From IMG/VR virus record IMGVR_UViG_3300037483_000201: 54,968 nucleotides of DNA; one strand, given 5' to 3'. Positions within the stretch are counted from its first letter, which is position 1, and the number at the start of each line of letters is the position of its first letter. This stretch comes from a virus. Positions 1 through 54,968 of the stretch are shown one piece after another. The translations under genes were made by a program, and so were the position numbers. The notes below the pieces were generated by a model. The model saw only the letters and a list, made by a program, of their open reading frames with translations. It was not told the origin of the DNA and made no database searches.

Positions 1-127
1 GATTTTGTCCCCGCACCGCTCGACATTCAAAGCGGCTATGTGGTAGGGGAGGGTCTCCGGGATTTCGGCTTTCAATGCGGCATATTGGCTGACGACATCT
101 CGGTATTCGACTGTAGGGACACTGCCA
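1..127. repeat. Direct repeat copy B, second half (first half is 54639..54968)
   Basis: 1..127 is identical to 38358..38484 at a constant offset of 38357. Identity stops one base into the lipobox Cys codon. Confidence 0.85.
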
Positions 128-165
128 CACGCTGACAGGACAAGGCAGAGAAGGATGGCTCTCAT
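1..165 (-). CDS. u-spanin-like lipoprotein with C-terminal TM anchor, N-terminal part (gene crosses the window junction; the rest is 54639..54968)
   Basis: The ATG at 163-165 overlaps the upstream stop (ATGA). Hand translation gives MRAILLCLVLSAC/GSVPTVEYRDVVSQYAALKAEIPETLPYHIAALNVERCGDKIC, i.e. a signal peptide plus lipobox LSAC. It is in frame with ORF 54639..54944 through the 54-nt end/start overlap. The full product is 146 aa and ends in hydrophobic MWVERILWLGGIYIMGNI. Confidence 0.6.
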   Translation of the reverse strand, partial: MRAILLCLVLSACGSVPTVEYRDVVSQYAALKAEIPETLPYHIAALNVERCGDKI

Positions 166-455
166 ACCGTCCTGCCTTTCCGTGCTTTCTTTATTGCGTC
201 ATCCACGCTACCGGTCGGTTTCCGCTTTGAGGCCCGCTTGACTTTCTCATGCTCTCTATCGGCTTGCATTTGATGAGTAACGGCTTCTTCGATCTTAGTT
301 TCCGCAATCTTGGCGTGCTCGTCTGCGGCGGCAGATGCAGAATGGGCTTTGGACTCATGGCTTTTACTCTTTCGTTTCAGGATGAAAATAGTCGCAAAGG
401 CGGCTGCAATGAGGGAGACGACGGCGATAATAAAGGACTTGAGTTTTTCATACAT
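162..455 (-). CDS. small membrane protein with an N-terminal TM and charged tail (lysis cassette; holin/antiholin-like topology)
   Basis: ORF 162..488 trimmed to ATG 455, which has GAGGAG upstream and an 8-nt overlap with the upstream stop. MYEKLKSFIIAVVSLIAAAFATIFIL is a TM segment followed by a K/E/A-rich tail. The stop overlaps the spanin-like ATG. Confidence 0.6.
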   Translation of the reverse strand: MYEKLKSFIIAVVSLIAAAFATIFILKRKSKSHESKAHSASAAADEHAKIAETKIEEAVTHQMQADREHEKVKRASKRKPTGSVDDAIKKARKGRTV

Positions 456-714
456 CCAGACACTCCTCAGAATTATTGACATACACAATGCCCTTCCCTT
501 GTGCGCGTAAATTTTCCAATATCTTCTCCTGAAAAACCTGGTCTTGATGATTACCGGTGACCTGATAACGCCAGGTTATTCTCCCGGCTTCGCCCACAGC
601 CACGCCGGGTTGAACCTCAAACGTCCGCTCTTCGCCGTCCATCTCAGCTACCATCCATTGCGGGATACCGCAGATCATGTATATGGTCATCGATAATGCA
701 GCTATGGTTGTCAT
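448..714 (-). CDS. hypothetical protein (88 aa), lysis-cassette neighbourhood
   Basis: ORF 448..834 trimmed to ATG 714, which is preceded by GGAGG. It has an ATGA overlap with the 33-aa ORF upstream. Confidence 0.55.
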   Translation of the reverse strand: MTTIAALSMTIYMICGIPQWMVAEMDGEERTFEVQPGVAVGEAGRITWRYQVTGNHQDQVFQEKILENLRAQGKGIVYVNNSEECLDV

Positions 715-812
715 ATCAGGATACCTCCGAGGATCAGGCCGAGAAAGAAACCGGCCACGAAAACAAACACATAATCCAGCGCATGACAGGGGTAGCGATC
801 TACGGGGCTCAT
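711..812 (-). CDS. 33-aa hydrophobic micro-protein
   Basis: Below the ORF-track size cutoff. Hand translation gives MSPVDRYPCHALDYVFVFVAGFFLGLILGGILI. ATGA start/stop overlaps are present at both ends (809-812 and 711-714). Confidence 0.4.
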   Translation of the reverse strand: MSPVDRYPCHALDYVFVFVAGFFLGLILGGILI

Positions 813-1312
813 TCTCTGAACTCCGTTTTATCATCGTTGAAGAATTTAGTCAGCTCACCATCGGGATCATAGCTGTCATCCCCCTCTTCTTTCAGCGGCT
901 TCGGACACATGAAGAAGTACAAGCTCTTCCAGACCTTCCACTTGGTATGTTGATAAGCGAACGCCAGCAACCATTTAATGATTTCATACGCTATCGGAGT
1001 CCCAACCATACAGATAAACGCACCACCGATTATCCCGGAGTAATTATCAACGCCAGCCCCGGCCCATGTACTACCGGCGCCAATAATAGCCGATACGATC
1101 ATTGCTGTGATAAAGATCCAGCGTTTCGTGAAATACCACAGCGCGCGGATCGCCCTGACAATGACGATACTTCCGGCGATCGCAAACATTCCAGAAGGGC
1201 CAAGCATATCGAGGATCTCATTACCTCTGTCCTGTACGATCTGCTGTGCGTCCATGGCATAGGCAGTGGTGATTAACATCATGGTACTGATCAATACAGT
1301 TAATATTTTCAT
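809..1312 (-). CDS. multi-pass membrane protein (167 aa), holin candidate
   Basis: N-terminal MKILTVLISTMMLITTAYA is followed by three further hydrophobic stretches (FAIAGSIVIV, WIFITAMIVSAIIGAG, IIGGAFICMVG). It lies in the lysis cassette. Confidence 0.6.
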   Translation of the reverse strand: MKILTVLISTMMLITTAYAMDAQQIVQDRGNEILDMLGPSGMFAIAGSIVIVRAIRALWYFTKRWIFITAMIVSAIIGAGSTWAGAGVDNYSGIIGGAFICMVGTPIAYEIIKWLLAFAYQHTKWKVWKSLYFFMCPKPLKEEGDDSYDPDGELTKFFNDDKTEFRE

Positions 1313-1404
1313 AGTGGACTCCTTAAAACGGAGAATAGGGCGGCATTAAATATCAGCAGGCCAATCATCAAAAGCATAAGAAAGAAATCAAGAATCTGTT
1401 TCAT
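1309..1404 (-). CDS. 31-aa hydrophobic micro-protein
   Basis: Hand translation gives MKQILDFFLMLLMIGLLIFNAALFSVLRSPL. Its TGA overlaps the ATG of 809..1312 (ATGA). It fills the gap after the wall-enzyme candidate. Confidence 0.4.
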   Translation of the reverse strand: MKQILDFFLMLLMIGLLIFNAALFSVLRSPL

Positions 1405-1414
1405 AGTATGCTTC

Positions 1415-1900
1415 TTAAAATGGAGAATCAATTTCAGACGCGTCATTGTAAACATTGCAGAATACCTGATCCCCTGCACCTATCATGCCCATGACTCTGG
1501 TATATAAATCCCGGTAGCCGTCCACAGAATTAAACACCGCGTTGTTATCTTTCCACTCTCCCCGGGTGCGACCAACAATAATACAGCCGTCGGTATGCGT
1601 ATGAATAGTCCCCCAATGGATGTAAATCCACTGGTGCGTCTCTACTCTAGGCAACCACAACATACCAGGTTTATGCCAATCCTTGAATCTGGCGTCTTGC
1701 ATAGTCCGGTTGTACATCTCACCTGCCGGCCGCAAAGCTATTTCATACTGCCCTGCGGGGATTCGTGTTTCGCCTGTCTTTTTAACTTCCTGTTTCTGGT
1801 CTTCCAGGGTCTGCAATTCCAATCCATCAAAGCGCAAGATCCCATAGGTTTCATTTATCCCTGACGGTTCGCGCTGAATGTGTATATGATGCTCACTCAT
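1415..1900 (-). CDS. DUF5675-like protein with a YkuD-type H..G..GC motif; cell-wall enzyme / endolysin candidate
   Basis: YGILRFDGLELQTLE..RIPAGQYEI..IYIHWGTIHTHTDGCIIVG resembles the DUF5675 pattern and the His/Cys catalytic motif of L,D-transpeptidase-fold enzymes. GGGGAA lies upstream of the ATG. The gene is flanked by small membrane proteins. Confidence 0.55.
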   Translation of the reverse strand: MSEHHIHIQREPSGINETYGILRFDGLELQTLEDQKQEVKKTGETRIPAGQYEIALRPAGEMYNRTMQDARFKDWHKPGMLWLPRVETHQWIYIHWGTIHTHTDGCIIVGRTRGEWKDNNAVFNSVDGYRDLYTRVMGMIGAGDQVFCNVYNDASEIDSPF

Positions 1901-2162
1901 TGCGATTCCCCCCTTGCAGACTATTTAACCCGCGTATGATTTCGTCGTACTTCGTATTTTCGGATCTCACGTGCTCGTCAAACTTACCACCCAAGCAGTC
2001 AACCTTGCCTTCTAGCCTATCAACCGATGATTGCAGATCATCGACTTGCTTTACTTTCCCCAGCACGATAAACCTAATCGTAGTTAGTAATGCTAGACAT
2101 ACCGTAGCAAATGCGGCCCAGATATGCTGAATCTTCAGACTGAAGTTAAGCGACTCAGACAT
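1893..2162 (-). CDS. single-pass membrane protein with coiled-coil ectodomain (89 aa)
   Basis: ORF 1893..2195 trimmed to ATG 2162. IWAAFATVCLALLTTIRFIVLG is a TM segment followed by heptad-like VDDLQSSVDRLEGKVD. The topology resembles a class III holin or an i-spanin. Confidence 0.55.
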   Translation of the reverse strand: MSESLNFSLKIQHIWAAFATVCLALLTTIRFIVLGKVKQVDDLQSSVDRLEGKVDCLGGKFDEHVRSENTKYDEIIRGLNSLQGGNRNE

Positions 2163-2166
2163 GTCA

Positions 2167-2496
2167 TTACTCAATCGTTTCCGGCGTACCTGCAATAATC
2201 AGCGCCTTGATTTTGGCCTCGATTTCATCACAGGAAACCAGCAGCGCCTTGTTTTTCTCGAACTGCGCCTGTAGTTGTGTCTGTGAAGTCATAAGGGATT
2301 GACGCAGTGCCGTGATTTGCCCAGGCCCGATAGTAAAATCCAGTGGCGCGGCATCCACTACGTTGTCCTCTGCATCCAGCGTCTTGCGCGGTATAACCGC
2401 GTGGACGTTGCCGTTAGGCTCCATCGTCAGCGTGGCCTTGCCTGAGTTCATCGAGGTGATCAGCAGATTGACCTGCTCTTGGTTTAACTCTGCCAT
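2167..2496 (-). CDS. hypothetical protein (109 aa)
   Basis: ORF 2167..2610 trimmed to ATG 2496, which has GGAGGAAA upstream and follows the stop of 2498..2908. Confidence 0.6.
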   Translation of the reverse strand: MAELNQEQVNLLITSMNSGKATLTMEPNGNVHAVIPRKTLDAEDNVVDAAPLDFTIGPGQITALRQSLMTSQTQLQAQFEKNKALLVSCDEIEAKIKALIIAGTPETIE

Positions 2497-2497
2497 T

Positions 2498-2908
2498 TTA
2501 AGTTTCCTCCGAAAGGGATTGATAAAATTTAAGTTTGAAATCTGCCGTCCAGACGGGCTGCAATAGCGGCTTGAAAATATCTGGTATTGGGGAAAACGGA
2601 GTAAGTACAATCTGCTCTCCGTTTTCTGTGTACTCCACCCGCGTCAAGTCACCGCGAATGGTGCAATTGAGATTGAAATCACTGAAACACAAATCCATTG
2701 CGGATTGTAGCAAGCCCAAATCATCGGGCACAGTATCAGGTAAATCCGCGTCTGTGACAAAGCGTTGGAAGTCTTTGGTAAATGCCGTTGCTAAATCTGT
2801 GTCAGCACAGTAACCCAGCACCACTGATTCCCCGTTGCTCAGTTCATAAGTTGGGCGTACACACTTGGGGGCGTATGCACCTTCTATATTAAGTTGTATT
2901 AGTTTCAT
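2498..2908 (-). CDS. hypothetical protein (136 aa), follows the tail fibre gene
   Basis: The start overlaps the fibre gene stop at 2908. Function was not recognised. Confidence 0.6.
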   Translation of the reverse strand: MKLIQLNIEGAYAPKCVRPTYELSNGESVVLGYCADTDLATAFTKDFQRFVTDADLPDTVPDDLGLLQSAMDLCFSDFNLNCTIRGDLTRVEYTENGEQIVLTPFSPIPDIFKPLLQPVWTADFKLKFYQSLSEET

Positions 2909-4641
2909 TATTGATTATCCCCAAACGCCAATTGGTTCCACGAGCTGATGTCCGGATCATATTGCAATATGATCCTGTCGCGTGAACTATTCAGGTCTTT
3001 ATCCGCGCCGCAGTAAATATTCCCCGTATTATGTTTTATGGTTGGGTCTCTTGCGCTTGTCGCGCTTCGTAATATAATAATATCCCCATCTGTCCCGCCG
3101 TTAATCGTATCTAAATCATCTGTAGGATCGCTGTCCTGAGTATCAATTCTCCAAAATCCCGGCGAGGTGATTGTTATTGCGCCGCTTGCAATAGTCAACG
3201 TCGAAATCAACGGTGTCCTCAATCCCTTGTTTGCAATTACCGTACCCCCACTAAAGATATTCTTTACCGCGCTTATCCCGCCATCGGTTTGTAGACTGCC
3301 ATCTGTAGTAGTGGTGGCTTCGGTGGTGTCATCTACCGTGAGACGTCCGGAGAACGTGATATTCTGTGAGGTGCCAACGCTGAATACCACGCTAGCGTTG
3401 GACGTAAACGTGAAAATGTTGTTATTATTATTGTATTGCAGATTACAGATATTGGTATCGTCTTCATCACCCAAGTTTATTTGCGCAGCATTTGTCGCGC
3501 CTGCAATAATGCTGATGCCACAGCCAAAGCCATTAAAAACTACCACGTCATCCGCGTTAGAATCAATGGTATCCACCATCACAGGCATACCACTGACACC
3601 GACAATCTGTAACTTGGTCTGAGCGTCATACAGGGCATCGGTCGAGCCGATACGGACGGGGCCCGTGGTACTCAGCGTCTCGTTGCCAAAATTTATCGAC
3701 CCGCTGGAATCCGTGATGCTGCCATCCGCCAGGGTCAGGGTGCCGATGGTGGAGCCGGTGGTTGCGGAGAATACACCGAGGGTTGGGGTGACAAAGGCTG
3801 GAGAAGTTTTGCGTGCCAGCCCCCCTGTTCCTGTCGAAGTCGCACCACCCAGGGTATTGACCATCGCGGCTACCGTGGCGTCATCGAGGACAGTTGCGGC
3901 AGCGGCTGTTATCGTGGTACTGGCGGGCAGCGAAAGCGTCTTGATATCCGCGTCCACTTCCGAATCCATTAATGCACCGGCAGCGGTTACATTGGTTGTG
4001 TCTGTGACATCGGCTGAGGACTCAATGCCAGCGAGCTTAGATTCTTCTGCGGTAGTGTAAGAGGCTGTGGTAGCGTCGAGGACGGAAGAGAAGGCTTGTA
4101 CGTCAGTGCCTATAGCCAGTCCTATAGTAGCGCGGAAGGTCGCGCCGGATTCCAGCCCCATAATCCCTGCCCCGGTGCCCACCGGGACAGCACCGTCCGT
4201 AACTCCGCTGAGGTCGAATTCCAACCCCCCCAGCTCATGCTTCAAGAACCCGGTGGCGCCATCCGTCAAGACGCCTGACCGGATCGCCATGGTCCCCGCC
4301 CCGGTGCCAACCAGTATCCCACCATTTGCGATAGCGGAAATGTTGGCCTCAATCCCACCGTATTCGTGTTTCAATGTCCCCGTGGCGGAAGTGAAAGCGG
4401 CGAGTGTTGTAGGCGTAGTGGTTCCGTCGCCAATGAGGATCGCGCCGGCAGTTGTGAGCGCCAAGGCTTCCATGGCCGTGCCCCCGGCATTAATCAATAC
4501 CAGCTTACCGCCGTTGCCGGTTAAAGCCGGAAGTTTATCGAAGGCATCGCCTATGGAGGCCATTTCCGCGCGCGCTGATGCGGAGGATCCTGCTGCTCTG
4601 GTGCCGGGCCATCCTGATTCGGTGTAATAATCGTTTGCCAT
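2908..4641 (-). CDS. tail fibre / tail spike protein
   Basis: 577 aa. The N-terminus MANDYYTESGWPGTRAAGSSASARAEMASIGDAFDKLP is the typical fibre attachment motif. The rest is G/T/A/S-rich and beta-type. The gene sits at the end of the tail module. Confidence 0.75.
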   Translation of the reverse strand: MANDYYTESGWPGTRAAGSSASARAEMASIGDAFDKLPALTGNGGKLVLINAGGTAMEALALTTAGAILIGDGTTTPTTLAAFTSATGTLKHEYGGIEANISAIANGGILVGTGAGTMAIRSGVLTDGATGFLKHELGGLEFDLSGVTDGAVPVGTGAGIMGLESGATFRATIGLAIGTDVQAFSSVLDATTASYTTAEESKLAGIESSADVTDTTNVTAAGALMDSEVDADIKTLSLPASTTITAAAATVLDDATVAAMVNTLGGATSTGTGGLARKTSPAFVTPTLGVFSATTGSTIGTLTLADGSITDSSGSINFGNETLSTTGPVRIGSTDALYDAQTKLQIVGVSGMPVMVDTIDSNADDVVVFNGFGCGISIIAGATNAAQINLGDEDDTNICNLQYNNNNNIFTFTSNASVVFSVGTSQNITFSGRLTVDDTTEATTTTDGSLQTDGGISAVKNIFSGGTVIANKGLRTPLISTLTIASGAITITSPGFWRIDTQDSDPTDDLDTINGGTDGDIIILRSATSARDPTIKHNTGNIYCGADKDLNSSRDRIILQYDPDISSWNQLAFGDNQ

Positions 4642-4650
4642 CTATAATTC

Positions 4651-6708
4651 CTATGGTGTCAGTCGATATCTGTCGATGTAACTCAATAATGCGCCGCTGA
4701 ATTTCATGGGTACGTATTCATCCGAAGAGCCTCTGATGATGATGGATATATTCTCCGCGTCCCCCTCTAATTCCGTGTGGCTCGGCGACAGTGTTTTGCC
4801 GTCCCATGTGAATTGATCCCAGGTAAATACGTCCCATATGGAGCTGCTGAAATCCACGGTTTCCGCCTGTATGCCGGGCTGCGGAATATCGACAGAGGCA
4901 TACCCCAGCTCATAGGTGAAATTAAAAGCGCCGTAACCTTCGCCACGGGCCTCCATCAAGCAGTCCGTCCAGGACTTGATGACATTCGGCTGTTTGAGGT
5001 GGTTGAAATGCGTTAAAAGATAAAACTCAATCGCGGCACCGTCAAAGCTGGTGCCCTTCTCCATTTGATAGACGTGGCCGTCATCGGAGCCGAAGTAGAT
5101 TTCTTCCTCCCCGTCTGAATTCTCCTGCGAGCACATACACGTGACCTTATGCTGCAACAGGATCGGCATGATCCCGGTGATCTTGCGGCCATCCAAGGTG
5201 ATGTACAAAGCGTATTTGTCGGCAAAGAAGATCCGGTACTGGTTTTTCTCCCTGACGATACAGGAGTCCTGCACGGAGGTGCGGCGCTGGTTCAGGAATG
5301 TTTTTACCCCGTTGGTAAATACCGAGTGCTTGAAGTTGCCGAAGGATTCCACGGTTTCAAGATTGGTCAGCCCGCGATCATCAAGAAACAGCGTGAACCC
5401 AACATCTTGCATGGAATAAGCAGTGCCCCCGATCTCTTCCCGGTAGGCGACCAAACTCCAGTCGGAGCTGCTGGTTCCGTACAGGGTGTGGATGCTGTTT
5501 CTACTGAATAGCGTCAACGCCCCGCCGGCCTGTACGCCGGGTTGGCGCTTGAACCCGGTGATATCATCCCCCAGAGCCAATTCAGCCGCGCCGGATAACA
5601 GTGTCCATTGGTACGGAAACCCGGTCCCGCTGTGTTGCGCCGATCCGGCAAAGCTGAAAAACAAGTGATTCAGGTGCCCAATGACGTGTGTCGGTGTATC
5701 CGTGTCCATGCCGGTGTCAATAGGGCAGAATACCGTGCCATCGAACTCAAACCCACGATTCACGCCATCGCAGCCGTAGATCCGGGTGGTGCCGGATTGA
5801 CCGCCGAAGTTATGCACCACCATTTCATAACGACCATCGGGTAACAGGGTAATGGCGGTGCTGTCGGCGGCAATCGTGGCCACGTTCAGGTTCCCCCCCA
5901 CATCCAGGTTCTCGGCCTGAAAAGCCGCGGATTGCGAGGCGAATATCAATCGGCCCGCCGCGGTGCCTGCGGCGAAGGTGCCGGATTCCAGCATCACACG
6001 CGTGATCACCGCCGTTGATCCCGAGGTTGCCCCGGTGATGGTGTCGCCTTCGGCGATCTCATAAGTCCCCCCGGAGGTAAAGGACAGATCTCTGCCTAAA
6101 GCCACCGCAGCCCAGCCGCTGCCGGATGACTTAAACAGGGCTGCCGCAGTGCCCCCGGCGTTGTTGCGAAACACATACTTCACGTCGTTGAGCATCTTTA
6201 CCCCGAGGAGATCACCGGAGCCCGTGACAGGATCGATATCATCCCGGTACTCGTCCGCAGCCAGGTTGTTATATGTGGCGTGCAACAAGGGCGTCCCCGC
6301 GCCGTCAACAATCGCGGTAGTGGTGGCGACCGCAGATCCGCCCCCGGAGCCACTCAGGGTCTCGCCATCGGTTTCGTAGGCCCCACTGATCTTGGTAACG
6401 ATCACATTGTCGTCTGTGACGGCAATACAAATACTGGTTTCCCCTGATGTCGCCCCGGTGATGGTGTCGCCGACCACAATCGTATGCGGATCGCCGACCG
6501 TGAATACACCGTATTGCGCGTCCGACGGCCTGGCCTGACCGTCGTATCGTTCATAACCTACAATAGTATTGTAGGCACCGTTAACCCCCACCTCGAAGTT
6601 CTGCACTTCCCTGAGCATCCCCGGTGGTAAGCCCCAGGGCGGCGTGCTGTCGTCAAACCCGCCGGAAAACGGTAGATATTGTGATTTGACTTGCGGCCAT
6701 CGGTTCAC
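4651..6708 (-). CDS. large tail structural protein (nozzle / tail-tubular-B-like position)
   Basis: ORF 4651..6846. I favour the GTG at 6708, which overlaps the upstream stop (GTGA); ATG 6765 is an alternative start. There is an internal repeated GDTITGATSG(E/S)T motif. The assignment rests on size and position. Confidence 0.6.
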   Translation of the reverse strand: MNRWPQVKSQYLPFSGGFDDSTPPWGLPPGMLREVQNFEVGVNGAYNTIVGYERYDGQARPSDAQYGVFTVGDPHTIVVGDTITGATSGETSICIAVTDDNVIVTKISGAYETDGETLSGSGGGSAVATTTAIVDGAGTPLLHATYNNLAADEYRDDIDPVTGSGDLLGVKMLNDVKYVFRNNAGGTAAALFKSSGSGWAAVALGRDLSFTSGGTYEIAEGDTITGATSGSTAVITRVMLESGTFAAGTAAGRLIFASQSAAFQAENLDVGGNLNVATIAADSTAITLLPDGRYEMVVHNFGGQSGTTRIYGCDGVNRGFEFDGTVFCPIDTGMDTDTPTHVIGHLNHLFFSFAGSAQHSGTGFPYQWTLLSGAAELALGDDITGFKRQPGVQAGGALTLFSRNSIHTLYGTSSSDWSLVAYREEIGGTAYSMQDVGFTLFLDDRGLTNLETVESFGNFKHSVFTNGVKTFLNQRRTSVQDSCIVREKNQYRIFFADKYALYITLDGRKITGIMPILLQHKVTCMCSQENSDGEEEIYFGSDDGHVYQMEKGTSFDGAAIEFYLLTHFNHLKQPNVIKSWTDCLMEARGEGYGAFNFTYELGYASVDIPQPGIQAETVDFSSSIWDVFTWDQFTWDGKTLSPSHTELEGDAENISIIIRGSSDEYVPMKFSGALLSYIDRYRLTP

Positions 6709-7418
6709 GCCATCGGTCCCGCGATCTGAATCGGCGGCAGCTGGTTTAATTCCAGATCCTGCCATAGTTGGGCGGCGGCCATCTTGGCCTGTGCCAGGAC
6801 CTCGGGCTTGTTGTTCAGTGTCGCATTGCGTTTCACCGCTTCCCACAGGATCAGATCGTGAAACATGGACGGCATATCCGGCAGGTCGTCGTCCGCCGCC
6901 AGTACTTGAGGTCCGCGCTGGTAGTCCCCGGAGATAACATAGGTGTCGTCGGGCTTGGGCCCCAGTACGATGTTGTTCTGCGGATCGACCGTGATAAAAG
7001 CCGGGTAACCATTGGTTTGCGCCCCGATCCGGTAAATACGTTTGAAGTGGTTCCAGTCCAGGTATGTCAACCAGCCCTCCGCATCAGATCCTGAGGACGA
7101 TAGATATATCTTAGGGTAATCATCGGGATCGTGCAGTAGCCACTGCGAAAACCGGGTGATCGCGCCGGCGGTGATGTCATCGGTACAGTCCCCGTAGGCA
7201 TAGCTGTCGTCTCCAGAGGAAGTGGTGAGCGTGAAACCCACCCGCATCCAGCGCCAATTGGGATGCTTCATCTGCACCTTATTCCATGACTGGATCACAT
7301 GATTAACGATCTGATCCAGCACTCCGGTCTGACCACTAACAGAGGCAGGCACGGTATCCCCACCAGCGATCCGGCACTCGCGGCTGACGCCCTGGCAGAT
7401 CTGAAGAAACGTGCTCAT
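6705..7418 (-). CDS. tail structural protein (adaptor / tail-tubular-A-like position)
   Basis: 237 aa, directly upstream of the large tail protein. Function is inferred from synteny only. Confidence 0.5.
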   Translation of the reverse strand: MSTFLQICQGVSRECRIAGGDTVPASVSGQTGVLDQIVNHVIQSWNKVQMKHPNWRWMRVGFTLTTSSGDDSYAYGDCTDDITAGAITRFSQWLLHDPDDYPKIYLSSSGSDAEGWLTYLDWNHFKRIYRIGAQTNGYPAFITVDPQNNIVLGPKPDDTYVISGDYQRGPQVLAADDDLPDMPSMFHDLILWEAVKRNATLNNKPEVLAQAKMAAAQLWQDLELNQLPPIQIAGPMA

Positions 7419-7702
7419 TTCTTGATCCTAATCACATTGTGATAGACGATATAGCCGCTGATGGCCACCAGCACCGAAAGCAGGACTATGCCGTACGCGT
7501 ACGAAATAAACGGCAACAGAAACAACGGCGCCAAGGCTAAAATCAGCTTCGGAATGAACCACTTCTTCCCAAGCACGCGCATGAAATACCGCATCACAGG
7601 GTTGGCTTCTTTATATCCGACTTGCTTGAATACGCGCTGATGTGTTAAGTACACGTCCGCAAGCTGGAGCAAAATATACAAAATTATCAATAAGGCCATC
7701 AT
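7415..7702 (-). CDS. small 3-TM membrane protein, DUF5658-like
   Basis: MMALLIILYILLQLADVYLT..KEANPVMRY..LILALAPLFLLPFISYAYGIVLLSVLVAISGYIV. The E-x-NP motif between TM segments recalls DUF5658. The gene is embedded in the tail module. Confidence 0.55.
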   Translation of the reverse strand: MMALLIILYILLQLADVYLTHQRVFKQVGYKEANPVMRYFMRVLGKKWFIPKLILALAPLFLLPFISYAYGIVLLSVLVAISGYIVYHNVIRIKK

Positions 7703-7707
7703 GGTAT

Positions 7708-8109
7708 TTAAATCTGCCTCGGTGTCTGCCCGGCCCGCCGGTGGATTTCTCTCGGGACAGTCGGACGGGTGCGGCTGATTACATTACCCTCTTCATCTAT
7801 TTCGATTTCATCCGGCATGATTTTGAGGTACAAGTCCACATTAAACGCGGTTACCAGATTGCCGCTATCAAAATCCCACGCACCAATCAACTGCCAATCG
7901 ATGTCTGAAAACAGCTGCGTATCCCCCATGGAACCAATCAGCATGTCATACGCAATATGTACTTCCCCATTGATGACGGGCTGGCGGTAGACCACATCCA
8001 CTCGTTGAGCGATAGCCTGTTGCTGCCCGGGTGTAAGTGTCCCCGCTTCCAGCTTTTCTCGAAGCGTTTCCACGGTGGATAAAGGGGCCAGTACAATTAA
8101 ATTAATCAT
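7708..8109 (-). CDS. hypothetical virion-module protein (133 aa)
   Basis: Tightly packed ORF whose start overlaps the upstream stop. Confidence 0.6.
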   Translation of the reverse strand: MINLIVLAPLSTVETLREKLEAGTLTPGQQQAIAQRVDVVYRQPVINGEVHIAYDMLIGSMGDTQLFSDIDWQLIGAWDFDSGNLVTAFNVDLYLKIMPDEIEIDEEGNVISRTRPTVPREIHRRAGQTPRQI

Positions 8110-9293
8110 GTGCTCAGTGCTTGTAGTTGGGCGTCAGAGAGGCGAACGGGGTAATAGGTAATATCCTCTATCCACAATCTAGCGTAGTCAGTGTTTACCC
8201 GACTCCTGCCAATCACTAAACTTACTAAGTCACTTGGCATTGTCCCGCTGGTATCTGTTAATACAGCTGCGCCGTTAACAGACAATCCGAAATCATTCGC
8301 TTTAACTCCAAGCGCGACAGCAAATTTACCAGCAGAAAGGGCTGACGTGGTGAGTTGTGCTTGCGATACATTCCCAGCAATAACTCGTGCTCTTACTGTT
8401 TCGTTTGACAAGATTAGAATATCTATATTTTCCGTTCCATCAGCGGCAGCATTCTTGAACGTAAGAAGTGACCTGTTGACCCCCGCCAATTCAAATGTTC
8501 CCTTAAATACAATCGTGGATTCTGCCGGGTTATAAAATGGTATGCTTGTAAGGTCTATATCATCCCCCTCCCGCGTTACCGCAGTTGCGCCGGTTTCAAT
8601 GGGGACGACAAGACCGGCAGCGGTGTTGAGGTAGATACCGGGGAAGTCTTGTATAATTGTACCGCTTCCACCATCCACATCCGTTTTTAGTGTCAGGGTT
8701 GTATTCCCCGTGGTGTTATTCGCGGCAGCCAGTGTTAACCCCCACCAATCGCCTAAATCAGTGACGACTATATCATCTGCAACCGCGTCATCGCCTTCCG
8801 TAGCAATCCCGGTACTGGTGTCAAGTGTGGCTGTATAAGTCAGACCCGTACCGCCAGTGTAAGTAAGGCTTAACACAGCGGAATCATCGCCTTTCCCAAT
8901 CAGCCAAAAGCCAACATTCGTCAGGCTGTTATTCGTAACGGTAATCGACTGACTGGCATCATCTGTATCCGTGAGCGTCCATGCGGTATTGGCTACACCA
9001 TCCACCCCCACCGCGTCTTTTGTAGCCCCGTTATTTGTCCATGTCGCGGCAAGATTACGATTCTGTAATAGACTATTCGTCACCTGAGGCCAGACCTGTG
9101 TGCCGCGTATAATGCCTGTCGCGGGGTCGTAGCCTACTACAGGGGTGTTGGCTGCGTATTCTTTCAGCAGGCCGTCACTGCCCCAGTCCCAAGCAAGAGA
9201 AGCGCGGGCGACAGTGCCGAGTGATAGTTGGCCGTTACCGATAGCGATCACTTTTGAATCGGCTGGTGCGTACCGCCGTAAGTGACTGCGCAT
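8106..9293 (-). CDS. receptor-binding / fibre-like protein with C-terminal LamG (concanavalin-like) domain
   Basis: The C-terminal ~170 aa (SLLTFKNAAADG..FAVALGVKANDFGLSVNGAAV..LVIGRS..ITYYPVRLSDAQLQAL) has the LamG jelly-roll pattern. The N-terminal part is beta-rich. Confidence 0.6.
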   Translation of the reverse strand: MRSHLRRYAPADSKVIAIGNGQLSLGTVARASLAWDWGSDGLLKEYAANTPVVGYDPATGIIRGTQVWPQVTNSLLQNRNLAATWTNNGATKDAVGVDGVANTAWTLTDTDDASQSITVTNNSLTNVGFWLIGKGDDSAVLSLTYTGGTGLTYTATLDTSTGIATEGDDAVADDIVVTDLGDWWGLTLAAANNTTGNTTLTLKTDVDGGSGTIIQDFPGIYLNTAAGLVVPIETGATAVTREGDDIDLTSIPFYNPAESTIVFKGTFELAGVNRSLLTFKNAAADGTENIDILILSNETVRARVIAGNVSQAQLTTSALSAGKFAVALGVKANDFGLSVNGAAVLTDTSGTMPSDLVSLVIGRSRVNTDYARLWIEDITYYPVRLSDAQLQALST

Positions 9294-9799
9294 TAATAAA
9301 AACCGACGATCAGATGGCAGTCGAACTGCTCACTGGAGATGGGTGTGTAGGCATTTCTCACCACGAGTTGTCCGTAGATCGTATTGCTGGTTCGCGGCAT
9401 GGCGATATTCAGATTGCGCACTGTCTGCACGATATTCCCGGAGGCGTCAGCGCCTGATAATCCGATTTTCCACAGGCTGTTAGAGAACTCGATCACATCA
9501 ATTAGTGTGAGAATTTCCGCGTCTGTAGGAGCAAACGCGCTGTTATCCGCGACTTCTGCAATATCGGCATCAAACAACCACAACTCCAGATCCGGTAAAG
9601 TCGATTTGTTGGCGTTGATCATCATCTTTGCGGAGTAGATTTCGCCGAACATCCCGCCGGTTTTGCTGAACTGGTAATGATCGTTAGTTGTTACTTCGGA
9701 GATCACTTCGCCAGCGGCGTATGCCGTGGTGTTGTCTGGTCTGATAATACTGTCCTTGATAACGTCGATATCGAATCCGACAATGGCTTTTGTGCTCAT
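9293..9799 (-). CDS. hypothetical virion-module protein (168 aa)
   Basis: ORF with overlapping start/stop junctions on both sides. Confidence 0.6.
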   Translation of the reverse strand: MSTKAIVGFDIDVIKDSIIRPDNTTAYAAGEVISEVTTNDHYQFSKTGGMFGEIYSAKMMINANKSTLPDLELWLFDADIAEVADNSAFAPTDAEILTLIDVIEFSNSLWKIGLSGADASGNIVQTVRNLNIAMPRTSNTIYGQLVVRNAYTPISSEQFDCHLIVGFY

Positions 9800-10119
9800 C
9801 AGTATTCCTCCGCGACTCGTTTATAGCCTTTTTGGGCTTGTCGCATTGCCTTTTTGCCTTCCGGGTAGGCTTCCACGCTCTCCACCAGCAAGGTAATCAT
9901 CTGGCGCTCATGGCTTCCGGTGATATCCTCTTTGGTGACGATCTTGCCTATCAATGTCACGGTGGCGTTATCGTTTGTGTCCACCGCATCCAGGATGGCT
10001 TTGTTGACCGGGATCTGAATATGGCGCTGGTAATCATCCATACCCGCCGCCGATTCCACCATCATTTTTTCCTCGTCCTGCTTCGGTTTCTTTAACGCGG
10101 GGAGGGTGAATTTAGGCAT
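9799..10119 (-). CDS. hypothetical virion-module protein (106 aa)
   Basis: ORF in the operon; not recognised. Confidence 0.55.
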   Translation of the reverse strand: MPKFTLPALKKPKQDEEKMMVESAAGMDDYQRHIQIPVNKAILDAVDTNDNATVTLIGKIVTKEDITGSHERQMITLLVESVEAYPEGKKAMRQAQKGYKRVAEEY

Positions 10120-10121
10120 GG

Positions 10122-10703
10122 TTATCGCTCCTGGCGGATCTTATCCAGCCAATCCCGTCCTTTCTGCCCGGCGGGATCGTGCAGTACGGCGAACGGGTAC
10201 AGCGGCGAGGTCGTGGCCGGATAGATGTACTCCTCAAAACCGGTTTCCACATCCACCGTCTTTCTGCAGCTGAATGAGGTGGCCCGCATCTTGGCCAGGT
10301 GAGACACAACAAACCGGGGGACCTTCCTTGGGACGCCGCGGAAAAAGGCGTAATGTTTGCCATTGATTATAAGATCCGGCAGAGGCACGTCGTTCTTATC
10401 CCGGGTCTCGTGGATCTCGACCTCCAGAATGTCGCTCTGGAACTGTAACTCGTCCAGTTTACTCTTGGACACCGGTCCCTCCACGGGCTCGATGATGGGC
10501 GGGATCAGCGCATCTTCTGCGGGTCCCGTGGACTTCATCCTGCGGGTTTCATCCTGCCCGAATTCATAATCCATGGAATCGAACGTGTTACGGTGTGATC
10601 GTACCGGTGTCTTGCGCTTGGCCTTGCGTTTTGCCTTCTTGCGGGGGGTGGGTGCCGCTATGGCTTCAAGCGGCTCGTTAATGGCTTCTGAGGTTCTTGG
10701 CAT
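10122..10703 (-). CDS. hypothetical virion-module protein (193 aa)
   Basis: Basic N-terminus (KKAKRKAKRK). ORF in the operon. Confidence 0.6.
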   Translation of the reverse strand: MPRTSEAINEPLEAIAAPTPRKKAKRKAKRKTPVRSHRNTFDSMDYEFGQDETRRMKSTGPAEDALIPPIIEPVEGPVSKSKLDELQFQSDILEVEIHETRDKNDVPLPDLIINGKHYAFFRGVPRKVPRFVVSHLAKMRATSFSCRKTVDVETGFEEYIYPATTSPLYPFAVLHDPAGQKGRDWLDKIRQER

Positions 10704-10880
10704 GATGATCTCCTGTTAGTTAGATGATCGGACGGTAACACCGTGAGGTAATAACTGGCCGATCATGGGTTGTTTACTGAATTATCTGTCCTGCTCAACC
10801 TTGATGTAATCGATAATGGCAATCACTTGGTTGGCGGAGCGGTTGGCGACAATGATTGCTGGCGTCAGCATGATCTCCGG

Positions 10881-11243
10881 TTATATTTGAAAAAACGCCT
10901 CCAGTATTGAGATATCGTTTTCTGATAACATGGGGGCGTCTCCTAATGCCTCAATCAGTGTTTCCATACTGATATCAAGCGGTTTCAGATCGGATTCCTG
11001 CTGAAGATATACGTTGAATTTATTCAGAAACTCATTGAACTGATCTGTGCCTGGTTCGATTTTCGGCGGACCCGTACCACAGGCTTCATGGATGAGAGCC
11101 ACGCGTTGCGATTCACACGCCTGCAGTTCTTCATCTACAAGTTTTTTGTATTTGTATAACCGATAAGCGATCTGCGGGCTTATCTTCAGTGCTGACAGCG
11201 TATTCCACGACGGGGCTGAAGCCCAGATTTCAACTAATTTCAT
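10881..11243 (-). CDS. hypothetical protein (120 aa)
   Basis: ORF in the operon; not recognised. Confidence 0.55.
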   Translation of the reverse strand: MKLVEIWASAPSWNTLSALKISPQIAYRLYKYKKLVDEELQACESQRVALIHEACGTGPPKIEPGTDQFNEFLNKFNVYLQQESDLKPLDISMETLIEALGDAPMLSENDISILEAFFQI

Positions 11244-11300
11244 AAGATTCCCTCAAAAACCCTCCGGGGCATAGTGGCCCGGAGGGTGGTTGTCAAACGA

Positions 11301-12062
11301 TTAACTGGCAAATTCTGCCGCCGTAATGAGAGGAATCACGTAGTCAACCCCGGCGGCCTTGATGCGAAGCCCTTTGGTAAAATCGGCAAGGGCCGTGGTT
11401 GTCCCCACGTTCATAAGCATCTTACTGGTCCCCGCCGTGACACCCGCCAGTGTCATCAGGTATCCGTTCGTGTCGAACGTGGATGCATCAGCACCATTCA
11501 CCGATGCGTAGATCAGCGCCGCCGCCGTACCGGTCTGTGCGCCGCTGCCCAGGTTAAGCTCCAGCTCCAGAGGCGCATAATTGCCATCCGTTGTGCCCGC
11601 GGAAAGCGTCATCTCCGCAACGAACGCCGATCCCAACCCGGTCGTCTTGCCTGACGACCCATAGGTGACATCCGCCTTCAGCGCGTTCGACCATCCGGCC
11701 AGCGCGACGTTGGTGGTCATCGCAAACTTCGCACGTCCTCCGACGCCGCCGATACCCGTCATCGTGGTGGTGAGTGCCAGGGACTCCACGCTCGTTCCGC
11801 CATCGGTTGAGGCGCTGGATACCGCCCATGTGAGTTGGTTGGCGGCATCCACAACAATCGCCTTTTCTGCAGCTACGGTGCCGTTGGTAATGCCGTCGAT
11901 TTTCGCCAGATCCGCGGCTCCGATGGAATCGATGGCCGCCAGCTCGTTGAGATCGATTTCGGTCTCCGTACCGCTTGCATCCAAAATGATAATTTTTGAG
12001 CCGAAACCCAGCCGCAGGAATCGCCTTACAAATACTGTTGATGCTTCTAATAGATTACGCAT
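11301..12062 (-). CDS. virion structural protein, possibly capsid-associated / decoration
   Basis: 253 aa, A/G/T-rich and beta-type. It is the second gene after the coat gene. Function is from position only. Confidence 0.5.
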   Translation of the reverse strand: MRNLLEASTVFVRRFLRLGFGSKIIILDASGTETEIDLNELAAIDSIGAADLAKIDGITNGTVAAEKAIVVDAANQLTWAVSSASTDGGTSVESLALTTTMTGIGGVGGRAKFAMTTNVALAGWSNALKADVTYGSSGKTTGLGSAFVAEMTLSAGTTDGNYAPLELELNLGSGAQTGTAAALIYASVNGADASTFDTNGYLMTLAGVTAGTSKMLMNVGTTTALADFTKGLRIKAAGVDYVIPLITAAEFAS

Positions 12063-12126
12063 GATTGATCTCCGTTATAATTCAAGTCATTGGAGTAAGG
12101 CCGCCCTGATGGCGGCCTTGGTTTTG

Positions 12127-12588
12127 TTACGAGGTCTGCGGCTTACCGGGCATACCCATCAGGAAATCGATGTACGTATCGGTGATGGTGCCGTCGTCCA
12201 AAGCCGTGGTGCCGTTGGTAAACGTACCGCCGTCGGTGACCACCTTGTAGCCGCCGATGGGGCAGTTGTCCGCATCCGGGCTTGGCCATTGGCAGCTGTT
12301 GGTGATCCCGAGATCCGCCGTCAGGACTTCGTTGCCCTTCTTGGTGCTGACCGTGCCGTCGGAATCGATCTGCACCAGGTACAGACAGGTCGTGTCATCG
12401 GCCTGGGCCGTATGGGCAGTGACCGCGATATTGTCGGTGTCGGCCTTGTGATAGCCGATCCCGTCGATGGCAAAATCAACACCGGCGCCGTTGGGCGCGG
12501 CGATCTTGATCTTGGTCGAGGTGCCGCCAATCGTCAGACCAGCCTTGGCCACACTGCCGGTGAAATTACTGTTTGCTAAAAGATCCAT
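12127..12588 (-). CDS. putative head decoration / cement protein
   Basis: 153 aa, beta-rich, immediately downstream of the coat gene, with GGAGA upstream. Confidence 0.5.
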   Translation of the reverse strand: MDLLANSNFTGSVAKAGLTIGGTSTKIKIAAPNGAGVDFAIDGIGYHKADTDNIAVTAHTAQADDTTCLYLVQIDSDGTVSTKKGNEVLTADLGITNSCQWPSPDADNCPIGGYKVVTDGGTFTNGTTALDDGTITDTYIDFLMGMPGKPQTS

Positions 12589-12647
12589 GATAGTTCTCCA
12601 AAATAAATGAAAGGACAGGGGGCGGTTATGCCCCCGCCTTAATGGGA

Positions 12648-13694
12648 TTAGGTCAGGTTACTTCTCCCAGCCTCAATGACTCCCATCCAGCCACCGTTCA
12701 CCACCGCCACGGCGTTCCAGAAGATCGCGCCCACATAGCCGCGCTGGCCAAGGACGTCGGACTTGTCCCGCTGCTTATGGCTGAGGTGGACCGGCTCCAT
12801 GCTGTCCATGCCGCGCAGCGCCACATCGAACACGGCGTCCTCGCCCATAAGCAGGTACGGATAGACATCGACGTTGGCCGCGGAGTTGGTGGTTCCGTAC
12901 AGCGCCGAATTGGCCCCGCCGGCATCCGCATACGCGGTTAATTCCGGGCTGAGGATGAACCGGAACTCGCCGACAGCACCGATCTCAGCCGGGTGCAGCT
13001 GGGAGCGGGCATCGCCATAACGCACGACCGCGACGTAACCCGGCAGATCCTCTACATCGGCCTGACAGTCCGTGCTGACGAACACAACGTAACTCGGCTG
13101 GATACCGAAGGTCTCATAGTTGATACCGGGCTTGATGGCGCGGTTCTTCTTTTTCGCGTGGTTCGCCTTCAGGATGACCGTCATCCGGCGCAGGGCATTC
13201 AACGTGATCTTCTCATCCACGGTGGCACGGGTGGTGCCGCCTGAATAGATGACGTTGGTGCAGGCCTTCATCGCCCCGTACTTGATCATTTCCCGGACCA
13301 ACCCCATGCGTTCACCGGTCTGCTGCACCTGATCCTTGGGGATGTCTTCCTCGTGCAACTCAGCCGCCTTGTCTGTGTACATATACAGACACGCATATTC
13401 CTGCTGCACGACGTTGATAAACTGGTAGGTGATTTGCTCCGCAGTCGGGGTCACGCCTTCCTGTACCAGATGCGCGGCTGCCGTGACCGACGGGCGGTTC
13501 TGGGTGTTGACGTCAGTGGTGGTGGCGCCTTTCGGCAGTACGCGCCGATAGGTGATGTTATCGCCTTTACGTTTGGGCATCGGCACCTGCTTACACCCCA
13601 TTGCCAGCACCTCTTCGTGCTGGGCATGGGCGAGCATTTCGCCGAATACCTCATTGATGGCACCCGTGGTGCCTAGATAGGTATTGCCAGGCAT
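12648..13694 (-). CDS. major capsid protein (HK97-fold type)
   Basis: 348 aa, directly after the scaffold-like gene in the portal-scaffold-coat order. By recollection the sequence resembles the N4 gp56-type coat family; this was not searchable here. Confidence 0.75.
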   Translation of the reverse strand: MPGNTYLGTTGAINEVFGEMLAHAQHEEVLAMGCKQVPMPKRKGDNITYRRVLPKGATTTDVNTQNRPSVTAAAHLVQEGVTPTAEQITYQFINVVQQEYACLYMYTDKAAELHEEDIPKDQVQQTGERMGLVREMIKYGAMKACTNVIYSGGTTRATVDEKITLNALRRMTVILKANHAKKKNRAIKPGINYETFGIQPSYVVFVSTDCQADVEDLPGYVAVVRYGDARSQLHPAEIGAVGEFRFILSPELTAYADAGGANSALYGTTNSAANVDVYPYLLMGEDAVFDVALRGMDSMEPVHLSHKQRDKSDVLGQRGYVGAIFWNAVAVVNGGWMGVIEAGRSNLT

Positions 13695-13728
13695 GGCAGT
13701 TCTCCTTGGTTAAATTTGTGGGTAGCCG

Positions 13729-14739
13729 CTACCAGGCGCGGTTAAACGCGTCCTGTGCGACTTGCTCTGCTGTTTTATCCACCGGTTGCGCACGGCCGCC
13801 CATTGATCTGGGGGTCGTCGCACTCTGCAGACGCTTCTCTTGTTTGTGCCTTTTTTCCTCATCCTGTTTGGCTTTTTGAGCCTGCTCCTGCCGCTCCTTG
13901 AATCCGTTCAACAGGGTAATGGTGTCCTCGGCCCTGGTGCTGAAAAATAACGCCCCGCGCTCGCCCCACCACTTCGGGTATTGGCGCGCCAGATCCTCGA
14001 CCATGGCCGCCCGCTCATCGGGGGTCTTGTCCAGGAACGATTTATCCGGGCCGCCTTCCAGGGCGTATTCCCTGAACTCCTGTGCATTAATGGTGGCTTC
14101 CCAGTCGGGGTGCTTATTGTCCAGCTTTACTAACTCGCGCATTTCCTGTGTGGCTTGCCGTACTTCCTGTCTGGTTAGTGATACAGTTTCTGTTATTTCA
14201 TCCCTGAACTTATTAATGTCCGCCGGCTTGATCCGGCTCAGATCGGCGCGTATGGCCATCAGCTCGTCCTCGACGGGCTTGAATTCCTGATATTCGTCGA
14301 TCAGCTTTTTCATGGCCTCCGTGTTCTGTAGTGCCGCCTTGATCTCCTGATCGGTCGGTCCGTCTGTAGACACGTTCTTGGCTTTCTCGATGACACGGCT
14401 TAATTTGTCTTTGTGATCCCCCAGTGTGCCTTCCACCCGCTGTTTCCATTCGGGTAACTCGTCCATGAATTTTTTCAGCTGCTCCTGTTTGGCGGCTTCA
14501 GCTGCCTCTTCCTTTTTGGCCTCTGCTTCTGCTACTTCTGCCGCTTTCAGCTCAACAATCTGTTGCGTTTCTTCTTCCTCTTCTTCCACTTCTTCTTGTG
14601 GTGCGTCGTCGCCGCTGATCTTATTGAAGCCATGCTCTGCAGCCGTGATCGCCTCCTGCTCGGCTTTCGCCTGATCTTCCGGCGTTAATTCCTGTTGTTC
14701 GTCGATCAACTCTTCTTCGGTTGTGTTTTTTTCGGTCAT
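13729..14739 (-). CDS. scaffolding protein
   Basis: 336 aa, very acidic, E/K/A/Q-rich helical sequence, located between portal and coat. Confidence 0.7.
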   Translation of the reverse strand: MTEKNTTEEELIDEQQELTPEDQAKAEQEAITAAEHGFNKISGDDAPQEEVEEEEEETQQIVELKAAEVAEAEAKKEEAAEAAKQEQLKKFMDELPEWKQRVEGTLGDHKDKLSRVIEKAKNVSTDGPTDQEIKAALQNTEAMKKLIDEYQEFKPVEDELMAIRADLSRIKPADINKFRDEITETVSLTRQEVRQATQEMRELVKLDNKHPDWEATINAQEFREYALEGGPDKSFLDKTPDERAAMVEDLARQYPKWWGERGALFFSTRAEDTITLLNGFKERQEQAQKAKQDEEKRHKQEKRLQSATTPRSMGGRAQPVDKTAEQVAQDAFNRAW

Positions 14740-14771
14740 GGATCACCTCATAAATAGCAGATGCCCTGCGC

Positions 14772-14999
14772 CTATGGCGTCAGATCGTCTGCCTGCTCAG
14801 TCGCCGGCACCGGAAAATCCAATGTCAGCAGATATTTATACGCAGCGATACGCCCCAGCAACACGCAGCGCTGGGGCTCCGGCAGCAGAGTGTCGTTACG
14901 GATCCGGAGACGGGTGATTTCCGCCTCCAGGTGTGCTTTTACATCACGCCAGAAATTCTGGTTGTTAGCGATCTCTGTGCGGAGTTCGTCGCGGGTCAA
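14772..14999 (-). CDS. hypothetical protein (75 aa)
   Basis: ORF 14772..15068. I favour the TTG at 14999, which overlaps the upstream TGA (TTGA). The start is uncertain. Confidence 0.45.
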   Translation of the reverse strand: MTRDELRTEIANNQNFWRDVKAHLEAEITRLRIRNDTLLPEPQRCVLLGRIAAYKYLLTLDFPVPATEQADDLTP

Positions 15000-15247
15000 T
15001 GGATAATCGCTCCCTGTTGGCGCGTTCGCTCGGCACGATACCAGGGGCCGGTTTCCCCGTTGCGGCACATATAACCACTGCGCATCTTACCGACGACCTC
15101 CGGATCGTTCTTCAGCCAGTCCGGCACGTCGCCGGCACGCAGCGCAGTCCACGGGCCGTCGTCGGTGTCCGATCTGAATATCACCAGTAAATCGTACCTG
15201 AGCCCCTTGGTGCTTATCTTCGACGGCAGTCTTATGGCTTCACGCAT
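14996..15247 (-). CDS. hypothetical protein (83 aa)
   Basis: ORF 14996..15301 trimmed to ATG 15247, with an 8-nt overlap with the upstream stop. Confidence 0.5.
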   Translation of the reverse strand: MREAIRLPSKISTKGLRYDLLVIFRSDTDDGPWTALRAGDVPDWLKNDPEVVGKMRSGYMCRNGETGPWYRAERTRQQGAIIH

Positions 15248-15482
15248 GGTCGTTATCCAGTAACAGATGGATTTTGACTCGCATAGCTTCAGCATCAGCA
15301 TGTGAGCCTGTTATTATCGCGTCTCCATTTTCATTTACTGAGATATTTTGTACTTGTGTGTTTACAACCATGGCGCAAATTTCATCCTGCTGTCTCAGAA
15401 TGGTCTCGATGACATCCACTTCCTTACCGTCCTTGTCTTTGGCGGTGATACTTGCGATCTGATTGTTGACAACGTATTTCAT
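15240..15482 (-). CDS. hypothetical protein (80 aa)
   Basis: ORF 15240..15503 trimmed to ATG 15482, which is preceded by AGGAG. Confidence 0.55.
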   Translation of the reverse strand: MKYVVNNQIASITAKDKDGKEVDVIETILRQQDEICAMVVNTQVQNISVNENGDAIITGSHADAEAMRVKIHLLLDNDHA

Positions 15483-15492
15483 GTATTTTCTC

Positions 15493-17706
15493 CTATTGAA
15501 CATAGGACTGGCCGGGCTGTGCCTGCTGCGGCGGCTCAGTCGGTGGGGTGTTCATCAACTTGGCCGGGGCACTCATCCCCGCCAACTTCTCCTGGGTGCG
15601 CAGGCGCATAACCGTGTCAGCGAGCCTGGCTTTTATTCCGTCCAGGGCTTTCTTCATGTCTCCGGATTGCTGGGCCTGCTCCAGTTCAAACTCCACCGAT
15701 TTCATCATCAAGTCGAACTGCCGGTCGCGCTCATTCTCCTGTTGCTGTGACTGGAGCTTCTGCTGCTCGGTCTGTGCCCTGAGTTGAGCCACCTCAATGC
15801 GCGGATCACCCTGTTGAGACTGCTGCATCTGCTGCCAATTCTGGAGCATCTGTTGCCATTCCTCGTCTTCAAACTCGAACCGTTTCGGGTCAAAATGTCT
15901 GGATTTCAGGTATTCGTCCATGCCTTTGATCGGATCCTTACCGTATCTCGGATCAAGAAACGCTCTTAACAGACCCATCAACTCCTGATTCTGCAGCTCC
16001 CGCTCAACCAGTGCGGAGCTGCCCCTGGCGTCGATCTGAAAATCCCCTTTCTCCCTGTCGTCGGGGCCGTGGATCAACAGCCACTTGTAATCCCTGCGGA
16101 TCCGGGGCTCGGTGATATTGTCATCAAACAGCCTGGCGAGACGCCTCAGGACCGTTCCAGCGTTGGTCTGGAATAATTGCTGGCCTGCGGCGGTATCCGG
16201 GACGGAGGGCCCCATTTGCCCCTGCATCATCATCGGCATGCTGGTGGTTATTTCCGCGATTTGAATCCCCAGCCGGATGATCGTCATGAACTCGTTGACC
16301 ATCATATCAATCTTGATTGCGCCAATAGCATTGGCTGCATTTGTGATCGCGTCTGCATCGGCATCCAATACATACACTCGCCTTGGCCCCAGCCCCGGCG
16401 GCAGCCCGTCAGCAGGGACGACTCCACGCAGCATCACCAGCATCGGCGCGGCTGCCAGGCCAGCGTTGTCCATCAGGTTTCTCACGGCAGCCGTGACTAT
16501 CTTCTGCGCCGTGCGGATTTGTCTGGCCACACCGATCCCCGCCCAACTGCCGGATCTCGGCCTCCAGACAAACACATCATAAGGATAATCACCGGTATCC
16601 AGCGGATTCAGGCTGAGCCGGACGACACGGTGGTTGATCATCGTGACCATGTAGGGCGCACTGATATCCTCTTTGATCAGCGAGCAATCGCAGCCCATGG
16701 CCTCCAGATCCTCTTTTTCTGCGCTGCCGTGCCCATACCAGATCTGATAGCGGTGTTTCATACCCGGATCTGTCTCCGGTGTGGGTTTATCGGTATAGGT
16801 GCCGACGACCTGCATGGGCCCCTCATCAAGGCACTGCTGGATCTGCGCGTCGATATACCCTTCCTGCCCCATTAATTCCCTGACTTGGCGTCTACTTAGA
16901 TAGTCCCGCTCCCAGACCCCACTGCCGTTGTGATGGTCCTCGCCACAGTCCGCCGCCGGGTAGAAATTCCAGGGATCGACGCGCCGGGTGCCGGGGATCA
17001 TCTTGACGCTCTCCACCAGCCCACCGTTTTCGTACAGCACGGTTTTGACCGGGTGGGGGAACGGCCCCTTGAGCACCCCCACGCCGATACGCGCGGCATC
17101 CTCGATGACTTTACGGACTTCGGCGTGCCATTCGGACTCAATATGCCAATCGTCTATACGCTGCTGCGCCGCCTCGGCTGCCTCGGCCGCCTGGTCAATC
17201 CGTTGTTGCGCCTGCAATACCAACGCCTTTTCAGCTTCATCGGCCTGTTGTGGGTCGTTGTGCTGTTGGTCGATCTGCTGCTGGATCTCCGGTGGGACCT
17301 CCCCGCTGGCGATCTTCGCGAGATCAGGGATCGGCGTGGGTTTGATTGACCAGTTGCGGTCATCGGTGGGTAACAACATGTCCGCGACACGCGCAGAGCC
17401 GGTCTCAACGAAAGGCCCGGTGATATTCGGGAACACCCGGGATCGTGTCTCGTTCCCACTACTGGATTTAGGCGACTGAAACATGGGCTTCTGATGCATG
17501 ACAGACCGCTCATCCCCACGGTTCAAATCGTCTATGCCCTCATAAAATTCCTCGTCTTCATACCAGATCTGCTCGACACCGGATTGCTCCCTGGCCTGGA
17601 TCGCCTCGGCACGAGTTCGGGCCAGGATCTGGCCGAACTCGTCCAGTTTGGCGTAATCTATCTCATCCTCCAGGTCGTCCATCATCCCCGCTTGCTCTTC
17701 AGACAC
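15493..17706 (-). CDS. portal protein
   Basis: 737 aa, downstream of TerL and upstream of scaffold and coat, with a Q/E-rich C-terminal tail. The call rests on size and synteny. Confidence 0.75.
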   Translation of the reverse strand: MSEEQAGMMDDLEDEIDYAKLDEFGQILARTRAEAIQAREQSGVEQIWYEDEEFYEGIDDLNRGDERSVMHQKPMFQSPKSSSGNETRSRVFPNITGPFVETGSARVADMLLPTDDRNWSIKPTPIPDLAKIASGEVPPEIQQQIDQQHNDPQQADEAEKALVLQAQQRIDQAAEAAEAAQQRIDDWHIESEWHAEVRKVIEDAARIGVGVLKGPFPHPVKTVLYENGGLVESVKMIPGTRRVDPWNFYPAADCGEDHHNGSGVWERDYLSRRQVRELMGQEGYIDAQIQQCLDEGPMQVVGTYTDKPTPETDPGMKHRYQIWYGHGSAEKEDLEAMGCDCSLIKEDISAPYMVTMINHRVVRLSLNPLDTGDYPYDVFVWRPRSGSWAGIGVARQIRTAQKIVTAAVRNLMDNAGLAAAPMLVMLRGVVPADGLPPGLGPRRVYVLDADADAITNAANAIGAIKIDMMVNEFMTIIRLGIQIAEITTSMPMMMQGQMGPSVPDTAAGQQLFQTNAGTVLRRLARLFDDNITEPRIRRDYKWLLIHGPDDREKGDFQIDARGSSALVERELQNQELMGLLRAFLDPRYGKDPIKGMDEYLKSRHFDPKRFEFEDEEWQQMLQNWQQMQQSQQGDPRIEVAQLRAQTEQQKLQSQQQENERDRQFDLMMKSVEFELEQAQQSGDMKKALDGIKARLADTVMRLRTQEKLAGMSAPAKLMNTPPTEPPQQAQPGQSYVQ

Positions 17707-17962
17707 TCATCGCCCCCTTGGCTTTTGCCCTCTTATTCACCACCTGATCCAGCAGGTCCATATGCGGCCTCATGTCCTCCGGAGCAGGCGGGGCTCGCTT
17801 GAGGCGTTGGGCGTTTACTACCCGGCTGTCGTAGTTGCGTACCACCTGCTTGTAGACCTCCTGATAGGCCCGCAGCACTGTCTCGTCGGGCTCGGGGCCA
17901 GTGCCGGCGTTGTACGCCTCCAGTGGCTGTTTCAGTGCGGCGAGGATCAGCTCATAATTCAT
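17699..17962 (-). CDS. hypothetical protein (87 aa) between terminase and portal
   Basis: ORF 17699..18040 trimmed to ATG 17962, which lies just after the TerL stop. Confidence 0.5.
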   Translation of the reverse strand: MNYELILAALKQPLEAYNAGTGPEPDETVLRAYQEVYKQVVRNYDSRVVNAQRLKRAPPAPEDMRPHMDLLDQVVNKRAKAKGAMSV

Positions 17963-17963
17963 A

Positions 17964-19676
17964 TCACATAACTCCAGGGACGGCTTGCGCCCAGGGCTCG
18001 GTTCGGGGGAGGGGTTTGCTCGGTTTTTTACTCTTAGCAACTGCGGTGACGCTGTACGCCATCACCACGACATCAGCGAGGTTGGTAGATTCAACCCCCC
18101 TCCGTCGCATACTGTCTTTCGACTCAACTTTAATCTTGCCGTTGTCCGTATAGATCCGTTTTGGCCGGGACAGCTCGGATTGCAATTCCGTGATGTTTTT
18201 GCATCGTGAATCTATACTGATCAGATGATCCGGATCGACGTTCAGGACTCGTGCGCCATTCTGTACCTGTTGTATTGCGTGATACGTGGCCTCGAACCGA
18301 TCTCTCAGATAAGACCAGGTTTGTGCCCTGAAATTAACGTAGGTGTCGCGGTTGGTCTTTTCCGTCGATCCCCATGATTCCAGCGACATATCCCCCTCCC
18401 GGTAGGCTTTTTGGATCGTTTGCCGCTTCCTGGCCGGGAGATCGGGGTCCACCACGCCGGCGCTGCCGTGATATCCGACGACCTCCATCCGCCCTACAGA
18501 GAGCCTCTGGAGAGACAATTTCATTGCGGGCGTGCCCATACCGTCTGCGTCGAAAATGAATTTATCGGCCCGGAACTCATCCGCTATATCCACCGCCCAG
18601 GGGATAGCCTGAGTGATATCGCCGTCCCGCTTCTCCCGGGCCTCTTTAATGATCGAGCCGTACCGGTTGGCCACGGCCCGCGCATCACCGGTGTCTGCGG
18701 GGTCAAACGCTGTCACTCGCACTCCCTCCGCGCCGAACCCCAGCGTCACATGTGCATCAATCGCGGCCGACACCCATGGAGCTGGGATAAAAGAGTCCTC
18801 CTGGCTGGCGTTGTAGTCCCGGTCGATCTCCTGTGCCACCGTGACGGCATCATGCTCGGAGATCTGCCTGGCGTACCACGATTGATCCTTGCGTGGATCG
18901 TCGCGCCAATCAAAGATGAACAATTTATCCGTTTTATCCATTCGCATGCGTTTTTTGTAAAACGCATTACCGGTGCCATTGGGAGTCCCCACGTCGATCT
19001 GACAGTTAGTGGTCGCTGATAACGCCCGGTCCACCAGCCCCTGCCGCTCGATTTTTGCCGCCTCGTCCACGATATAGATGGATTTACGCCCACCTCTACC
19101 GATCTCATCGCCGGCCTCCCCGGTGATGGTAGAGCCTATTTCGGGGTTGACGCAGCGCATATACGTCAGGTGTTTTTTGGGGTCGAACCCCTCGGGTAAT
19201 AAAATGGAGGGGAGTGACAGCGTAAAATACCGGATTTTCTCGAAAATCGAATCCAGATCTCCGAGATGATCGACCAGCTGTTCTTTGCGCGAGCCAATCC
19301 CCATCGAAAAACCAGGCTGAAACAGCCATTCACACACGCCAAACCCAACAAACAGCCAGGTTACCCCACAATCCCGGGATTTCTCGCAGAGTCCCCGCTC
19401 CCCTGACTGCCAGCGGGAATATAACCACTGCACGTACTCAATCTGCCTCGGCCACAGGACAAACGGCACATCCGCAGACAGCCCGCGCTCGATATTCCGG
19501 GGGTCCACCGTCATCCCCCAATCGGAAATAAAATCCCAGGGGTGAGCGGTATAGTAGGTACGGAGCATCGCCAGGGCCTGCTCTTTGTTATCCCGGATCT
19601 GATCTGCGAGCCAGGCGATCTTATGCCGCCGGGACTCGTATATATCCGTGTAATCGGGGTGCTGGTAGTCAATCAT
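17964..19676 (-). CDS. terL: terminase large subunit
   Basis: 570 aa. Contains DWGMTVDPRN..LWPRQIEYVQWL, the Walker-A-like CEKSRDCGVTW, IYIVDEAA (Walker B) and a C-terminal nuclease-type region. Confidence 0.85.
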   Translation of the reverse strand: MIDYQHPDYTDIYESRRHKIAWLADQIRDNKEQALAMLRTYYTAHPWDFISDWGMTVDPRNIERGLSADVPFVLWPRQIEYVQWLYSRWQSGERGLCEKSRDCGVTWLFVGFGVCEWLFQPGFSMGIGSRKEQLVDHLGDLDSIFEKIRYFTLSLPSILLPEGFDPKKHLTYMRCVNPEIGSTITGEAGDEIGRGGRKSIYIVDEAAKIERQGLVDRALSATTNCQIDVGTPNGTGNAFYKKRMRMDKTDKLFIFDWRDDPRKDQSWYARQISEHDAVTVAQEIDRDYNASQEDSFIPAPWVSAAIDAHVTLGFGAEGVRVTAFDPADTGDARAVANRYGSIIKEAREKRDGDITQAIPWAVDIADEFRADKFIFDADGMGTPAMKLSLQRLSVGRMEVVGYHGSAGVVDPDLPARKRQTIQKAYREGDMSLESWGSTEKTNRDTYVNFRAQTWSYLRDRFEATYHAIQQVQNGARVLNVDPDHLISIDSRCKNITELQSELSRPKRIYTDNGKIKVESKDSMRRRGVESTNLADVVVMAYSVTAVAKSKKPSKPLPRTEPWAQAVPGVM

Positions 19677-19690
19677 GACGACTCCGGCGC

Positions 19691-20398
19691 TTACTCATAT
19701 TTGCCCTTGCACATCTCTCGGTAAAACCGGGCCGCGTCCTCGGGAGCCACGCCGACGAACGTGATACTGCGGGCGTCAATATTACCAGTTGGGGCAACCT
19801 GACCGGCCTGCGGGTATAGTTTGAGATGTTTCATTGCCTTCTCTAGTGCGGAATTTTTATCACAGTGTTTGATTTTTTTTACATGCCCCACAACACCGCC
19901 ACGTCTACGCATCAGCGCCCCACCATGGCTTTGTGGCTCCATATCCCCATCATCAGAGGAGGCAGCACATATTTCCACCACCTCGAAACCAGCGATTGCC
20001 GCAGAGGTATCATCATCCATTTCATGGATGGGTTTCAGGTTACCACCCTCATCAAACAGATCGCGTGGGTCGAAAAATGCCAGTCTAGCCACCTCGCGTA
20101 ATGTGCGCTCTACAGTCAGCCCTGTATTTTCAGACGCTATACGCAGAACCTCCGCGCTCCGATCCGCTATATACCGCGCCACGTCAACGTTTTTCAGCAG
20201 CCTCTGCCCCTGTGAACCTGCGGTTTTTGCACTAAATCCAGCAGTTATTGCCGCCTGCGTCGCATTCCCACCGTTCGTAATATAGCTCTCACAAAACAGT
20301 TGCCGTCTCTGTTCAACTGATTGTTTTGTTGACCCTCCTGCCCTGGGTGATTTCTGTATTTGTTTTCTTGTCACTGTTTTATTTGCCCGTATTGCCAT
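19691..20398 (-). CDS. terS: terminase small subunit (Terminase_2-like)
   Basis: FCESYITNGGNATQAAITAGFSAKTAGSQGQRLLKNVDVARYI matches the classic small-terminase HTH pattern. The gene is directly upstream of TerL. Confidence 0.8.
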   Translation of the reverse strand: MAIRANKTVTRKQIQKSPRAGGSTKQSVEQRRQLFCESYITNGGNATQAAITAGFSAKTAGSQGQRLLKNVDVARYIADRSAEVLRIASENTGLTVERTLREVARLAFFDPRDLFDEGGNLKPIHEMDDDTSAAIAGFEVVEICAASSDDGDMEPQSHGGALMRRRGGVVGHVKKIKHCDKNSALEKAMKHLKLYPQAGQVAPTGNIDARSITFVGVAPEDAARFYREMCKGKYE

Positions 20399-20445
20399 GC
20401 TTTGCTGTAGGTAACCGCGACACCGGGTTTATCGGCTTACTATAT

Positions 20446-20469
20446 GTTGTATGCGGTCTTGAATACAAC
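20446..20469 (-). promoter_or_regulatory. 7-bp-stem hairpin in the TerS leader
   Basis: gttgtat-N10-atacaac, flanked by direct ctatat repeats, inside the 123-nt gap between the HicB-like stop and the TerS start. Confidence 0.3.
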
Positions 20470-20521
20470 CGCTATATGTAGCGTAGTAAACCACGCTTGC
20501 CGCTGTACGATTTTTACGCAT

Positions 20522-20773
20522 TTAAGCCTGTACGGTATCAACTATACCCGTAAAATCGCTTAAATCGAATCTGGTGCCGTCGCGCTGTGCTGATATAGTC
20601 TCAAAAAACAGTTGGATGGCCTCCTTGAGATTAGCTGTTGCCTCGGCCTCGCCCCGGCCTTGGCTGTGCACGTCCAGGACTTTGCACGAGCTGTACACCC
20701 AGCCGCCGCTCTGAGTGAGCGTGATAGGCACAGTGATAGTGCCGGCAGGCAGGGTGATCTCGATTATCATCAA
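20522..20773 (-). CDS. HicB-like (UPF0150-type) antitoxin-fold protein, no HicA partner seen
   Basis: 83 aa. VLDVHSQGRGEAEATANLKEAIQLFFE resembles the HicB N-domain signature (..GcxsqGxTxeEAlxnxkEAixlxxE). Confidence 0.5.
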   Translation of the reverse strand: MMIIEITLPAGTITVPITLTQSGGWVYSSCKVLDVHSQGRGEAEATANLKEAIQLFFETISAQRDGTRFDLSDFTGIVDTVQA

Positions 20774-20830
20774 TCAATATCCGTTGTCGTCACGATAAAA
20801 AACTTTTGTTGAAATAATTGCATTATTATC

Positions 20831-20858
20831 TTGCATTGCTGTACCTATCTGCTATTAT
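20831..20858 (+). promoter_or_regulatory. sigma70-type promoter for the 20898-23951 early operon
   Basis: TTGCAT (20831-36), a 16-nt spacer, then TATTAT (20853-58), in an AT-rich divergent intergenic region about 40 nt before the first ATG. Confidence 0.5.
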
Positions 20859-20897
20859 TACATCATAGATGTATGTTTTTAACCGTAGGAGAGAGAA

Positions 20898-21167
20898 ATG
20901 CAAATCATTACATCCAAAGACCATTGGACACCAGTAACGGTTTCTATGTCCGCCAGGATATGGGATAACAAAATATGGAAAAAGGAAACCGGTCCCCAGT
21001 ACTTCGGCGGCTATCATATTAAATATGCGAGCCTTAACAGTCGTATAGGCCGCGAATGGCTGATTAGTTTTGGGCATTATAATTCCTGCTGTAATCAGGA
21101 AGTTGTTGATATTGTCGATCCTATCGGGGATCTGCGTCGCAATGGTCTACTGACAATCAATAAGTAA
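20898..21167 (+). CDS. hypothetical early protein (89 aa)
   Basis: AGGAGAGAGA RBS upstream. First gene of the plus-strand block. Confidence 0.6.
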   Translation: MQIITSKDHWTPVTVSMSARIWDNKIWKKETGPQYFGGYHIKYASLNSRIGREWLISFGHYNSCCNQEVVDIVDPIGDLRRNGLLTINK

Positions 21168-21208
21168 TTTTCAATTCACAATACCCGGATAACCGGGGAG
21201 GAGAGAAA

Positions 21209-21424
21209 ATGAGCACAATAGCACAAAGCATCAAAGTATTTTATACGACAATTGAGCGCAGCACCGGAGCAGAAACTTATGATATTACCGGGATGCTCAC
21301 GGAAGCGGAGCAAAAAGGTGAAGCAACCCAAGACTGGGACAACGAGCAAACCGAATTTGATTTCCCGGACGGCTCCGTTTTGATTGTCGGCACAGACTAC
21401 GCAACCGCGTACGGATCACGATAA
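21209..21424 (+). CDS. hypothetical early protein (71 aa, acidic)
   Basis: GGGGAGGAGAGA RBS upstream. Confidence 0.6.
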   Translation: MSTIAQSIKVFYTTIERSTGAETYDITGMLTEAEQKGEATQDWDNEQTEFDFPDGSVLIVGTDYATAYGSR

Positions 21425-21532
21425 CCACCCCAGGCCAAGGATGGCCGGTATGCCCGCTCTAGAGTCGGCATACCCGGAATGGCTGACCGTATCAGCTCAC
21501 AATCCCGGTTATCCGGGAAGGAGAAAAAGACG

Positions 21533-21970
21533 ATGAAACCGACTACATTTAACCCCGATAAATTCATGATTGATGCCGCAACAGATGACCTGCAACAATT
21601 CATGCCGGACTGGCAGCTCGCTACATTACGAGATTTAGCCACGAACAGCGAAGAAAAGGAGTTTTTCATCGTGCGCATGGTTGAGCTGGCTGCTGAAATC
21701 CTGTCCATGCCGAAAACCTACGAGCAGGACGGTAAAGGCGATCAGGCCGTGGCCTACCTACACTATTTCAACACGTCGATGGACTGGTATATCACTGAGA
21801 AGGACACGGAGTCAGATCAGCTACAGGCGTTCGGTTATGCTGATCTGGGTCACGGTTGCCCGGAACTCGGGTATATCTCAATCCAAGAGCTGATAGATAA
21901 CAGTGTTGAGCTGGATCTATATTTTCGGCCGGCCACGATTGAATCAATAAAATTACAGAAAGCGGCTTAA
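21533..21970 (+). CDS. DUF2958-like protein
   Basis: ORF 21479..21970 trimmed to ATG 21533 (GGAAGGAGAAAA upstream). AYLHYFNTSMDWYITEKD..AFGYADLG..ELGYISIQEL..VELDLYFRP matches the DUF2958 pattern known from plasmid and ICE leading regions. Confidence 0.6.
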   Translation: MKPTTFNPDKFMIDAATDDLQQFMPDWQLATLRDLATNSEEKEFFIVRMVELAAEILSMPKTYEQDGKGDQAVAYLHYFNTSMDWYITEKDTESDQLQAFGYADLGHGCPELGYISIQELIDNSVELDLYFRPATIESIKLQKAA

Positions 21971-21994
21971 CAAATCATCAGAGGAGAGAGAAAA

Positions 21995-22423
21995 ATGACC
22001 ACACAAACAAAAATGTTAATAGGCTATGATGCCTATGATTATGTATCTGAGGTATCAGAGACACCCCCACGGGGTTACCCGCCGGTGTCTAGCCTAACAG
22101 AGGCCAAGGTTTTGGGTTACAAAGTTGTACGGCAAACAGTAAGGGACTGTTTGCGCCCTGATGACTCAATTGCTCACCCAGGCGACGCCGGGTATTACGA
22201 GGCACAAATGGGGCGTCTTGGTGTAGCCCCCATGCCGGCAGGCTGGAAATTTGTTGAGCGAGTAAGCAATGTCCTTCTGTGCCTCGTAGATGGTAACCCG
22301 ATTGCCCTTGAGAGTGCCGCAAGACACAACTATCCACGGGCATTAGCCACATCACCGATAGTGCTTAATCTGGGTGAGATCGTGTTAGATGGCCCGATTG
22401 TGGAGGCGCATAATGCAAACTAA
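21995..22423 (+). CDS. hypothetical early protein (142 aa)
   Basis: GAGGAGAGAGA RBS upstream. Confidence 0.6.
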   Translation: MTTQTKMLIGYDAYDYVSEVSETPPRGYPPVSSLTEAKVLGYKVVRQTVRDCLRPDDSIAHPGDAGYYEAQMGRLGVAPMPAGWKFVERVSNVLLCLVDGNPIALESAARHNYPRALATSPIVLNLGEIVLDGPIVEAHNAN

Positions 22424-22592
22424 TCACACACAAATCCGCGGCTCAGCCCGCACTATCGATCATATCGAGCGGTATGCCTGGCTGTACCGGCTACCCTATG
22501 ATCGCTCTGTAAAAATAATCCGGTTCCGCGAGCTGCCAGTCCGGCATCTGAACGCGATCCGGGGGATACTCACAACACAGGAGGCATCATGA
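22413..22592 (+). CDS. hypothetical early protein (59 aa)
   Basis: ORF 22389..22592 trimmed to ATG 22413, with GGAGG 6 nt upstream. Confidence 0.5.
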   Translation: MQTNHTQIRGSARTIDHIERYAWLYRLPYDRSVKIIRFRELPVRHLNAIRGILTTQEAS

Positions 22593-23314
22593 AACTAACA
22601 GCGAAAAAGCTAATCGAGGCCGGATGTTGTAAAGCCGGTGTTAAGAAATATTTTGCAGATCAAAACCGCACGGTCTGGGATGCTGAAAAGCTTTTCAGCC
22701 ACGCCCTGGCCTGCCAAAATTTTGATGATGCGCGCTACGGGCTGGTCCACATGATGACACACTCGCAGCACGTCGCCTGGGCGGTGCACTGTGCGGAGCA
22801 GGTCCTGCATATCTACGAGGCAAAATACCCACAGGATACCAGGCCACGGGCAGCCATCCAGGCCGCCAATATTTGGCTGAAAAATCCAAGCAAAGAGGCG
22901 GCTTATGCGGCTCATGCGGCTCATGCGGCGGCTGATGCAGCGGCTCTTGCGGCTCATGCGGCGGCTGATGCGGCTGATGCGGCGGCTTATGCGGCTGATG
23001 CAGCGGCTGCGGCGGCTCATGCGGCTTATGTGGCGGCTGATGCGGCTTATGTGGCGGCTGATGCGGCTCATGCGGCGGCTTATGCGGCTGATGCAGCGGC
23101 TGATGCGGCTCATGCGGCGGCTGATGCGGCTTATGCGGCGGCTGATGCGGCTGATGCAGCGGCTGCGGCGGCTCATGCGGCTTATGTGGCGGCTGATGCG
23201 GCTTATGTGGCGGCTGATGCGGCTCATGCGGCGGCTTATGCGGCGGCTCATGCGGCTTATGTGGCGGCTTATGAAAAATTGCTCAGGCGCGGGCTGGAAA
23301 TCATACTGACATGA
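22589..23314 (+). CDS. alanine-rich helical-repeat protein (Imm5-like N-terminal region by recollection)
   Basis: 241 aa. The N-terminal ~100 aa (VAWAVHCAEQVLHIYE..DTRPRAAIQAANIWL) is followed by ~125 aa of AA[DHY]AA(A)[DHYL] repeats. Confidence 0.7.
   Translation: MKLTAKKLIEAGCCKAGVKKYFADQNRTVWDAEKLFSHALACQNFDDARYGLVHMMTHSQHVAWAVHCAEQVLHIYEAKYPQDTRPRAAIQAANIWLKNPSKEAAYAAHAAHAAADAAALAAHAAADAADAAAYAADAAAAAAHAAYVAADAAYVAADAAHAAAYAADAAADAAHAAADAAYAAADAADAAAAAAHAAYVAADAAYVAADAAHAAAYAAAHAAYVAAYEKLLRRGLEIILT
22898..23271 (+). repeat. GCN-rich coding tandem repeat with a 156-bp higher-order duplication
   Basis: gcggct(cat/gat/tat)gcg units. The block starting gcggctgatgcagcggctgcgg occurs at 22991 and again at 23147. 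Confidence 0.8.
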
Positions 23315-23565
23315 TGAATAATAATCTCGAAAAATTAACCGCGCTCATGTCAGCGCACAAACTCAAGCGCCGGGATGTCGCGGTGCTGCTGTCGCGTAAA
23401 AACTGTGACAAAACAGAAGTCGATAGGCTCAAGCGCCGTGTTGATTCCTGGTTCTACCACGCCGGCAACCCAGCCAGGCGGGAGATGCCGGATCAGCTCC
23501 TGAGGCTACTGGAGCTGGAGCTGATGTATCTAAACTGCGATGTTTTTGAAAGGAGCAGGCCATGA
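23311..23565 (+). CDS. hypothetical early protein (84 aa)
   Basis: ATGA overlap with the upstream gene. Confidence 0.55.
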   Translation: MMNNNLEKLTALMSAHKLKRRDVAVLLSRKNCDKTEVDRLKRRVDSWFYHAGNPARREMPDQLLRLLELELMYLNCDVFERSRP

Positions 23566-23951
23566 TTATTTATACATGCCAAACTATCCGCACTCTCAGC
23601 GTGTATGAGGCCGTGCAAGCTGGCGAATTGTGTGGGGAACCGGTGTTTAAGGATGTATATTCGAGCGATCCGGTATTCAACTTCAGATATGTCTACGAGG
23701 ATGGCGGCTGGTCCTCCGTAGGTACGCCGCCAGATAGGCCAACCCCCATTGACCCGGCTAGAGACTCCGTGCCTCCAGAATGCGCTATGGATTGCAAATG
23801 GTGGAAAACTTTTAATTTTGACATACAGCAGAATGCTTTGCGTCTAGATGCGGCAAGTATAATAGAAATATATCGCTGTGGTTGGAACTTAAAACCGGGG
23901 GTTATTGGTGGGCATGCTCTTGATTACGCAGCCTGCACGTATCACCGATAA
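23562..23951 (+). CDS. hypothetical early protein (129 aa)
   Basis: ATGA overlap with the upstream gene. Last gene of the block. Confidence 0.55.
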   Translation: MIIYTCQTIRTLSVYEAVQAGELCGEPVFKDVYSSDPVFNFRYVYEDGGWSSVGTPPDRPTPIDPARDSVPPECAMDCKWWKTFNFDIQQNALRLDAASIIEIYRCGWNLKPGVIGGHALDYAACTYHR

Positions 23952-23960
23952 CACAGGATT

Positions 23961-24003
23961 AAAAAAGCCCCGGCCTGAATTTGGGAGGAGAGAGGCCGGG
24001 GTT
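23961..24003 (-). terminator. intrinsic terminator T2 (minus strand; possibly weakly bidirectional)
   Basis: The minus-sense RNA is CCCCGGCC-(18-nt loop UCUCUCCUCCCAAAUUCA)-GGCCGGGG followed by CUUUUUU. Confidence 0.7.
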
Positions 24004-24108
24004 GTACAACACATTAAAAATCCATAATTTGGTAGCAGGGCCGCGAGTCGCACGCGGATCTGGTGCTTATGAGACACCTGAGATACTATTTCTCCACCCT
24101 GCGTCATT

Positions 24109-24158
24109 AAAAAGCCCCGGCCTGTCGAGGATTTGGGAGGAGAGAGAAGGCCGGGGCT
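24109..24158 (-). terminator. intrinsic terminator T1 (minus strand)
   Basis: Perfect 11-bp stem AGCCCCGGCCU/AGGCCGGGGCU, a 24-nt CU-rich loop, then UUUUUAAU in the minus sense. It lies about 100 nt after the RfaH-like stop. Confidence 0.75.
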
Positions 24159-24184
24159 GTACAACAAAAAGGGTTTGAAATTGA

Positions 24185-24196
24185 GTGGCTACCGCC
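24185..24196 (-). promoter_or_regulatory. ops-like element (candidate loading site for the phage RfaH/NusG paralog)
   Basis: The minus-sense sequence GGCGGTAGCCAC matches the first 9 nt of E. coli ops GGCGGTAGCGTG. It lies between the RfaH-like gene stop (24260) and terminator T1. Confidence 0.4.
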
Positions 24197-24259
24197 CGTA
24201 CCGCTTGTCAAGCACGGCCACTCGCTCATATGTAAAACTAGGCTATACATCGTTATTTG

Positions 24260-24742
24260 TCAAGCGGATTCGACCTGCCTGTAAGATAAAATCATTTTTA
24301 TTTCCCGGCCCATCCCCGACAGCAAAACAGCCAGCCGGTCCCGTGGTTTTGCTGTGATCACGGCCTCGTAAAATTTGAACGGGCCATCAAGCACCCGCAC
24401 CCGATCCCCCGGCTCGTAATCCATGCCGGGGATCTCGTGGATGCCCTCGGCGCTCTCTTGTTGCTGTAAATGCTCAATCACGTCATCCGCGATCTGCGCT
24501 GGGTCCTGCCCGAACCGGATGATTTTAAGCAGGCCTTTGGTCGAGCGGATCGGCGTCCAGTCGTCATCACTGCCCATTCCCAAAAAAATATACCCCGGAA
24601 ATAACGGGAGCAACTCCCTGGTCTGCTGCTTTTTGACGTGCCGCCAGGTCAGCGGTAAATACGTGTCGATCCCCTGCTGATTGAGATTTCTTTCCGCAAT
24701 CCGCTCGGCCCCGGATTTCGTCATGGCTACGTGCCAGATCAT
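24260..24742 (-). CDS. RfaH/NusG-family transcription antiterminator paralog
   Basis: 160 aa. Contains W-HVAMTKSGAERIAERNL..QGI, LPLFPGYIFL, IRSTKGLLKIIRFG (NGN domain) and PGDRVRVLDGPFKFYEAVI (KOW). It is collinear with E. coli RfaH. Confidence 0.8.
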   Translation of the reverse strand: MIWHVAMTKSGAERIAERNLNQQGIDTYLPLTWRHVKKQQTRELLPLFPGYIFLGMGSDDDWTPIRSTKGLLKIIRFGQDPAQIADDVIEHLQQQESAEGIHEIPGMDYEPGDRVRVLDGPFKFYEAVITAKPRDRLAVLLSGMGREIKMILSYRQVESA

Positions 24743-25632
24743 TTCTCACCCCTCGGCGCATAAACAGCCGCAATATGATGGGCTAGGTCGAATGGTATTT
24801 TTGCGATCATGGCGCTGGCGGCTTTACGAGAAGGTGATCTGTCAGCCCCACTATTAAGCGCCATTTTCCCGGTCTTATCGTAGTGTTTGTCGCGCGATGC
24901 TTTAGATATCCGATCGAAGCGGAAGCCAGATCTAAGATATACCGGGTTGATACAAGAACACCTAGAACACGGAGCATCACTCCCAATGTCATGATCGTTT
25001 TCAGTGTGGCCGCAATCGCAAACGCTGAGACTGCCGCATTTAACCCTGCTTGGCACCATCCTGTTTTCTTGATTACATCCGTTATCTCGCCATTGCGTGC
25101 AGTCTGGATTTTTTACTGCACGCTTCACCATCGGCATCAACGCAGGCACATCTCCCCATAGATAAAAACTCCCGTAATTAAACCGGGCACGTCCTACCCA
25201 CTTTTGCGCGCCCCGGACATTTTCCACGACCATAGGGATATGTCTTCCGGCGGCTTCTGAGGCCTCGCGCTGAATACGGAAACAGGCATCAAACAAAGCA
25301 GTCAGCTCTTCGATTGTTCGCGATCCGTTGTAACCATCCGGGAAATTATCTTTGCCCCGCAGGGCGCGTTCAATTTGTTTCCCGCGTGACCACGGCATTG
25401 CCATGTAGCTGAATTCCTGGCATGGGGGAGAACAGACAATCAAATCAGCATCCCTGAGTTGCGATCCGTGTATAGTTAACGCATCCTGCAATACGAGTTG
25501 CGCTGGATATCCTCCTGTCCCGTAATCGTGCCTCTCAATGTCAAACCCGATCACATCATACCCGGCGTCAAGACCACCTTCGGCCCATCCACCCAGGCCA
25601 CAGAAAATATCAAACATCAGCGGCTTATTCAT
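24739..25632 (-). CDS. DNA (cytosine-5) methyltransferase
   Basis: Motif I DIFCGLGGW, motif IV CSPPCQEFS and motif VI VVENV are present. The Cys-rich insert CDCGHTENDH..CSRCSC lies in the variable region. Confidence 0.85.
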   Translation of the reverse strand: MNKPLMFDIFCGLGGWAEGGLDAGYDVIGFDIERHDYGTGGYPAQLVLQDALTIHGSQLRDADLIVCSPPCQEFSYMAMPWSRGKQIERALRGKDNFPDGYNGSRTIEELTALFDACFRIQREASEAAGRHIPMVVENVRGAQKWVGRARFNYGSFYLWGDVPALMPMVKRAVKNPDCTQWRDNGCNQENRMVPSRVKCGSLSVCDCGHTENDHDIGSDAPCSRCSCINPVYLRSGFRFDRISKASRDKHYDKTGKMALNSGADRSPSRKAASAMIAKIPFDLAHHIAAVYAPRGEK

Positions 25633-25807
25633 GATACCGGCTCACGGCCTGCTTGAATGATTTTGAATACTCGCCCACAACCTCCCACTTGCCATCGGTT
25701 TTCTGCCAGGACAAATAGCGGATCTCGCCTGCGAATAGCATTTTGGAAATACGATAATCCCCGCAGACTGATTCGATGAAGTGCTTTTGTTCGGGCTGCC
25801 ATTTCAT
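25625..25807 (-). CDS. hypothetical protein (60 aa)
   Basis: Packed ORF with overlapping junctions. Confidence 0.5.
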   Translation of the reverse strand: MKWQPEQKHFIESVCGDYRISKMLFAGEIRYLSWQKTDGKWEVVGEYSKSFKQAVSRYHE

Positions 25808-25992
25808 TTGCTCTTATCAACCACAGTCCAGGAAAAATATCTATCATAGTCGCAGTCAGATATAAACTGCCCAAGGTATTTATCGTCGCTCCCAAAACAG
25901 GCCCTTACTTTTATTTTATTTTCCTCGCATAATTTCATTACAGCCACTGGAGATAACCTGGTTTCAATACTAATTTCAGTTATAGACCACAT
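25804..25992 (-). CDS. hypothetical protein (62 aa)
   Basis: Packed ORF with overlapping junctions. Confidence 0.5.
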   Translation of the reverse strand: MWSITEISIETRLSPVAVMKLCEENKIKVRACFGSDDKYLGQFISDCDYDRYFSWTVVDKSK

Positions 25993-26360
25993 GTACCACC
26001 TCCCGCCTGCTTGCGGATCTCCGCAATATAAACAGTCATCATAGAATCTCCTGGTATTTCAGGCCCCCACCTGATTGATAGATCCTCGATCTGTGAATCA
26101 TCCACGTATACGCCGCCGTGTTGCATTGCATCGAGTACCACCTTGATCAGGTTATCAAGATCCCTGCGGCGCTTGTCCGGGCGCTGGACATAGATGCTCA
26201 CCTTGAGCTTATTGGTTATGCATTTGATGCCATCCTCTTTACATATCCATGCCACTGCATTTCTGTATTCCCGCCCCTCCGCGCTGATATGTGTCCGGCC
26301 TCGATTATGCCGCCAGTAGTGGTTGAGTGATGGCGGGAACGGAAAGTGTAGCGTGATCAT
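25980..26360 (-). CDS. rusA: RusA-family Holliday junction resolvase
   Basis: PPSLNHYWRHNRGRTHISAEGREYR..RRRDLDNLIKVVLDAMQHGGVYVDDSQI contains the canonical RusA motifs. Confidence 0.85.
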   Translation of the reverse strand: MITLHFPFPPSLNHYWRHNRGRTHISAEGREYRNAVAWICKEDGIKCITNKLKVSIYVQRPDKRRRDLDNLIKVVLDAMQHGGVYVDDSQIEDLSIRWGPEIPGDSMMTVYIAEIRKQAGGGTCGL

Positions 26361-26647
26361 TTGATTTCGATCAGCCCTTCTTTCAGCCAGATTGCCTGTG
26401 TTCTGAATACCCCTTCATAAAACCACAGCCTCGCCTTGATAAATGTATGCTCGCACGTTCTACGGTCGACCTCGTCATGACAGCTGCTGCATCCGTATGC
26501 CGCGAATAGATCTGATTTCTTCATTGCCATGCCTCCTCCAGGGAGATGACATAATACCGTTGTTTCCGGGTTAAAATTACATACGCCAGGCACCCGTATT
26601 TGACATTCGCGGCCACGTGCTGATTGCCTGAGTTTTGTTTTACTCAC
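26357..26647 (-). CDS. ybcO: YbcO/DUF1364-family putative nuclease
   Basis: RGRECQIRVPGVCNFNPETTVLCHLPGGGMAMKKSD..GCSSCHDEVD matches the DUF1364 Cys/His pattern. The gene lies in a lambdoid nin-region context. Confidence 0.7.
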   Translation of the reverse strand: MSKTKLRQSARGRECQIRVPGVCNFNPETTVLCHLPGGGMAMKKSDLFAAYGCSSCHDEVDRRTCEHTFIKARLWFYEGVFRTQAIWLKEGLIEIK

Positions 26648-27156
26648 CGCGCATACTCCTCCCCAGTCATCCCCTGATCGTCTGGGTCGGTTAATTTCAT
26701 ACCCAACCCGGTAAAATGCTGGTAGACCTCATCCATATAGCGCTTATGTTGCACTGTGGTAAATAGTCTGGTGACCGGCATATCTAGCGGTATCATCATG
26801 CATTTTAATTTCTGCTCGTAGGTTAATGGCCTGATCACTGCATCAAATGCCGCCGCGAATTCCTCGTTCTCATGATACAAAATAGCACATCCAAAATGGA
26901 GTTTACAATAACCCCGGTATTCCTCCGCCGTGTGATCCCCTTGATCTGCTGCTTCGTTCATCCACATCCGCTGGGTTTTATTTTGCGGTATCGTTCTGTC
27001 CTTTCCTTTTTTGATATTGACTGTGATCGGTAATACACGGTTATCCAATAATTTTAACAGGGATTTTAGATCCTGCTTATTTTCTATGATGTGGCTGCTC
27101 ACGTTGTTAATTCCGTCATGGCTCTGTGATTGATTCAATATACCGCTGCCCGGCAT
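26644..27156 (-). CDS. ninB: NinB/Orf-family recombination mediator
   Basis: KDRTIPQNKTQRMWMNEAADQ compares with lambda Orf RNRSLDQNRKLWACLGD. The length is comparable. The start is uncertain: GTG 27102 is an alternative if the 59-aa ORF 27116..27295 is real. Confidence 0.6.
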   Translation of the reverse strand: MPGSGILNQSQSHDGINNVSSHIIENKQDLKSLLKLLDNRVLPITVNIKKGKDRTIPQNKTQRMWMNEAADQGDHTAEEYRGYCKLHFGCAILYHENEEFAAAFDAVIRPLTYEQKLKCMMIPLDMPVTRLFTTVQHKRYMDEVYQHFTGLGMKLTDPDDQGMTGEEYAR

Positions 27157-27295
27157 CCGATTTCAGGAAGCTCCGTACTGTCATACACCTGTCCGCGTGC
27201 AGCTGGCTGATGTCCCGGTGCTTCGGTGATCGCCATCGGGCCTGCTCGGATTGCGCCCACTCTGCCAAGTATTGATCAAGTAGATTTGTTGTCAA
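27116..27295 (-). CDS. 59-aa ORF, one codon below the ORF-track cutoff
   Basis: Hand translation gives MTTNLLDQYLAEWAQSEQARWRSPKHRDISQLHADRCMTVRSFLKSDAGQRYIESITEP. The TTG start overlaps the upstream TGA (TTGA). It fills an otherwise 136-nt gap. Confidence 0.4.
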   Translation of the reverse strand: MTTNLLDQYLAEWAQSEQARWRSPKHRDISQLHADRCMTVRSFLKSDAGQRYIESITEP

Positions 27296-27720
27296 TGTAT
27301 ACTATCTCCAGCCATCGCGGTTAAGCGTGCCTCTATCATTTCACTTAGATCCGGTTTTTCGACAACATCGGTATATAACCGTTTCAACCCACTTGCCTTG
27401 TCGTGTACCTCGTTGCGCACGGCGTGGTAATTACGTATTACTTCATCGTGTTTTCTGCGTTGCTCTGGGGTTGCGTAGTAGTAGGATATTACCAGCCTTG
27501 CCAGCCTATTAAACGCGGTCCTTTGGTTCTCAACACGACTTCTGCTTTCTGTGCCAACAGCTTTTAACCCTGTCTCAATATGGGTTATACGGCAACAATT
27601 CTGGTGTTTGTTTCTGTGTTGGCCTCCCGCGCCGCTACCGGAATACCATTCGATCCTGAAATCTTTTTTTGATAGATGTATTTCTGGTGCGCCGTGTTTG
27701 TCTGTTTTGATATCACTCAT
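27292..27720 (-). CDS. GGQ-domain peptidyl-tRNA hydrolase, ArfB / class-I release-factor-like
   Basis: 142 aa. WYSGSGAGGQHRNKHQNCCRITHIETGL..ESRSRVENQRTAFNRLARL aligns with the ArfB/RF GGQ domain (GxGGQxxNKxxxxxxxxHxxxG...RSQxxN). No codon-recognition domains are present. Confidence 0.75.
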   Translation of the reverse strand: MSDIKTDKHGAPEIHLSKKDFRIEWYSGSGAGGQHRNKHQNCCRITHIETGLKAVGTESRSRVENQRTAFNRLARLVISYYYATPEQRRKHDEVIRNYHAVRNEVHDKASGLKRLYTDVVEKPDLSEMIEARLTAMAGDSIH

Positions 27721-27722
27721 AC

Positions 27723-28244
27723 CTACACCCTCAAATATTTTGCCGTGTCCACAGTGGCGATCTGATCATCGCCGGTCACGCGGCCTGTAAGAATAACATC
27801 CTCATCAACTAACGTCTTAACCGTCTTTGCTTTTTTCGTGCGCGCGAATTTTTTAACGATGGCGATAATATCCCCGCGATCCACGTCATCCGAATATTGC
27901 GCCTCTTTGAATTCCGGGTGGGCGGTGAGCTGTGCGGCGATCATCTCATCCCGCCAGCCCGGCCCCTGCTCGCGGTGGAAACACTCAGCGCAGCGGGTGA
28001 TGTGACGCACAAATTCATACCCCGGCTGGAGTTTGCTACCGTTCATAAACCTCAGGGCGCTTTGTGGGATGAATGTTTTACCGGCTTCTCGCAACACAAC
28101 CGAATTTACCGCCGTGTCGTTGTCGCAGCCGGTGACGCTGCATACCTTCGGTGGGGGTGGGATCGTGTTGCCCGTATCCCCATAACCACAGGAGCAACGC
28201 TTACCGCTGTAGTTTTCCAGACATTCAGGGCATATTCTGGCCAT
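27723..28244 (-). CDS. Cys-rich (zinc-ribbon-like) protein, 173 aa
   Basis: The N-terminus has CPEC..CSCG and CSVTGC. Function was not recognised. Confidence 0.6.
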   Translation of the reverse strand: MARICPECLENYSGKRCSCGYGDTGNTIPPPPKVCSVTGCDNDTAVNSVVLREAGKTFIPQSALRFMNGSKLQPGYEFVRHITRCAECFHREQGPGWRDEMIAAQLTAHPEFKEAQYSDDVDRGDIIAIVKKFARTKKAKTVKTLVDEDVILTGRVTGDDQIATVDTAKYLRV

Positions 28245-28954
28245 CAGATATTCTCACGGGGCTCAATGAGCTTCACTTGTGCAAGCAATTCTTCCTCGCT
28301 GTATTGCTCCTGTTTACACTCCTTCTTTTCTATGATGATGCAGTTAACTAACTGCTTGATGGAGGATCTCTTTGTGTCATCAATCAGTTGCGGCTTATAA
28401 TCCTTTGAAAGTGATAGTATCGCTTCATTGCCGGGTAATAATTTGACCGCCCTATCTACGGAAATTCTATTTTTACTCACCGCATTAGTGACCGCTTTTT
28501 CTCTACCCGCCTTGTCTGTACCGAAGGACGGAATCCATTTAACCGGCGTCCTGGCGGATTGATCCAACTCGCGCTGATAGGCTTCTTTGAACACCATCCT
28601 AGCCCCAATCATATCGCCATCGTCAATCAGTGGGCAGGCGGCGCCGAACGCTGTTGCTATTTCCTGCGTCCAGATCACCGAGTCGGCTTCACTCTTCGGG
28701 GTCATAGCCCAGGCTTCCTCAGCCCCTGGCCGGCCATCGTGTTTCTTGAATTGGTTTAGGATATCGGCTGGCTTGGGTGCAAACTGGCTTGTAGTGACAT
28801 GGGCTGTCATGGCCTTCCTGAAATCAACCATACTGATTTCAATCATTGTTGCCCACCAGATTTCCAGGGCGTCAACGCTCAATGATTTATCAAAAACCTC
28901 CATAGAGGATTTTAAGATTGTAATAAATTCTTTTCTGTCAGTTGGCTGCATCAT
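28244..28954 (-). CDS. replication-module protein, possible helicase loader
   Basis: ORF 28244..29026 trimmed to ATG 28954 (GGAGAG upstream). It follows the DUF1376 gene. FAPKPADILNQFKK recalls G39P-type loader motifs, but only weakly. Confidence 0.45.
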   Translation of the reverse strand: MMQPTDRKEFITILKSSMEVFDKSLSVDALEIWWATMIEISMVDFRKAMTAHVTTSQFAPKPADILNQFKKHDGRPGAEEAWAMTPKSEADSVIWTQEIATAFGAACPLIDDGDMIGARMVFKEAYQRELDQSARTPVKWIPSFGTDKAGREKAVTNAVSKNRISVDRAVKLLPGNEAILSLSKDYKPQLIDDTKRSSIKQLVNCIIIEKKECKQEQYSEEELLAQVKLIEPRENI

Positions 28955-29666
28955 GTCTCTCCAGGAATTCTGTATATCCGTCTTTTTTCTTACCTGTGGT
29001 TGTAGCCAGCCAGTCAAGCTCAACACTTTTCCATGATCTCTCGATAGCTGTTTTAATCGCCATGTTTACGGATATTCCTGATTGGCTGATGATAAATAGT
29101 TTTTCAACCAGCGCTTCTTTCGCTCGCTTACTATTGACTGCTTTTTTCTTTTTCCTAATATCCATCCATTCAATCCATAAATCAGTATCAACCCAGTCTG
29201 GCAAAACAAATACAGGTTTGTCTTTTTTTGTTTGTGATTCTGTTTGTGATGATGATTCTAAAGGTGACTGTGAAGGTGACTGTGAAGGTGTTAAGCCGGG
29301 CTTGTCTGTTTGCTCCTCTTTTGCTTTGTGCTTTGCTTGAGTTTTGCTTCCGCCTTTGCTTCCTGCTTCTGCCCTAACTCTGGATAGATATTCTGCTTTT
29401 CCTTTTTCCTTTTCAATTCTTTCATGTATCCATTCGCTGTTTTCCAGGGCAAAATATTTAGATATTACATCACGGATAGATTGCCATTTTTCAGTTGGCA
29501 TTCTGGTGATTTGTGACAGTAATTTATCATCATCAGGAAATCTTCCATTTACCCAGTAATCCATAATTAGGAGCAAATATGCTCCGTGTTGCTCTGTATT
29601 GAGCCTACCTGTATTAGATAAATAATCACCAATGTAGAGCGGCATCCAGATATCACACTTGGCCAT
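28938..29666 (-). CDS. DUF1376 (YdaU-like) replisome organiser
   Basis: Trimmed to ATG 29666. MAKCDIWMPLYIGDYLSNTGRLNTEQHGAYLLLIMDYW is the DUF1376 signature, followed by an S/Q/P-rich linker and the C-terminal region LPDWVDTDLWIEWMDIRKKKK. Confidence 0.75.
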   Translation of the reverse strand: MAKCDIWMPLYIGDYLSNTGRLNTEQHGAYLLLIMDYWVNGRFPDDDKLLSQITRMPTEKWQSIRDVISKYFALENSEWIHERIEKEKGKAEYLSRVRAEAGSKGGSKTQAKHKAKEEQTDKPGLTPSQSPSQSPLESSSQTESQTKKDKPVFVLPDWVDTDLWIEWMDIRKKKKAVNSKRAKEALVEKLFIISQSGISVNMAIKTAIERSWKSVELDWLATTTGKKKDGYTEFLERHDAAN

Positions 29667-29805
29667 AATCAACTCGCTCCTTGAGCTTTTTAATGGTTCT
29701 TCGGTAATCACGGTTCTGCCGTCTTAAGGTGTCATTACCAACTTTGAGGCGGTCGATCTTTTTTTGCTGCTCTAGGATTTTAGCTACTAAATCTTGCTCT
29801 TGCAC
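29653..29805 (-). CDS. 50-aa coiled-coil micro-protein
   Basis: The GTG at 29805 has AGGAG 6 nt upstream. Hand translation gives MQEQDLVAKILEQQKKIDRLKVGNDTLRRQNRDYRRTIKKLKERVDYGQV. Its stop overlaps the DUF1376 start region. Confidence 0.45.
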   Translation of the reverse strand: MQEQDLVAKILEQQKKIDRLKVGNDTLRRQNRDYRRTIKKLKERVDYGQV

Positions 29806-29902
29806 TTGATACTCCTGTTAAGTAGAGGAAGTGCCGGGCTGCATCTACTAACAGGATAGATGACAACTTGCGGGAGCAGTAATACACCACCCGACACCTG
29901 AA

Positions 29903-29930
29903 ATTATGGCTCATATTCAGATTTTGTCAA
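29903..29930 (-). promoter_or_regulatory. near-consensus sigma70 promoter for the replication / nin-like block
   Basis: In the minus sense: TTGACA (29925-30), a 16-nt spacer, then CATAAT (29903-08), in a 155-nt non-coding gap. Confidence 0.55.
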
Positions 29931-29960
29931 ACCGGATCGCATATTTCGGCACAGTTTCCT

Positions 29961-30206
29961 TCATGACACCTCCACCCACTGCCGGCGTCGGATCAGGTCC
30001 AGTGCCGCCCTGCGGGTGATGTAGTACACCCGGAACTTTACGTCCTCGTTGCGCACGTCCTGGGTCTGTAGATCGATGTGCTTTTTAAGCTCTTCGATGA
30101 CGCGGTAGGGGTTGTTGGCCTGCGTCCATCTAACCACGTCTTTGACCGTAAAACAGCGGTATGTCTGCAGGTGCTTCAGCAGCGTCAGTGTTTTAGATTG
30201 TTTCAT
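29961..30206 (-). CDS. hypothetical protein (81 aa)
   Basis: ORF 29961..30236 trimmed to ATG 30206, preceded by AGGAGGAG. Confidence 0.55.
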   Translation of the reverse strand: MKQSKTLTLLKHLQTYRCFTVKDVVRWTQANNPYRVIEELKKHIDLQTQDVRNEDVKFRVYYITRRAALDLIRRRQWVEVS

Positions 30207-30390
30207 ATCTCCTCCTGTTTTTTTTAGAATTGCCAAGATACAGTAAATAATCTGTCTCCAGCCCCGGCTGATGCTCTAGATACCAAACCCAATCCGCGTA
30301 TGGCATCTGCTCGGAGCGAAAACTGGCGATCAGCTGCATGTTCAGGCGGTGGTTGATTCTGGGGAAAGGGATGATCATTACAACCTCCAA
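30193..30390 (-). CDS. hypothetical protein (65 aa)
   Basis: Packed ORF after the HTH gene. Confidence 0.5.
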   Translation of the reverse strand: MEVVMIIPFPRINHRLNMQLIASFRSEQMPYADWVWYLEHQPGLETDYLLYLGNSKKNRRRYETI

Positions 30391-30593
30391 TCCGCTTCCT
30401 TGATTGCCCCGCCCGTCAACTTTTCCAGTCTTTTCCAGTGTTTATGATGCACAATATTACGTTTTAGCATCATTGTCACTGTGGAAGGTTGGACACCAAG
30501 ATACTTGGCTAGGTCTGTTTGTGTCTGATACTTTGTGTAAGTTACTGCTTTTCTTAACAAAGTTCTATGTGGTGTTCGTCTTTTCTTTATCAT
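30378..30593 (-). CDS. Cro-like HTH transcriptional regulator
   Basis: 71 aa. QTDLAKYLGVQPSTVTMMLKR is a helix-turn-helix. First gene of the leftward block, at a divergent promoter region. Confidence 0.65.
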   Translation of the reverse strand: MIKKRRTPHRTLLRKAVTYTKYQTQTDLAKYLGVQPSTVTMMLKRNIVHHKHWKRLEKLTGGAIKEADWRL

Positions 30594-30687
30594 GATCTAT
30601 AGTATATATCATTATTTTTGTAAATCTAGTAAAATATTATTGAAATTGCGTTGAAACCTGCCATACTACCAGCAGGAGGATCAAATT
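30594..30687. promoter_or_regulatory. AT-rich divergent early promoter region
   Basis: Rightward: TTGAAA-N16/17-CATACT, then AGGAGGA and ATG 30688. Leftward: TTTACA..TATAGA/TATACT-like hexamers. Confidence 0.45.
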
Positions 30688-31050
30688 ATGAAACTATCGA
30701 AAAGAGCACGCCAGGGGTTGATTGATTCTATCGCCGCGTGGGAGTATAAAAAGAAGCAACTGGCGCTTAGTGATGTGCTCATAACGCCAGCCGCCTGTCC
30801 GCTGTGCAAATTATACAATAGCTATAACGAAGTTCATTGTCATCATAGCGATTGTATGCACTGCCCGATTTACAAAACCACGGGGGAAAGATATTGCATG
30901 GGCTCGCCGTATGTACAGGCATCTGAAGCCTTGGAAGTTTGGGATGATGCTTCCCTTTGGGATCATGATGAACGGCCCGCTAGAGCCAAATTCCGACGCG
31001 CCTGCACCAAGATGATTAAATTCATGCAGAATATTTTGGAGGAGAGATAA
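30688..31050 (+). CDS. Cys/His-rich early protein (120 aa)
   Basis: CPLCKLY..HCHHSDCMHCPIY..YCMG. AGGAGGA RBS upstream. Confidence 0.6.
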   Translation: MKLSKRARQGLIDSIAAWEYKKKQLALSDVLITPAACPLCKLYNSYNEVHCHHSDCMHCPIYKTTGERYCMGSPYVQASEALEVWDDASLWDHDERPARAKFRRACTKMIKFMQNILEER

Positions 31051-31475
31051 TGACACCGACAATCGAACAACTTGTACAAACACAGGTCCGGGTAGAACTT
31101 GAACAAATGGACCTAAAAGATATTATCGTAACTGAGGTGAGAAGGGCTATTTCAGAAGGAGTTGCGAAAGATATTGTTGAAAAAATCAGTTCTGTTTCGG
31201 AGTCTCTGATAACTGATGAAATTCAAAAAGTATTGGCTGGTGAGGTCAAGACAAATGACGGGTGGGGGAAAAAGGAGACCTATCCTTCTTTCGAAGATCT
31301 CTTTAAGTCGAAGCTCGGAGATAAGTTGAAAGACAGGTATGAGGTAGGAAAAATTATTGATAAAAAAGTTAACGAAAGAGTCGCGTCTTTATTTAATCAA
31401 GATTACAACAAAGTGATTGAAAAGATAGTTGATGAGATATCAAAGACAAGGCTTGTTAAAACCGGAGAGAGATAA
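31050..31475 (+). CDS. hypothetical early protein (141 aa)
   Basis: GGAGGAGAGA RBS upstream and a TAATG junction. Confidence 0.6.
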   Translation: MTPTIEQLVQTQVRVELEQMDLKDIIVTEVRRAISEGVAKDIVEKISSVSESLITDEIQKVLAGEVKTNDGWGKKETYPSFEDLFKSKLGDKLKDRYEVGKIIDKKVNERVASLFNQDYNKVIEKIVDEISKTRLVKTGER

Positions 31476-31765
31476 TGCCAGACGAAAAAGACTACAACCA
31501 GACGGTCATGGACCAGATATTCCCTGCCTCATGCGCAAAAGACGAAGAGGCGGAGGAGCGCAGAGAAAACGCGATCTGGCAGGAGCTGGCTGTTACTGAT
31601 GGACGCAGCCCGATCAGTGACCGCGTTGAGAAACGGCTGTGCGGAATCATCCAATTCACGGCCCGGAATCGTTTTGACGAATGCGAAATCGGCAGGATGC
31701 TGAAAGAGGTTGTCAGGGAAGAAGTCTACGAATCAATGATGGAGGGGGAATGGGATGATATATAA
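31475..31765 (+). CDS. hypothetical early protein (96 aa, acidic)
   Basis: GGAGAGAGA RBS upstream. Confidence 0.6.
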
Positions 31766-32573
31766 AATAACCAACACGGTAGGCAAAACACTGTTTGAGT
31801 GCGAGGCGGACAGTCTGCGTGAATGCGCGAAAGAAGCTGTTAGATCTAATGCCAATCTCAGAGGGGCCAATCTCAGTGGTGCCGATCTCAGAGGGGCCAA
31901 TCTCAGTGGTGCCTATCTCAGAGGGGCCAATCTCAGTGGTGTCGATCTCAGAGATGCCGATCTCAGAGATGCCTATCTCAGAGGGGCCAATCTCAGTGGT
32001 GCCGATCTCAGAGATGCCGATCTCAGAGGGGCCAATCTCAGAGATGCCAATCTCAGAGGGGCCAATCTCAGTGGTGCCGATCTCAGAGGGGCCAATCTCA
32101 GTGGTGCCGATCTCAGAGATGCCTATCTCAGAGGGGCCAATCTCAGAGGGGCCAATCTCAGTGGTGCCGATCTCAGAGATGCCAATCTCAGAGGGGCCAA
32201 TCTCAGAGGTGCTAAAAATGTGGACCTCATTGTAGCGCAGACTTCAATTTTACCGGAGGGCGACATCATCGGATGGAAAAAGTTGCGGGATGGGGTTATT
32301 GCAAAACTCAAGATCCCGGCTGAAGCCAGGCGCTCAAATGCTACCGGGCGTAAATGCAGGGCGGAATTCGCTGATGTGCTGGAAATAATTGGCGCGGTAA
32401 AAGGGGTTAATCGTGATGACGGGGGCACGGGTATTCGGCTCGGATATGTCGCCGGTGAGCGCGTCTATGCGTGTGATCGCGGGGGCAACCACGTATGGGA
32501 TGGAGATCGCTGGAATGAATGCAGTACGGGGATTCATTTTTTCATTACCCGCGCAGAAGCGGAAAATTATTAG
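31755..32573 (+). CDS. pentapeptide-repeat protein with a distinct C-terminal domain
   Basis: About 24 consecutive A(N/D)L(R/S)(G/D) pentapeptides ([23 protein letters not shown]..) are followed by ~115 aa ending ..[19 protein letters not shown]. Confidence 0.85.
31849..32210 (+). repeat. 15/30-bp coding tandem repeats (pentapeptide array)
   Basis: gccaatctcagaggg / gccgatctcagtggt units are repeated throughout. Confidence 0.85.
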
Positions 32574-32590
32574 CATAGTGGGTGGAATTA

Positions 32591-32770
32591 ATGACACATA
32601 AACAACTTAAAGCCCTGATGCAGATGGCTGGTATCGTGCGGTTTTATCTGATGTTTGGCAAATTACCTCTGACTAAACAGCAGGTTAATGAGCGGTTGCT
32701 TGAGGCTGAGCGGGTTATTGCAGAATCGAAAGGTAATTTAATATTCGATGAAGAGGAGAAAAAATCATGA
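32591..32770 (+). CDS. hypothetical early protein (59 aa)
   Basis: ORF 32582..32770. I favour ATG 32591. Confidence 0.5.
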   Translation: MTHKQLKALMQMAGIVRFYLMFGKLPLTKQQVNERLLEAERVIAESKGNLIFDEEEKKS

Positions 32771-33030
32771 TACTAGAGAAATTGATGGTGGAGAGAAACA
32801 TGTGGGGGGATCGAAAAGGAGAATATGATGCCCGGATTAAATTCACCGGGGAAAAAGGGACAATCGAGGTCCCGCTGGATTCGGAAAAAATCCAGTGCGT
32901 CCTTGGAGTGGTCGCGGATTCTCTCGTTACTGCTGCAAAAGATGTAGCAGAAAATCTGACTGCTGAGATCATAATGGCAAGCCCGCTGCTTGAGGTTGAT
33001 GGCCCGGAAGAGGAGAAAGATAGTGAGTGA
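32767..33030 (+). CDS. hypothetical early protein (87 aa)
   Basis: ATGA junction with the upstream gene. Confidence 0.55.
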   Translation: MILEKLMVERNMWGDRKGEYDARIKFTGEKGTIEVPLDSEKIQCVLGVVADSLVTAAKDVAENLTAEIIMASPLLEVDGPEEEKDSE

Positions 33031-33778
33031 TAAACAAGTAACCACAGTTCCTACGACGGAGTTAACCGCAGAATCATCTAGTATGCTTGCCATTATCGGC
33101 CAGGCAGCCAGAGATCCGAATGTTGATATTGGTAAAATGGAGCGCTTGTGGGATATGTATCGCCAGATGTGCGTGATTAATGCTGAAGTGGAATATGCTA
33201 AATCAATGTCTACCGTGCAATCACACGTCCCGGCAATCGAAAAAAAGGCAAAAAATCTACAGACTAATAGCAAATATGCCAAGCTCGAACATATCTGTGA
33301 AAAACTCACACCGATAGCCACGGAAAATGGATTTTCAATCAGTTACGGAACCGATAAGGCCGATCTAGAAGGAGATATCAGAACGACCGCAATCGTCTAT
33401 CATTCAGGCGGGCACAAAACACATCATCATGTTGATTTACCATTGGACAACGTGGGTATTAAAGGCTCGGTCAATAAAACCGCTGTGCATGCTCGCAAAT
33501 CGAGTCACACATATGGACGCACGATACTCCAGAGTATGATCTTTAATGTATCGACCGTGGAAGTGGATGATGACGGTAACGCCTCCGGCGGGGAACAAGA
33601 ATTAATCAACGAAAAACAGCTCGCTGATATCACCGCCCTACTTGATGAGCTGACAAAAGAGAAAAAACAGGATGCTCTATTCGGTCTGTTCAAATGGCTG
33701 AAAATTGAATCCGTGGATCAGATCCCGGCCAACCAATACGACAAGGCGATCAAAGCGATTGAGGCGCGGAGGAAATGA
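33023..33778 (+). CDS. erf: ERF-family single-strand annealing protein
   Basis: ORF 32990..33778. I favour the GTG at 33023 (GAGGAG upstream; overlaps the upstream stop). NSKYAKLEHICEKLTPIATENGFSI..AVHARKSSHTYGRTILQSMIFNV fits the ERF pattern. Confidence 0.7.
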   Translation: MSDKQVTTVPTTELTAESSSMLAIIGQAARDPNVDIGKMERLWDMYRQMCVINAEVEYAKSMSTVQSHVPAIEKKAKNLQTNSKYAKLEHICEKLTPIATENGFSISYGTDKADLEGDIRTTAIVYHSGGHKTHHHVDLPLDNVGIKGSVNKTAVHARKSSHTYGRTILQSMIFNVSTVEVDDDGNASGGEQELINEKQLADITALLDELTKEKKQDALFGLFKWLKIESVDQIPANQYDKAIKAIEARRK

Positions 33779-34386
33779 AAATCATCAATGATCTTCAGCA
33801 AGGCACGGACGAATGGAAAAAGCTACGCGCCGGAGTGATAACAGCCAGCAAGCTACATAATGTTATTTCTGCTGTCAGGGGTGACTATAGTAAATCAGCA
33901 GGCAAATACGCTATCAAACTGATCAGCGAGAGGATCACCGGCGAGATTGACGGCGAATACAGCAATTCCACCATGGAGCGCGGAATTATAATGGAAGAGG
34001 AGGCCCGGAATTGGTACGAGTTCAATACCGGCAGGGAGGTTCGCCAAGTTGGTTTTATCTTCAAGGATGATCAACGCCTGGTAGGTTGCAGCCCGGATGG
34101 ATTGATGGAGGATCGCGGTCTCGAGATTAAATGCGTGATCGGCTCAACGATGGTGACTTATCTGTTGGGCAGCGAGGAATCCATTGTCAACGAATACAAG
34201 CAGCAGATCCAGGGATCAATGTATGTCACCGGGCTGTCTCTATGGGATCTGGTTGTTTACCATCCTTGCTTTGACCCGATATTAATCACGGTCCAGCGTG
34301 ATGATGAGTACATCCGGTGTATTGAGATAGCGATTGCGCGGTTATTGAGAGAGATTGACGAAATAATAAAGAGGATAAAATCATGA
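33775..34386 (+). CDS. YqaJ / lambda-Exo-like PD-(D/E)XK recombination exonuclease
   Basis: QGTDEWKKLRAGVITASKL, CSPDGL and GLEIKC motifs are present. Confidence 0.8.
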   Translation: MKIINDLQQGTDEWKKLRAGVITASKLHNVISAVRGDYSKSAGKYAIKLISERITGEIDGEYSNSTMERGIIMEEEARNWYEFNTGREVRQVGFIFKDDQRLVGCSPDGLMEDRGLEIKCVIGSTMVTYLLGSEESIVNEYKQQIQGSMYVTGLSLWDLVVYHPCFDPILITVQRDDEYIRCIEIAIARLLREIDEIIKRIKS

Positions 34387-35420
34387 ATGAAGTTATTGAA
34401 AAAGTAGAGAATCAGATCGTAGAATTTAATGAATTTGAGGCGAAGCTGCAAGAATTCAAGCGGCGCTATGACGGTGTTGTGTATGATCTGACTGTGCCGG
34501 AAGATGAAAAAAGGGCCCGGTCTGACCGCTTTACGATCGGTAAGGTGGTCAGTGCGCTTGATGCGAGACACAAGGAGATCAAAGCCCCACTGAAAGAGCG
34601 CGTTGATCTTATCGACGGCGAGCGCAAACGGATCAAGGATCGGCTTCTTGAGGTCCAGGATAAAATCAAGTCACAGATCGAAACGCACGAGCTGAAGATC
34701 CAGGAGCACGAAGAATCCCTGCAACGCAGGGTGGACGCGATCCGGGCATACGGCGAGTTTGATGAATTTCATACATCGGATGCTGCTGAACTTCTGGAAA
34801 GACTCAAACAGTTAGAGTCCGTAGACGTTGATGATACCTATGAACACAGAAAGGCTGACGCAACGCTTGCCAAGGTAGATACTGTTAAAAAGCTTGATGC
34901 CATGCACGAAGCACGGAAAAAGTACGAAGCCGAGCAAGCCGAACTCGAACGCCTACGCAGGGAAGCCGAAGAGCGCGAACGCCAGGACCGGGAAGACAAG
35001 ATCCGCCGGGAAGCCGCTGAAAATGCGCGTATACAGGCAGAGTCGGCAGCCAAACGCGAACGCGAAGTAGCTGAAGCCAAAGCCAATCGGGAAGTTGAGG
35101 AAGCCAAGCACCGGCAGCAGGAGGCTGAGGCAGCCGCTGAACGTGCCGCACAGGAAGCTAAAGAGGAAGCGGATCGCGCTGTCAAAGCCGAGCGGTTGCG
35201 TGCAGAGGTAGAGCGCAAGGAGGCTGAAGCCAAAGCTGAGGCGGAAAGGAAAGCCGAAGAAGCGCGGAAAGCCAAGGCAAAGCATCGCAAGAAAATTGAA
35301 AACGAGGCTCTTGAATCATTAGTGGATGAGCTCCGATCATTTATTGATGAAGAGGTCGCGGTGTTTATCATAGAAGCCATCAGGGACGGCAAAATCAAAC
35401 ACGTCACACTGAATTATTAG
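34383..35420 (+). CDS. charged coiled-coil protein, DUF1351-like N-terminus
   Basis: 345 aa. The N-terminal ~120 aa resembles DUF1351. It is followed by E/K/R/A-rich helix (REAEERERQDREDKIRREAAE..). Confidence 0.6.
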   Translation: MNEVIEKVENQIVEFNEFEAKLQEFKRRYDGVVYDLTVPEDEKRARSDRFTIGKVVSALDARHKEIKAPLKERVDLIDGERKRIKDRLLEVQDKIKSQIETHELKIQEHEESLQRRVDAIRAYGEFDEFHTSDAAELLERLKQLESVDVDDTYEHRKADATLAKVDTVKKLDAMHEARKKYEAEQAELERLRREAEERERQDREDKIRREAAENARIQAESAAKREREVAEAKANREVEEAKHRQQEAEAAAERAAQEAKEEADRAVKAERLRAEVERKEAEAKAEAERKAEEARKAKAKHRKKIENEALESLVDELRSFIDEEVAVFIIEAIRDGKIKHVTLNY

Positions 35421-35430
35421 GAGGCACATC

Positions 35431-35724
35431 ATGAACGAAAAAACATTTCCACAGGGCCTGATCGTCAAGCCCCCGCACGCAAAAGCGCCGGATTTCGTCA
35501 AGTGCGGCATCTCGATCAAGCGCGAAGAGTTTATTGCCTGGCTCGAAGATCAGGACGGCGACTGGATTAATCTGGACGTGAAAGAGTCGAAGCAGGGCAA
35601 GTGGTACGCCGAGATCAACGACTGGAAGCCGGATCGTAGCAGAGAAAAACCATCGGACGATCCCAAGCCTCTGAAGGGCGGGGATGATTTTGTTGATGAT
35701 GATCTAGATAGTGTTCCGTTTTGA
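35431..35724 (+). CDS. small SSB-like protein with an acidic C-terminal tip
   Basis: 97 aa ending [13 protein letters not shown], which compares with the bacterial SSB tip DDDIPF. It sits in the recombination module. Confidence 0.5.
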
Positions 35725-35734
35725 GGATTTAATT

Positions 35735-36271
35735 ATGCAAAAGGCAGAAAACCAAATATCTTTTTTTGAAAGTGGGAGGGCCACAACCAAGTCCCGGTTG
35801 AAGCCATTGTTAAGCAATAACCGGGGCAGAAGATACTGGATAACGCCTCCGGGCATGATGGCAGAACTGCACGCCGAATTCGATTTTGACTTTGACCCTT
35901 GCCCAAACCCAAGGCCAGAAGGGTTCGATGGTCTCAAAGTCCCGTGGGGGGAGAGGAATTGGGTAAACCCACCATTCACCGGGGAAGCGCGCGAGCCAGG
36001 AAAGCGCAAGATTGGCCCGGTCGCGTGGTTGCGCAAAGCGGTTGCGGAGTGCAAAAACGGAAAGCTGTCGGTGTTGATACTACCGATATACAACGTGAGG
36101 GCGATCAGCATGGCAGAGGATTTTGGTGCAGAGATACGCTATATAGGCAAACCACGATGGCTGGAACTTGAGGATGGCGAGCCGAACCCTGCGCCATCGC
36201 AAGACTTGCATCCGTGCGTGCTGCTGATCTTGAGGCCTAACAGTATATCAAATAGCGAGGGGAAAGAGTGA
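35735..36271 (+). CDS. phage Dam-family DNA N6-adenine methyltransferase
   Basis: Trimmed to ATG 35735 (GAGGA upstream). Contains [30 protein letters not shown] (motif IV) and KLSVLILP. Confidence 0.75.
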
Positions 36272-36591
36272 TGAGCGCAAAGAAAAGCATTAAATGTAGA
36301 ATTAAGACAACACACAGCCCAGGGTATCATCTCTACGAGAGTGTCTTTTATGAAGATGACGCAGATTCCCCCGTCTGGCTTCAGCTTGATGGCGTACACG
36401 TCGCGTTAAAAACCCTGGATGGATGGGCAAATGGGGTAGAGGTAACGATAGTGTTGCCGCGAGCAATTGCGCGTGAGCTTGGGCTGGTGTCTCTTGAGTG
36501 CGGATACTGTAAAGGCAGCGGAGAGCACGAGCCAGATAACAATGGGCCGATTGAGGCATGCCCAGTCTGCGGCGGTAAGGAGAAAGAATGA
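36268..36591 (+). CDS. protein with a DnaJ-type CxxCxGxG zinc finger (107 aa)
   Basis: [14 protein letters not shown] at the C-terminus. Confidence 0.6.
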
Positions 36592-36803
36592 TGCGCCTCT
36601 CTGCTGTATATGTCCAGATAGGAGCCTATATGTGGAATTTTACATATCTTGCTACACCACAAGCGCCCTATCAGATTCTGATAAGGATGGAAAAAATTGG
36701 CCGATTAGCTAATTATGAATTGCAGGCAACAACGTCATTGCATTCAACAGCGTCATACTATGAGGAGAAGAGTAATGAGTATACAAACAATTTACAAGTG
36801 TGA
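36588..36803 (+). CDS. possible small ORF (71 aa)
   Basis: ATGATG overlaps the upstream stop, but the ORF overlaps the next gene by 29 nt and its composition is unconvincing. Confidence 0.3.
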   Translation: MMRLSAVYVQIGAYMWNFTYLATPQAPYQILIRMEKIGRLANYELQATTSLHSTASYYEEKSNEYTNNLQV

Positions 36804-37044
36804 TAAATGCGGAGCAGAGCAAGACACTTATGAGCAATTCTGGGCAGTTGGTATTGCTGCGCTACACTTTCCTCTCAACACTGAGAGATCTTTTTTGGCA
36901 GATAAAAGTATACAAGTCTGTCGGCCCTGCCTGGAGTCTTTCGGTATTCATGTGACCAAAAAACCAAGTGCGCCTGTGCCAAAGCCGCCGACAGTAGAAG
37001 AGTTGATACGAGAGATTTTACAGCTCTGTGGGGAGGAAGAGTGA
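36775..37044 (+). CDS. small Cys4 protein (89 aa)
   Basis: ORF 36715..37044 trimmed to ATG 36775 (AGGAGAAGAG upstream). Contains CDKCG..CRPC. Confidence 0.6.
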   Translation: MSIQTIYKCDKCGAEQDTYEQFWAVGIAALHFPLNTERSFLADKSIQVCRPCLESFGIHVTKKPSAPVPKPPTVEELIREILQLCGEEE

Positions 37045-37406
37045 TGCCATACCCTAGAACTAACTATGAAATGTCTGAGGAAGACTTAGAGCAGCTTTTG
37101 GAGAGCTGCAAATCAGTACCAGTAATGATGATTGGTGGGTGTACTGGAGCAAGTCCACAAGAGAATGCAAACAGAGCCTGGCAACGCTTAGGTGAAAAGA
37201 TGGGTTTTGACTATATGACTGTTAGACCTATTGACGGTAAAGGGCAGTGTTTTTTCTCTGCGGTGCCAACTGAAAACGAAACACAGAAAGGGGAACGACT
37301 AAAACGTGAAGCCGAGGAAAAGCGTCTATCTGAAATTAAGAGGCTTGAAGATGAAATAAAGGAAAGGCAAGCGCGGCTATCTGAATATAGAGAGGGGAAA
37401 GAGTGA
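37041..37406 (+). CDS. hypothetical early protein (121 aa)
   Basis: GTGATG junction. The C-terminus is a charged helix. Confidence 0.6.
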   Translation: MMPYPRTNYEMSEEDLEQLLESCKSVPVMMIGGCTGASPQENANRAWQRLGEKMGFDYMTVRPIDGKGQCFFSAVPTENETQKGERLKREAEEKRLSEIKRLEDEIKERQARLSEYREGKE

Positions 37407-37519
37407 TGCCACAAGACTACAAGAAACGCGCTGAAAGGCGCGAAGCACTGAAGGCGGATATTCTATCAGGCGTCATTATCGCCGTAGTGCTGTTTTTCTG
37501 TGCGGTGACTTTTTTATAA
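37406..37519 (+). CDS. 37-aa tail-anchored micro-protein
   Basis: TGATG junction. Hand translation gives MPQDYKKRAERREALKADILSGVIIAVVLFFCAVTFL. Confidence 0.4.
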   Translation: MPQDYKKRAERREALKADILSGVIIAVVLFFCAVTFL

Positions 37520-37535
37520 CACAAGAGGAAATATT

Positions 37536-37871
37536 ATGAATATTAATGAACTAACGATTGGTGAGGCACGAGAGATTGCAAAATTTATATCGCCCCCTGC
37601 ATCCAACGCCGAATCTGTATGGGAGATTGGCAAGAACTACCTAATCCGTACGGTTACGATGACCGATACCGGGCGACTTGTTGCAGTCACTGATCATGAG
37701 CTAGTCCTTGAAGATGCTGCATGGATCGCTGATACAGGTAGATTCGCCAAAGCACTGGAGGGTGCGGAGTTCAACGAGGTTGAACCATTCCCGGATGGGC
37801 GTGTAATCATCGGGCGCGGGGCGGTAGTTGATGCAGTACAGATTAATACGCTCCCGAGAGTGCAGAAGTGA
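37536..37871 (+). CDS. hypothetical protein (111 aa)
   Basis: AGAGGAAA RBS upstream. Confidence 0.6.
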   Translation: MNINELTIGEAREIAKFISPPASNAESVWEIGKNYLIRTVTMTDTGRLVAVTDHELVLEDAAWIADTGRFAKALEGAEFNEVEPFPDGRVIIGRGAVVDAVQINTLPRVQK

Positions 37872-37895
37872 TAGCCGCAGTCGCCCGCGCAGGTT

Positions 37896-38087
37896 ATGCC
37901 TTCTCGTGGTCGGGGTCGGGGTCGGGGTCGTGGTCGCGGTCGCGGTCGCGGTCGCGGTCGGGGTCGTGGTCGTGGTCGAGGTCGCGGTTGCGGTCGCGGT
38001 CGGGGTCGAGGTCGCGGTCGCGGTCGCGGTCGGGGTCGTGGTCGCGGTCGCGGTCGGGGTCGAGGTCGTGGTCGGGGTGAGTTATAG
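37896..38087 (+). CDS. possible 63-aa poly(Gly-Arg) protein
   Basis: Translation is MPSRGRGRG...GRGEL. It exactly fills the gap between 37871 and 38082. Unit variation is almost only at the CGN wobble base. The RBS is weak, and the minus-strand (Pro-Arg)n frame is equally synonymous. Confidence 0.35.
   Translation: MPSRGRGRGRGRGRGRGRGRGRGRGRGRGRGCGRGRGRGRGRGRGRGRGRGRGRGRGRGRGEL
37908..38078. repeat. (GGTCGN) x ~28 perfect-phase hexanucleotide tandem repeat
   Basis: ggtcgg ggtcgg ggtcgg ggtcgt ggtcgc ... There is one ggttgc variant. Confidence 0.95.
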
Positions 38088-38432
38088 ATTCCCCATAACG
38101 TAGATCCCACCCAGCCACAGAATTCTTTCAACCCACATCTGGAGCGTATTGGAGGTGCGCTCCCGACTTAATGCGCGTTCAAGATGTTGTGCCTCTTCTG
38201 CCCGGCGCTCGGCTTCCATCGTTCGATGTACCAAGACATCAACCAAGCTGTTGTTGTTTCTGGCCCTGGATTGATTCTCCAGTTCAAGCGCCTGTTTCAT
38301 TGCCGCCAGGTTATCTTTGTCCTGCTCGGATTGCTGGAAGTCATCTTCCGACATGCAGATTTTGTCCCCGCACCGCTCGACATTCAAAGCGGCTATGTGG
38401 TAGGGGAGGGTCTCCGGGATTTCGGCTTTCAA
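38082..38432 (-). CDS. signal-less paralog of the u-spanin-like gene (copy A), tail-anchored coiled-coil protein or pseudogene
   Basis: 116 aa from the TTG start. It is identical to copy B over GSVPTVEY..SEQDKDN at nt level and about 80-85 percent identical in the C-terminal half. The upstream in-frame sequence has no ATG/GTG/TTG and no lipobox. Confidence 0.5.
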   Translation of the reverse strand: MKAEIPETLPYHIAALNVERCGDKICMSEDDFQQSEQDKDNLAAMKQALELENQSRARNNNSLVDVLVHRTMEAERRAEEAQHLERALSRERTSNTLQMWVERILWLGGIYVMGNL

Positions 38433-38484
38433 TGCGGCATATTGGCTGACGACATCTCGGTATTCGACTGTAGGGACACTGCCA
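38082..38484. repeat. Direct repeat copy A
   Basis: 38311..38484 (174 nt) is identical to copy B (54868..54968 plus 55..127). The remainder is diverged. Confidence 0.85.
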
Positions 38485-38540
38485 ACCCTGACTGCAGGAG
38501 GCAGACATGTGGGAGAGGTCCGGGCTTTTCTAATTAAATA

Positions 38541-38618
38541 CTATTCCAGCGGATCAGGTAAAACCGGGTGGCCAATGAACAGGCCCGCGCCAACCAACCC
38601 GAAATAAATACCCTGCAT
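38541..38618 (-). CDS. 25-aa hydrophobic micro-ORF
   Basis: Hand translation gives MQGIYFGLVGAGLFIGHPVLPDPLE. The ATG shares a base with the giant gene stop (TAATG). Its TAG is in frame with the paralog A reading frame. Confidence 0.3.
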   Translation of the reverse strand: MQGIYFGLVGAGLFIGHPVLPDPLE

Positions 38619-41600
38619 TACTGTAGTACCAGCTCTACGTAACGCTGATTGAATCGCGCCATGGCCAACCGCATCTGGGCCTCAATCTGCTCCACGCGAT
38701 CCTTGTTACCGCTGTTTTCCGCCAATCGTTTTTGTTTGCGCAACTTGGCCAGCCGTGATCGAGTCAGTTTTTCCATACCGATCAGTTTGGCCTCTGGCGA
38801 TCCCTTGGCTTTGAGTTGCTCAGAACCCCGGAGTTCTTTAACTTGCTTGGCGGTGTATTGCACGTCGTCGGACCACTCATAATACCGTGATTGAAGTGCT
38901 CTGGAGGTGTCGTAACCGTAGAGCTTGCGTGCCATGGGCACTTCCTTCAGGGTAATCTCTTCACCAGTAACAGCTTTATGGGCGATGTTGAAAGAGTCAG
39001 CCACTACACGACCAGCGGACCCAGTACTGAAATCAACCAGCACGTCCATCCACTCCGGTGATAGATTGATCGTCCCTGGTCGTACTTCATCTCCGCCGCT
39101 CATGTCGTTCAGCCATTTTGTGATCGACTTCGATACTTCTCGGCTGTTACTCCAGTGTTGTTGATATTCCGGTTTCGGCACACCGAACGGCGAGGCTTCC
39201 GGTTTCAACGGCGCACCCGTCCAGATTTTGTTCTCGCCTATCTGGACCGCAGGGTCAATGATGGTTGGTGAAAAGGCCTGTAGTACAGTCCCTGATCCTA
39301 CCGGGTTGAAGGCGTCCGCAAAAGCAGAGGCTGTTTTGGCCGCTGATTTACTGGCATCAAACCGCTCCCCGGTCAACATGTCGCCGAACTGCTGCCCGAT
39401 CACATGCAGGACGTTGTATCCCCATGGCAGAGGGAATTTGAATACCGGCTGTTTCTCGCCCATGACGATCAAGTTCCTGGCCTTTTCGTAAGCCTGGATG
39501 TTGTCGTACAGATTCTCGCCGTCGTCGTCATCACCAGACATGGATCGGTTAAAGATATCCAGCATAACCGCAAATCCTATGGTGCCAACTGCCAGAGCCC
39601 GGCCTTTCTTGCTGTAAGCAAGGGCTTGTAACATCCTGATCTGCCCCTGGATACTTGCATTGTAAAATAGATACAGTGCGTTCATCATCGGCCCGGCAGT
39701 CCCTTTCCGGTTAAAATTGACTGTCAAATTCTTGGCCAGGCTGGCAGCGGCATCATCAGTGGCACCCAGTTCAACCGCTTTACGGAAAGCCGCTAATCGA
39801 ACGCCATTCTCAACGATGGTATTGTAGTCGCTAACGAATCTTGCGGCAGCGAAGATTGCGCCCTTGCCTTTCTCGGCCCGCATCCGCTCCATTTCCTTCC
39901 CCAGCTTGTGTTGACGATCAAGAACGTCTTTATAGTGATCCAACCATCCGGTTTTGCCGCCGGCCTTTCGGAACCGCTCAGCCCAACCAGCCCAATCGGT
40001 ATCCGTGCGCCCCTGTCTCAAATTCTGATACAACCCCTTCAAAGCGCCCGGGACCATTTTGATTACCTGCGTTTCAACACCTACCAACTCGGTATCGGTC
40101 ATATTATAAACCGCAGTCTGTATATCTCTGGCAAAGTTAGAAATCACGAATTCAGGCGACAATGATGTATTCAGGGTCGCCAGTATTCGGTTGACGCCAA
40201 GCAGGAAGCGGGTCAATTTACCCATATCGCCGTGGTCAAGGTTCTTCATGGCCTTGGCGATCCGCATGGCCTCTGGGCTGGATTCATTAAATGTCACAGT
40301 GTGGCCCACCCCTTCCACCTTGACCTTGAACTCGTTGTCGTATTCCCTTGGGTCGCTAACCATGCGGACCTCTCCATTAACAACAGCGGGCTGTCTTTTC
40401 TGGGTGTCTACAGTCCACAGTCCTGAATTCTGGGTATTTTTTGCGAACTCAAGGAACGCCTGCCCCACTCTGTTTTTCTCACTCCTGATGACCGTAGCTT
40501 CATACTGAGCAATGACGTTGGTCAGGACGTTGGTAACTGCTTTGTGGCTGCCTGTGCGCTGCCTCGACTCTTTCCCGCGGATATTAAAGCCTTGCCCCCT
40601 GGGTGGTAGTAGAGTCTTGGCTTCTTCACGCTTCAGCGGGACATACTTGGAATAGGTCTTATTCCACGCATCCACCTCTTCCTGAGTAATTAACCCGGTA
40701 TTCAGCATGATTTGAACTCGTTCCTGATTGATTTGATCTATTAGGGTGCCTACGTCCTGAAGCGCCTGGTTCCCGGTGTGTTGTCCAAGTATTGCCGCGG
40801 CGTCCGTGTCGCTCATACCAGACAAATCCGTATTATCTGCACGATCCGGGTTGATCCGCTTCAGGTAGGTATTGGCCTCTTGGGCGTGTCTGGCGTGCAG
40901 CCACCGGTCGATCTGGTCCATTTCGAGGCCGGTGTCCGCGCCTTTTTGCAATAGCGGCTGGATCCGATCTTCCTCGAACCGCTCTAACCTCTCCCCAGCA
41001 CGACCCAGCCAAATAGATTCACGTAGATAAGCGTCTTCAGCCTCTGTTACGCCCAAGTCACTCTGGATATGTTTCAGGTCGATGTACTTGTCCTGCAAAA
41101 CGTAACGGATCGGGTCCAGCCTGCGGGTGGCACGACGGAATATCTCAGCATATCCACGACTGGTTGGCTCAGTGCTATTGGGCTGTGTCGGTGGCTGGCC
41201 GCTTTCCTGTGTCTCAATCGCCTCCTGCCGCTCCCGTAACCGTCTTACATACGGCGGGTCGCGACTTTCTAACGATGTATTGAGCAAACCGCCTGTATAA
41301 TTAATTTGTGTAGGAGCTTCGCCCAAACTCAGCAACGGCTGTACCGGCGTATCCAACAGGCGATCAGTGATCCGGAGTATTTCTGATAATGCCGTCTCCG
41401 CCCTCTCTGGGAGTCCTAAGAATTTTCTGATTGCGGTAACAAATCGGCTCCATAGCGTGCCTCCTTTGTAAGGTATGCTCTCTAAATAATCCTGCATAGC
41501 ACGATTAGTAAGTGCCCATGAAACTAATTCACCAGTATCTTCCATGGCATTATGACCTTGTGCCACAACACGCTCTATCCGTTCGAGTTTATTGAAATCT

Positions 41601-44600
41601 CCTGCAGCGGCATTTATACGCTCAGTTAAATACCCAGCGATTTCTTTATGCACATCCTCTAAATCTGCAATGTTTTTATGCAGTTCTGTCTTTCCTGGTT
41701 GACCGCCGATATAAATGGCTGACTGCGTAACGGCGTGCAATAATTCATGTAAAACCGTTTCGTAAGAAGTACCCACTATCCCGGTTACATCAGCGCCTTG
41801 AACCCAGATATCGGTTTTTGTTGAATCATAGGCACGCCAGGTCATACCTTTCATCTTGCCTGCCAGCTGCGCATGAACCGGCTCACCTAGATGGGCTACC
41901 TTAAAATCGAACGATAACCCAGATTTTTCCATGCGCCGCAGTTGATTGGCAACACGAAAAGCGATCAGTCTGTAGTCGCTTGACGGGGCATTCTTACGAA
42001 TGAAATCAGCCGCCTCAATTGCGCTCTTACCCTCAACCCCAGACTGTACCTCCTGTGCCTCCTGGGAAGATGGATCGTTGTCTAATGCTCCCATTGAGGT
42101 ATTACGCAGCCCCTGTTGGTCGCGGTCTTTCATAGAGAACAGGATATTGGGGTTATCAGGTTCGGGCTGCTGCACAGGACGGAAGTCACCGGCGCGCAGG
42201 GCGAAGCGCTCACGTATCGGTACCACCTCGCCGTTCGTCCGCTCAATACCGGAATCATCGAATATCCATGGCGAGAATTCCCGCGTCATACGGGTAGTCT
42301 GCTGCAGCAGGCCGTTCAGCTTCTCCATGCCGGTGCCGGGCAGGTTCGGTAGTTCTTTGTCCAGCACAGGCGCCATCTCATCCTTGAGCCGGTCGATAAG
42401 CTGGCTGTCCGTGAGATCATCTTTGACCACGTCGGCGCGTTCACGCAGCGGCGCCATAGCAGGCTCGACGGCTTCATTGATGTAGGTTTCAATCTTCCGC
42501 TCGTTCACGCCGGCCCGGTACATCTCGTCCACCACGGCATTGACCCGCAGCGCCTCCATCTTCTGCCGCTGCTCGGGACGCTGCTTCTTCTCGAGCCGGT
42601 CCATCAGGCTGGTCACACGCGAGTCAGACATGGCGAACCGGATGTCAGGGTTCGCAGGGTCGAAGGTGCCACGGTTGCCGGTGGCGGATTTGATCTGCTC
42701 TGGAAACCTTACTGCGTAATAAGTTCCGTCATATCCCAAACCATTAGCATTTTTGATTATTAACCCATCGTGCTCACTTTTAGAAAAAATAGATGCGTAG
42801 TTTTTGAACGTGCTAGGTCTGCCCTTTGCGTCAATTATCATAGGATTTTCTATTTTTATATACACAGGGAATACAGACACTCCACTTCCTTGATTGGCGC
42901 TAACCCACTCCATATACCCCTCATCATAAAACTCATTATCGCCTGCTTGCCATAATTCTTTTTGAGATTTGAGTTTGTCTTGCCACCCTCTAGGCAGTAC
43001 ACTTTTTGCGTATACTGATGCTTCTTCAGAAAGAGACGTGAACCAAACGAGTTTATTTTTTTTGTCTGGTCTTGCAATCCCTGATGATCCTGCTTTAGTG
43101 GGATCAAAAACAGTAACATCAGCAGTCGTCCCATGATAAACAACCAGTGGCAGTCCCTGCTCATCCACCACCTTGGAGCCCTTGAACCAGTCGCGGAACG
43201 CCTTGGTATTGGTCTGCCGTTGCGCGGCCATGAACCGCCCCTGCGGATCCCGCGCCGTCTCCCCGGTCCGCGTCCCCACCTCGCCACGCTCGACCCGCTG
43301 GAACACGTCATCCGCTGATTGGAAGCCGTTCCCGCGCAGTGCATTGCCGAGGGCCCGGAAGAAGTTTCGTATCCGCTCGAACGCGGTGCGCAGGAACCCG
43401 CCTGCCTTGGTCCTCCCGTCCTTCCAGTCGGCGAACATATCAGCGACGGCCTCCTCGACCATCGCCTCCTCGGACAGGCCAAGGCCATCGTATCGCTCGC
43501 GGACGCCAGCCATCCGGTCAGTATCAGCCTTCGCCGCTTTCTCCAGGGTCCGCCACTCTGCTGCCCGGAGCAGGCCCATGTCCTTCAGAGCGTGGATGAT
43601 TTCATGGTTCATGGTCCAGGGCGCGTTCGGGGCCTGCATGGCAATCTCGATGAAGCCGCGCACGTACCGCCCATCGGCCTCAGATGCCTTGCCGTCCGCC
43701 ATGGCCTGGATGCGGGTCTTCAGGTTCAGCGCCACCTTGTCGGACATGCCAACCTGCTTGAGGCGGGCCTTGAGGTCCTCGACCACGTTGACGGCAACCC
43801 GGGCGAACTCGGGGCGCAGTGCGAAACGGATATCAGGGTTCGCAGGGTCGAACGTCCCGCGGTTGCCGGTGGCGGATTTGATCTGGGTGGGGGAGAAGGC
43901 GACGAAGTCATCGCGCTTGACACCGGAATCTGTCGTGCTGCTGCGGATGACAATCCCATCGTGCCCTGCCCGAATGAGCGAATTTCGTAGGGATTTCATC
44001 CGCGCCTCTATGCTGGACCCTTTCCTTTCGTTACCGGCCGACACGAAGGCGCTCCACCCGTCGTATTCCTTCGGGTTCTGGAGGGACAGGTAAACCGGTA
44101 CCGTTGCCGGGCGATCCTCCGACGGGACGCGAACGCGCTGAAACGGCTCGACCGCCGCTGGGTCGGAAGCAAACCAATGGCCCATGACGCCGCCCAGTCC
44201 GCCGCGCAATTTGCCGCTGAATGCCTCTATGTCTCGTGTCGTCCCGTGATACACCACCAGCGGCCGGCCCTGGCCGTCGACCACCTTTGATTTTCCGAAC
44301 CAATCTTTGAAATTCGAAGTTTCTGTTACGTCCCGCCGCAGCGAAAACATCTCCACGCCACGGTCTGTCTCGCGGGTCTCCACAGTGTTGAAGAAGTGGT
44401 CGAAACCTTCACGGATGACCTGGACTTCAGCGGCCTCTGGGTAGGGATAGGAGCCTTCCAGTTCCATGCCCAAGGCCGCGGCCGCATCCCAATAGTCCTG
44501 GGACACGATATTGGCGAGGTAGTCGTTGGATAGACCTTGATCCTGGAGTTTGGCGATGACGTAGCTCTCGAAGGACCGTGCTGTCATTTCCCGGCCAGTG

Positions 44601-47600
44601 GTCCAGTAATCCTTGGCTTTGCGCTCTAACATACCGGATCGTTGTTTCAATCTGGTCTTATTGACAGCCTGTGTAACAGTCTTGAACGCATCCACCATCT
44701 CTGGCCGTACACCTTCGCCCCGGAAATAGGGCTTCTCAGTCACAAAACCTTCCTTGTCCTGCCTCATCCTGGAGAAGTAATTATCGAGTGAATGCCACCA
44801 TTCATGAGCAAGCGATCCAGCCCCGGCCTTTTTCGTCAGGTTAATCACAACGGTGTCGGATTCATAATGTGCCGCTGCCGCACTACCGCCGGCACCCTTA
44901 CCGCCTGATCCTCTTGCGCCGAATGCCAATCCCAGCTCGCCGTTCAATGACAGTGCTTTCGATGGTATATCCAGAATTCCGGCCAAGTCCATCAGGGCGT
45001 CGTAGGCGTTATTTAAGTCCTGCTGACGCTTACCGCCTTCCACCCAGTTGCCGAACTGGACACCTTTGAATCCGAACGCCTCAGAGAACTGCTCCGGCGT
45101 GACATCGGCACCATTGCGATGATCGATACCAACACGCGGGGAATTCGTGTCTTTACGCTCACTGGGGATATCCTTGTACTGATCCAGCATGGCTTCGAGT
45201 TCTGCCTGGTGTGCTGCCTTGTACTCCCTGGCTTCCTTAATGGAAGCAAATCGCTTCAACTGAACAACCCGCTTGCCGATTTTCTTGCCGATGAAATACG
45301 GATCAGCCGTGTCGCCTCGCGTGGAGTAGATATCGAACCGTACTGTTTTCGATGACTCCGGTCCGGCTTCCATCCCGGCATACACCTTCTTAAATTTTTC
45401 AATGGCCTCAGCCCGCGTGTCGCCTTTTACAATCATGCTTGGCATATTGCTGAATGCCGTTTTCCTGGCGGCTTTCTCAACAGCCCATATGACCTTCGGT
45501 GTGCTAAATTTCTCTCCGGCATAGACAGAATATTCGCCCATGCTGACACGGAGGCCCTTGAGTGATTTTTCGTGACCGACGGCCGCATACAAATCTGCCC
45601 GACCACTAACGGTGTCGGCCACATTCCGGTACTCATTCCGTCCCAATAGCGTCCGTACCTGCTGCGCGGTCACTTCGCCGCTAAGTAACCGCTCGGACAT
45701 ATCACGGAGTCCACTAACCTGCTCTGCCCACTGCTTCAACTTCCAACTCTTTTTAGGTTTAACAGGTATTTCATCCCTGGCGGCGCGGACAAAGGCAACA
45801 GACCACGGGCTAGCACCTTCATCGATCAGTTGTTGGTAATCAGGCTCCGGCCATGACTCTGACAATGGACGTGCGGATATATCCACTCCTTTGGCATCGG
45901 CAAGGCGCTGTGCATAGGTATGTTTTTTTGCTCCTTGTAATACCTCACCGAAGTCATCGATTTTGTTTGTCTGTTTGGCTGGCTTTTCAGCCGGTTGCCC
46001 AATATTCGCTATCTTATCCGCAGCCGCAGTCAGCTTATCGGCGGACTCGGAGAGTTTATTGGCGGCGGTTGTGATGGGGTCGGCTGGTGCTAAATCTGAT
46101 CCGGGTCGTTCGCCCCCCGTGCCTTCCCGAGTTGCTGTAGTTTTCGCACGGTCGCCAATAACTCGCTCTGGCTCTGGTGCTTGAGCGGCTTCAATAACGC
46201 CTTGCGGGCGCTCACCTCGCGTTGTCCGCTGTCCTGCTTCTTCTCTGGTGTTTTTGTTATCATATAGTGCCGCCTCCGCCTGTTCAATTGTAGTGCCTAT
46301 ACCAAAACTAAAACCAGGCCCTGTATAGTTTAGACCATTTCCTGTGATAGTGACCCCACGCAAATAGTCTTGGGCCAGTTCCATAGCTTGCTGGAGTTCA
46401 CCGACATTATCATAATGGACATAGAACTCATCCCCGGAAACATGGAAAGCATCCCCCCCCACACCGGCATCACGAAAGGCATCACCCATGACGGCAATCA
46501 GCCGATCTCCGGCATCGTGTCCCATGTTGTCGTTTACCCACTTGAGACTATCGAGATCAACAGAGGCAATATTTTCCTTGGGTGCCCGTCCAAGCCATGC
46601 ACGATTAGATCCTAATCCGGTACGCTCGTCTGTCATCAGGGCGGTGCGCAACTCCTCGGCGTAGGCGCGGAGCTCAGCCGGATCGGTAATGTCCTCAAGC
46701 CTGCGGTCATAGATGGTGCGCTGTACATCGTCGCGGCGGGATGGTAGCGCTGCACTCTCTTTCGTCTCTGCATTGGTGATCAGTAGCGGATTGTCAGTCC
46801 CACCCTCAATGGTGCGCGGACCCATGAATCCGTCTTTGAGGTACCGGGTACCGTCACCACCCTCATAGATGTCCTGACCCTCAGAATTTTTCCCGATCTT
46901 GATTTCCTGATCTGGCTTTGTTCGTATCTCACGCCTGTCTTCATCTACCCGGCCCTCGACGGTCTCCCACATGCGGCCGTTGTACGAGATCCTGGCTACT
47001 TCTTTGCCGTCCAGGTAAACCTTAGCGCCGTCGCCAATACTGGACGCGCCAGCACCAGTCTGTTCACGGAATTGATCCCACTTATCCTGGGCATCAGCGA
47101 ACGATTCTACCGGGTAGCGCTTTCCGCGGAATTCGACCTCCATCTGCGCAACTGGCTGTGTCTCTGGTGCTGCCGCCTGCTTTACCAGTACCGCATTAGC
47201 TTGTGTGATCGCTTCTGCTTTACTCTTTACGGTGGCCAGCCCACCTTTCTCATCCCGGTACTGCCAGCGGCCGGCGCGCGCAGCGAGCTTACTTGCGCCA
47301 GGCTGGATAAGTCCGGCGGCGATTAACTCGGATTCGGTTTTGGCTGGTACTTCATGTTTTACTTTAACTAACTCTCCACGTGTAACATTTTGCTGATCTT
47401 CGATATCCACCTGTTTACCACGATTCTCATCGAAGATATCCCCGGCGGATTCAGCCGGGACGTGTTCCCGGCCTTTGCCAAGTTTCTGATCTACCTCGAG
47501 TTGTTTGTCGGCGAGGGTCTGGGCCGTGACTGGAGCGGCACCGAAGAGATCGGTTTCTACTTGGCCTGTCGGCGTTTCGGCTTGTACCCGTTTTTCTGTT

Positions 47601-49795
47601 GCAGGAGAAACAAGCGCAGGGCTTTCATTCGCGCGTCTTTGCGCGACGGCGCTTTCAAATCTTTCGAGGATGTCTTCATCGCTTATTTCCTGTATAGCAG
47701 CACGTTCAACGATATCTCTAATTGTATCAGAATCCAGCCCCATTTGCAGGCCAGCGTGCATTAAATCCAGGGCTTCACGCTCTTCGCCAGGCTCCAGGAA
47801 CACAGGATCCTGATCCTCTGTCAGCCAGGCCGTGTCCTCGGCATAAGCCGCATCCTCATATTGCTCGATTTCCGGGTTACGGACAGACTCATCCGCCAGC
47901 CAACGCACGGCCCTGGCCTCCCGTGCGGATAAAGGCTCCCCAGCGGCAGCTTTCTCAACCGCAGCCTGTAATTGCTCCGGTTTCATCCGGACCGTTTTAT
48001 CGCGCCGAAAGTCCGCCCACCAAGGGGCGTAAGGAACCCATGTGGTACGGCCGATCACCGGACCTGTGGCCTCATTCGGCCCGTCGTCATCCCGTCGCTC
48101 CCGTTGCAACTTCCCGCCCACCTCAGACCATCCGGCTTGATTTGCCATATTACGAAGAATATCGGCCTGGGTTTCGTCCAATGCGATAATTTCGCCCCTT
48201 GGGGTGCGCTCGCGCTTCGGTATCGTGGATTCTGTCTCAGGGATGGGTGCAGGGACAGGCTCAGGCAGCGTTGCTCCTGCGGGTTCTGGTTGGGTTATTT
48301 GTTTGGTTTCAAGGCTTCTACCGGCCGCATTCTCTTGTGTCTCGGTGAGCGCAATACCCATTTTCTCGGCCGCTTTTCTTCTTGCCGGCGTCAGAGATAA
48401 CTCTTCCGGCGACATGGGCACCTTGACCTTGGCGCCAGAGGCAGGCTTGGTAGTGTCTTCCTGGATCAGCTCCGCGATCTCGCGGTCTACCGGGTTCGCC
48501 AGGACGGATTCACCCGTTTCCGGGTCGGTGATCCGCGTGGGGTCCGGCATCTCTTCTTCCAATGGAACCAGTTCAAGGGGCTGTGTTACTGCGGTGGTGG
48601 CAGCGTCAATCGCGGCGTCCACGGTTGGCTGCTGGAAGATGTCCTGAGCAACTTTTCCAGGTTCTTTGTCGGCTTTCCTGGCCGCTTCGGCTTCTTTTAT
48701 TAAATCTATCGGTTTCCGTGTTTGTATGGCATTTTGCGCATATACTGACCACTGTTTCGCATAGGCCGGGTCAACTTCTTTCAGGGAGGCGGCTACCAAG
48801 CTGGCGGCCTTTTGACGTTCTTCGGGTTTGCTTTCTGGGTCTGCCAGCGTGTCCCTGATCAGGTTGCGTTGCTGATACTGAATAGGCAGTCCGACCATCC
48901 CCAGTACGGAGGTCATTACTGCGGTGGGGCCAATAACGTGTTTGGCTGCCTCAAGCGGTGAGGTGTCGGTAATACCGGCAGCGCGTTCCACGGCGGTTTG
49001 CCCTGCCGCTTGACCAATCTCTGTCCCGATCTCAATTCCGTAAGTTTTGGCCATGGCCTTGCCAAATTCTTTTAATACCTGCGGGTTTGCGTAGGCTTCC
49101 AGTACCCCTTGCGCGGTAGATTTCCCGGCCGCTTTGGAGATGATCCGTCCGGCGGTCCCAAATATTAAGCCAAGCCCGGCTGTTCCTAAGGTTTCGCCGA
49201 GAGCCTCAATCGTCCCGGTTTTCCAAGCAGCAGACCTAGCCTCTGACTCTGTTAACCCGGCCTCAACCCCGCGCTCCAAAGTATCTTGGGCCTGTGACAG
49301 TCCGAACAGTGCACCACCCGCGCCGCTGGCCAGTGTTAAGCCGGCGATTCCCTGCATCCCAGGAATTGCCATTAATGCCATTGGGGTCACTGACGGCCCA
49401 ATCATCTCCAGTCCTTCAGTGATCGTTTGGCTTACCGCCCCATGGCCTTCTGGTTTTGCTTTCAGCCCCGGCAGGTCACCATACATCTTCCCGACATTAC
49501 GTAAAGATGTGCCGATCTCGTACAACGTGCTACCCCAAGGATCTTCGCCCTCAGGGGCTTCCCCGACCAATTGCGCAGCCCGACCAGCCATCTGTGGGGC
49601 CTCGGACAAGAAGCCCCTGGCCAGAGCTTTACTCCACTCTGAAATATTGCTGGTGGGCTCTGGGGGATTAAAAAGTTGAGTGAATTTCTCGCGGGGGACA
49701 TCGGAGTAGTAACGCTGGTGCAGACCAACCGTGAGTTGATCGTCATTCAGGTCATCGTATTGCGGGTATTGGGTGCGGAACTCGCTGATATTCAC
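38618..49795 (-). CDS. giant polyvalent virion / ejection protein (3,725 aa)
   Basis: A single uninterrupted ORF with a GTG start. Domain motifs are listed in the following 'other' features. Gly-rich hydrophobic segments lie near the N-terminus, and there is a TM at about aa 3400. Confidence 0.9.
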   Translation of the reverse strand: MNISEFRTQYPQYDDLNDDQLTVGLHQRYYSDVPREKFTQLFNPPEPTSNISEWSKALARGFLSEAPQMAGRAAQLVGEAPEGEDPWGSTLYEIGTSLRNVGKMYGDLPGLKAKPEGHGAVSQTITEGLEMIGPSVTPMALMAIPGMQGIAGLTLASGAGGALFGLSQAQDTLERGVEAGLTESEARSAAWKTGTIEALGETLGTAGLGLIFGTAGRIISKAAGKSTAQGVLEAYANPQVLKEFGKAMAKTYGIEIGTEIGQAAGQTAVERAAGITDTSPLEAAKHVIGPTAVMTSVLGMVGLPIQYQQRNLIRDTLADPESKPEERQKAASLVAASLKEVDPAYAKQWSVYAQNAIQTRKPIDLIKEAEAARKADKEPGKVAQDIFQQPTVDAAIDAATTAVTQPLELVPLEEEMPDPTRITDPETGESVLANPVDREIAELIQEDTTKPASGAKVKVPMSPEELSLTPARRKAAEKMGIALTETQENAAGRSLETKQITQPEPAGATLPEPVPAPIPETESTIPKRERTPRGEIIALDETQADILRNMANQAGWSEVGGKLQRERRDDDGPNEATGPVIGRTTWVPYAPWWADFRRDKTVRMKPEQLQAAVEKAAAGEPLSAREARAVRWLADESVRNPEIEQYEDAAYAEDTAWLTEDQDPVFLEPGEEREALDLMHAGLQMGLDSDTIRDIVERAAIQEISDEDILERFESAVAQRRANESPALVSPATEKRVQAETPTGQVETDLFGAAPVTAQTLADKQLEVDQKLGKGREHVPAESAGDIFDENRGKQVDIEDQQNVTRGELVKVKHEVPAKTESELIAAGLIQPGASKLAARAGRWQYRDEKGGLATVKSKAEAITQANAVLVKQAAAPETQPVAQMEVEFRGKRYPVESFADAQDKWDQFREQTGAGASSIGDGAKVYLDGKEVARISYNGRMWETVEGRVDEDRREIRTKPDQEIKIGKNSEGQDIYEGGDGTRYLKDGFMGPRTIEGGTDNPLLITNAETKESAALPSRRDDVQRTIYDRRLEDITDPAELRAYAEELRTALMTDERTGLGSNRAWLGRAPKENIASVDLDSLKWVNDNMGHDAGDRLIAVMGDAFRDAGVGGDAFHVSGDEFYVHYDNVGELQQAMELAQDYLRGVTITGNGLNYTGPGFSFGIGTTIEQAEAALYDNKNTREEAGQRTTRGERPQGVIEAAQAPEPERVIGDRAKTTATREGTGGERPGSDLAPADPITTAANKLSESADKLTAAADKIANIGQPAEKPAKQTNKIDDFGEVLQGAKKHTYAQRLADAKGVDISARPLSESWPEPDYQQLIDEGASPWSVAFVRAARDEIPVKPKKSWKLKQWAEQVSGLRDMSERLLSGEVTAQQVRTLLGRNEYRNVADTVSGRADLYAAVGHEKSLKGLRVSMGEYSVYAGEKFSTPKVIWAVEKAARKTAFSNMPSMIVKGDTRAEAIEKFKKVYAGMEAGPESSKTVRFDIYSTRGDTADPYFIGKKIGKRVVQLKRFASIKEAREYKAAHQAELEAMLDQYKDIPSERKDTNSPRVGIDHRNGADVTPEQFSEAFGFKGVQFGNWVEGGKRQQDLNNAYDALMDLAGILDIPSKALSLNGELGLAFGARGSGGKGAGGSAAAAHYESDTVVINLTKKAGAGSLAHEWWHSLDNYFSRMRQDKEGFVTEKPYFRGEGVRPEMVDAFKTVTQAVNKTRLKQRSGMLERKAKDYWTTGREMTARSFESYVIAKLQDQGLSNDYLANIVSQDYWDAAAALGMELEGSYPYPEAAEVQVIREGFDHFFNTVETRETDRGVEMFSLRRDVTETSNFKDWFGKSKVVDGQGRPLVVYHGTTRDIEAFSGKLRGGLGGVMGHWFASDPAAVEPFQRVRVPSEDRPATVPVYLSLQNPKEYDGWSAFVSAGNERKGSSIEARMKSLRNSLIRAGHDGIVIRSSTTDSGVKRDDFVAFSPTQIKSATGNRGTFDPANPDIRFALRPEFARVAVNVVEDLKARLKQVGMSDKVALNLKTRIQAMADGKASEADGRYVRGFIEIAMQAPNAPWTMNHEIIHALKDMGLLRAAEWRTLEKAAKADTDRMAGVRERYDGLGLSEEAMVEEAVADMFADWKDGRTKAGGFLRTAFERIRNFFRALGNALRGNGFQSADDVFQRVERGEVGTRTGETARDPQGRFMAAQRQTNTKAFRDWFKGSKVVDEQGLPLVVYHGTTADVTVFDPTKAGSSGIARPDKKNKLVWFTSLSEEASVYAKSVLPRGWQDKLKSQKELWQAGDNEFYDEGYMEWVSANQGSGVSVFPVYIKIENPMIIDAKGRPSTFKNYASIFSKSEHDGLIIKNANGLGYDGTYYAVRFPEQIKSATGNRGTFDPANPDIRFAMSDSRVTSLMDRLEKKQRPEQRQKMEALRVNAVVDEMYRAGVNERKIETYINEAVEPAMAPLRERADVVKDDLTDSQLIDRLKDEMAPVLDKELPNLPGTGMEKLNGLLQQTTRMTREFSPWIFDDSGIERTNGEVVPIRERFALRAGDFRPVQQPEPDNPNILFSMKDRDQQGLRNTSMGALDNDPSSQEAQEVQSGVEGKSAIEAADFIRKNAPSSDYRLIAFRVANQLRRMEKSGLSFDFKVAHLGEPVHAQLAGKMKGMTWRAYDSTKTDIWVQGADVTGIVGTSYETVLHELLHAVTQSAIYIGGQPGKTELHKNIADLEDVHKEIAGYLTERINAAAGDFNKLERIERVVAQGHNAMEDTGELVSWALTNRAMQDYLESIPYKGGTLWSRFVTAIRKFLGLPERAETALSEILRITDRLLDTPVQPLLSLGEAPTQINYTGGLLNTSLESRDPPYVRRLRERQEAIETQESGQPPTQPNSTEPTSRGYAEIFRRATRRLDPIRYVLQDKYIDLKHIQSDLGVTEAEDAYLRESIWLGRAGERLERFEEDRIQPLLQKGADTGLEMDQIDRWLHARHAQEANTYLKRINPDRADNTDLSGMSDTDAAAILGQHTGNQALQDVGTLIDQINQERVQIMLNTGLITQEEVDAWNKTYSKYVPLKREEAKTLLPPRGQGFNIRGKESRQRTGSHKAVTNVLTNVIAQYEATVIRSEKNRVGQAFLEFAKNTQNSGLWTVDTQKRQPAVVNGEVRMVSDPREYDNEFKVKVEGVGHTVTFNESSPEAMRIAKAMKNLDHGDMGKLTRFLLGVNRILATLNTSLSPEFVISNFARDIQTAVYNMTDTELVGVETQVIKMVPGALKGLYQNLRQGRTDTDWAGWAERFRKAGGKTGWLDHYKDVLDRQHKLGKEMERMRAEKGKGAIFAAARFVSDYNTIVENGVRLAAFRKAVELGATDDAAASLAKNLTVNFNRKGTAGPMMNALYLFYNASIQGQIRMLQALAYSKKGRALAVGTIGFAVMLDIFNRSMSGDDDDGENLYDNIQAYEKARNLIVMGEKQPVFKFPLPWGYNVLHVIGQQFGDMLTGERFDASKSAAKTASAFADAFNPVGSGTVLQAFSPTIIDPAVQIGENKIWTGAPLKPEASPFGVPKPEYQQHWSNSREVSKSITKWLNDMSGGDEVRPGTINLSPEWMDVLVDFSTGSAGRVVADSFNIAHKAVTGEEITLKEVPMARKLYGYDTSRALQSRYYEWSDDVQYTAKQVKELRGSEQLKAKGSPEAKLIGMEKLTRSRLAKLRKQKRLAENSGNKDRVEQIEAQMRLAMARFNQRYVELVLQ
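41398..42028 (-). other. HExxH module 3 of the giant protein (aa ~2590-2800)
   Basis: SYETVLHELLHAVTQ, with His2683 at 41747-41749. The module is locally AT-rich. Confidence 0.55.
42635..43213 (-). other. ART-like module 2 (aa ~2195-2387)
   Basis: FRDWFKGSKVVDEQGLPLVVYHGTT..LVWFTS..VYIKIENP..HDGLIIKN..QIKSATGNRGTFDPANPDIRFA. Confidence 0.5.
43348..43798 (-). other. HExxH module 2 (aa ~2000-2150)
   Basis: PWTMNHEIIHALKDMGLL, with His2064. Confidence 0.5.
43811..44323 (-). other. ART-like module 1 (aa ~1825-1995)
   Basis: FKDWFGKSKVVDGQGRPLVVYHGTT..GHWFAS..VYLSLQNP..HDGIVIRS..QIKSATGNRGTFDPANPDIRFA. Confidence 0.5.
44398..45133 (-). other. HExxH module 1, polyvalent-protein-type metallopeptidase-like domain (aa ~1555-1800)
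   Basis: FGFKGVQFGNWVEGGKRQQDLNNAYDALMDLA..LGLAFGARGSGG..AAAHYE..INLTKKAGAGSLAHEWWHSLDNYF. Confidence 0.6.
46228..46678 (-). other. GGDEF-fold nucleotide cyclase-like domain (aa ~1040-1190), SGDEF variant
   Basis: DERTGLGSNRAW..IASVDLDSLKWVNDNMGHDAGDRLI..FHVSGDEFYV..FSFGIGT..AEAALYDNKNTRE. SGDEF is aa 1120-1124, at 46424-46438. Confidence 0.7.
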
Positions 49796-49810
49796 AGATA
49801 GGCCCCTGTG

Positions 49811-50902
49811 TTATTTCTTCAGCCAGGCTTGCAGTTGCTTCCGTCTTTCGTTACTGATATCCCCTATCCTGGCAACAAGCCCGACCTGATAGGCCAGATA
49901 TTCAGTTGCCTCTTTGGGAGAGTCAGGGAATGTGCCGTCGGCAATCATTTTTTCAATCCTTGTTTTTGCGGTAGCGGCATCCCTTTCGTCCATATCAAGG
50001 AAGCGATTTGTTAACCCCTGGCGTAGTTTACCCAGTGCCTCGGTCCCCTTGGAACGGAAGACCCGACTGGGTTCATCCCCGTTTTGCGCCTGGTTGTTTA
50101 TTTCGTTATTTGTGATACCGCGACTGTTTCTTTGCGGGGGCTCTGCACCGCTTTCCAGCTCCTGGATGCGCCTTCTCAGATCCTCAATAATTTTACTTGA
50201 GCTGTCGTCGTTCGGTACTTCTGTCGGTTCTTCGCCAAGTAAAGCCCTGATGCCAGCCGGGTCATTATCTGTATTCGTGTCTGGCGTAGAGAGCGTCTGT
50301 ATAACCTCACCCTCGTCCAGGTCGTAGAGAATGTCCGGGTTCTTGATAATTTGCCCCATCTCGTCTTGAGTCTGCCCGCCGTCTACACGAATGATATTAC
50401 GTTTCTGCCCAGTAGCCGAGCGGTATTCCCTTGCCGCTTTATTTCTCTCATCGTCTGGCAAGCTCTTATCAAACATGCGGCCACGAAGTCCTGACAGCAG
50501 CTCCTGATCTTTTAATTCCATCCCGGCTATTTTTGCCCGAATATCGAAGTTTTCCACTTCTTTCTCTGTGCGTAGTTTCTCCAGATCAAGGCGCTCTTGC
50601 TGCAGGCCAATGGTCTGCTGATCTGTCCGTCTTCGATAGGCCCGATCATCGGCTTGTGTCGCTCGGTCCATCACCCTTTCGCCAAAATCTTCCATGCGCT
50701 CCAGTCGTCTTTCTGTCCGGTCTTCTTTTCTGATTTCGCCTTGGTATTCACGCTCTTCCTTGGTACGCTGCGTCTCATATTCCTGCAGCTTCGCCAGACG
50801 ATCATTCGTGATCTGCTCTTGCTGTTTGGCATAGGCCCACTGCTGCGTGACCGGAGCCATACCCTTGAAGGCTTTGCCGATAGCACGACCGATATCCATC
50901 AC
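49811..50902 (-). CDS. highly charged ejection-module protein (363 aa)
   Basis: E/R/K/D-rich helical sequence, directly upstream of the giant gene. Confidence 0.65.
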   Translation of the reverse strand: MMDIGRAIGKAFKGMAPVTQQWAYAKQQEQITNDRLAKLQEYETQRTKEEREYQGEIRKEDRTERRLERMEDFGERVMDRATQADDRAYRRRTDQQTIGLQQERLDLEKLRTEKEVENFDIRAKIAGMELKDQELLSGLRGRMFDKSLPDDERNKAAREYRSATGQKRNIIRVDGGQTQDEMGQIIKNPDILYDLDEGEVIQTLSTPDTNTDNDPAGIRALLGEEPTEVPNDDSSSKIIEDLRRRIQELESGAEPPQRNSRGITNNEINNQAQNGDEPSRVFRSKGTEALGKLRQGLTNRFLDMDERDAATAKTRIEKMIADGTFPDSPKEATEYLAYQVGLVARIGDISNERRKQLQAWLKK

Positions 50903-51462
50903 GCACCCCCTGGTGGTTGCATAGCGCCGTTAACAACACCCGGGTGTGGTGCCTGTGGCGGTTGCTGTGTTGCCATGGGTTGCCCGCCTGGCTGCATCTG
51001 TTGCCCCTGCATTCCCTGCATCTTGGCCGCCAGTTCATCCTGGGGGACGCCGTACATCTGTAACAAGCCCTGTGTCACCAGCCGCATGGTTTCCTGTAGG
51101 CCCTGCTCATCAAGAGGATCAATAGTCCCGGATACCTCCCCAAGCTCTGTCACGTACATCATGATCTTCAGCGCCGTGGGGATCACCGTGGATTCCGGCA
51201 CCCCCTTGGCTTTCTCCCTAAGAATAGACATGATCTTCAAAGTGACCTCAGAAACGGCCTGCTGTGGATCGTCACTCGCGGATTTATACAGCTTCATAAT
51301 CCCGGGGTGAGTTTTCTTGTCGTACAAGAGTTGCAGGGCGGCCAATTCCATGCGCTTGGAGGCATCCTGCTCTTCGGGTGTCCCCTGATCGGCTTGCGCG
51401 GGCTGATCTTGTTCGTTCAACATTTCAGGGGTTTCCTCTGGGGGCTGTACTGTCTGTTGCAT
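50899..51462 (-). CDS. ejection-module protein (187 aa) with Q/P/G/M-rich C-terminus
   Basis: ATGA junction. The C-terminal sequence is MQGMQGQQMQPGGQPMATQQPPQAPHPG. Confidence 0.6.
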   Translation of the reverse strand: MQQTVQPPEETPEMLNEQDQPAQADQGTPEEQDASKRMELAALQLLYDKKTHPGIMKLYKSASDDPQQAVSEVTLKIMSILREKAKGVPESTVIPTALKIMMYVTELGEVSGTIDPLDEQGLQETMRLVTQGLLQMYGVPQDELAAKMQGMQGQQMQPGGQPMATQQPPQAPHPGVVNGAMQPPGGA

Positions 51463-51465
51463 GGT

Positions 51466-52566
51466 CTAACCTCCGACTCGCTTGTTGAGTATCCCGTTAG
51501 TGAACACGGGCTGATCCGTGCCACGGTAGGTCAATGTTCTTGGGCCGGTACGCGTTCCGAAATTGACACCCCCTACTTGCCTGTTGGCGTTCTGACGATT
51601 CCGCCTGTCTTCGTCTTCCTGATCTCTTAATTGCTGTTGATCTTCCATAATATCTATCTCGTCCGGGGACAGTGCGCCGCCGATTGCGTTGATGGCCTGG
51701 TTAGCCACGGTTGGATATTTATCCAGAAATTCCAATATGCTCTTACCGGAAGCGATGGCACTGTTGACGATTCCTCCTGAAGACCCAGCCATTGTCGCCG
51801 GTGTCAGCGGGGCAGCCACAGCGGAGGCCGGAATTGCTTCTAATCCCAGCAGTCCAGTGGTAGCCCCTGCTGCTCCGGCTACCGCCCCCCCTACCCCCAT
51901 GCCTGCCGGGGTTAGCGGTGCGGCAATTGCGGAGGCCGGGATCGCTTCAATACCAAGCAATCCAGTGGTTCCGGCGGCAGATCCGGCGCCAGCCCCTGCT
52001 GCACCAGCACCAGCGGCAGGCGCGGCAAGAGCCTGTAGAGCACCATAGCCCCCCACAATCGCCACACTTCCAAGAATGCCATATTTAATGGCATTACTAA
52101 ATATACTGGGTTGCTCGGACGGTGGGGATCGGGTAAAGCCCATCCAGTTTCTATTTTCATTATTATAATCAAGCAGGCTTATCTCCCCTTTCTGGAATTT
52201 CTCCCATGCGGGTAACATGCCACGACGGATGGTTTGCTTTGATGTGCGGCCAAAAGGCATCCCTTCCTCTGGGGGCTCCTGCGCGAATGGATCGCTGGGA
52301 TTAAGTCCCTCAACTACAATATATTCAATGTCTCTGGCGTTGGCCTGCTGCCCCTTGGGGCCAAATCCCTGGGTATAAGTACTGCCGCCCTGTATATTCT
52401 TTGTCTGCTGTTCATTAAGCCTTGCCGCAGACTCTTCAGGCGTCATTTTTCGAGAACCTCGCGGCGAGTACCCTTCTCCAGATAAAAGCGCAAGGGCTTC
52501 TAATGCATCGGGGCTTAAGCCCGCCTTTTGTTGCTCAGTGAGAGCCACTATCAGGACCGCCTCCAT
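51466..52566 (-). CDS. ejection-module protein (366 aa) with Gly/Ala-rich hydrophobic repeats
   Basis: TTGLLG(I/L)EAIPASA(I/V)AAPLTPA is repeated 37 aa apart. The C-terminal ~100 aa is paralogous to the 99-aa protein upstream. Confidence 0.65.
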   Translation of the reverse strand: MEAVLIVALTEQQKAGLSPDALEALALLSGEGYSPRGSRKMTPEESAARLNEQQTKNIQGGSTYTQGFGPKGQQANARDIEYIVVEGLNPSDPFAQEPPEEGMPFGRTSKQTIRRGMLPAWEKFQKGEISLLDYNNENRNWMGFTRSPPSEQPSIFSNAIKYGILGSVAIVGGYGALQALAAPAAGAGAAGAGAGSAAGTTGLLGIEAIPASAIAAPLTPAGMGVGGAVAGAAGATTGLLGLEAIPASAVAAPLTPATMAGSSGGIVNSAIASGKSILEFLDKYPTVANQAINAIGGALSPDEIDIMEDQQQLRDQEDEDRRNRQNANRQVGGVNFGTRTGPRTLTYRGTDQPVFTNGILNKRVGG

Positions 52567-52850
52567 CGCTGGTTGATGATCCCCATCGGGCTGGTGGCGA
52601 TCCCGGACTGATCCATGAATTCCTTGCTTGTCTCGCCTTCACCTAAACGTATATCACCAACCATACGGTTTTCGTTCTGACGCCTAAGATCCGTGTCTTC
52701 GCGTTTGCGCCGCAGATCCTCTCTCTTCCGCATGATATCCAATTCATCGGGCGAAGCCATCCCCGCAACCGCGGAGACACCAAGCGATGTCACAAAAGGA
52801 TGATCACCAAGAAAATCAAATACTTTGCCGATGCCGTCGAGTATGCTCAT
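52551..52850 (-). CDS. 99-aa protein paralogous to the C-terminus of 51466..52566
   Basis: SILDGIGKVFDFLGDHP..ASPDELDIMRKREDLRRKRED..RQNENRMVG compares with SILEFLDKYP..LSPDEIDIMEDQQQLRDQEDEDRRNRQNANRQVG. Confidence 0.6.
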   Translation of the reverse strand: MSILDGIGKVFDFLGDHPFVTSLGVSAVAGMASPDELDIMRKREDLRRKREDTDLRRQNENRMVGDIRLGEGETSKEFMDQSGIATSPMGIINQRWRRS

Positions 52851-52853
52851 GAT

Positions 52854-54623
52854 TTATCCCGTAGGTGCTAAATAAGAATCTTCAGTTGTTGGGGGTGGTG
52901 CCCTGTAAGTAGAGGTGGTGTCTTGCGTGTTACCACCCGTAATATTCAGAATATCACCAAAATCCACCCCCGCGGCGGATCCGAATATATCCATCCCAAG
53001 CTGTAAGAGCTCTATCTGCCTGTCCACCAGTTGTTGTTTGGCATCCAGCGTTATATCCCCGTTCGCCAGCACCTCGCTGATATCGGAGCTGGTCTGTACG
53101 AATAATCTGGCCGCAGAATCAGACGCCTGCATCAACATCTTGTACTGTGATTCCACACCAGCGATTGATTCTGCCTGCGTGCCGCGTAGCTCTTGTAATT
53201 CCTTCTGCAGATCATTGGAATTATTACTGATCAACAACTGTGAATCCAATTGCGCCTTCTGCATATCAACGTCTATCTGACGCTGTTTTTCCGCCAGAGA
53301 TTCCCTGGTGGCGATATCCGCTGTTTGCATCTCGCGCTGCAGAACATCATTCATTTCCGCCAGAGATTTTTGCTGGTCCAGTTGTGCCCCCAGCAGTCCT
53401 GATTCTATTCTCCCCTTCTCTCTAGTCAGTTCTATGGCCTGCTCACCTTGGGCGGACAACAACCTCTGTTCAACCCCTTCTTTTTCTCTCAGCATTGTTT
53501 GCTCGAACTTTTGCCTCTCGGACTGTAATGCCTTATCGTTCTTAAACATAGCGTCGATCTGTGTCAGCCTTTGAGCGCCCTCAAGATTAGCCAGGTCACG
53601 ACTTAGAGTATTTTGCTGATCTGCCAGATCCCTTTGCGCCTTCAGTGAATTGAACTGCAACTGCTTGTCTATCTCTCCTTGTTTTTCCGCCAGAGATTCC
53701 CTGGTGGCGATATCCGCTGTTTGCATCTCGCGCTGCAGAACATCATTCATTTCCGCCAGCGATTTTTGCTGGTCCAGTTGCGAGCTTAACAGTCTGAATT
53801 CTATTCTCCCTTTCTCCCTCGTCAGGGCAACAGCCTGCTCGCCTTGTGCAGTCAACAACCTTTGCTCGATCCCTTCCTTTTCTTTCAACATTATTTTTTC
53901 GAAGTTCTGCCGCTCTTCCTGTAATGCCTTATCGTTCTTAAACATAGCATCGATTTGCGCCAGCCTTTGAGCGCCCTCAAGATTAGCCAGGTCACGACTT
54001 AGAGTATTTTGCTGATCTGCCAGATCCCTTTGCGCCTTCAGTGAATTGGACTGCAACTGCTTGTCTATCTCTCCTTGGCGGTTTAACAGGGCGGTTCTAG
54101 TTGCCGCGTCAGCGGTCTGTAATTGTAGGTCGATCTCGCCACGTTCCGATTGGAGCCGGGACTGCGCTTCAGTTTGCGTTCCTATGGTGGTGCGCTGTTG
54201 CTCTCCGGTAGCACCTATCTGCTGTAGCGCCTGCTCGCCTGCGGTACGTTGCCCTCTGGCTTGGTTGATACTGCCGGCGCCGAACTGGAGTGCTTCATTC
54301 CCTGCGACTGCGTTGAATTGTTTGGTGCGGCCATAGATATCCGCATCCTGTTGCGCAATTGGTAGAGCGTTACGGATCACTGCGTTCTGTCCGGCCTCTA
54401 CCCCCATTGTGGTGTTCAGGAGGCCGCGCTGATTAGACGCTTGAGAGGCCTGGGTGCGGCTTAATTGCGACAAAGGACTATCTTCAGCCATCACGCCTCT
54501 TAACTGGCCGGCCACCGTGTCTGTTTCAGGGTCGATCCCGATCTTGTTTGGATCATACCCAGAAACCTTCAGATCGTCGTCGTCAATCAGTGAATTGATT
54601 ATCCCGTTTTTACTTGCTGGCAT
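52854..54623 (-). CDS. Q-rich coiled-coil ejection / structural protein (589 aa) with an internal tandem duplication
   Basis: 132-aa units at aa 168-299 and 300-431, plus a partial third unit. Confidence 0.7.
   Translation of the reverse strand: MPASKNGIINSLIDDDDLKVSGYDPNKIGIDPETDTVAGQLRGVMAEDSPLSQLSRTQASQASNQRGLLNTTMGVEAGQNAVIRNALPIAQQDADIYGRTKQFNAVAGNEALQFGAGSINQARGQRTAGEQALQQIGATGEQQRTTIGTQTEAQSRLQSERGEIDLQLQTADAATRTALLNRQGEIDKQLQSNSLKAQRDLADQQNTLSRDLANLEGAQRLAQIDAMFKNDKALQEERQNFEKIMLKEKEGIEQRLLTAQGEQAVALTREKGRIEFRLLSSQLDQQKSLAEMNDVLQREMQTADIATRESLAEKQGEIDKQLQFNSLKAQRDLADQQNTLSRDLANLEGAQRLTQIDAMFKNDKALQSERQKFEQTMLREKEGVEQRLLSAQGEQAIELTREKGRIESGLLGAQLDQQKSLAEMNDVLQREMQTADIATRESLAEKQRQIDVDMQKAQLDSQLLISNNSNDLQKELQELRGTQAESIAGVESQYKMLMQASDSAARLFVQTSSDISEVLANGDITLDAKQQLVDRQIELLQLGMDIFGSAAGVDFGDILNITGGNTQDTTSTYRAPPPTTEDSYLAPTG
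53259..54122 (-). repeat. 396-bp coding tandem repeat, ~2.2 copies
   Basis: ccgccagagattccctggtggcgatatccgctgtttgcatctcgcgctgcagaacatcattcatttccgccag recurs about 396 bp apart. Confidence 0.85.
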
Positions 54624-54638
54624 AATTATATAGCCTCA

Positions 54639-54968
54639 TCAAATATTACCCATTATGTAAATCCCGCCCAGCCACAAGATCCTTTCAACCCACATCTGGA
54701 GCGTGTTGGAGGCGCGCTCCTGTCTTAATGCGCGCTCCAGGTGTTTCGCTTCTTCTTCCCGGCGCTCAGCTTCCATTGACCGGTGGATCAGGGCATCAAC
54801 CAGGCTGTTGTTGTTTCTGGCCCTGGATTGATTCTCGCTCTCAAGCGCCTGTTTCATTGCCGCCAGATTATCTTTGTCCTGCTCGGATTGCTGGAAGTCA
54901 TCTTCCGACATGCAGATTTTGTCCCCGCACCGCTCGACATTCAAAGCGGCTATGTGGTAGGGGAGGGT
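54639..54968 (-). CDS. u-spanin-like lipoprotein, C-terminal part (continues from 1..165 across the junction)
   Basis: The ORF-track entry 54639..54944 is the same frame. There is a coiled-coil region and the C-terminal TM MWVERILWLGGIYIMGNI. Confidence 0.6.
   Translation of the reverse strand, partial: TLPYHIAALNVERCGDKICMSEDDFQQSEQDKDNLAAMKQALESENQSRARNNNSLVDALIHRSMEAERREEEAKHLERALRQERASNTLQMWVERILWLGGIYIMGNI
54639..54968. repeat. Direct repeat copy B, first half
   Basis: Aligns with 38082..38411. 54915..54968 also duplicates window positions 1..54 (circular or terminal overlap). Confidence 0.85.

Follow-up and report, generated by a model that had tools for sequence, protein, structure and literature searches.

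A NusG/RfaH-family paralog in the Q slot of a phage genome, with an ops-like site and two long-loop terminators behind it, as a candidate late-gene switch

How does a phage that encodes a NusG paralog at the place where lambda carries Q switch on its late genes? The question is posed by an IMG/VR viral genome (IMGVR_UViG_3300037483_000201), the whole analysed stretch of which, 54,968 nt, is referred to here as the window; a 54-nt terminal overlap shows the map to be circular, with a true length of 54,914 nt. RfaH and its ops element are the textbook case of a factor reading a DNA hairpin on the surface of elongating RNA polymerase, and to the best of our knowledge the pair has so far been known from chromosomal and plasmid operons. 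In the window the NusG-like gene is the last of a 5.6-kb PR-like early operon that also encodes an MTase, RusA, an HNH protein, NinB and P-like and O-like proteins, and it stands at the end of a nin-like region; the strongest promoter-like site of the region heads this operon (Table 1). An earlier interpretation made from the letters without database searches (the sequence-only reading) had called the operon a leftward middle block, a label that its replication, NinB and RusA genes overturn. The same interpretation was right in describing a long co-directional late block: from about 20770 a row of minus-strand genes continues past the window start and, on the circular map, as far as 38618, approximately 37 kb in all, with a 3725-aa ORF (an 11-kb gene) among them. 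What it took for a plus-strand early block is better termed an accessory island that is not demonstrably early, with a positive GC skew, a DUF2958 protein and an Imm5-like Ala-rich repeat protein, and with ORFs whose function our searches left unassigned. We also considered the island as an inverted lysis cassette, which was ruled out by zero holin or endolysin signatures.

Table 1. Coordinates in the window of the features discussed in the text.
Feature	Position	Strand	Basis or remark
NusG/RfaH-family specialised paralog, 160 aa	24260..24742	(-)	profile, PDB, PHROG and AF2 evidence
PR'-like promoter candidate	24235..24263	(-)	read from sequence
Leader hairpin GAGUGGC...GCCACUC	24183..24223	(-)	MFE fold; ops-like element in its 3' side
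ops-like element GGCGGTAGCCAC	24185..24196	(-)	matches ops positions 1-9
T1, terminator-like hairpin, tR' analogue	24109..24158	(-)	fold, repeat and pattern evidence
tRNA-Met (CAU)	24030..24103	(-)	ARAGORN; Rfam
T2, second terminator copy	23961..24003	(-)	fold and repeat evidence
Opposite-strand island, 8 small ORFs	20898..23951	(+)	between T2 and late operon
sigma-70 promoter-like site, extended -10 (TTAAAA-17-TGtAATAAT)	20854..20882	(-)	consensus scan
Late-block head	17964..20770	(-)	HicB-like ORF plus terminase genes
HicB-like small ORF	20525-20770	(-)	
Small terminase	19691-20398	(-)	
Large terminase	17964-19676	(-)	
sigma-70-like promoter TTGACA-16-CATAAT, 11/12	29903..29930	(-)	strongest in region

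The protein belongs to the NGN-plus-KOW NusG/Spt5 family. Pfam PF02357 (NusG NGN) matches residues 2-92 with 65.6 bits against a cutoff of 22.2, residues 105-160 align with the NusG CTD (KOW) chains 2jvv and 2kvq, and its PHROG match is 6386 ('transcription antiterminator'). E. coli RfaH, which it resembles in size and in two-domain build, is both its best PDB sequence match (E=2.7e-13, residues 3-151) and its best NCBIfam match, yet the scores stay under the RfaH cutoffs (105.8 bits against 144.5 for TIGR01955, 70.6 against 124 for NF006534), and the NCBIfam profiles of UpxY (67.1 bits against 100) and LoaP (44.2 against 125) are missed by far. The residues by which RfaH contacts ops, K10, H20, R23 and R73, correspond to K9, N19, Q22 and K69, that is, two of the four are changed (H20->N, R23->Q) and one is replaced conservatively (R73->K); RfaH Q24 and T72 are kept as Q23 and T68. 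Among the interdomain residues I93 and R138 are retained, E48 is replaced by L and F130 by I. An AF2 model (51-sequence alignment, best model inspected, pLDDT 87) combines an NGN domain that superposes on that of RfaH with an rmsd of 2.1-2.5 Å and a beta-barrel KOW domain, with five strands between residues 114 and 159, which Foldseek matches to NusG CTD structures. As predicted, this beta-barrel does not indicate autoinhibition of the phage protein, with the proviso that AF2 can miss fold switching. The description of the gene as a clear RfaH/NusG paralog therefore stands as regards family, NGN and KOW, but by its profile scores, its altered ops contacts and its predicted CTD the product is not a canonical RfaH. 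Nor is it of the Q family, its fold being that of NusG and a comparison with orf84 of phage D3 giving no similarity.

The TGA stop codon of the gene sits inside the TTGACA -35 (24258-24263) of a PR'-like promoter candidate with a 17-bp spacer and a predicted start near 24228, whose -10, TAGTTT (24235-24240), is weak; as it agrees with the consensus at 3/6 positions only, a consensus scan did not list the promoter. The ops-like element lies 66 nt past the stop codon, 3' of this promoter-like site and in the sense of both the upstream operon and the late block, with 3 kb of opposite-strand genes following. Its first nine bases, GGCGGTAGC, are identical with ops positions 1-9, as the sequence-only reading had claimed, and contain the recognition core C3-G8; as with ops, the element would lie on the non-template strand, in a putative leader before a very long operon that includes a giant gene. 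RfaH reads ops positions 3-8, in which C3 pairs with G8, G4-A7 form a loop, and G5 and T6 are read (PMC5995543). The window element differs from ops at positions 10-12, which are CAC, and the pause dinucleotide T11-G12 is absent, with A-C in its stead.

Taken alone, this single match is weak. For the 8-mer match the sequence-only reading had expected one or two chance copies per genome; for GGCGGTAG the expectation is 1.4 copies, but it occurs five times in the window, a number reached in only 1/100 shuffles. A further copy of the ops-like 9-mer lies at 51878-51886 within a Gly-rich late gene, inside which the 11-mer GGGCGGTAGCC also recurs, and the leader copy is the only intergenic one. The significance of the match comes instead from the presence of the core in the same slot and the same orientation in other phages. 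A shared pause-stabilising RNA hairpin upstream of the core was considered and set aside: such hairpins are present in most loci, in several of which they end at or just 5' of the motif, but their z-scores are mostly non-significant and unremarkable except at locus L155.

From at least 148 NusG-like phage loci 80 were drawn, and the core was counted over 75 non-redundant IMG/VR loci with a NusG-like gene, the window itself excluded. Between -20 and +150 of the stop codon the sense strand carries CGGTA[AG]C at 10 of these 75 loci versus 1.24 expected, and the antisense strand at one (P=4.7e-7 for sense enrichment). The bases conserved at the phage sites are exactly ops positions 3-9, the part read by RfaH, with varying flanks, and the proteins encoded at motif loci share just 21-42% identity pairwise; at L141 a perfect 12/12 ops lies over the stop codon. 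At most of the motif loci same-strand terminase genes follow the site (L131, L155, L156, L169, L173 and L141). The core is missing at the other 65 loci, so that about 13% of phage NusG-like loci show it, and its presence goes with the residues of the protein: 7 of the 16 loci with the pattern K/H10-Q24-T72 have the motif versus 3 of the 59 others (Fisher P=5e-4, for a signature defined post hoc). On the chromosomal side, a perfect ops lies 283 nt past a Marinobacter rfaH whose residues are canonical. At the level of sequence we regard this comparison as strong support for the ops-like site of the window, which is very probably functional given that its core recurs after divergent NusG-like genes and ahead of terminase genes. 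The core after NusG-like genes in many unrelated phages points to an undescribed and widespread mode of late-gene switching. Our literature search, incomplete in coverage so that a prior description is possible, retrieved no account of ops-like sites beside NusG paralogs of phages; it gave only a passing statement in PMC7593976 that plasmids and prophages can carry rfaH-like genes, and one citation of the antifeeding prophage of Serratia.

Beyond the ops-like site the leader runs into T1, which has an 11-13 bp GC stem, a 19-24 nt loop and U5 (-25.3 kcal/mol, z=-4.0), and further on into T2, with a 9 bp stem, a 16 nt loop and U6 (-18.6 kcal/mol, z=-2.6). The two are near-identical direct repeats, and in the window their hairpin pattern is confined to these two places. 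They had been read as tandem terminators, and the repeats, hairpins and U-tracts are indeed there, but the arrangement is not simply tandem, as they bracket a tRNA-Met gene that sits exactly between them. Both have the GC-rich stem and immediate U-tract of an intrinsic terminator, but their loops far exceed those of textbook terminators (~3-8 nt), and a consensus terminator scan left the full hairpins unreported, giving for T1 just a 5-bp inner alternative. The long loop of T1 is pyrimidine-rich and bears CUCUCCUCCC, a motif kept in T1, in T2 and in the related locus L001, whereas the loop varies towards its 3' end. Both U-tracts are placed for transcription in the minus sense, and a C>U variant in T1 of L001 keeps a pair, as G.U, in the minus sense only; both observations count for the scheme set out below. 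The tRNA-Met begins 5 nt past the T1 U-tract, is without a promoter of its own, and matches Rfam RF00005 with 46.6 bits, above the gathering score of 29 (E=1.3e-9, 100-nt search). Its acceptor stem is initiator-like (C1xU72 mismatch, G2:C71, C3:G70, A73, A11:U24), and its anticodon stem is without the three G:C pairs. A 17-mer from the terminator flank had chance matches only in viral and genome contigs, the leader/terminator/tRNA region showed no similarity in E. coli genomes, and the pattern of stem, loop motif and stem gave zero matches in genome or metagenome contigs. This last result argues that the hairpin does not stem from a host repeat, and leaves it without value as a clue to the host.

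Close relatives are few. Megablast found no close DNA relative among isolated phages, single-protein scans of IMG/VR and of metagenome contigs found no close relative, and the protein collection yielded just two, on contigs of 1.5 kb (96% aa identity) and 3.8 kb (49%). L001, which is 96% identical, is co-linear with the window up to T2 and unrelated beyond, making T2 the end of a conserved module; its tail beyond T2 was compared with the start of the late block, a match to which would have made the island an insertion, and gave no match. In L002 the order is GGTAG, tRNA, long-loop terminator and then endolysin, and the counterpart of the stop-codon -35 is TTGAAT. In the isolated phage phi3LM21 GGCGGTAACCGG is followed by a terminator and then by terS/terL. 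In relatives the ops-like site stands at the head of terminase or lysis genes of its own orientation, with no gene intervening, and an opposite-strand island at that place occurs in none of them. The scaffold is also homologous with that of Pseudomonas phage D3, the two sharing a TTGACA over the stop, a leader of ~95-130 nt, the terminator arm GCCGGGGCUUUUU and a tRNA-Met 5-6 nt further on; the T1 3' arm, the U-tract and the 5' half of the tRNA are near-identical to the D3 module. Gene order is the same, with orf84 in the Q slot, and the D3 leader, behind this non-NusG-like protein, is without GGTAG. The idea that orf84 might be a hidden NusG paralog was rejected, the protein falling in PHROG 3412 (unknown function). 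The tRNA-Met, the stop codon inside the TTGACA -35 and the D3 homology had all been missed in the sequence-only reading.

Our data lead us to favour, as somewhat probable, a scheme in which the phage NusG paralog is a Q-replacing late antiterminator/processivity factor loaded at the ops-core site. The factor would be made last from the PR-like early operon. Polymerase would then start at the PR'-like promoter overlapping the stop codon, or arrive from upstream, and some 35-45 nt into the leader would display the ops core CGGTAGC on the non-template strand, where the NGN domain would read the small DNA hairpin in the fashion of RfaH and lock onto the enzyme. Unmodified polymerase would halt at T1 (leader RNA of ~120 nt) or at T2; modified polymerase would pass both long-loop terminators, transcribe the tRNA-Met, and go on across the 3-kb accessory island into the late operon, where the factor would keep host NusG and Rho away and couple ribosomes, to the benefit of the 11-kb gene. 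That the factor binds at the site, that polymerase passes T1/T2 and, most of all, that it runs antisense into the late operon are steps that we infer, and readthrough over the 3-kb opposite-strand block is plausible. The layout follows the lambdoid Q/PR'/tR' switch (lambda, 82, 21, Stx phages and D3), in which a promoter-like site, a short leader, a terminator, tRNA gene(s) and late genes come after the gene that closes the nin-like region, and with D3 there is homology in the promoter -35, in the terminator arm and in the tRNA-Met. Lambdoid Q loads at a Q-binding element in the promoter plus a sigma-dependent pause. The window departs from that plan in having a NusG-fold protein, an RfaH-type non-template element in the putative leader as presumed loading signal, a terminator duplicated around the tRNA, and an inverted island before the late genes. 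A late switch built of factor, ops-like site and terminators had been proposed before, and the order of elements in L002 and phi3LM21 together with the lambdoid layout strengthens it, but a promoter-like site precedes the late block.

Several observations weigh against parts of this scheme. The N, Q and L found at H20, R23 and E48, with the beta-barrel prediction, count against ops loading, RfaH homologs with a beta-barrel CTD and residue losses having been reported as ops-independent (PMC13015549, a 2026 preprint). The lost T11-G12, the small share of loci with the motif and the weak PR' -10 count against the scheme too. In vivo, E. coli RfaH influences intrinsic terminators only slightly (PMC7593976), so that T1/T2 may withstand a NusG-type factor alone, and the island and the 20854-20882 site that lie between T2 and the late genes count against readthrough into the late operon. 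The strongest alternative, possible in our judgement though on the doubtful side, is that T1 and T2 are true end points that close the early operon plus tRNA unit at a convergent junction, that the late operon has its own promoter near 20854-20882, and that the factor serves this operon in trans, by general anti-Rho/processivity action, while the ops-like site would do no more than gate tRNA-Met via T1 readthrough. The extended -10 site directly upstream of the late block may be a rival source of late transcripts; the island that parts T2 from the late genes, the coincidence of T2 with the end of the module conserved in L001, the promoterless tRNA just past the T1 U-tract, a CTD prediction that suggests ops-free recruitment and the weakness of RfaH at intrinsic sites all suit this alternative as well. 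It fits poorly with relatives whose ops-like site is directly followed, in its own orientation, by terminase or lysis genes, and an ungated constitutive sigma-70 promoter would leave the late genes unregulated. On the minus strand at 20400-20900, before the late block, there is no second ops-like core, only the unconvincing near-matches GCGGTTACC and AGGTAC, which also speaks against it.

A quite unlikely alternative, compatible with other readings, is that T1 and T2 give rise to short RNAs with a riboregulatory role, whose exposed CUCUCCUCCC loops would pair with the Shine-Dalgarno regions of specific plus-strand genes and so repress these genes. The loop is perfectly complementary over 10-11 nt to the RBS of ORF 21209-21424 (21196-21205, with A21206 as the eleventh) and, with one mismatch, to that of ORF 31050-31475; T1, T2 and L001 have kept the loop motif, and there is a faint likeness between the hairpins and two anti-SD sRNAs, ar14 and ErsA (Rfam 18 bits, far under gathering). 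Those Rfam scores are at chance level, however, pairing with strong SD sequences is common to all C/U-rich loops, and an extension beyond GGAGG at one of ~80 RBSs has a roughly estimated chance of ~0.04. We think it very unlikely that the factor is a constitutive, sequence-independent NusG competitor shielding all phage transcription, with GGCGGTAGC a chance match or relic: the additional copies of the 8-mer and the 11-mer, the incomplete set of ops-contact residues, the predicted beta-barrel and the 65 loci lacking the motif would agree with it, but not the positional and strand-specific enrichment over divergent loci (P ~5e-7), the association of the motif with RfaH-like DNA-contact residues, or the coincidence of the conserved part with exactly the RfaH-read core. 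That the site recruits host RfaH instead of, or besides, the phage protein is highly improbable, for although 9/12 ops positions fit the enterobacterial consensus, including all RfaH-contacted bases, and the Marinobacter chromosomal gene shows a perfect ops, the motif goes with the phage NusG-like gene and that gene's residue pattern, the homologous D3 scaffold with no NusG-like gene is without it, E. coli genomes gave no match, and the pause TG needed by E. coli RfaH in vivo is absent.

Returning to the Q-replacing factor loaded at the ops core, a broader version can be drawn that is improbable in its entirety although less so than the loop-pairing, competitor or host-RfaH explanations. In it, non-autoinhibited NusG paralogs would have repeatedly replaced Q on the PR'-tR' scaffold as part of a widespread ops-core late switch; the 3-kb antisense run would shut the island down by transcriptional collision, much as the sequence-only reading had suggested silencing by convergent transcription; the 37-kb operon with its 11-kb gene would be transcribed processively and Rho-proof; and the loops of the duplicated terminator would serve as anti-Shine-Dalgarno riboregulators of early genes.

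Among known systems, the favoured scheme can be set beside E. coli RfaH and beside NusG paralogs encoded in cis. The phage protein retains RfaH's K10, Q24, T72, I93 and R138; it differs in the equivalog score, in H20->N, R23->Q and E48->L and in the predicted CTD, and further in that its gene lies in cis, immediately upstream of the site, and that it would have to beat two intrinsic terminators, which RfaH does poorly. Cis-encoded paralogs comprise plasmid ActX/PrfaH (tra operons), UpxY, TaA, LoaP and AnfA1 (PMC7593976, PMC6391919). With these the window shares a resident paralog that heads or adjoins the very long mobile operon it is thought to serve, whereas the NCBIfam scores set the phage protein apart from UpxY and LoaP. 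UpxY belongs to Bacteroides, TaA to Myxococcus and LoaP to Bacillus, and AnfA1 is found in Serratia by the antifeeding prophage; LoaP promotes readthrough of intrinsic terminators, and LoaP and UpxY rely on RNA or leader determinants, not on an ops-type DNA core. As far as we are aware none of these paralogs is a tailed-phage late-gene switch. The monomorphic beta-RfaH homologs (PMC13015549) share with the phage protein a predicted beta-barrel CTD, the loss of E48 and of some ops-binding residues, and a gene adjoining the putative target operon. They differ in their reported ops independence, the phage ops core being conserved beside the gene across lineages.

The evolution of RfaH is debated, with DNA reading first or autoinhibition first. 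If the scheme holds, phage factors that read the core signal but have neither a pause flank beside it nor autoinhibition would be natural intermediates in that evolution, and genes now labelled merely 'NusG' or 'antiterminator' in phage genomes could be better annotated. It would also show by what means a phage ensures that its giant genes are transcribed and translated, and would provide a second, Q-independent answer to the timing of phage late genes.

As assembled, the window closes into a circle of 54,914 bp, its two ends (1-54 and 54915-54968) sharing an exact 54-nt overlap. Its minus-strand operon, headed by a strong promoter-like site, carries O-like and P-like replication genes, NinB, HNH, RusA and a methyltransferase and ends with the NusG-like gene; a divergent plus-strand operon holds Erf and an exonuclease, and the minus-strand late block runs from a HicB-like ORF through terS, terL and portal to the major capsid protein. 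By this lambdoid gene order the NusG-like gene occupies the slot of lambda Q, the late antiterminator. Two labels of the sequence-only reading do not fit: the leftward operon, called a middle block, has the content (O-like, P-like, NinB, HNH, RusA) of a PR-like early operon, and the plus-strand genes at 20898-23951, called an early block, encode small soluble proteins of unknown function, including a DUF2958 protein and an Imm5-like Ala-rich repeat protein, among which no marks of early or lysis genes were found. A holin/endolysin cassette was not found at its usual place after the antiterminator gene, and the window's only lysis-related match, an amidase domain, falls within a 731-aa late protein (4651-6846, minus strand). 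The late block opens with an ORF (20525-20770, minus strand) that resembles a HicB-type antitoxin by a weak PHROG match (E=0.006), with no obvious HicA partner beside it. Elsewhere, a ~450-nt direct repeat (38088-38484, and 54645-54968 on into 1-127; 89-100% identical, with a 127-nt exact stretch), which contains paralogous small minus-strand ORFs (38082-38432 and 54639-54944), flanks a 16.5-kb segment with a 3725-aa gene and its neighbours, and could mediate loss or gain of this giant-gene module or be an assembly issue. Coding tandem repeats lie at 22834-23301 (9+12-nt units, an AADAAHAAAY-type repeat in ORF 22589-23314), 31789-32283 (15-nt units in ORF 31755-32573, which matches only PHROG families of unknown function) and 37872-38099 (~35 GGTCGN hexamers).

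The 160-aa product had been described as a clear RfaH/NusG paralog, which holds at the level of the family: its NGN domain scores 65.6 bits against Pfam NusG (cutoff 22.2), its closest sequence match among solved structures is E. coli RfaH (E=2.7e-13, residues 3-151), its C-terminal third aligns with NusG KOW domains in the PDB sequence search, and PHROGs assigns it to family 6386, ‘transcription antiterminator’. However, the protein is RfaH-like, not RfaH. RfaH TIGR01955 is its top NCBIfam match, ahead of UpxY, NusG and LoaP, yet at 105.8 bits it falls below the curated cutoff of 144.5, and contact residues are changed. K10 (here K9), Q24, T72, I93 and R138 of E. coli RfaH are retained; H20, R23, R73 and F130 are replaced by N, Q, K and I, and E48 of the autoinhibitory salt bridge by L. 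An AlphaFold2 model (51-sequence alignment, pLDDT 87) has the KOW domain as a beta-barrel, with the helical hairpin absent; by Foldseek its two domains match NusG and RfaH in its active, beta-CTD form, while autoinhibited RfaH is matched over the NGN only. The C-terminus, GMGREIKMILSYRQVESA, also looks closer to NusG than to RfaH, and autoinhibition is doubtful judging from the model. DNA reading has likely been kept, since N is the most frequent residue at position 20 among phage proteins with an ops-core motif beside their genes. ‘Monomorphic’ RfaH homologs of this kind are reported to have lost some ops-binding residues, to act independently of ops and to adjoin their target operons (PMC13015549, a 2026 preprint). 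The cis location of the phage gene fits this group, but the ops independence that it predicts stands in contrast to the conserved ops core.

The minus strand 3' of the gene's stop reads GCTTGACAAATAACGATGTATAGCCTAGTTTTACATATGAGCGAGTGGCCGTGCTTGACAAGCGGTACGGGCGGTAGCCACTCAATTTC, and the ops-like site reported there was confirmed, being identical at positions 1-9 to ops, the 12-nt non-template-strand element read by E. coli RfaH. A count of GGCGGTAG across the window gave five copies against 1.4 expected, a number reached by 1 of 100 shuffles, so that the site is present but not unique. The 11-mer GGGCGGTAGCC is found again within a glycine-rich late gene, and GGTAG is itself over-represented (85 versus 63 expected). 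Within the window, support for a non-chance match is only modest.

A profile built from 51 homologs found NusG-like genes on at least 148 IMG/VR contigs, and 80 were kept for a flank scan in which each match was extended to its stop codon and the window was left out, giving 75 non-redundant loci. Sense-strand CGGTA[AG]C was present at -20 to +150 of the stop in 10 of the 75, against 1.24 expected (binomial P=4.7e-7), and the antisense motif occurred in this slot at one locus only. Because the proteins of the ten loci share only 21-42% pairwise identity, these represent independent lineages. The bases kept among the phage sites are ops positions 3-9. Recruitment requires the C3:G8 pair and the G4-A7 loop, both of which RfaH contacts, and the pause-making flanks are G2 and T11-G12 (PMC5995543); these flanks are variable among the phage sites. 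The motif was also associated with a K/H10, Q24, T72 pattern (7/16 versus 3/59 loci, Fisher P=5e-4), a post hoc signature drawn from known contact residues after the data were seen. Several motif ‘negatives’ with this pattern carry near-variants or a site farther downstream. One is a chromosomal rfaH of Marinobacter sp. SS21 (L004; NZ_JAQNDA010000002.1, 8001-8486), whose product keeps every canonical contact and autoinhibition residue; 283 nt downstream a perfect GGCGGTAGCGTG follows on the same strand, making this a bacterial case of rfaH and ops linked in cis.

Features of the window and ops-core sites at other phage loci with a NusG-like gene (L numbers)
Feature	Position	Strand	Basis or remark
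Strong promoter-like site	29903-29930	minus-strand operon head	11/12 consensus
NusG-like gene, 160 aa	24260-24742	minus	ORF and domain searches
-35 TTGACA (perfect)	24258-24263	minus	gene's TGA stop embedded within
-10 candidate TAGTTT	24235-24240	minus	17 bp from TTGACA
Ops-like element GGCGGTAGCCAC	24185-24196	minus	same as ops at positions 1-9
T1 hairpin and U-tract	24109-24158	minus	-25.3 kcal/mol, z=-4.0
tRNA-Met (CAU)	24030-24103	minus	ARAGORN; Rfam tRNA 46.6 bits, E=1.3e-9
T2 hairpin and U-tract	23961-24003	minus	-18.6 kcal/mol, z=-2.6
Shine-Dalgarno region GGGAGGAGAG of ORF 21209-21424	21196-21205	plus	complementary to T1/T2 loops
Sigma-70-like site, extended -10	20854-20882	minus	just upstream of late block
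L131 site GGCGGTAGCGTC	+36 of stop	sense	
L141 site GGCGGTAGCGTG	overlaps stop codon	sense	perfect ops
L155 site TGCGGTAGCGTC		sense	
L156 site TGCGGTAGCCAC		sense	
L157 site CCCGGTAGCCTC		sense	
L169 site TGCGGTAGCTAT		sense	
L172 site GCCGGTAGCTCC		sense	
L173 site AGCGGTAGCATT		sense	
L191 site AGCGGTAACGCA		sense	
L193 site ACCGGTAGCGCG		sense	

Folding confirmed that the hairpins T1 and T2, read earlier as two tandem terminators, are near-identical units with U-tracts on the minus-sense side, a pattern confined to these two places within the window; but a tRNA-Met sits exactly between them, starting 5 nt past the T1 U-tract. Their CUCUCCUCCC-rich loops (19-24 nt in T1, 16 nt in T2) are far longer than those of canonical terminators. 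In L001, a 1.5-kb contig from a 96%-identical relative, the sole T1 substitution makes a G:C into a G.U pair in the minus sense only, and T2 is the exact edge of the module that the two share, both of which are compatible with a function in minus-sense RNA. The loops might act in trans: CUCUCCUCCC (24131-24146 and 23979-23994) is a 10-11 nt perfect complement to the RBS of plus-strand ORF 21209-21424 and, with one mismatch, to the RBS at 31037-31046 (plus strand) of ORF 31050-31475, and the hairpins weakly resemble the anti-SD sRNAs ar14 and ErsA (Rfam, chance level). Riboregulation of this kind is possible, with matches near chance level. The tRNA-Met itself has an initiator-like acceptor stem (C1xU72 mismatch, G2:C71, C3:G70, A73) and A11:U24; we take the acceptor-stem features to be initiator-type formylation determinants. 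Its anticodon stem is without the three G:C pairs retained as GGG:CCC in the homolog from phage D3, and its T-loop is atypical (UGCGACU). The tRNA could be an initiator that has degenerated, or an elongator or Ile2-type tRNA put to a new use. An early-operon gene (27292-27720, minus strand) encodes an RF-1 domain (peptide chain release factor/ArfB-like), and together with the unusual tRNA it hints that the phage manipulates translation.

The best single argument for T1 as an analogue of tR', the terminator of the lambda late promoter PR', and for the ops-like element as the putative loading site of the 160-aa protein is a comparison with Pseudomonas phage D3. A sensitive DNA search with the leader/terminator/tRNA region matched only the tRNA-Met region of D3 and its relatives, where the order is HNH, NinB, NinG, orf83, orf84, tRNA-Met, further tRNAs, holins and lysis genes. 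The stop codon of orf84 likewise lies within TTGACA, ~95 nt past this stop lies a terminator that matches T1 exactly in its 3' arm and tail (GCCGGGGCUUUUU), and a tRNA-Met with a nearly identical 5' half begins 6 nt later. In contrast, orf84 is not NusG-like (PHROG 3412, unknown function), no GGTAG was found in the D3 leader, and the window leader has a ~60-nt extra segment that holds a hairpin and the ops-like element. The lambdoid PR'/tR'/tRNA scaffold that the two phages have in common thus carries an ops core only when a NusG paralog fills the antiterminator slot. Between the stop-overlapping -35 and the presumed -10 we also observed a spacer motif, (A/T)A(C/T)GATG(T/C)A (24248-24256, minus strand), at the equivalent place in L131, D3 and the 3.8-kb relative contig L002, with the form ATGCAACAAA in the latter two. 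At lambda PR' the Q-binding element occupies the equivalent -35/-10 spacer.

Motif-bearing loci have packaging genes downstream on the same strand, with terS starting ~180 nt past the stop of the NusG-like gene in L131 and terL lying 0.5-3.4 kb away in L141, L156, L169, L173 and L155. In the isolated Sinorhizobium phage phi3LM21, GGCGGTAACCGG lies ~100 nt 3' of a gene annotated as ‘transcription antitermination protein NusG’ and is followed by an intrinsic terminator, one ORF, terS and terL. Among relatives that are not identical, L002 is the closest (49% aa identity); it has GGTAG at +55 of its NusG-like gene, then a tRNA (1216-1289, plus strand; Rfam 51 bits) with the ochre suppressor-type anticodon UUA between the NusG-like and lysis genes, then a hairpin (CCCCCGG...CCGGGGG, 13-nt C/U-rich loop, U6) and the endolysin gene. 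The UUA tRNA prompts the question whether late genes of L002 are subject to stop-codon suppression or recoding. The order factor gene, ops-like site, terminator, late genes thus recurs among the relatives.

We propose that the factor would be made as the final product of the early operon, and that, ~35-45 nt into the leader, polymerase from the PR'-like promoter or from upstream would present CGGTAGC on its non-template strand to the NGN domain, which would bind there. Unmodified polymerase would halt at T1, leaving a leader RNA of ~120 nt that resembles lambda 6S RNA, or at T2, whereas modified polymerase would pass both, express the tRNA and go on. The long loops may make T1 and T2 slow-folding hairpins, in which case a factor that suppresses U-tract pausing would have a particularly strong effect on termination. 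On balance the comparisons lead us to favor, by a little, a Q-replacing NusG paralog that is loaded at the ops core and gates T1 and T2.

The onward route is the weak link. Between T2 and the late operon lie 3 kb of opposite-strand genes, absent in every relative inspected, and the sigma-70-like site with an extended -10 (20854-20882) is found immediately before the late block. Late-operon readthrough across opposite-strand accessory genes has precedent in lambdoid phages, and a NusG-excluding factor is what would be needed to protect 3 kb of untranslated antisense RNA from Rho. In vivo, however, E. coli RfaH has little part in intrinsic antitermination (PMC7593976). We lean mildly against antisense readthrough of T1/T2 into the late operon; silencing of the supposed early plus-strand genes by such transcription is speculation.

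PHROGs and GenBank already label phage NusG-like proteins as antiterminators, rfaH-like genes carried by plasmids and by prophages are mentioned in a passing remark (PMC7593976), and an RfaH-like activator adjoining the Serratia antifeeding prophage is known by citation. Our literature search, of incomplete coverage, returned no account of an ops-core element conserved beside phage NusG paralogs, of ops core and NusG paralogs placed ahead of terminase genes, or of Q replacement on a D3-type scaffold. The proposal that a phage NusG paralog would load at an ops core is highly testable, and its interest is solid, if not exceptional.

Follow-up and report, generated by a model that had tools for sequence, protein, structure and literature searches.

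Organization of the locus

The window analyzed here is the whole 54,968-nt stretch of the viral record IMGVR_UViG_3300037483_000201. An identical sequence of 54 bases is present at both of its termini, indicating that the genome is circular or terminally redundant, with a length of 54,914 bp. A single uninterrupted ORF encodes a protein of 3,725 aa and occupies 20.4% of the genome, in agreement with the one fifth given in a preliminary description of this DNA, and all of the motif positions listed there were recovered. The coordinates of the features are presented in Table 1. The start codon, GTG, lies 15 nt beyond the stop codon of the previous gene and is preceded by AGGGG at a distance of 7 nt, and a simple scan revealed no terminator on its 3' side. 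Chance can be rejected as the source of an ORF with 3,725 codons and six family matches: the Pfam families above their curated cut-offs are GGDEF, LPD5, LPD1, ART-PolyVal (twice) and LPD38, and the profile searches of the modules proposed earlier recovered these together with a CLCA_X/LPD1 block. The protein contains exactly three HExxH motifs, while its composition predicts 0.04, and no Cys among its 3,725 residues; in the other ORFs of the window, Cys amounts to 1.2% in total, or 1.4% when the four upstream genes are excluded.

Table 1 Positions of the giant gene, its predicted modules and its upstream neighbors in the window
Feature	Residues (aa)	Position (nt)	Strand	Basis
Four upstream genes, same operon (589, 366, 187 and 363 aa)		49811-54623	minus	Composition, synteny
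Giant gene (3,725-aa polyvalent protein)	1-3725	38618-49795	minus	ORF list and translation; final gene of the late (virion) operon
Predicted N-terminal frame domain	1-400	48596-49795	minus	Identity to P0001, P0002 and P0003
Gly/Ala-rich hydrophobic segments	128-306	48878-49414	minus	Kyte-Doolittle, peak 1.71 at aa 283-306
Conserved block in the acidic linker region (aa 400-1040)	547-724	47624-48157	minus	33% identity to P0001 aa 715-897
GGDEF (nucleotide cyclase) domain; SGDEF variant at aa 1120	1040-1196	46208-46678	minus	Pfam, PDB, PHROGs
"DFGE" region, N-terminal extension of the LPD5 block	1268-1424	45524-45994	minus	Conserved in giant proteins
LPD5 domain	1425-1573	45077-45523	minus	Pfam PF18799, E 1.6e-44, full length
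Metallopeptidase-like module with LAHEWWH, including LPD1 (aa 1725-1808)	1554-1808	44372-45136	minus	CLCA_X, LPD1
ART-PolyVal domain 1	1840-1982	43850-44278	minus	Pfam PF18760, full length (profile 1-140 of 140)
65-nt junction repeat copy 2, 3' end of ART1		43821-43885		Direct repeat
HEIIH module	1995-2180	43256-43813	minus	Widespread all-helical HExxH...EE module
ART-PolyVal domain 2	2211-2378	42662-43165	minus	Pfam PF18760, 75.9 bits alone, E 7e-21
65-nt junction repeat copy 1, 3' end of ART2, encodes QIKSATGNRGTFDPANPDIRFA		42633-42697		Direct repeat
HELLH module	2587-2815	41351-42037	minus	Homology to the T7 gp16-like ejection protein of phiKMV-like phages
Predicted C-terminal frame	2897-3725	38621-41107	minus	phrog_616, tblastn, Foldseek
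Hydrophobic segment	3397-3420	39536-39607	minus	Kyte-Doolittle 1.29, weaker than the N-terminal segments
LPD38	3428-3621	38933-39514	minus	Pfam, E 1e-39

The late operon runs from TerS, TerL, portal, capsid and an SU10-type adaptor through Cys-free internal proteins to the giant gene. Across the circular junction, the order is adaptor (6705-7418), a 731-aa protein (4651-6846), a 577-aa protein, four Cys-free proteins and the giant gene, and the late gene order is syntenic with that of contig L002. The giant gene is grouped with the likely internal-protein genes downstream of the adaptor and nozzle, which is the placement of the T7 gp16/phiKMV gp37-like class. The products of the four genes immediately upstream are coiled-coil, Gly/Ala-hydrophobic, Q/P-rich and highly charged, a composition that agrees with the charged, hydrophobic and coiled-coil neighbors mentioned in the preliminary description, and they contain no Cys in 1,505 aa. 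Three of these genes are syntenic in L002 and 29-35% identical to the genes that precede the giant gene of that contig; the 363-aa gene (49811-50902) showed no BLAST match in L002, and family searches returned no match for any of the four. These genes likely encode other internal (ejection) proteins.

Neither the giant gene nor a 25-kb portion of the genome had a megablast match among 50,697 phage records, and the nearest match to the portal protein (36.5%) belongs to an uncultured phage. The exact giant protein has no record in the contig index. Word-indexed protein searches returned just 3, 16 and 2 matches, and the exhaustive search was that of the HEIIH module.

The predicted frame

Sequence comparisons suggest that the protein consists of a frame and a cargo. 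The frame would comprise the N-terminal domain (aa 1-400), a gp37/gp16-like module with HELLH (aa 2587-2815) and an LPD38-containing C-terminus of ~ 830 aa with one hydrophobic segment, while ~ 2,200 aa of exchangeable cargo would separate the first two of these parts.

The N-terminal domain shares 54-57% identity with the N-terminus of P0001, the giant protein of L002, and 25-29% with P0002 and P0003, which likewise carry an HExxH module or LPD38. The Gly-rich hydrophobic stretch reported earlier at approximately aa 120-310 was reproduced by Kyte-Doolittle analysis. In the giant-protein family, hydrophobic segments are found repeatedly at 130-330 aa from the N-terminus, and such segments keep a conserved distance from each protein end. 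No Pfam model covers the conserved block in the linker that follows (aa 547-724).

The HELLH motif at aa 2683 lies in a module that phmmer aligned with aa 327-557 of PDB chain 9sfn_G (E 7e-19; profile E 9e-35). This chain was identified as gp37 of the Pseudomonas phage LUZ19, a T7 gp16-like inner-membrane ejection protein; the alignment is partial, covering about 230 of 1,337 aa. The AF2 model of the module shows three strands ahead of the HExxH helix, and the module was found in 14 of the compared giant proteins. This homology makes it possible to suggest that the HELLH module is part of a conserved ejection-protein frame rather than cargo.

The similarity of the C-terminal frame to phrog_616 is high (E 8.6e-241), and tblastn matched it in 348 phage records. 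Homologues of this region are present in Stx phages (Stx2-86 gp35, 33%), in Bcep22 (gp75, 27%, E 4e-67) and in phages of Ralstonia, Vibrio and Bacillus. In a Foldseek search of BFVD, the C-terminal pieces of large polyvalent proteins of viruses were matched with TM values of 0.6-0.66. The C-terminus is common to 52 of ~ 170 compared giant proteins, which bear different cargo, and the whole giant-protein family is almost devoid of Cys (63 of 432,555 residues). The region described earlier as an ~ 850-aa C-terminal part with a transmembrane segment near aa 3400 thus corresponds to the ~ 830-aa frame, with a hydrophobic segment of weaker character at that position. Together with the N-terminal segments, it is compatible with a part of an inner-membrane ejectosome. 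Foldseek found no PDB match better than E 1 for the model of aa 2587-3725, and outside the 231-aa gp37-like stretch, the frame matched no solved ejection protein by sequence profiles or Foldseek. In L002, a 1,096-aa protein encoded after P0001 was considered as the missing C-terminal frame and rejected, as neither BLAST nor the frame profile gave a match.

The predicted cargo

The predicted cargo includes an SGDEF-type cyclase, a block of LPD5, LAHEWWH and LPD1, and two ADP-ribosyltransferases flanking the HEIIH module. The GGDEF-fold domain proposed earlier at approximately aa 1040-1190 is well supported by Pfam (PF00990, aa 1078-1183, 39.5 bits versus a cut-off of 23.8), by phrog_5594 (E 2e-21) and by 19 GGDEF chains of the PDB matching at E<=0.01. 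In the comparison with 4wxo_A (E 4e-7), DxLTGLxNR, DLDxxKxVNDxxGHxxGD and GG(D/E)EF were aligned; the signature residues coincide with those of solved diguanylate cyclases, and DLDxLKxVNDxxGHxxGD and ALYxxK are present. The RxxD I-site, expected five residues before the active-site motif, is absent, and GVGG occupies this position. The RxxD site is regulatory and is not needed for catalysis, while a diguanylate cyclase needs dimerization. The replacement of the first Gly of GGDEF by Ser, the absence of RxxD and the need for dimerization make the cyclase activity and its product uncertain. Among enzymes with related motifs, the SGDEF proteins ECA3270 and MbaA produce c-di-GMP; in VCA0965, the G-to-S change abolished activity. 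The same SGDEF-type cyclase occurs in giant ORFs of at least 10 IMG/VR viral contigs and in protein P0099. Of 11 relatives examined, 8 keep YHxSGDEF, namely P0099 and 7 of 10 IMG/VR ORFs, which argues for selection on the SGDEF variant.

The next part of the cargo begins with a region that has no Pfam model (aa 1268-1424) and contains DFGEVLQGAKK at aa 1281; the pattern IEDFGExLxGArKh... is conserved in 10 giant proteins. After LPD5 follow FGFKGVQFGNWV at aa 1574 and LAHEWWH at aa 1662. The NCBIfam model CLCA_X covers aa 1554-1804 with E 3e-38 and 131.6 bits, under its curated cut-off of 260, and Pfam LPD1 was detected with E 1e-19. Five residues of the module show no variation among 7 homologues (H91, E92, H95, E163 and E170). 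A profile search of PDB sequences revealed no solved relative, and the Pfam MPTase-PolyVal model had no match in the giant protein.

Both ART-like modules of the preliminary description proved to be ART-PolyVal domains above the cut-off (140.7 bits, cut-off 31.2), with VVYHGT at aa 1847 and 2218, and a pairwise test (z = 37) indicates that they are paralogous. Both copies retain the residues that are invariant in the family (S, K, D, G, P, VYH, DG, QxK and NxGT), among them the His of VVYHGT and the invariant DG. A profile search of PDB sequences revealed no solved relative onto which the catalytic triad could be mapped, and the match to Arr-ms was weak (E 0.09).

The module between them, with HEIIH at aa 2064, is far more widespread: at E<=1e-3, the exhaustive search yielded 2,336 cluster representatives, which nearly all lie in proteins of 2-5.5 kaa. 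The H, E, H and EE residues of the module are invariant, and it has no Pfam model. Its AF2 model (pLDDT 76.9) consists of helices throughout, Foldseek found nothing better than E 0.5 in the PDB and no zincin match, and a profile search of PDB sequences gave no match. Judging from the model, this module does not resemble a zincin. Pairwise tests provided no evidence of kinship among the three HExxH modules (z <=1.2). The preliminary description had counted three peptidase-like modules; according to sequence similarity, only the LAHEWWH module appears to resemble a named peptidase-like family, CLCA_X, at a score below the cut-off, while the HEIIH module is all-helical and the HELLH module is assigned to the frame.

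The 3' ends of both ART segments coincide with copies of a 65-nt direct repeat that are 92% identical and spaced by 1,188 nt. The 21 encoded residues are identical despite five synonymous DNA differences. The junction peptide motif (NPDIRF) is located at aa 1986 and 2382, a related NPNILFS is present at aa 2548, and the motif also borders modules in P0021.

Known relatives of the giant protein

At least two unrelated activities are predicted in this single ORF, which carries signature domains and lies in a phage genome beside virion genes. The LPD5, LPD1, LPD38 and ART-PolyVal domains, four Pfam families whose definition is based on polyvalent proteins, together with GGDEF, the operon position and the virion homologues uphold the view of the preliminary description that it is a podovirus ejection protein of the polyvalent type described by Iyer et al. 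In that survey (Iyer, Burroughs, Anand, de Souza and Aravind 2017), LPD38 was found to be phage-specific, unrelated enzymatic domains occur in one polypeptide whose gene adjoins virion genes, and GGDEF, an HExxH metallopeptidase-like module and ART co-occur, as they do here: Acetonema longum WP_004096050.1 combines GGDEF, SNF2, MTase, MPTase and ART, of which SNF2 and MTase are absent from our protein. The earlier suggestion that the combination is undescribed thus applies to the exact domain string, while the association of GGDEF, metallopeptidase and ART was already reported in 2017 and the SGDEF cyclase recurs in the contigs mentioned above. None of the compared proteins has the exact domain order; the nearest are P0115 and P0156, which lack GGDEF, and P0099, which has GGDEF and lacks ART.

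The short-tailed Stx phages (phi24B gp47, 2,811 aa; Stx2-86 gp35, 2,783 aa; phrog_616) also have the giant gene last in the late operon and a product with zero Cys. Two regions of our protein recur in Stx2-86 gp35, namely the DFGE-LPD5-HExxH-LPD1 block (37% over aa 1268-1856) and the LPD38 C-terminus of ~ 830 aa (33%). BLAST revealed no counterpart of the GGDEF, ART, HEIIH, HELLH and N-terminal domains in gp35, and the protein described here is ~ 940 aa longer. The "DarB-like" proteins gp75 of the Lessievirus Bcep22 and gp69 of JC1 (4,515-4,602 aa) take up ~ 22% of their genomes as the last late gene, are virion-associated, lack Cys and possess an HExxH just upstream of the C-terminal frame; only this C-terminus aligns (27%, E 4e-67), the cargo is different, and the DarB-type methylase/helicase is absent from our protein. 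Mass spectrometry of purified virions detected both phi24B gp47, which is a proposed ejection protein, and JC1 gp69 (10.64898/2026.04.10.717836; PMC9144972).

In the class of LUZ19 gp37, Ar-KM gp43 and T7 gp16, the likeness concerns aa 2587-2815 versus LUZ19 gp37 aa 327-557, with HExxH included, and the position as the largest and last internal protein gene. The differences are that ~ 230 aa align, that no lysozyme/transglycosylase was found here, that our protein is ~ 2.8 times longer with enzymatic cargo and that the remainder of its frame has no solved counterpart. Finally, N4 gp50, the virion RNA polymerase, is likewise a giant (~ 3,500 aa) gp16-like ejected protein that carries an enzyme in with the DNA, although the cargo here consists of predicted modifying and signaling enzymes without an RNAP, and no sequence similarity was detected.

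Interpretation of the locus

We consider it about 80% probable that the giant protein is an ejection protein located inside the virion of a short-tailed phage of the lambdoid type and has been enlarged into a polyvalent effector carrier. Analysis of the operon and of the homologues suggests that it is very probably a virion component that enters the cell along with the DNA. Alternatively, the protein could be an oversized gp16-like ejectosome or head-filling protein whose enzyme-like modules are inactive, decayed relics. This purely structural role seems improbable. In its favor, conservation across the family is confined to the frame, the GGDEF motif has degenerated to SGDEF and lacks an I-site, and no enzyme fold is recognizable in the HEIIH module; however, family-invariant residues of the catalytic type are retained in the GGDEF domain, both ARTs and the three HExxH modules, SGDEF enzymes can be active, and decay is difficult to reconcile with the conservation of YHxSGDEF in most relatives or with junction peptides that stay identical while their DNA differs at synonymous sites.

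In another alternative, the protein would not be packaged. As a competitor toxin or late host modifier, it could act in the producing cell or after lysis in a manner similar to polymorphic toxins, in which ART and peptidase-like modules are typical too, a comparison also made by Iyer et al. We judge this to be distinctly less probable than a purely structural role, since homologues with the C-terminal frame are virion proteins according to mass spectrometry, the gene belongs to the virion operon and adjoins likely internal proteins, the HELLH module has a homologue in LUZ19 gp37, an internal virion protein of solved structure, and Pfam searches found no signal peptide or secretion-system domain. 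A DarB-like antirestriction function, with methylase and helicase activity shielding the incoming DNA, could be supposed from the homology of the C-terminal region to Bcep22 gp75, annotated as "DarB-like antirestriction", but the common part is the LPD38 frame and not the DarB modules; such a function is very improbable and was rejected, as Pfam, NCBIfam and PHROGs revealed no methyltransferase or SNF2/helicase domain at any threshold. An N4-type virion RNA polymerase, which the size (about 3,500 aa) and the giant gp16-like ejected role would fit, has a negligible probability and was rejected as well, as the early genes are lambdoid, not N4-like, and no RNAP-related match was obtained in Pfam, PHROGs, NCBIfam or PDB sequences.

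For the preferred reading, an ejection protein enlarged into an effector carrier, we infer the packaging, ejection, processing, enzymatic activity and targets as follows. The giant protein would be made late and packaged in the head with the four Cys-free upstream proteins. At infection, it would leave through the tail, mostly unfolded, and the frame would help build or anchor a trans-envelope conduit. The cargo would enter the cytoplasm ahead of phage gene expression, possibly released by one or more HExxH modules, and may there ADP-ribosylate host targets and make a cyclic dinucleotide, most likely c-di-GMP.

Significance

A polyvalent ejection protein of this kind is already known, and the present case is a new, well-preserved example; the current picture is unchanged because the homologous giant proteins of Stx and Bcep22-like phages are already known virion components. 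A more far-reaching scenario, which is tentative and, taken as a whole, rather unlikely, can be proposed: the SGDEF cyclase would be active and injected with the DNA, so that a cyclic dinucleotide would appear within seconds of entry, before phage gene expression. If this is true, the product may take over c-di-GMP-controlled behavior (surface structures and motility, hence superinfection by other phages) or, alternatively, interfere with cyclic-nucleotide-based immunity. The YHxSGDEF subfamily, with at least 10 other giant viral ORFs, would then represent a distinct class of virion-delivered second-messenger synthases, and the conserved NPDIRF junctions would mark where HExxH modules release the cargo.

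Polyvalent proteins form a large group of phage weapons that have hardly been studied by experiment. The locus described here is an unusually clean example, with a small complete genome of 55 kb, clearly separated predicted frame and cargo, and all catalytic-type motifs intact. It is therefore convenient for asking how phage particles take up a protein of 400 kDa and pass it through a short tail, whether the cargo is freed by cleavage through the HExxH modules, and what a virion-delivered cyclase and two ADP-ribosyltransferases would do in the first seconds of infection.

Gene and domain composition

The first and last 54 bases of the window are identical, which indicates a complete genome of 54,914 bp that is circular or terminally redundant. 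The giant gene occupies 20.4% of it and starts with GTG, with AGGGG 7 nt upstream and the stop of the preceding gene 15 nt before. A single giant gene of approximately one fifth of the genome, as reported in the preliminary description, was thus confirmed, and all of the motifs listed there lie at the residues named. Profile searches, one of the checks proposed there, gave matches above the cut-off for GGDEF and both ART modules, and one under the cut-off for the LAHEWWH module. The matches to LPD5, LPD1, LPD38, two ART-PolyVal domains and GGDEF, together with the presence of homologues in virions, support the interpretation of the product as a polyvalent protein, with corrections concerning the HExxH modules and novelty.

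Table. Features of the giant gene, its product and the surrounding genome
Feature	Position	Strand	Evidence or remark
Terminal repeat	1-54 and 54915-54968		exact, direct
Giant gene	38618-49795	minus	3,725 codons without interruption
GGDEF	aa 1078-1183		Pfam, 39.5 bits, cut-off 23.8
LPD5	aa 1425-1573		E 1.6e-44
CLCA_X-like with LAHEWWH	aa 1554-1804		E 3e-38, 131.6 bits, under cut-off 260
LPD1	aa 1725-1808		E 1e-19
ART-PolyVal, two copies	aa 1840-1982 and 2211-2378		above cut-off
65-nt direct repeat	42633-42697 and 43821-43885		encodes peptide closing each ART module
HEIIH module	aa ~1995-2180		without Pfam model
HELLH module	aa 2587-2815		PDB 9sfn_G residues 327-557, E 7e-19; profile 9e-35
LPD38	aa 3428-3621		E 1e-39
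Five Cys-free genes	38618-54623	minus	consecutive
366-aa protein	51466-52566		Gly/Ala-rich, hydrophobic; internal repeat TTGLLG-I/L-EAIPASA-I/V-AAPLTPA
Tandem duplication in 589-aa Q-rich coiled-coil gene	53284-54077		396 nt (132 aa), two copies, 89% identity
731-aa protein	4651-6846		aa 306-707 match phrog_5107 (annotated amidase), E 2e-12
tRNA-Met (CAT)	24030-24103	minus	between late and early regions

Three dissimilar HExxH motifs

The giant protein contains three HExxH motifs, against 0.04 expected from its composition. The motifs stand, but their treatment as three like modules does not: sequence comparison indicates that HEIIH and HELLH are different things from the LAHEWWH module. The LAHEWWH block retains HExxH and two downstream glutamates, invariant across seven homologues. 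Pfam has no model over the HEIIH module, even for proteins made of little else; an exhaustive search found it in 2,336 cluster representatives (E<=1e-3), nearly all within proteins of 2,000-5,500 aa, and its H, E, H and, ~50 residues downstream, EE do not vary. Its AlphaFold model (pLDDT 76.9) is helical throughout, and neither the model nor the module's profile retrieved a significant PDB match; these comparisons thus give no support for a zincin fold of HEIIH, and its description as peptidase-like was not upheld. The HELLH module, also called peptidase-like, retains its HExxH and is homologous to an ejection protein: tblastn traced 9sfn_G to Pseudomonas phage LUZ19, where it is gp37 and bears the annotation internal virion protein/DNA ejectosome component, and the gp37-type protein of phiKMV-like phages is a T7 gp16-like inner-membrane ejection protein. 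An HExxH occurs at the aligned position of 9sfn_G, and AlphaFold, run on aa 2587-3725 (pLDDT 73.6), places three strands ahead of the HExxH helix.

Conserved frame and exchangeable cargo

The first 400 residues contain Gly/Ala-rich hydrophobic segments and show 54-57% identity to the start of P0001, a protein whose cargo is an InPase domain, and 25-29% to P0002 and P0003, which carry a HELLH-type module or LPD38. The last ~830 residues match phrog_616 (E 8.6e-241) and 348 phage records, with 33% identity to gp35 of phage Stx2-86 and 27% to gp75 of Bcep22 (E 4e-67). Foldseek comparison of the C-terminal region with predicted viral structures (TM 0.6-0.66) retrieved C-terminal pieces of "large polyvalent proteins" carrying lytic transglycosylase, RelA/SpoT or methylase domains elsewhere. 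Among ~170 giant proteins, the C-terminus is common to 52, the ARTs to 25 and the LPD5-HExxH-LPD1 block to 12-17, while GGDEF is present in one (P0099); hydrophobic segments recur in the family, 130-330 aa after the start of the protein and ~330 aa before its end. The nearest architectures, P0115 (3,701 aa) and P0156 (3,789 aa), match the giant protein in the LPD5 block, in ART-HEIIH-ART and at the C-terminus, and have no GGDEF. The parts of the frame (N-terminal domain, HELLH module and LPD38 C-terminus) recur in proteins that differ in cargo; these alignments indicate a conserved frame for delivery, the middle of which can be exchanged.

We consider it probable (approximately 0.8) that the giant protein is packaged in company with the proteins of the four upstream genes and leaves the particle at infection; the frame would then add to an envelope-spanning conduit, as for gp16-like proteins, and the cargo would reach the cytoplasm ahead of phage transcription. 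It is less certain that one or more HExxH modules would cut the cargo free.

Each ART is followed by an identical peptide, QIKSATGNRGTFDPANPDIRFA (aa 1986 and 2382), whose DNA copies are 92% identical, every difference being synonymous. A related NPNILFS occurs at aa 2548, and in P0021 (Nitrococcus mobilis Nb-231), the motif likewise lies at module borders. This peptide may mark the border of a cassette, a place of recombination or a candidate cleavage/processing site.

Predicted enzymatic modules of the cargo

Both ART-PolyVal matches bear out the two ART-like modules noted previously. The copies are clear paralogues (z = 37), and both retain the residues that do not vary among ten family members. 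No solved relative of the ART or LAHEWWH modules emerged when PDB sequences were searched with profiles, so their fold assignment rests on family models.

The GGDEF-fold domain was likewise recovered by its Pfam profile, and it aligns with solved diguanylate cyclases via the DxLTGLxNR, DLDxxKxVNDxxGHxxGD and GG(D/E)EF signatures. Its active-site loop is SGDEF, and sequence inspection found no RxxD inhibitory site. Synthesis of c-di-GMP has been reported for the SGDEF enzymes ECA3270 and MbaA; a substitution giving SGDEF abolished the activity of another cyclase. That c-di-GMP would be the product of the predicted cyclase is less certain. A scan of IMG/VR revealed a 33-41% identical GGDEF domain in ten contigs, lying 235-1,413 residues (750-1,051 in eight of the ten) into open frames of 1,363 to >4,435 aa. 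The loop variant YHxSGDEF replaces GGDEF in seven of these ORFs and in P0099, and these cyclases of giant viral ORFs appear to form a separate GGDEF subfamily carried by phages.

A protein that is structural only, its enzymes dead, is an unlikely alternative to delivery of active cargo, being contradicted by the conserved catalytic-type residues.

Late operon and cysteine avoidance

The late operon lies on the minus strand and wraps the circular junction, in the order TerS, TerL, portal, capsid, SU10-type adaptor, proteins of 731, 577, 589, 366, 187 and 363 aa and, last, the giant gene. The four proteins before the giant gene are coiled-coil, Gly/Ala-hydrophobic, Q/P-rich and highly charged, matching the neighbourhood originally described. 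The 366-aa protein has no family match and is likely a membrane-active internal protein. The 731-aa protein, 52% identical to its positional counterpart in the P0001-bearing contig L002, may be a nozzle protein that includes a domain for wall degradation. L002 keeps most of the late gene order (29-52% identity) and has no detectable counterpart of the 363-aa gene. In L002 10001-18079 (ENA contig ANAN16-1 scaffold_2000), P0001 is just 1,595 aa, with the InPase domain in place of the cargo, and is followed by a 1,096-aa protein matching neither the giant protein nor the C-terminal frame. The early region is of lambdoid type, encoding Erf, an exonuclease, an O-like replication protein and NinB. 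Neither a tape-measure nor a tail-tube gene was seen in the genome, consistent with a short-tailed phage.

Cysteine is absent from the giant protein (0/3,725 residues) and the four upstream proteins (0/1,505), that is, from 5,230 residues of five consecutive genes, which marks these genes as one functional set; it averages 1.2% over the other ORFs of the window together. Cysteine is likewise missing from Stx2-86 gp35, from Bcep22 gp75 and from almost every giant protein compared (63 Cys in 432,555 residues). This absence fits proteins that have to cross both the tail and an oxidising periplasm in an unfolded state; no discussion of it was found in the papers retrieved by a text search.

Virion homologues and novelty

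Mass spectrometry of homologues (10.64898/2026.04.10.717836; PMC9144972) bears on packaging. The Stx phage protein phi24B gp47 (2,811 aa; LPD5, LPD1 and LPD38) is abundant in virions and was proposed as an ejection protein, and JC1 gp69 of a Bcep22-like phage (4,515 aa, 22.1% of the genome) is virion-associated. These data contradict a toxin that is not packaged, which we regard as very improbable. A DarB-like antirestriction protein is less probable still and a virion RNA polymerase hardly conceivable, as family searches recovered the defining domains of neither.

Polyvalent proteins were defined by Iyer et al. (2017), who explicitly included GGDEF domains among their contents and described one example joining GGDEF, metallopeptidase and ART. 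The claim of an undescribed combination therefore holds for the exact domain string, which was not found among the compared proteins, but not for the joining of these three activities; size, genome share and cyclase presence are already known for such proteins. Judged by sequence similarity, the phage lineage is new; megablast against phage records gave no match, and the closest portal match is 36.5%. The giant protein is no surprise, but it offers a neat case for experiments on a class that has seen little study.

Follow-up and report, generated by a model that had tools for sequence, protein, structure and literature searches.

Genomic setting and make-up of the giant protein

The DNA analysed here (the window) is a viral sequence of 54,968 nucleotides, IMG/VR record IMGVR_UViG_3300037483_000201. 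Its two ends overlap by 54 bp, and the genome of about 54.9 kb is therefore circular or complete. A small terminase, a large terminase and a portal give the phage context. The lambdoid recombination genes ERF, YqaJ and RusA and repressor-like HTH proteins were also matched, and no integrase was found among the top families of a Pfam overview of the window. A megablast comparison of 25 kb of the window with 50,697 phage records gave no match, so there is no close cultured relative in that set. The giant protein also had no exact-sequence match among public assemblies.

The long late unit on the minus strand ends with a giant gene (Table 1). The genes upstream of it have no PHROG or Pfam match and no match to the neighbours of the corresponding genes in Bcep22 or the Stx2 phage. 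PilZ, EAL or HD-GYP partners were not found in the phage. The giant protein contains the Pfam domains GGDEF, LPD5, LPD1, ART-PolyVal (two copies) and LPD38. Several unrelated enzymatic domains and LPD domains are thus combined in one polypeptide in a phage context, as is typical of polyvalent proteins. The start of the ART-PolyVal copies, "...PLVVYHGTT", recurs at aa 1847 and aa 2218. No Pfam peptidase family matched the giant ORF despite its three HExxH motifs, which, by analogy with Iyer et al. (2017), may possibly mark self-processing peptidases. An InPase domain is absent from this protein.

Table 1 Features of the giant ORF (all on the minus strand; positions are those of the window)
Feature	Position	Strand	Residues	Basis and remarks
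Giant ORF	38618-49795	-	3,725 aa	Phage polyvalent protein with GGDEF module; ORF list and translation
Whole GGDEF module	46172-46744	-	1018-1208	Clade-profile hmmsearch, AF2 models, analysis of the N-terminal extension
RRDD	46727-46738	-	1020-1023	Corresponds to the N-terminal RRxDxxxR(K/R) motif of the clade
DERTGLGSNRAW	46595-46630	-	1056-1067	TGLxNRR block, end of helix alpha-0; R1065 conserved
VDLDSLKWVND	46529-46561	-	1079-1089	D1080 metal-binding Asp, K1085, N1088 guanine-reading Asn
GHDAGD	46505-46522	-	1092-1097	D1097, equivalent of PleD D344
H1118-V-SGDEF	46424-46444	-	1118-1124	Active-site hairpin, beta-2/beta-3; SGDEF is aa 1120-1124 (46424-46438)
FSFGIG	46295-46312	-	1162-1167	Last core beta strand, model strand E127-132
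AEAALYDNK	46253-46279	-	1173-1181	AD.ALY.AK motif of helix alpha-4
REEAGQRTTRGERPQG	46199-46246	-	1184-1199	Clade-specific basic tail where canonical GGDEF domains have their C-terminal strands
LPD5	45077-45523	-	1425-1573	Pfam PF18799, E 1.6e-43
HEWWH	44792-44806	-	1664-1668	Zincin-like HExxH; regex search
LPD1	44372-44623	-	1725-1808	Pfam PF18796, E 2.2e-18
First ART-PolyVal ADP-ribosyltransferase domain	43850-44278	-	1840-1982	Pfam PF18760, E 7.2e-41, two stretches
HEIIH	43592-43606	-	2064	Zincin-like HExxH; regex search
Second ART-PolyVal copy	42737-43165	-	~2211-2353	Second Pfam stretch; limits approximate
HELLH	41735-41749	-	2683	Zincin-like HExxH; regex search
C-terminal module	38630-41131	-	2889-3722	~830 aa; contains LPD38 (aa 3428-3621)

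The C-terminal module connects the protein to known virion components. It matches phrog_616 (E 8.6e-241), has tblastn matches in 348 phage records and is common to the giant proteins of Stx2/933W-like, Vibrio and Bcep22-like podophages. Bcep22 gp75 (4,602 aa, "DarB-like") has a homologous C-terminal module of about 750-800 aa (27% identity, E 3.7e-67). Stx2 phage 86 gp35 (2,783 aa; E 1e-117) shares the C-terminal ~800 aa, the LPD5 region and the position as last gene of the late operon. In neither does the similarity to the window protein extend into the GGDEF region. Mass spectrometry of CsCl-purified virions identified JC1 gp69, a homologue of gp75, by 51 unique peptides (PMC9144972). LPD38 was found to be a phage-type domain only (Iyer et al. 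2017, PMC5512222). The C-terminal module is likely the virion-incorporation part, and we infer packaging and ejection of the window protein from C-terminal modules that are about 27-33% identical. The preliminary description of this DNA had called the giant protein injected, which is reasonable in view of the homology to Bcep22 gp75 and the virion-associated JC1 gp69.

The GGDEF module

The envelope of the clade profile (described below) covers aa 1034-1208 (46172-46696). It is preceded by an N-terminal extension, likewise conserved, that begins near aa 1018 (46744). The preliminary description had placed a nucleotide cyclase domain with six GGDEF motifs at 46228-46678. All six occur in the order it gave, in one ORF and within that interval, but on the minus strand, and the full module is larger (46172-46744). 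A plus-strand reading of 46228-46678 was rejected, as its translation stops throughout. Its assignment of motifs to residues proved essentially right, including the nine-residue spacing from N1088 to D1097, which is that of PleD N335 and D344. By motif, D1122 is assigned as a Mg2+ ligand and E1123 as the general base. The Pfam alignment puts K1181 at the lysine of YxAK, as the candidate equivalent of PleD K442. This equivalence is not certain, because the HMMER alignment to SadC instead pairs RAKRGGRN with the RGERP tail and thereby moves the AEAALYDNK motif onto the tail. The RxxD I-site, said earlier to be missing five residues before SGDEF, is indeed absent, with GVGG at aa 1111-1114. No canonical I-site is conserved in the clade, where a separate conserved RRxD sits in the N-terminal extension.

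Profile searches support the identity of the domain. With the Pfam GGDEF profile (PF00990), the protein reaches 33.4 bits (E 4.6e-8; gathering cut-off 23.8), and aa 1078-1182 align to profile positions 37-156. Each of 19 related giant ORFs likewise exceeds the Pfam threshold. Among solved structures, 48 GGDEF sequences are matched by the clade profile, most strongly SadC (4wxo, E 2.5e-13).

The AF2 model of the module (pLDDT 94.7, pTM 0.87) has the canonical order of strands and helices. Its RRM-like palm fold is intact, and the metal-binding D1080, whose misplacement the preliminary description had named as grounds for doubt, lies at the end of beta-1 (model residues 40-46). SGDEF (model residues 85-89) forms a hairpin between strands 81-85 and 88-93. 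The basic tail is modelled as coil with a pLDDT of about 90. When the model was extended N-terminally, no stalk helix or coiled coil was predicted, at low confidence in that part. The AF2 confidence is also low around RRDD (aa 1020-1023). In a Foldseek search against the PDB, the best 50 matches were all GGDEF domains, with SiaD (7e6g) at E 2e-9 and TMq 0.74; FimX, LapD and 6d9m were among the matches. The module is thereby confirmed as a GGDEF-type palm domain.

Other identities were considered and rejected. A chance motif match is far exceeded by the Pfam score, the clade profile and the fold evidence. Membership of the Cas10/mCpol group disagrees with the best sequence and fold matches, which are ordinary diguanylate cyclases. 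Class III cyclases or a reverse-transcriptase palm appeared among BFVD matches only at E>0.01.

The clade of related domains

A word-indexed protein search returned only 5 homologues, and an exhaustive profile search was used to establish the size of the clade, which amounts to at least 624 clusters at 50% identity (E<=1e-30). The domains mostly reside in proteins of 1,000-5,700 aa. Among the clade proteins retrieved, 119 of 152 are longer than 1,000 aa, and in 41 of 51 IMG/VR viral loci the ORF with the domain is 968 aa or longer. Apart from some solo copies beside phage anti-restriction genes, the clade is almost confined to phage polyvalent proteins. No single domain was found to adjoin GGDEF consistently across all giant proteins.

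Conservation was counted in 213 clade domains, taken from a protein set clustered at 50% identity. The catalytic and guanine-reading residues are 89-100% conserved. D1080 and N1088 are invariant (213/213), followed by G1121 (212), D1122 and E1123 (211 each), K1181 (210), K1085 (206), D1082 (203, 95%) and R1065 (195). In the TGL...R block, T, G and R reach 96%, 92% and 91%. The position of D1097 holds Asp in 190 domains, Asn in 20 and Thr in 3, and Ser in none. The first residue of the motif is Ser in 80% of the clade. SGDEF is the clade norm and no product of decay, and D1080, D1122 and E1123 are conserved at 99-100%.

Several traits are peculiar to the clade. Two residues before the motif, at the position of H1118, 170 of the 213 domains have His and 41 have Arg, and this residue covaries with the first motif residue (H with S in 166, R with G in 35). 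The tail has the consensus R-E-x-x-G-x-R-A-x-R-G-E-x-P-P-G, in which R1184 (197/213), G1188 (206), R1190 (204), R1193 (200), G1194 (200) and P1197 (206) stand out. In the N-terminal extension, 108 of 201 domains have RRxD at a fixed offset (-28, counted from the T of TGL), compared with about 2% in control windows. The sub-branch of the window has an 11-aa insertion in this extension.

Enzymatic neighbours were also found. Pfam InPase is carried by 57 of 204 clade proteins (about 28%), and of 53 proteins with 1,000 aa or more, 29 have it within 100 aa of GGDEF, on either side, against about 5 expected. These domains were found by an iterative search seeded from one PROSITE-regex match and then confirmed with Pfam. 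The PROSITE pyrophosphatase regex alone finds its motif in only 5 of 204 clade proteins, and phmmer with E. coli Ppa (an approximate query sequence) detected no InPase among them. Tandem GGDEF pairs are present in 9 of the 204; a two-domain homologue of 487 aa is a natural example of such a tandem.

Comparison with known systems

GGDEF domains in polyvalent proteins were predicted computationally by Iyer et al. (2017; J Bacteriol, PMC5512222). They were described as "not very widespread", with the Acetonema longum protein WP_004096050.1 as example. As in the window, they were fused with ART, MPTase-like and LPD domains, and injection with the DNA was predicted. Interference with cyclic-nucleotide signals, or their use, was proposed there as it was in the preliminary description. 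The view in the latter that a GGDEF module in a phage ejection protein is unusual does not hold, given the 2017 report and the hundreds of such proteins found here. Because this type of fusion had already been predicted, the window adds a further example and no discovery. Iyer et al. gave no clade description, experiment or InPase link; what goes beyond their work is the signature of the clade, its size of at least 624 clusters at 50% identity, and the InPase link in about 28% of its proteins.

In a tblastn search of the module against the 50,697 phage records, only solo genes of Yuavirus and Vojvodinavirus were recovered. Their products (gp43 of Pseudomonas phage MP1412, gp42 of Bordetella phage CN1, and the LK3 homologue) are about 40% identical over the whole module and share the DSLKWVND, [SA]GDEF and RGERP signature; the BFVD fold match to the CN1 protein has an E of 2.5e-13. 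Unlike the window protein, they are stand-alone proteins of about 155 aa, encoded in a siphovirus early region and not in a virion giant, and mostly have the R-x-[SAG] variant. Their genes lie directly upstream of KlcA/ArdB-type anti-restriction genes.

Canonical cyclases such as PleD, WspR, SadC, SiaD and DgcR share with the module the palm fold, the metal-binding Asp, the acidic pair, the N/D readers and, if the Pfam alignment is followed, the YxAK lysine, at an identity of 17-25%. The module differs from them in lacking an RxxD I-site and any sensory or dimerisation domain, in the His that replaces the Arg two residues before the motif (PleD R366) and in the Ser as first motif residue. It also has a shorter loop between beta-5 and alpha-4, a basic tail in place of the C-terminal strands, and an alpha-1 that is about 12 residues shorter. 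In PleD, alpha-1 is said to be one wall of the guanine pocket, a description attributed to Chan et al. in 2004.

The roles of the metal-binding Asp (PleD D327) and of the acidic pair have been described, and the position of PleD D344 reads the Watson-Crick face of guanine (PMC6456294). Hypr GGDEF enzymes, which are cGAMP synthases (Geobacter GacA; 6d9m among the fold matches), resemble the module in fold and in the Asp-containing GGDEF motif but are defined by a Ser at the D344 position (PMC6456294). Membership of the Hypr group, judged by Ser or Thr at this site, was rejected on D1097, this position holding D, N, T and S in 190, 20, 3 and 0 clade domains, respectively.

Possible role during infection

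With a probability of roughly 0.6, aa ~1018-1208 are predicted to be a catalytically intact GGDEF cyclase that would make c-di-GMP from GTP early in infection. The giant protein would be packaged in the virion and accompany the DNA into the cell. There, GGDEF modules would pair up, each holding one Mg-GTP, and condense two GTP to c-di-GMP and 2 PPi, and no canonical I-site feedback would act on the pair. The early c-di-GMP pulse would then reprogram motility, pili and surface polysaccharides of the host and hence superinfection and receptor status; alternatively, it might interfere with nucleotide-based defence signalling. The adjacency of InPase and the tandem GGDEF pairs seem to support real NTP condensation and a requirement for two domains. 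With a single GGDEF copy and few protein copies per virion, the module must still find a partner. N1088 and D1097 suggest GTP as the substrate. Specificity is not readable from this pair alone because of the His-for-Arg exchange, the short alpha-1 and the new basic tail, so that the product and base specificity deduced for the clade are not secure. No published enzymology for this clade or for any polyvalent GGDEF was found in a literature search.

Since an intact GGDEF cyclase appears to be part of a phage giant protein, infection may be accompanied by an early, phage-driven rise in c-di-GMP or a related signal. Phages destroy or sequester bacterial nucleotide messengers. No experimental demonstration of a virion-delivered enzyme that makes such a messenger was found in the literature. 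The clade, which is large, well defined and apparently active, is placed to make one just as infection begins. Should c-di-GMP be the product, phage entry would be tied to the host's main lifestyle switch, i.e., motility, pili and exopolysaccharide, and these changes would in turn affect receptors and superinfection. If it is another nucleotide, new counter-defence chemistry would be at hand.

It is unlikely, though worth weighing, that the module is an active palm nucleotidyltransferase with a product other than c-di-GMP (cGAMP, c-di-AMP, linear pppNpN or another) and a role in counter-defence. Such a product might jam or pre-empt CBASS or type III CRISPR signalling, or replenish the decoys monitored by Panoptes-like guards. 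The clade has an active site of its own (HxS for RxG, shortened alpha-1, invariant basic tail), 23 of 213 domains have Asn or Thr at the D1097 position, and the solo Yuavirus and Vojvodinavirus genes precede anti-restriction genes. Apart from GGDEF, polyvalent proteins carry mainly anti-defence domains (Iyer et al. 2017, PMC5512222), and the related minimal palm enzymes mCpol/OptS make decoy 2',3'-c-di-AMP (PMC12657218). However, guanine is specified by the pair N1088 and D1097, no clade domain has at the latter position the Ser with which Hypr enzymes can use ATP (PMC6456294), and it is ordinary diguanylate cyclases, not Cas10, mCpol or Hypr proteins, that give the best matches in sequence and fold. 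A virion-delivered counter-defence enzyme that makes its nucleotide signal at DNA entry, as a property of the whole HxSGDEF/short alpha-1/RGERP clade with its frequent pyrophosphatase fusions and in place of a housekeeping-type c-di-GMP cyclase, is more doubtful still. Its signal would saturate, mimic or pre-empt the cyclic-nucleotide immunity of the host, or keep Panoptes-like decoy-sensing guards silent while phage sponges act. A further point against a counter-defence role for another product is that c-di-GMP itself activates some bacterial defence effectors, so that any effect could run in either direction.

Many GGDEF domains are non-catalytic receptors, and FimX and LapD are among the fold matches. 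A catalytically silent module, e.g., a GTP or c-di-GMP sensor or a spacer of a virion internal protein, would also agree with the single copy, the lack of a recognisable dimerisation stalk and the His in place of the Arg two residues before the motif. Degenerate GGDEF domains, though, lose the motif and the metal ligands, whereas D1080, D1122, E1123, K1181 and N1088 are 99-100% conserved over the 213 domains. SGDEF variants are reported to be active in bacteria, tandem duplications exist in the clade, and the recurrent pyrophosphatase neighbour is hard to explain without release of PPi. A silent domain is thus quite improbable.

That the cyclase acts mainly in the lysogen or late in infection, raising host c-di-GMP for biofilm formation and lysogenic conversion, has a very low probability: the ERF, YqaJ, RusA and repressor-like HTH matches of the window would fit, as would the hyper-biofilm lysogens of Bordetella phage LK3 with its solo homologue (a correlation only; PMC8471281), but the domain is buried in a virion-type giant protein of the late operon, which is therefore not expected in a lysogen, no integrase is among the top Pfam families, and the clade is overwhelmingly found in giant proteins.

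A scan of genome contigs yielded mostly ordinary cellular GGDEF domains, the second, degenerate search pattern being too loose, and one close relative. The latter belongs to a Noviherbaspirillum MAG, where the domain lies near the C-terminus of a 2,750-aa ORF.

Identity of the GGDEF module

The gene for the giant protein starts at a GTG codon 15 nt past the stop of the preceding gene. All six cyclase motifs of the preliminary description are present in its product in the order given there, but on the minus strand. A plus-strand reading of 46228-46678 was ruled out, its translation being full of stops. Three details given for the active site were borne out. N1088 and D1097 are nine residues apart, aa 1120-1124 read SGDEF in the active-site loop, and no RxxD I-site lies ahead of it (aa 1111-1114 are GVGG).

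Short motifs coming together by chance do not explain the match. The giant protein passes the Pfam GGDEF profile (PF00990) with 33.4 bits (curated cut-off 23.8, E 4.6e-8). A profile built from the module together with five homologues picks up 48 distinct GGDEF sequences of solved structure, with SadC (4wxo) as the best (E 2.5e-13). The AlphaFold2 model of aa 1036-1200 (mean pLDDT 94.7, pTM 0.87) shows the helix and strand order of the GGDEF palm, with D1080 at the end of beta-1 and SGDEF on the beta-2/beta-3 hairpin. In a Foldseek search of this model against the PDB, the best 50 matches were all GGDEF domains (SiaD, SadC, DgcR, PleD, WspR, DosC and others; best E 2e-9, TMq up to 0.74). The model therefore has neither a disrupted palm nor misplaced metal ligands, the outcome named beforehand as speaking against a cyclase.

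Features of the giant protein and of the phage genome (window coordinates; aa positions refer to the giant protein)
Feature	Window	Strand	aa	Remark
Giant ORF	38618-49795	-		3,725 aa
GGDEF module	46172-46744	-	~1018-1208	
RRDD	46727-46738	-	1020-1023	N-terminal extension
Six cyclase motifs		-	1056-1181	
PF00990 alignment		-	1078-1182	profile positions 37-156 of 161
HxSGDEF	46424-46444	-		
LPD5			1425-1573	Pfam
LPD1			1725-1808	Pfam
ART-PolyVal ADP-ribosyltransferase				two domains, Pfam
LPD38			3428-3621	Pfam
HEWWH	44792-44806	-		HExxH motif
HEIIH	43592-43606	-		HExxH motif
HELLH	41735-41749	-		HExxH motif
Six upstream ORFs	49811-54944	-		101-589 aa
Pentapeptide-repeat ORF	31755-32573	+		272 aa; Pfam Pentapeptide, E 1.4e-82
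RF-1/GGQ ORF	27292-27720	-		142 aa; Pfam RF-1, E 3.7e-17
End overlap	1-54 and 54915-54968			identical

Distribution of the clade

A GGDEF module inside a phage ejection protein had been thought unusual. GGDEF is already among the polyvalent-protein domains of Iyer et al. 2017 (PMC5512222), with WP_004096050.1 of Acetonema longum as an example. The authors called it 'not very widespread' and proposed a role in interference with host nucleotide signalling. Other phage GGDEF proteins are present in BFVD, e.g., in SP-15 and as gp350 of Bacillus phage G. This kind of protein is therefore already known and computationally described. Literature searches turned up no experiments on a GGDEF from a phage or a polyvalent protein. 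For laboratory work the system is a good starting point, though no surprise to specialists. What the present analysis contributes is how large the clade is and how sharply it is bounded, its signature (covariation in HxSGDEF, a short alpha-1, an RGERP tail and an N-terminal RRxD motif) and the adjacency of an inorganic pyrophosphatase (InPase).

Exhaustive searching of 1.84 billion representative proteins with a profile returned at least 624 clusters at E<=1e-30. The 150th match still scored 169 bits, and solved cellular cyclases reached 54 bits at most with the same profile. Among the 152 clade proteins retrieved, 119 exceed 1,000 aa (maximum 5,713), and in these the domain is internal. On IMG/VR viral contigs, the domain lies in ORFs of at least 968 aa in 41 of 51 loci. 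Each of the 19 giant ORFs tested passes the Pfam GGDEF profile; their partner domains are InPase, ART-PolyVal, LPD38, RadC, LPD22, SNF2/Sno helicases, methyltransferases and GNAT. According to BLAST coverage, only about 10-15% of the clade proteins have any other part of the window protein in common, which shows GGDEF to be a mobile cassette.

In cultured phages, the module matched 48 records at about 40% identity, all of them Yuavirus (Pseudomonas) or Vojvodinavirus (Bordetella). Here it is a stand-alone gene of about 155 aa annotated 'diguanylate-cyclase GGDEF domain', and one or two KlcA/ArdB-type anti-restriction genes follow immediately downstream (MP1412, locus L001, 7977-8938; Bordetella phage CN1, locus L002, 7989-9580). 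The arrangement resembles an early anti-defence island. On a Logan metagenome contig (L054), a solo clade member of 216 aa (P0004, 158-808) lies five genes upstream of a giant ORF that exceeds 1,867 aa (4413-10013); solo and fused forms are therefore found in the same kind of locus.

Conservation and clade-specific anatomy

Conservation was counted in 213 domains from proteins clustered at 50% identity. D1080 and N1088 are invariant, and G1121 (212), D1122 and E1123 (211 each), K1181 (210), K1085 (206), D1082 (203) and R1065 (195) are nearly so. D1097 is kept in 190 domains and replaced by Asn in 20, Thr in three and Ser in none. This pattern argues for a maintained catalytic function.

The residue two positions ahead of the motif is His in 170 domains and Arg in 41. 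Its identity strongly tracks that of the first motif residue, as HxSGDEF occurs in 166 domains, RxGGDEF in 35 and mixed pairs in only 11, which implies that the two side chains act together. Only 15 residues separate the NRR arginine from beta-1. The equivalent PleD segment is 27 residues long, so alpha-1 is truncated in the clade. In contrast to canonical cyclases, the loop from the last strand to alpha-4 is minimal, and the C-terminal strands are replaced by a near-invariant tail, R-E-x-x-G-x-R-A-x-R-G-E-x-P-P-G. No RxxD precedes the motif anywhere in the clade alignment.

A conserved N-terminal extension carries the motif RRxDxxxR(K/R), fixed 28 residues ahead of the TGL threonine in 108 of 201 domains (control windows, about 2%). 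The sub-branch of the window carries RRDD with an 11-residue insertion, and AlphaFold confidence is low over this extension. The RRxD, which contains an RxxD, may act as a c-di-GMP-binding or inhibitory site that has moved, may serve for processing, or may have some other role. The 'TGLGSNRAW' variant of the window is common to its nearest relatives (P0001, P0015, P0021 and P0024) and is therefore a sub-branch trait, not decay.

Pyrophosphatase adjacency and possible function

Pfam InPase (PF18823) is present in 57 of 204 clade-bearing proteins and absent from the giant protein of the window. It directly precedes GGDEF in the three ORFs checked by coordinates (L009, 9131-14695; L019, 7337-15658; L046, 6602-11062), and across the clade it lies upstream in some proteins and downstream in others. 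Of 53 proteins with at least 1,000 aa, 29 have the two within 100 residues of each other; uniform placement, a crude null model, would predict about five, and the sequences are related. Each product made by a cyclase frees two PPi, so an adjoining InPase is what would be expected of one that truly turns over NTPs, and the arrangement suggests that PPi removal is coupled to the cyclase. This link was not found in Iyer et al. 2017, though InPase is discussed there. Tandem GGDEF pairs occur in nine of the 204 proteins, including proteins of about 480 aa with little else. They fit the general requirement that two GGDEF domains, with one NTP bound to each, come together as a pair (PMC6456294).

The fold and catalytic residues of the module are observed; its delivery, pairing, substrate, product and physiological target are inferred. 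In the most likely mechanism, two modules would pair after delivery or early synthesis, and each would take Mg-GTP via D1080/D1122, N1088/D1097, K1181 and the basic tail. E1123 would deprotonate the partner's 3'-OH, and c-di-GMP and PPi would leave the enzyme, with no feedback through a canonical I-site.

In the main alternative, another nucleotide is made and used for counter-defence. In its favour, the active site is altered in ways specific to the clade, the solo forms lie beside anti-restriction genes, and minimal palm enzymes that make decoy nucleotides set a precedent (PMC12657218). Against it, the N/D pair is of the guanine type and the best matches are exclusively diguanylate cyclases. 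Lysogenic conversion by the cyclase has a parallel in the hyper-biofilm of LK3 lysogens (PMC8471281); it fits the solo genes better than the window module, which sits in a late-operon virion giant. A silent, non-catalytic domain is unlikely because of the conservation pattern.

The giant protein and the phage genome

By the usage of Iyer et al. 2017, the giant protein is a polyvalent protein. No Pfam peptidase family matched it despite three HExxH motifs, which are candidate zincin-like self-processing peptidases. Its C-terminal part of about 830 aa matches phrog_616 (E 8.6e-241) and 348 phage records. Relatives are found in Vibrio phages and in Stx2/933W-like podophages (33% identity), whose 2,783-aa homologue is also encoded by the last late gene. 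Bcep22 gp75 (4,602 aa) also matches this part (E 3.7e-67, 27% identity). JC1 gp69, described as closest to Bcep22 gp75, gave 51 unique peptides in CsCl-purified virions (PMC9144972). By this analogy, it is thus reasonable to infer that the giant protein is injected, as first proposed.

The exact 54-bp overlap of the window ends indicates a circularly closed genome of about 54.9 kb (complete or terminally redundant). It encodes small and large terminase, an SU10-type portal, ERF, YqaJ, RusA, YbcO and NusG-like proteins and two DNA methyltransferases. Read around the closed junction, the giant gene is the last of a long minus-strand late unit. The six ORFs just upstream had no Pfam or PHROG match at the thresholds used (four searched individually, all six in the Pfam overview), and comparison with their counterparts in Bcep22 and Stx2 phage 86 gave none either. 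They may be new ejection proteins or proteins from inside the virion.

Two further ORFs were observed. One lies in the early block on the plus strand and is made up almost wholly of A[DN]LxG-type pentapeptide repeats; it is a possible DNA-mimic or anti-defence protein. The other has an RF-1/GGQ domain (SGAGGQHRNK), which marks it as a predicted phage-encoded ArfB-like peptidyl-tRNA hydrolase.
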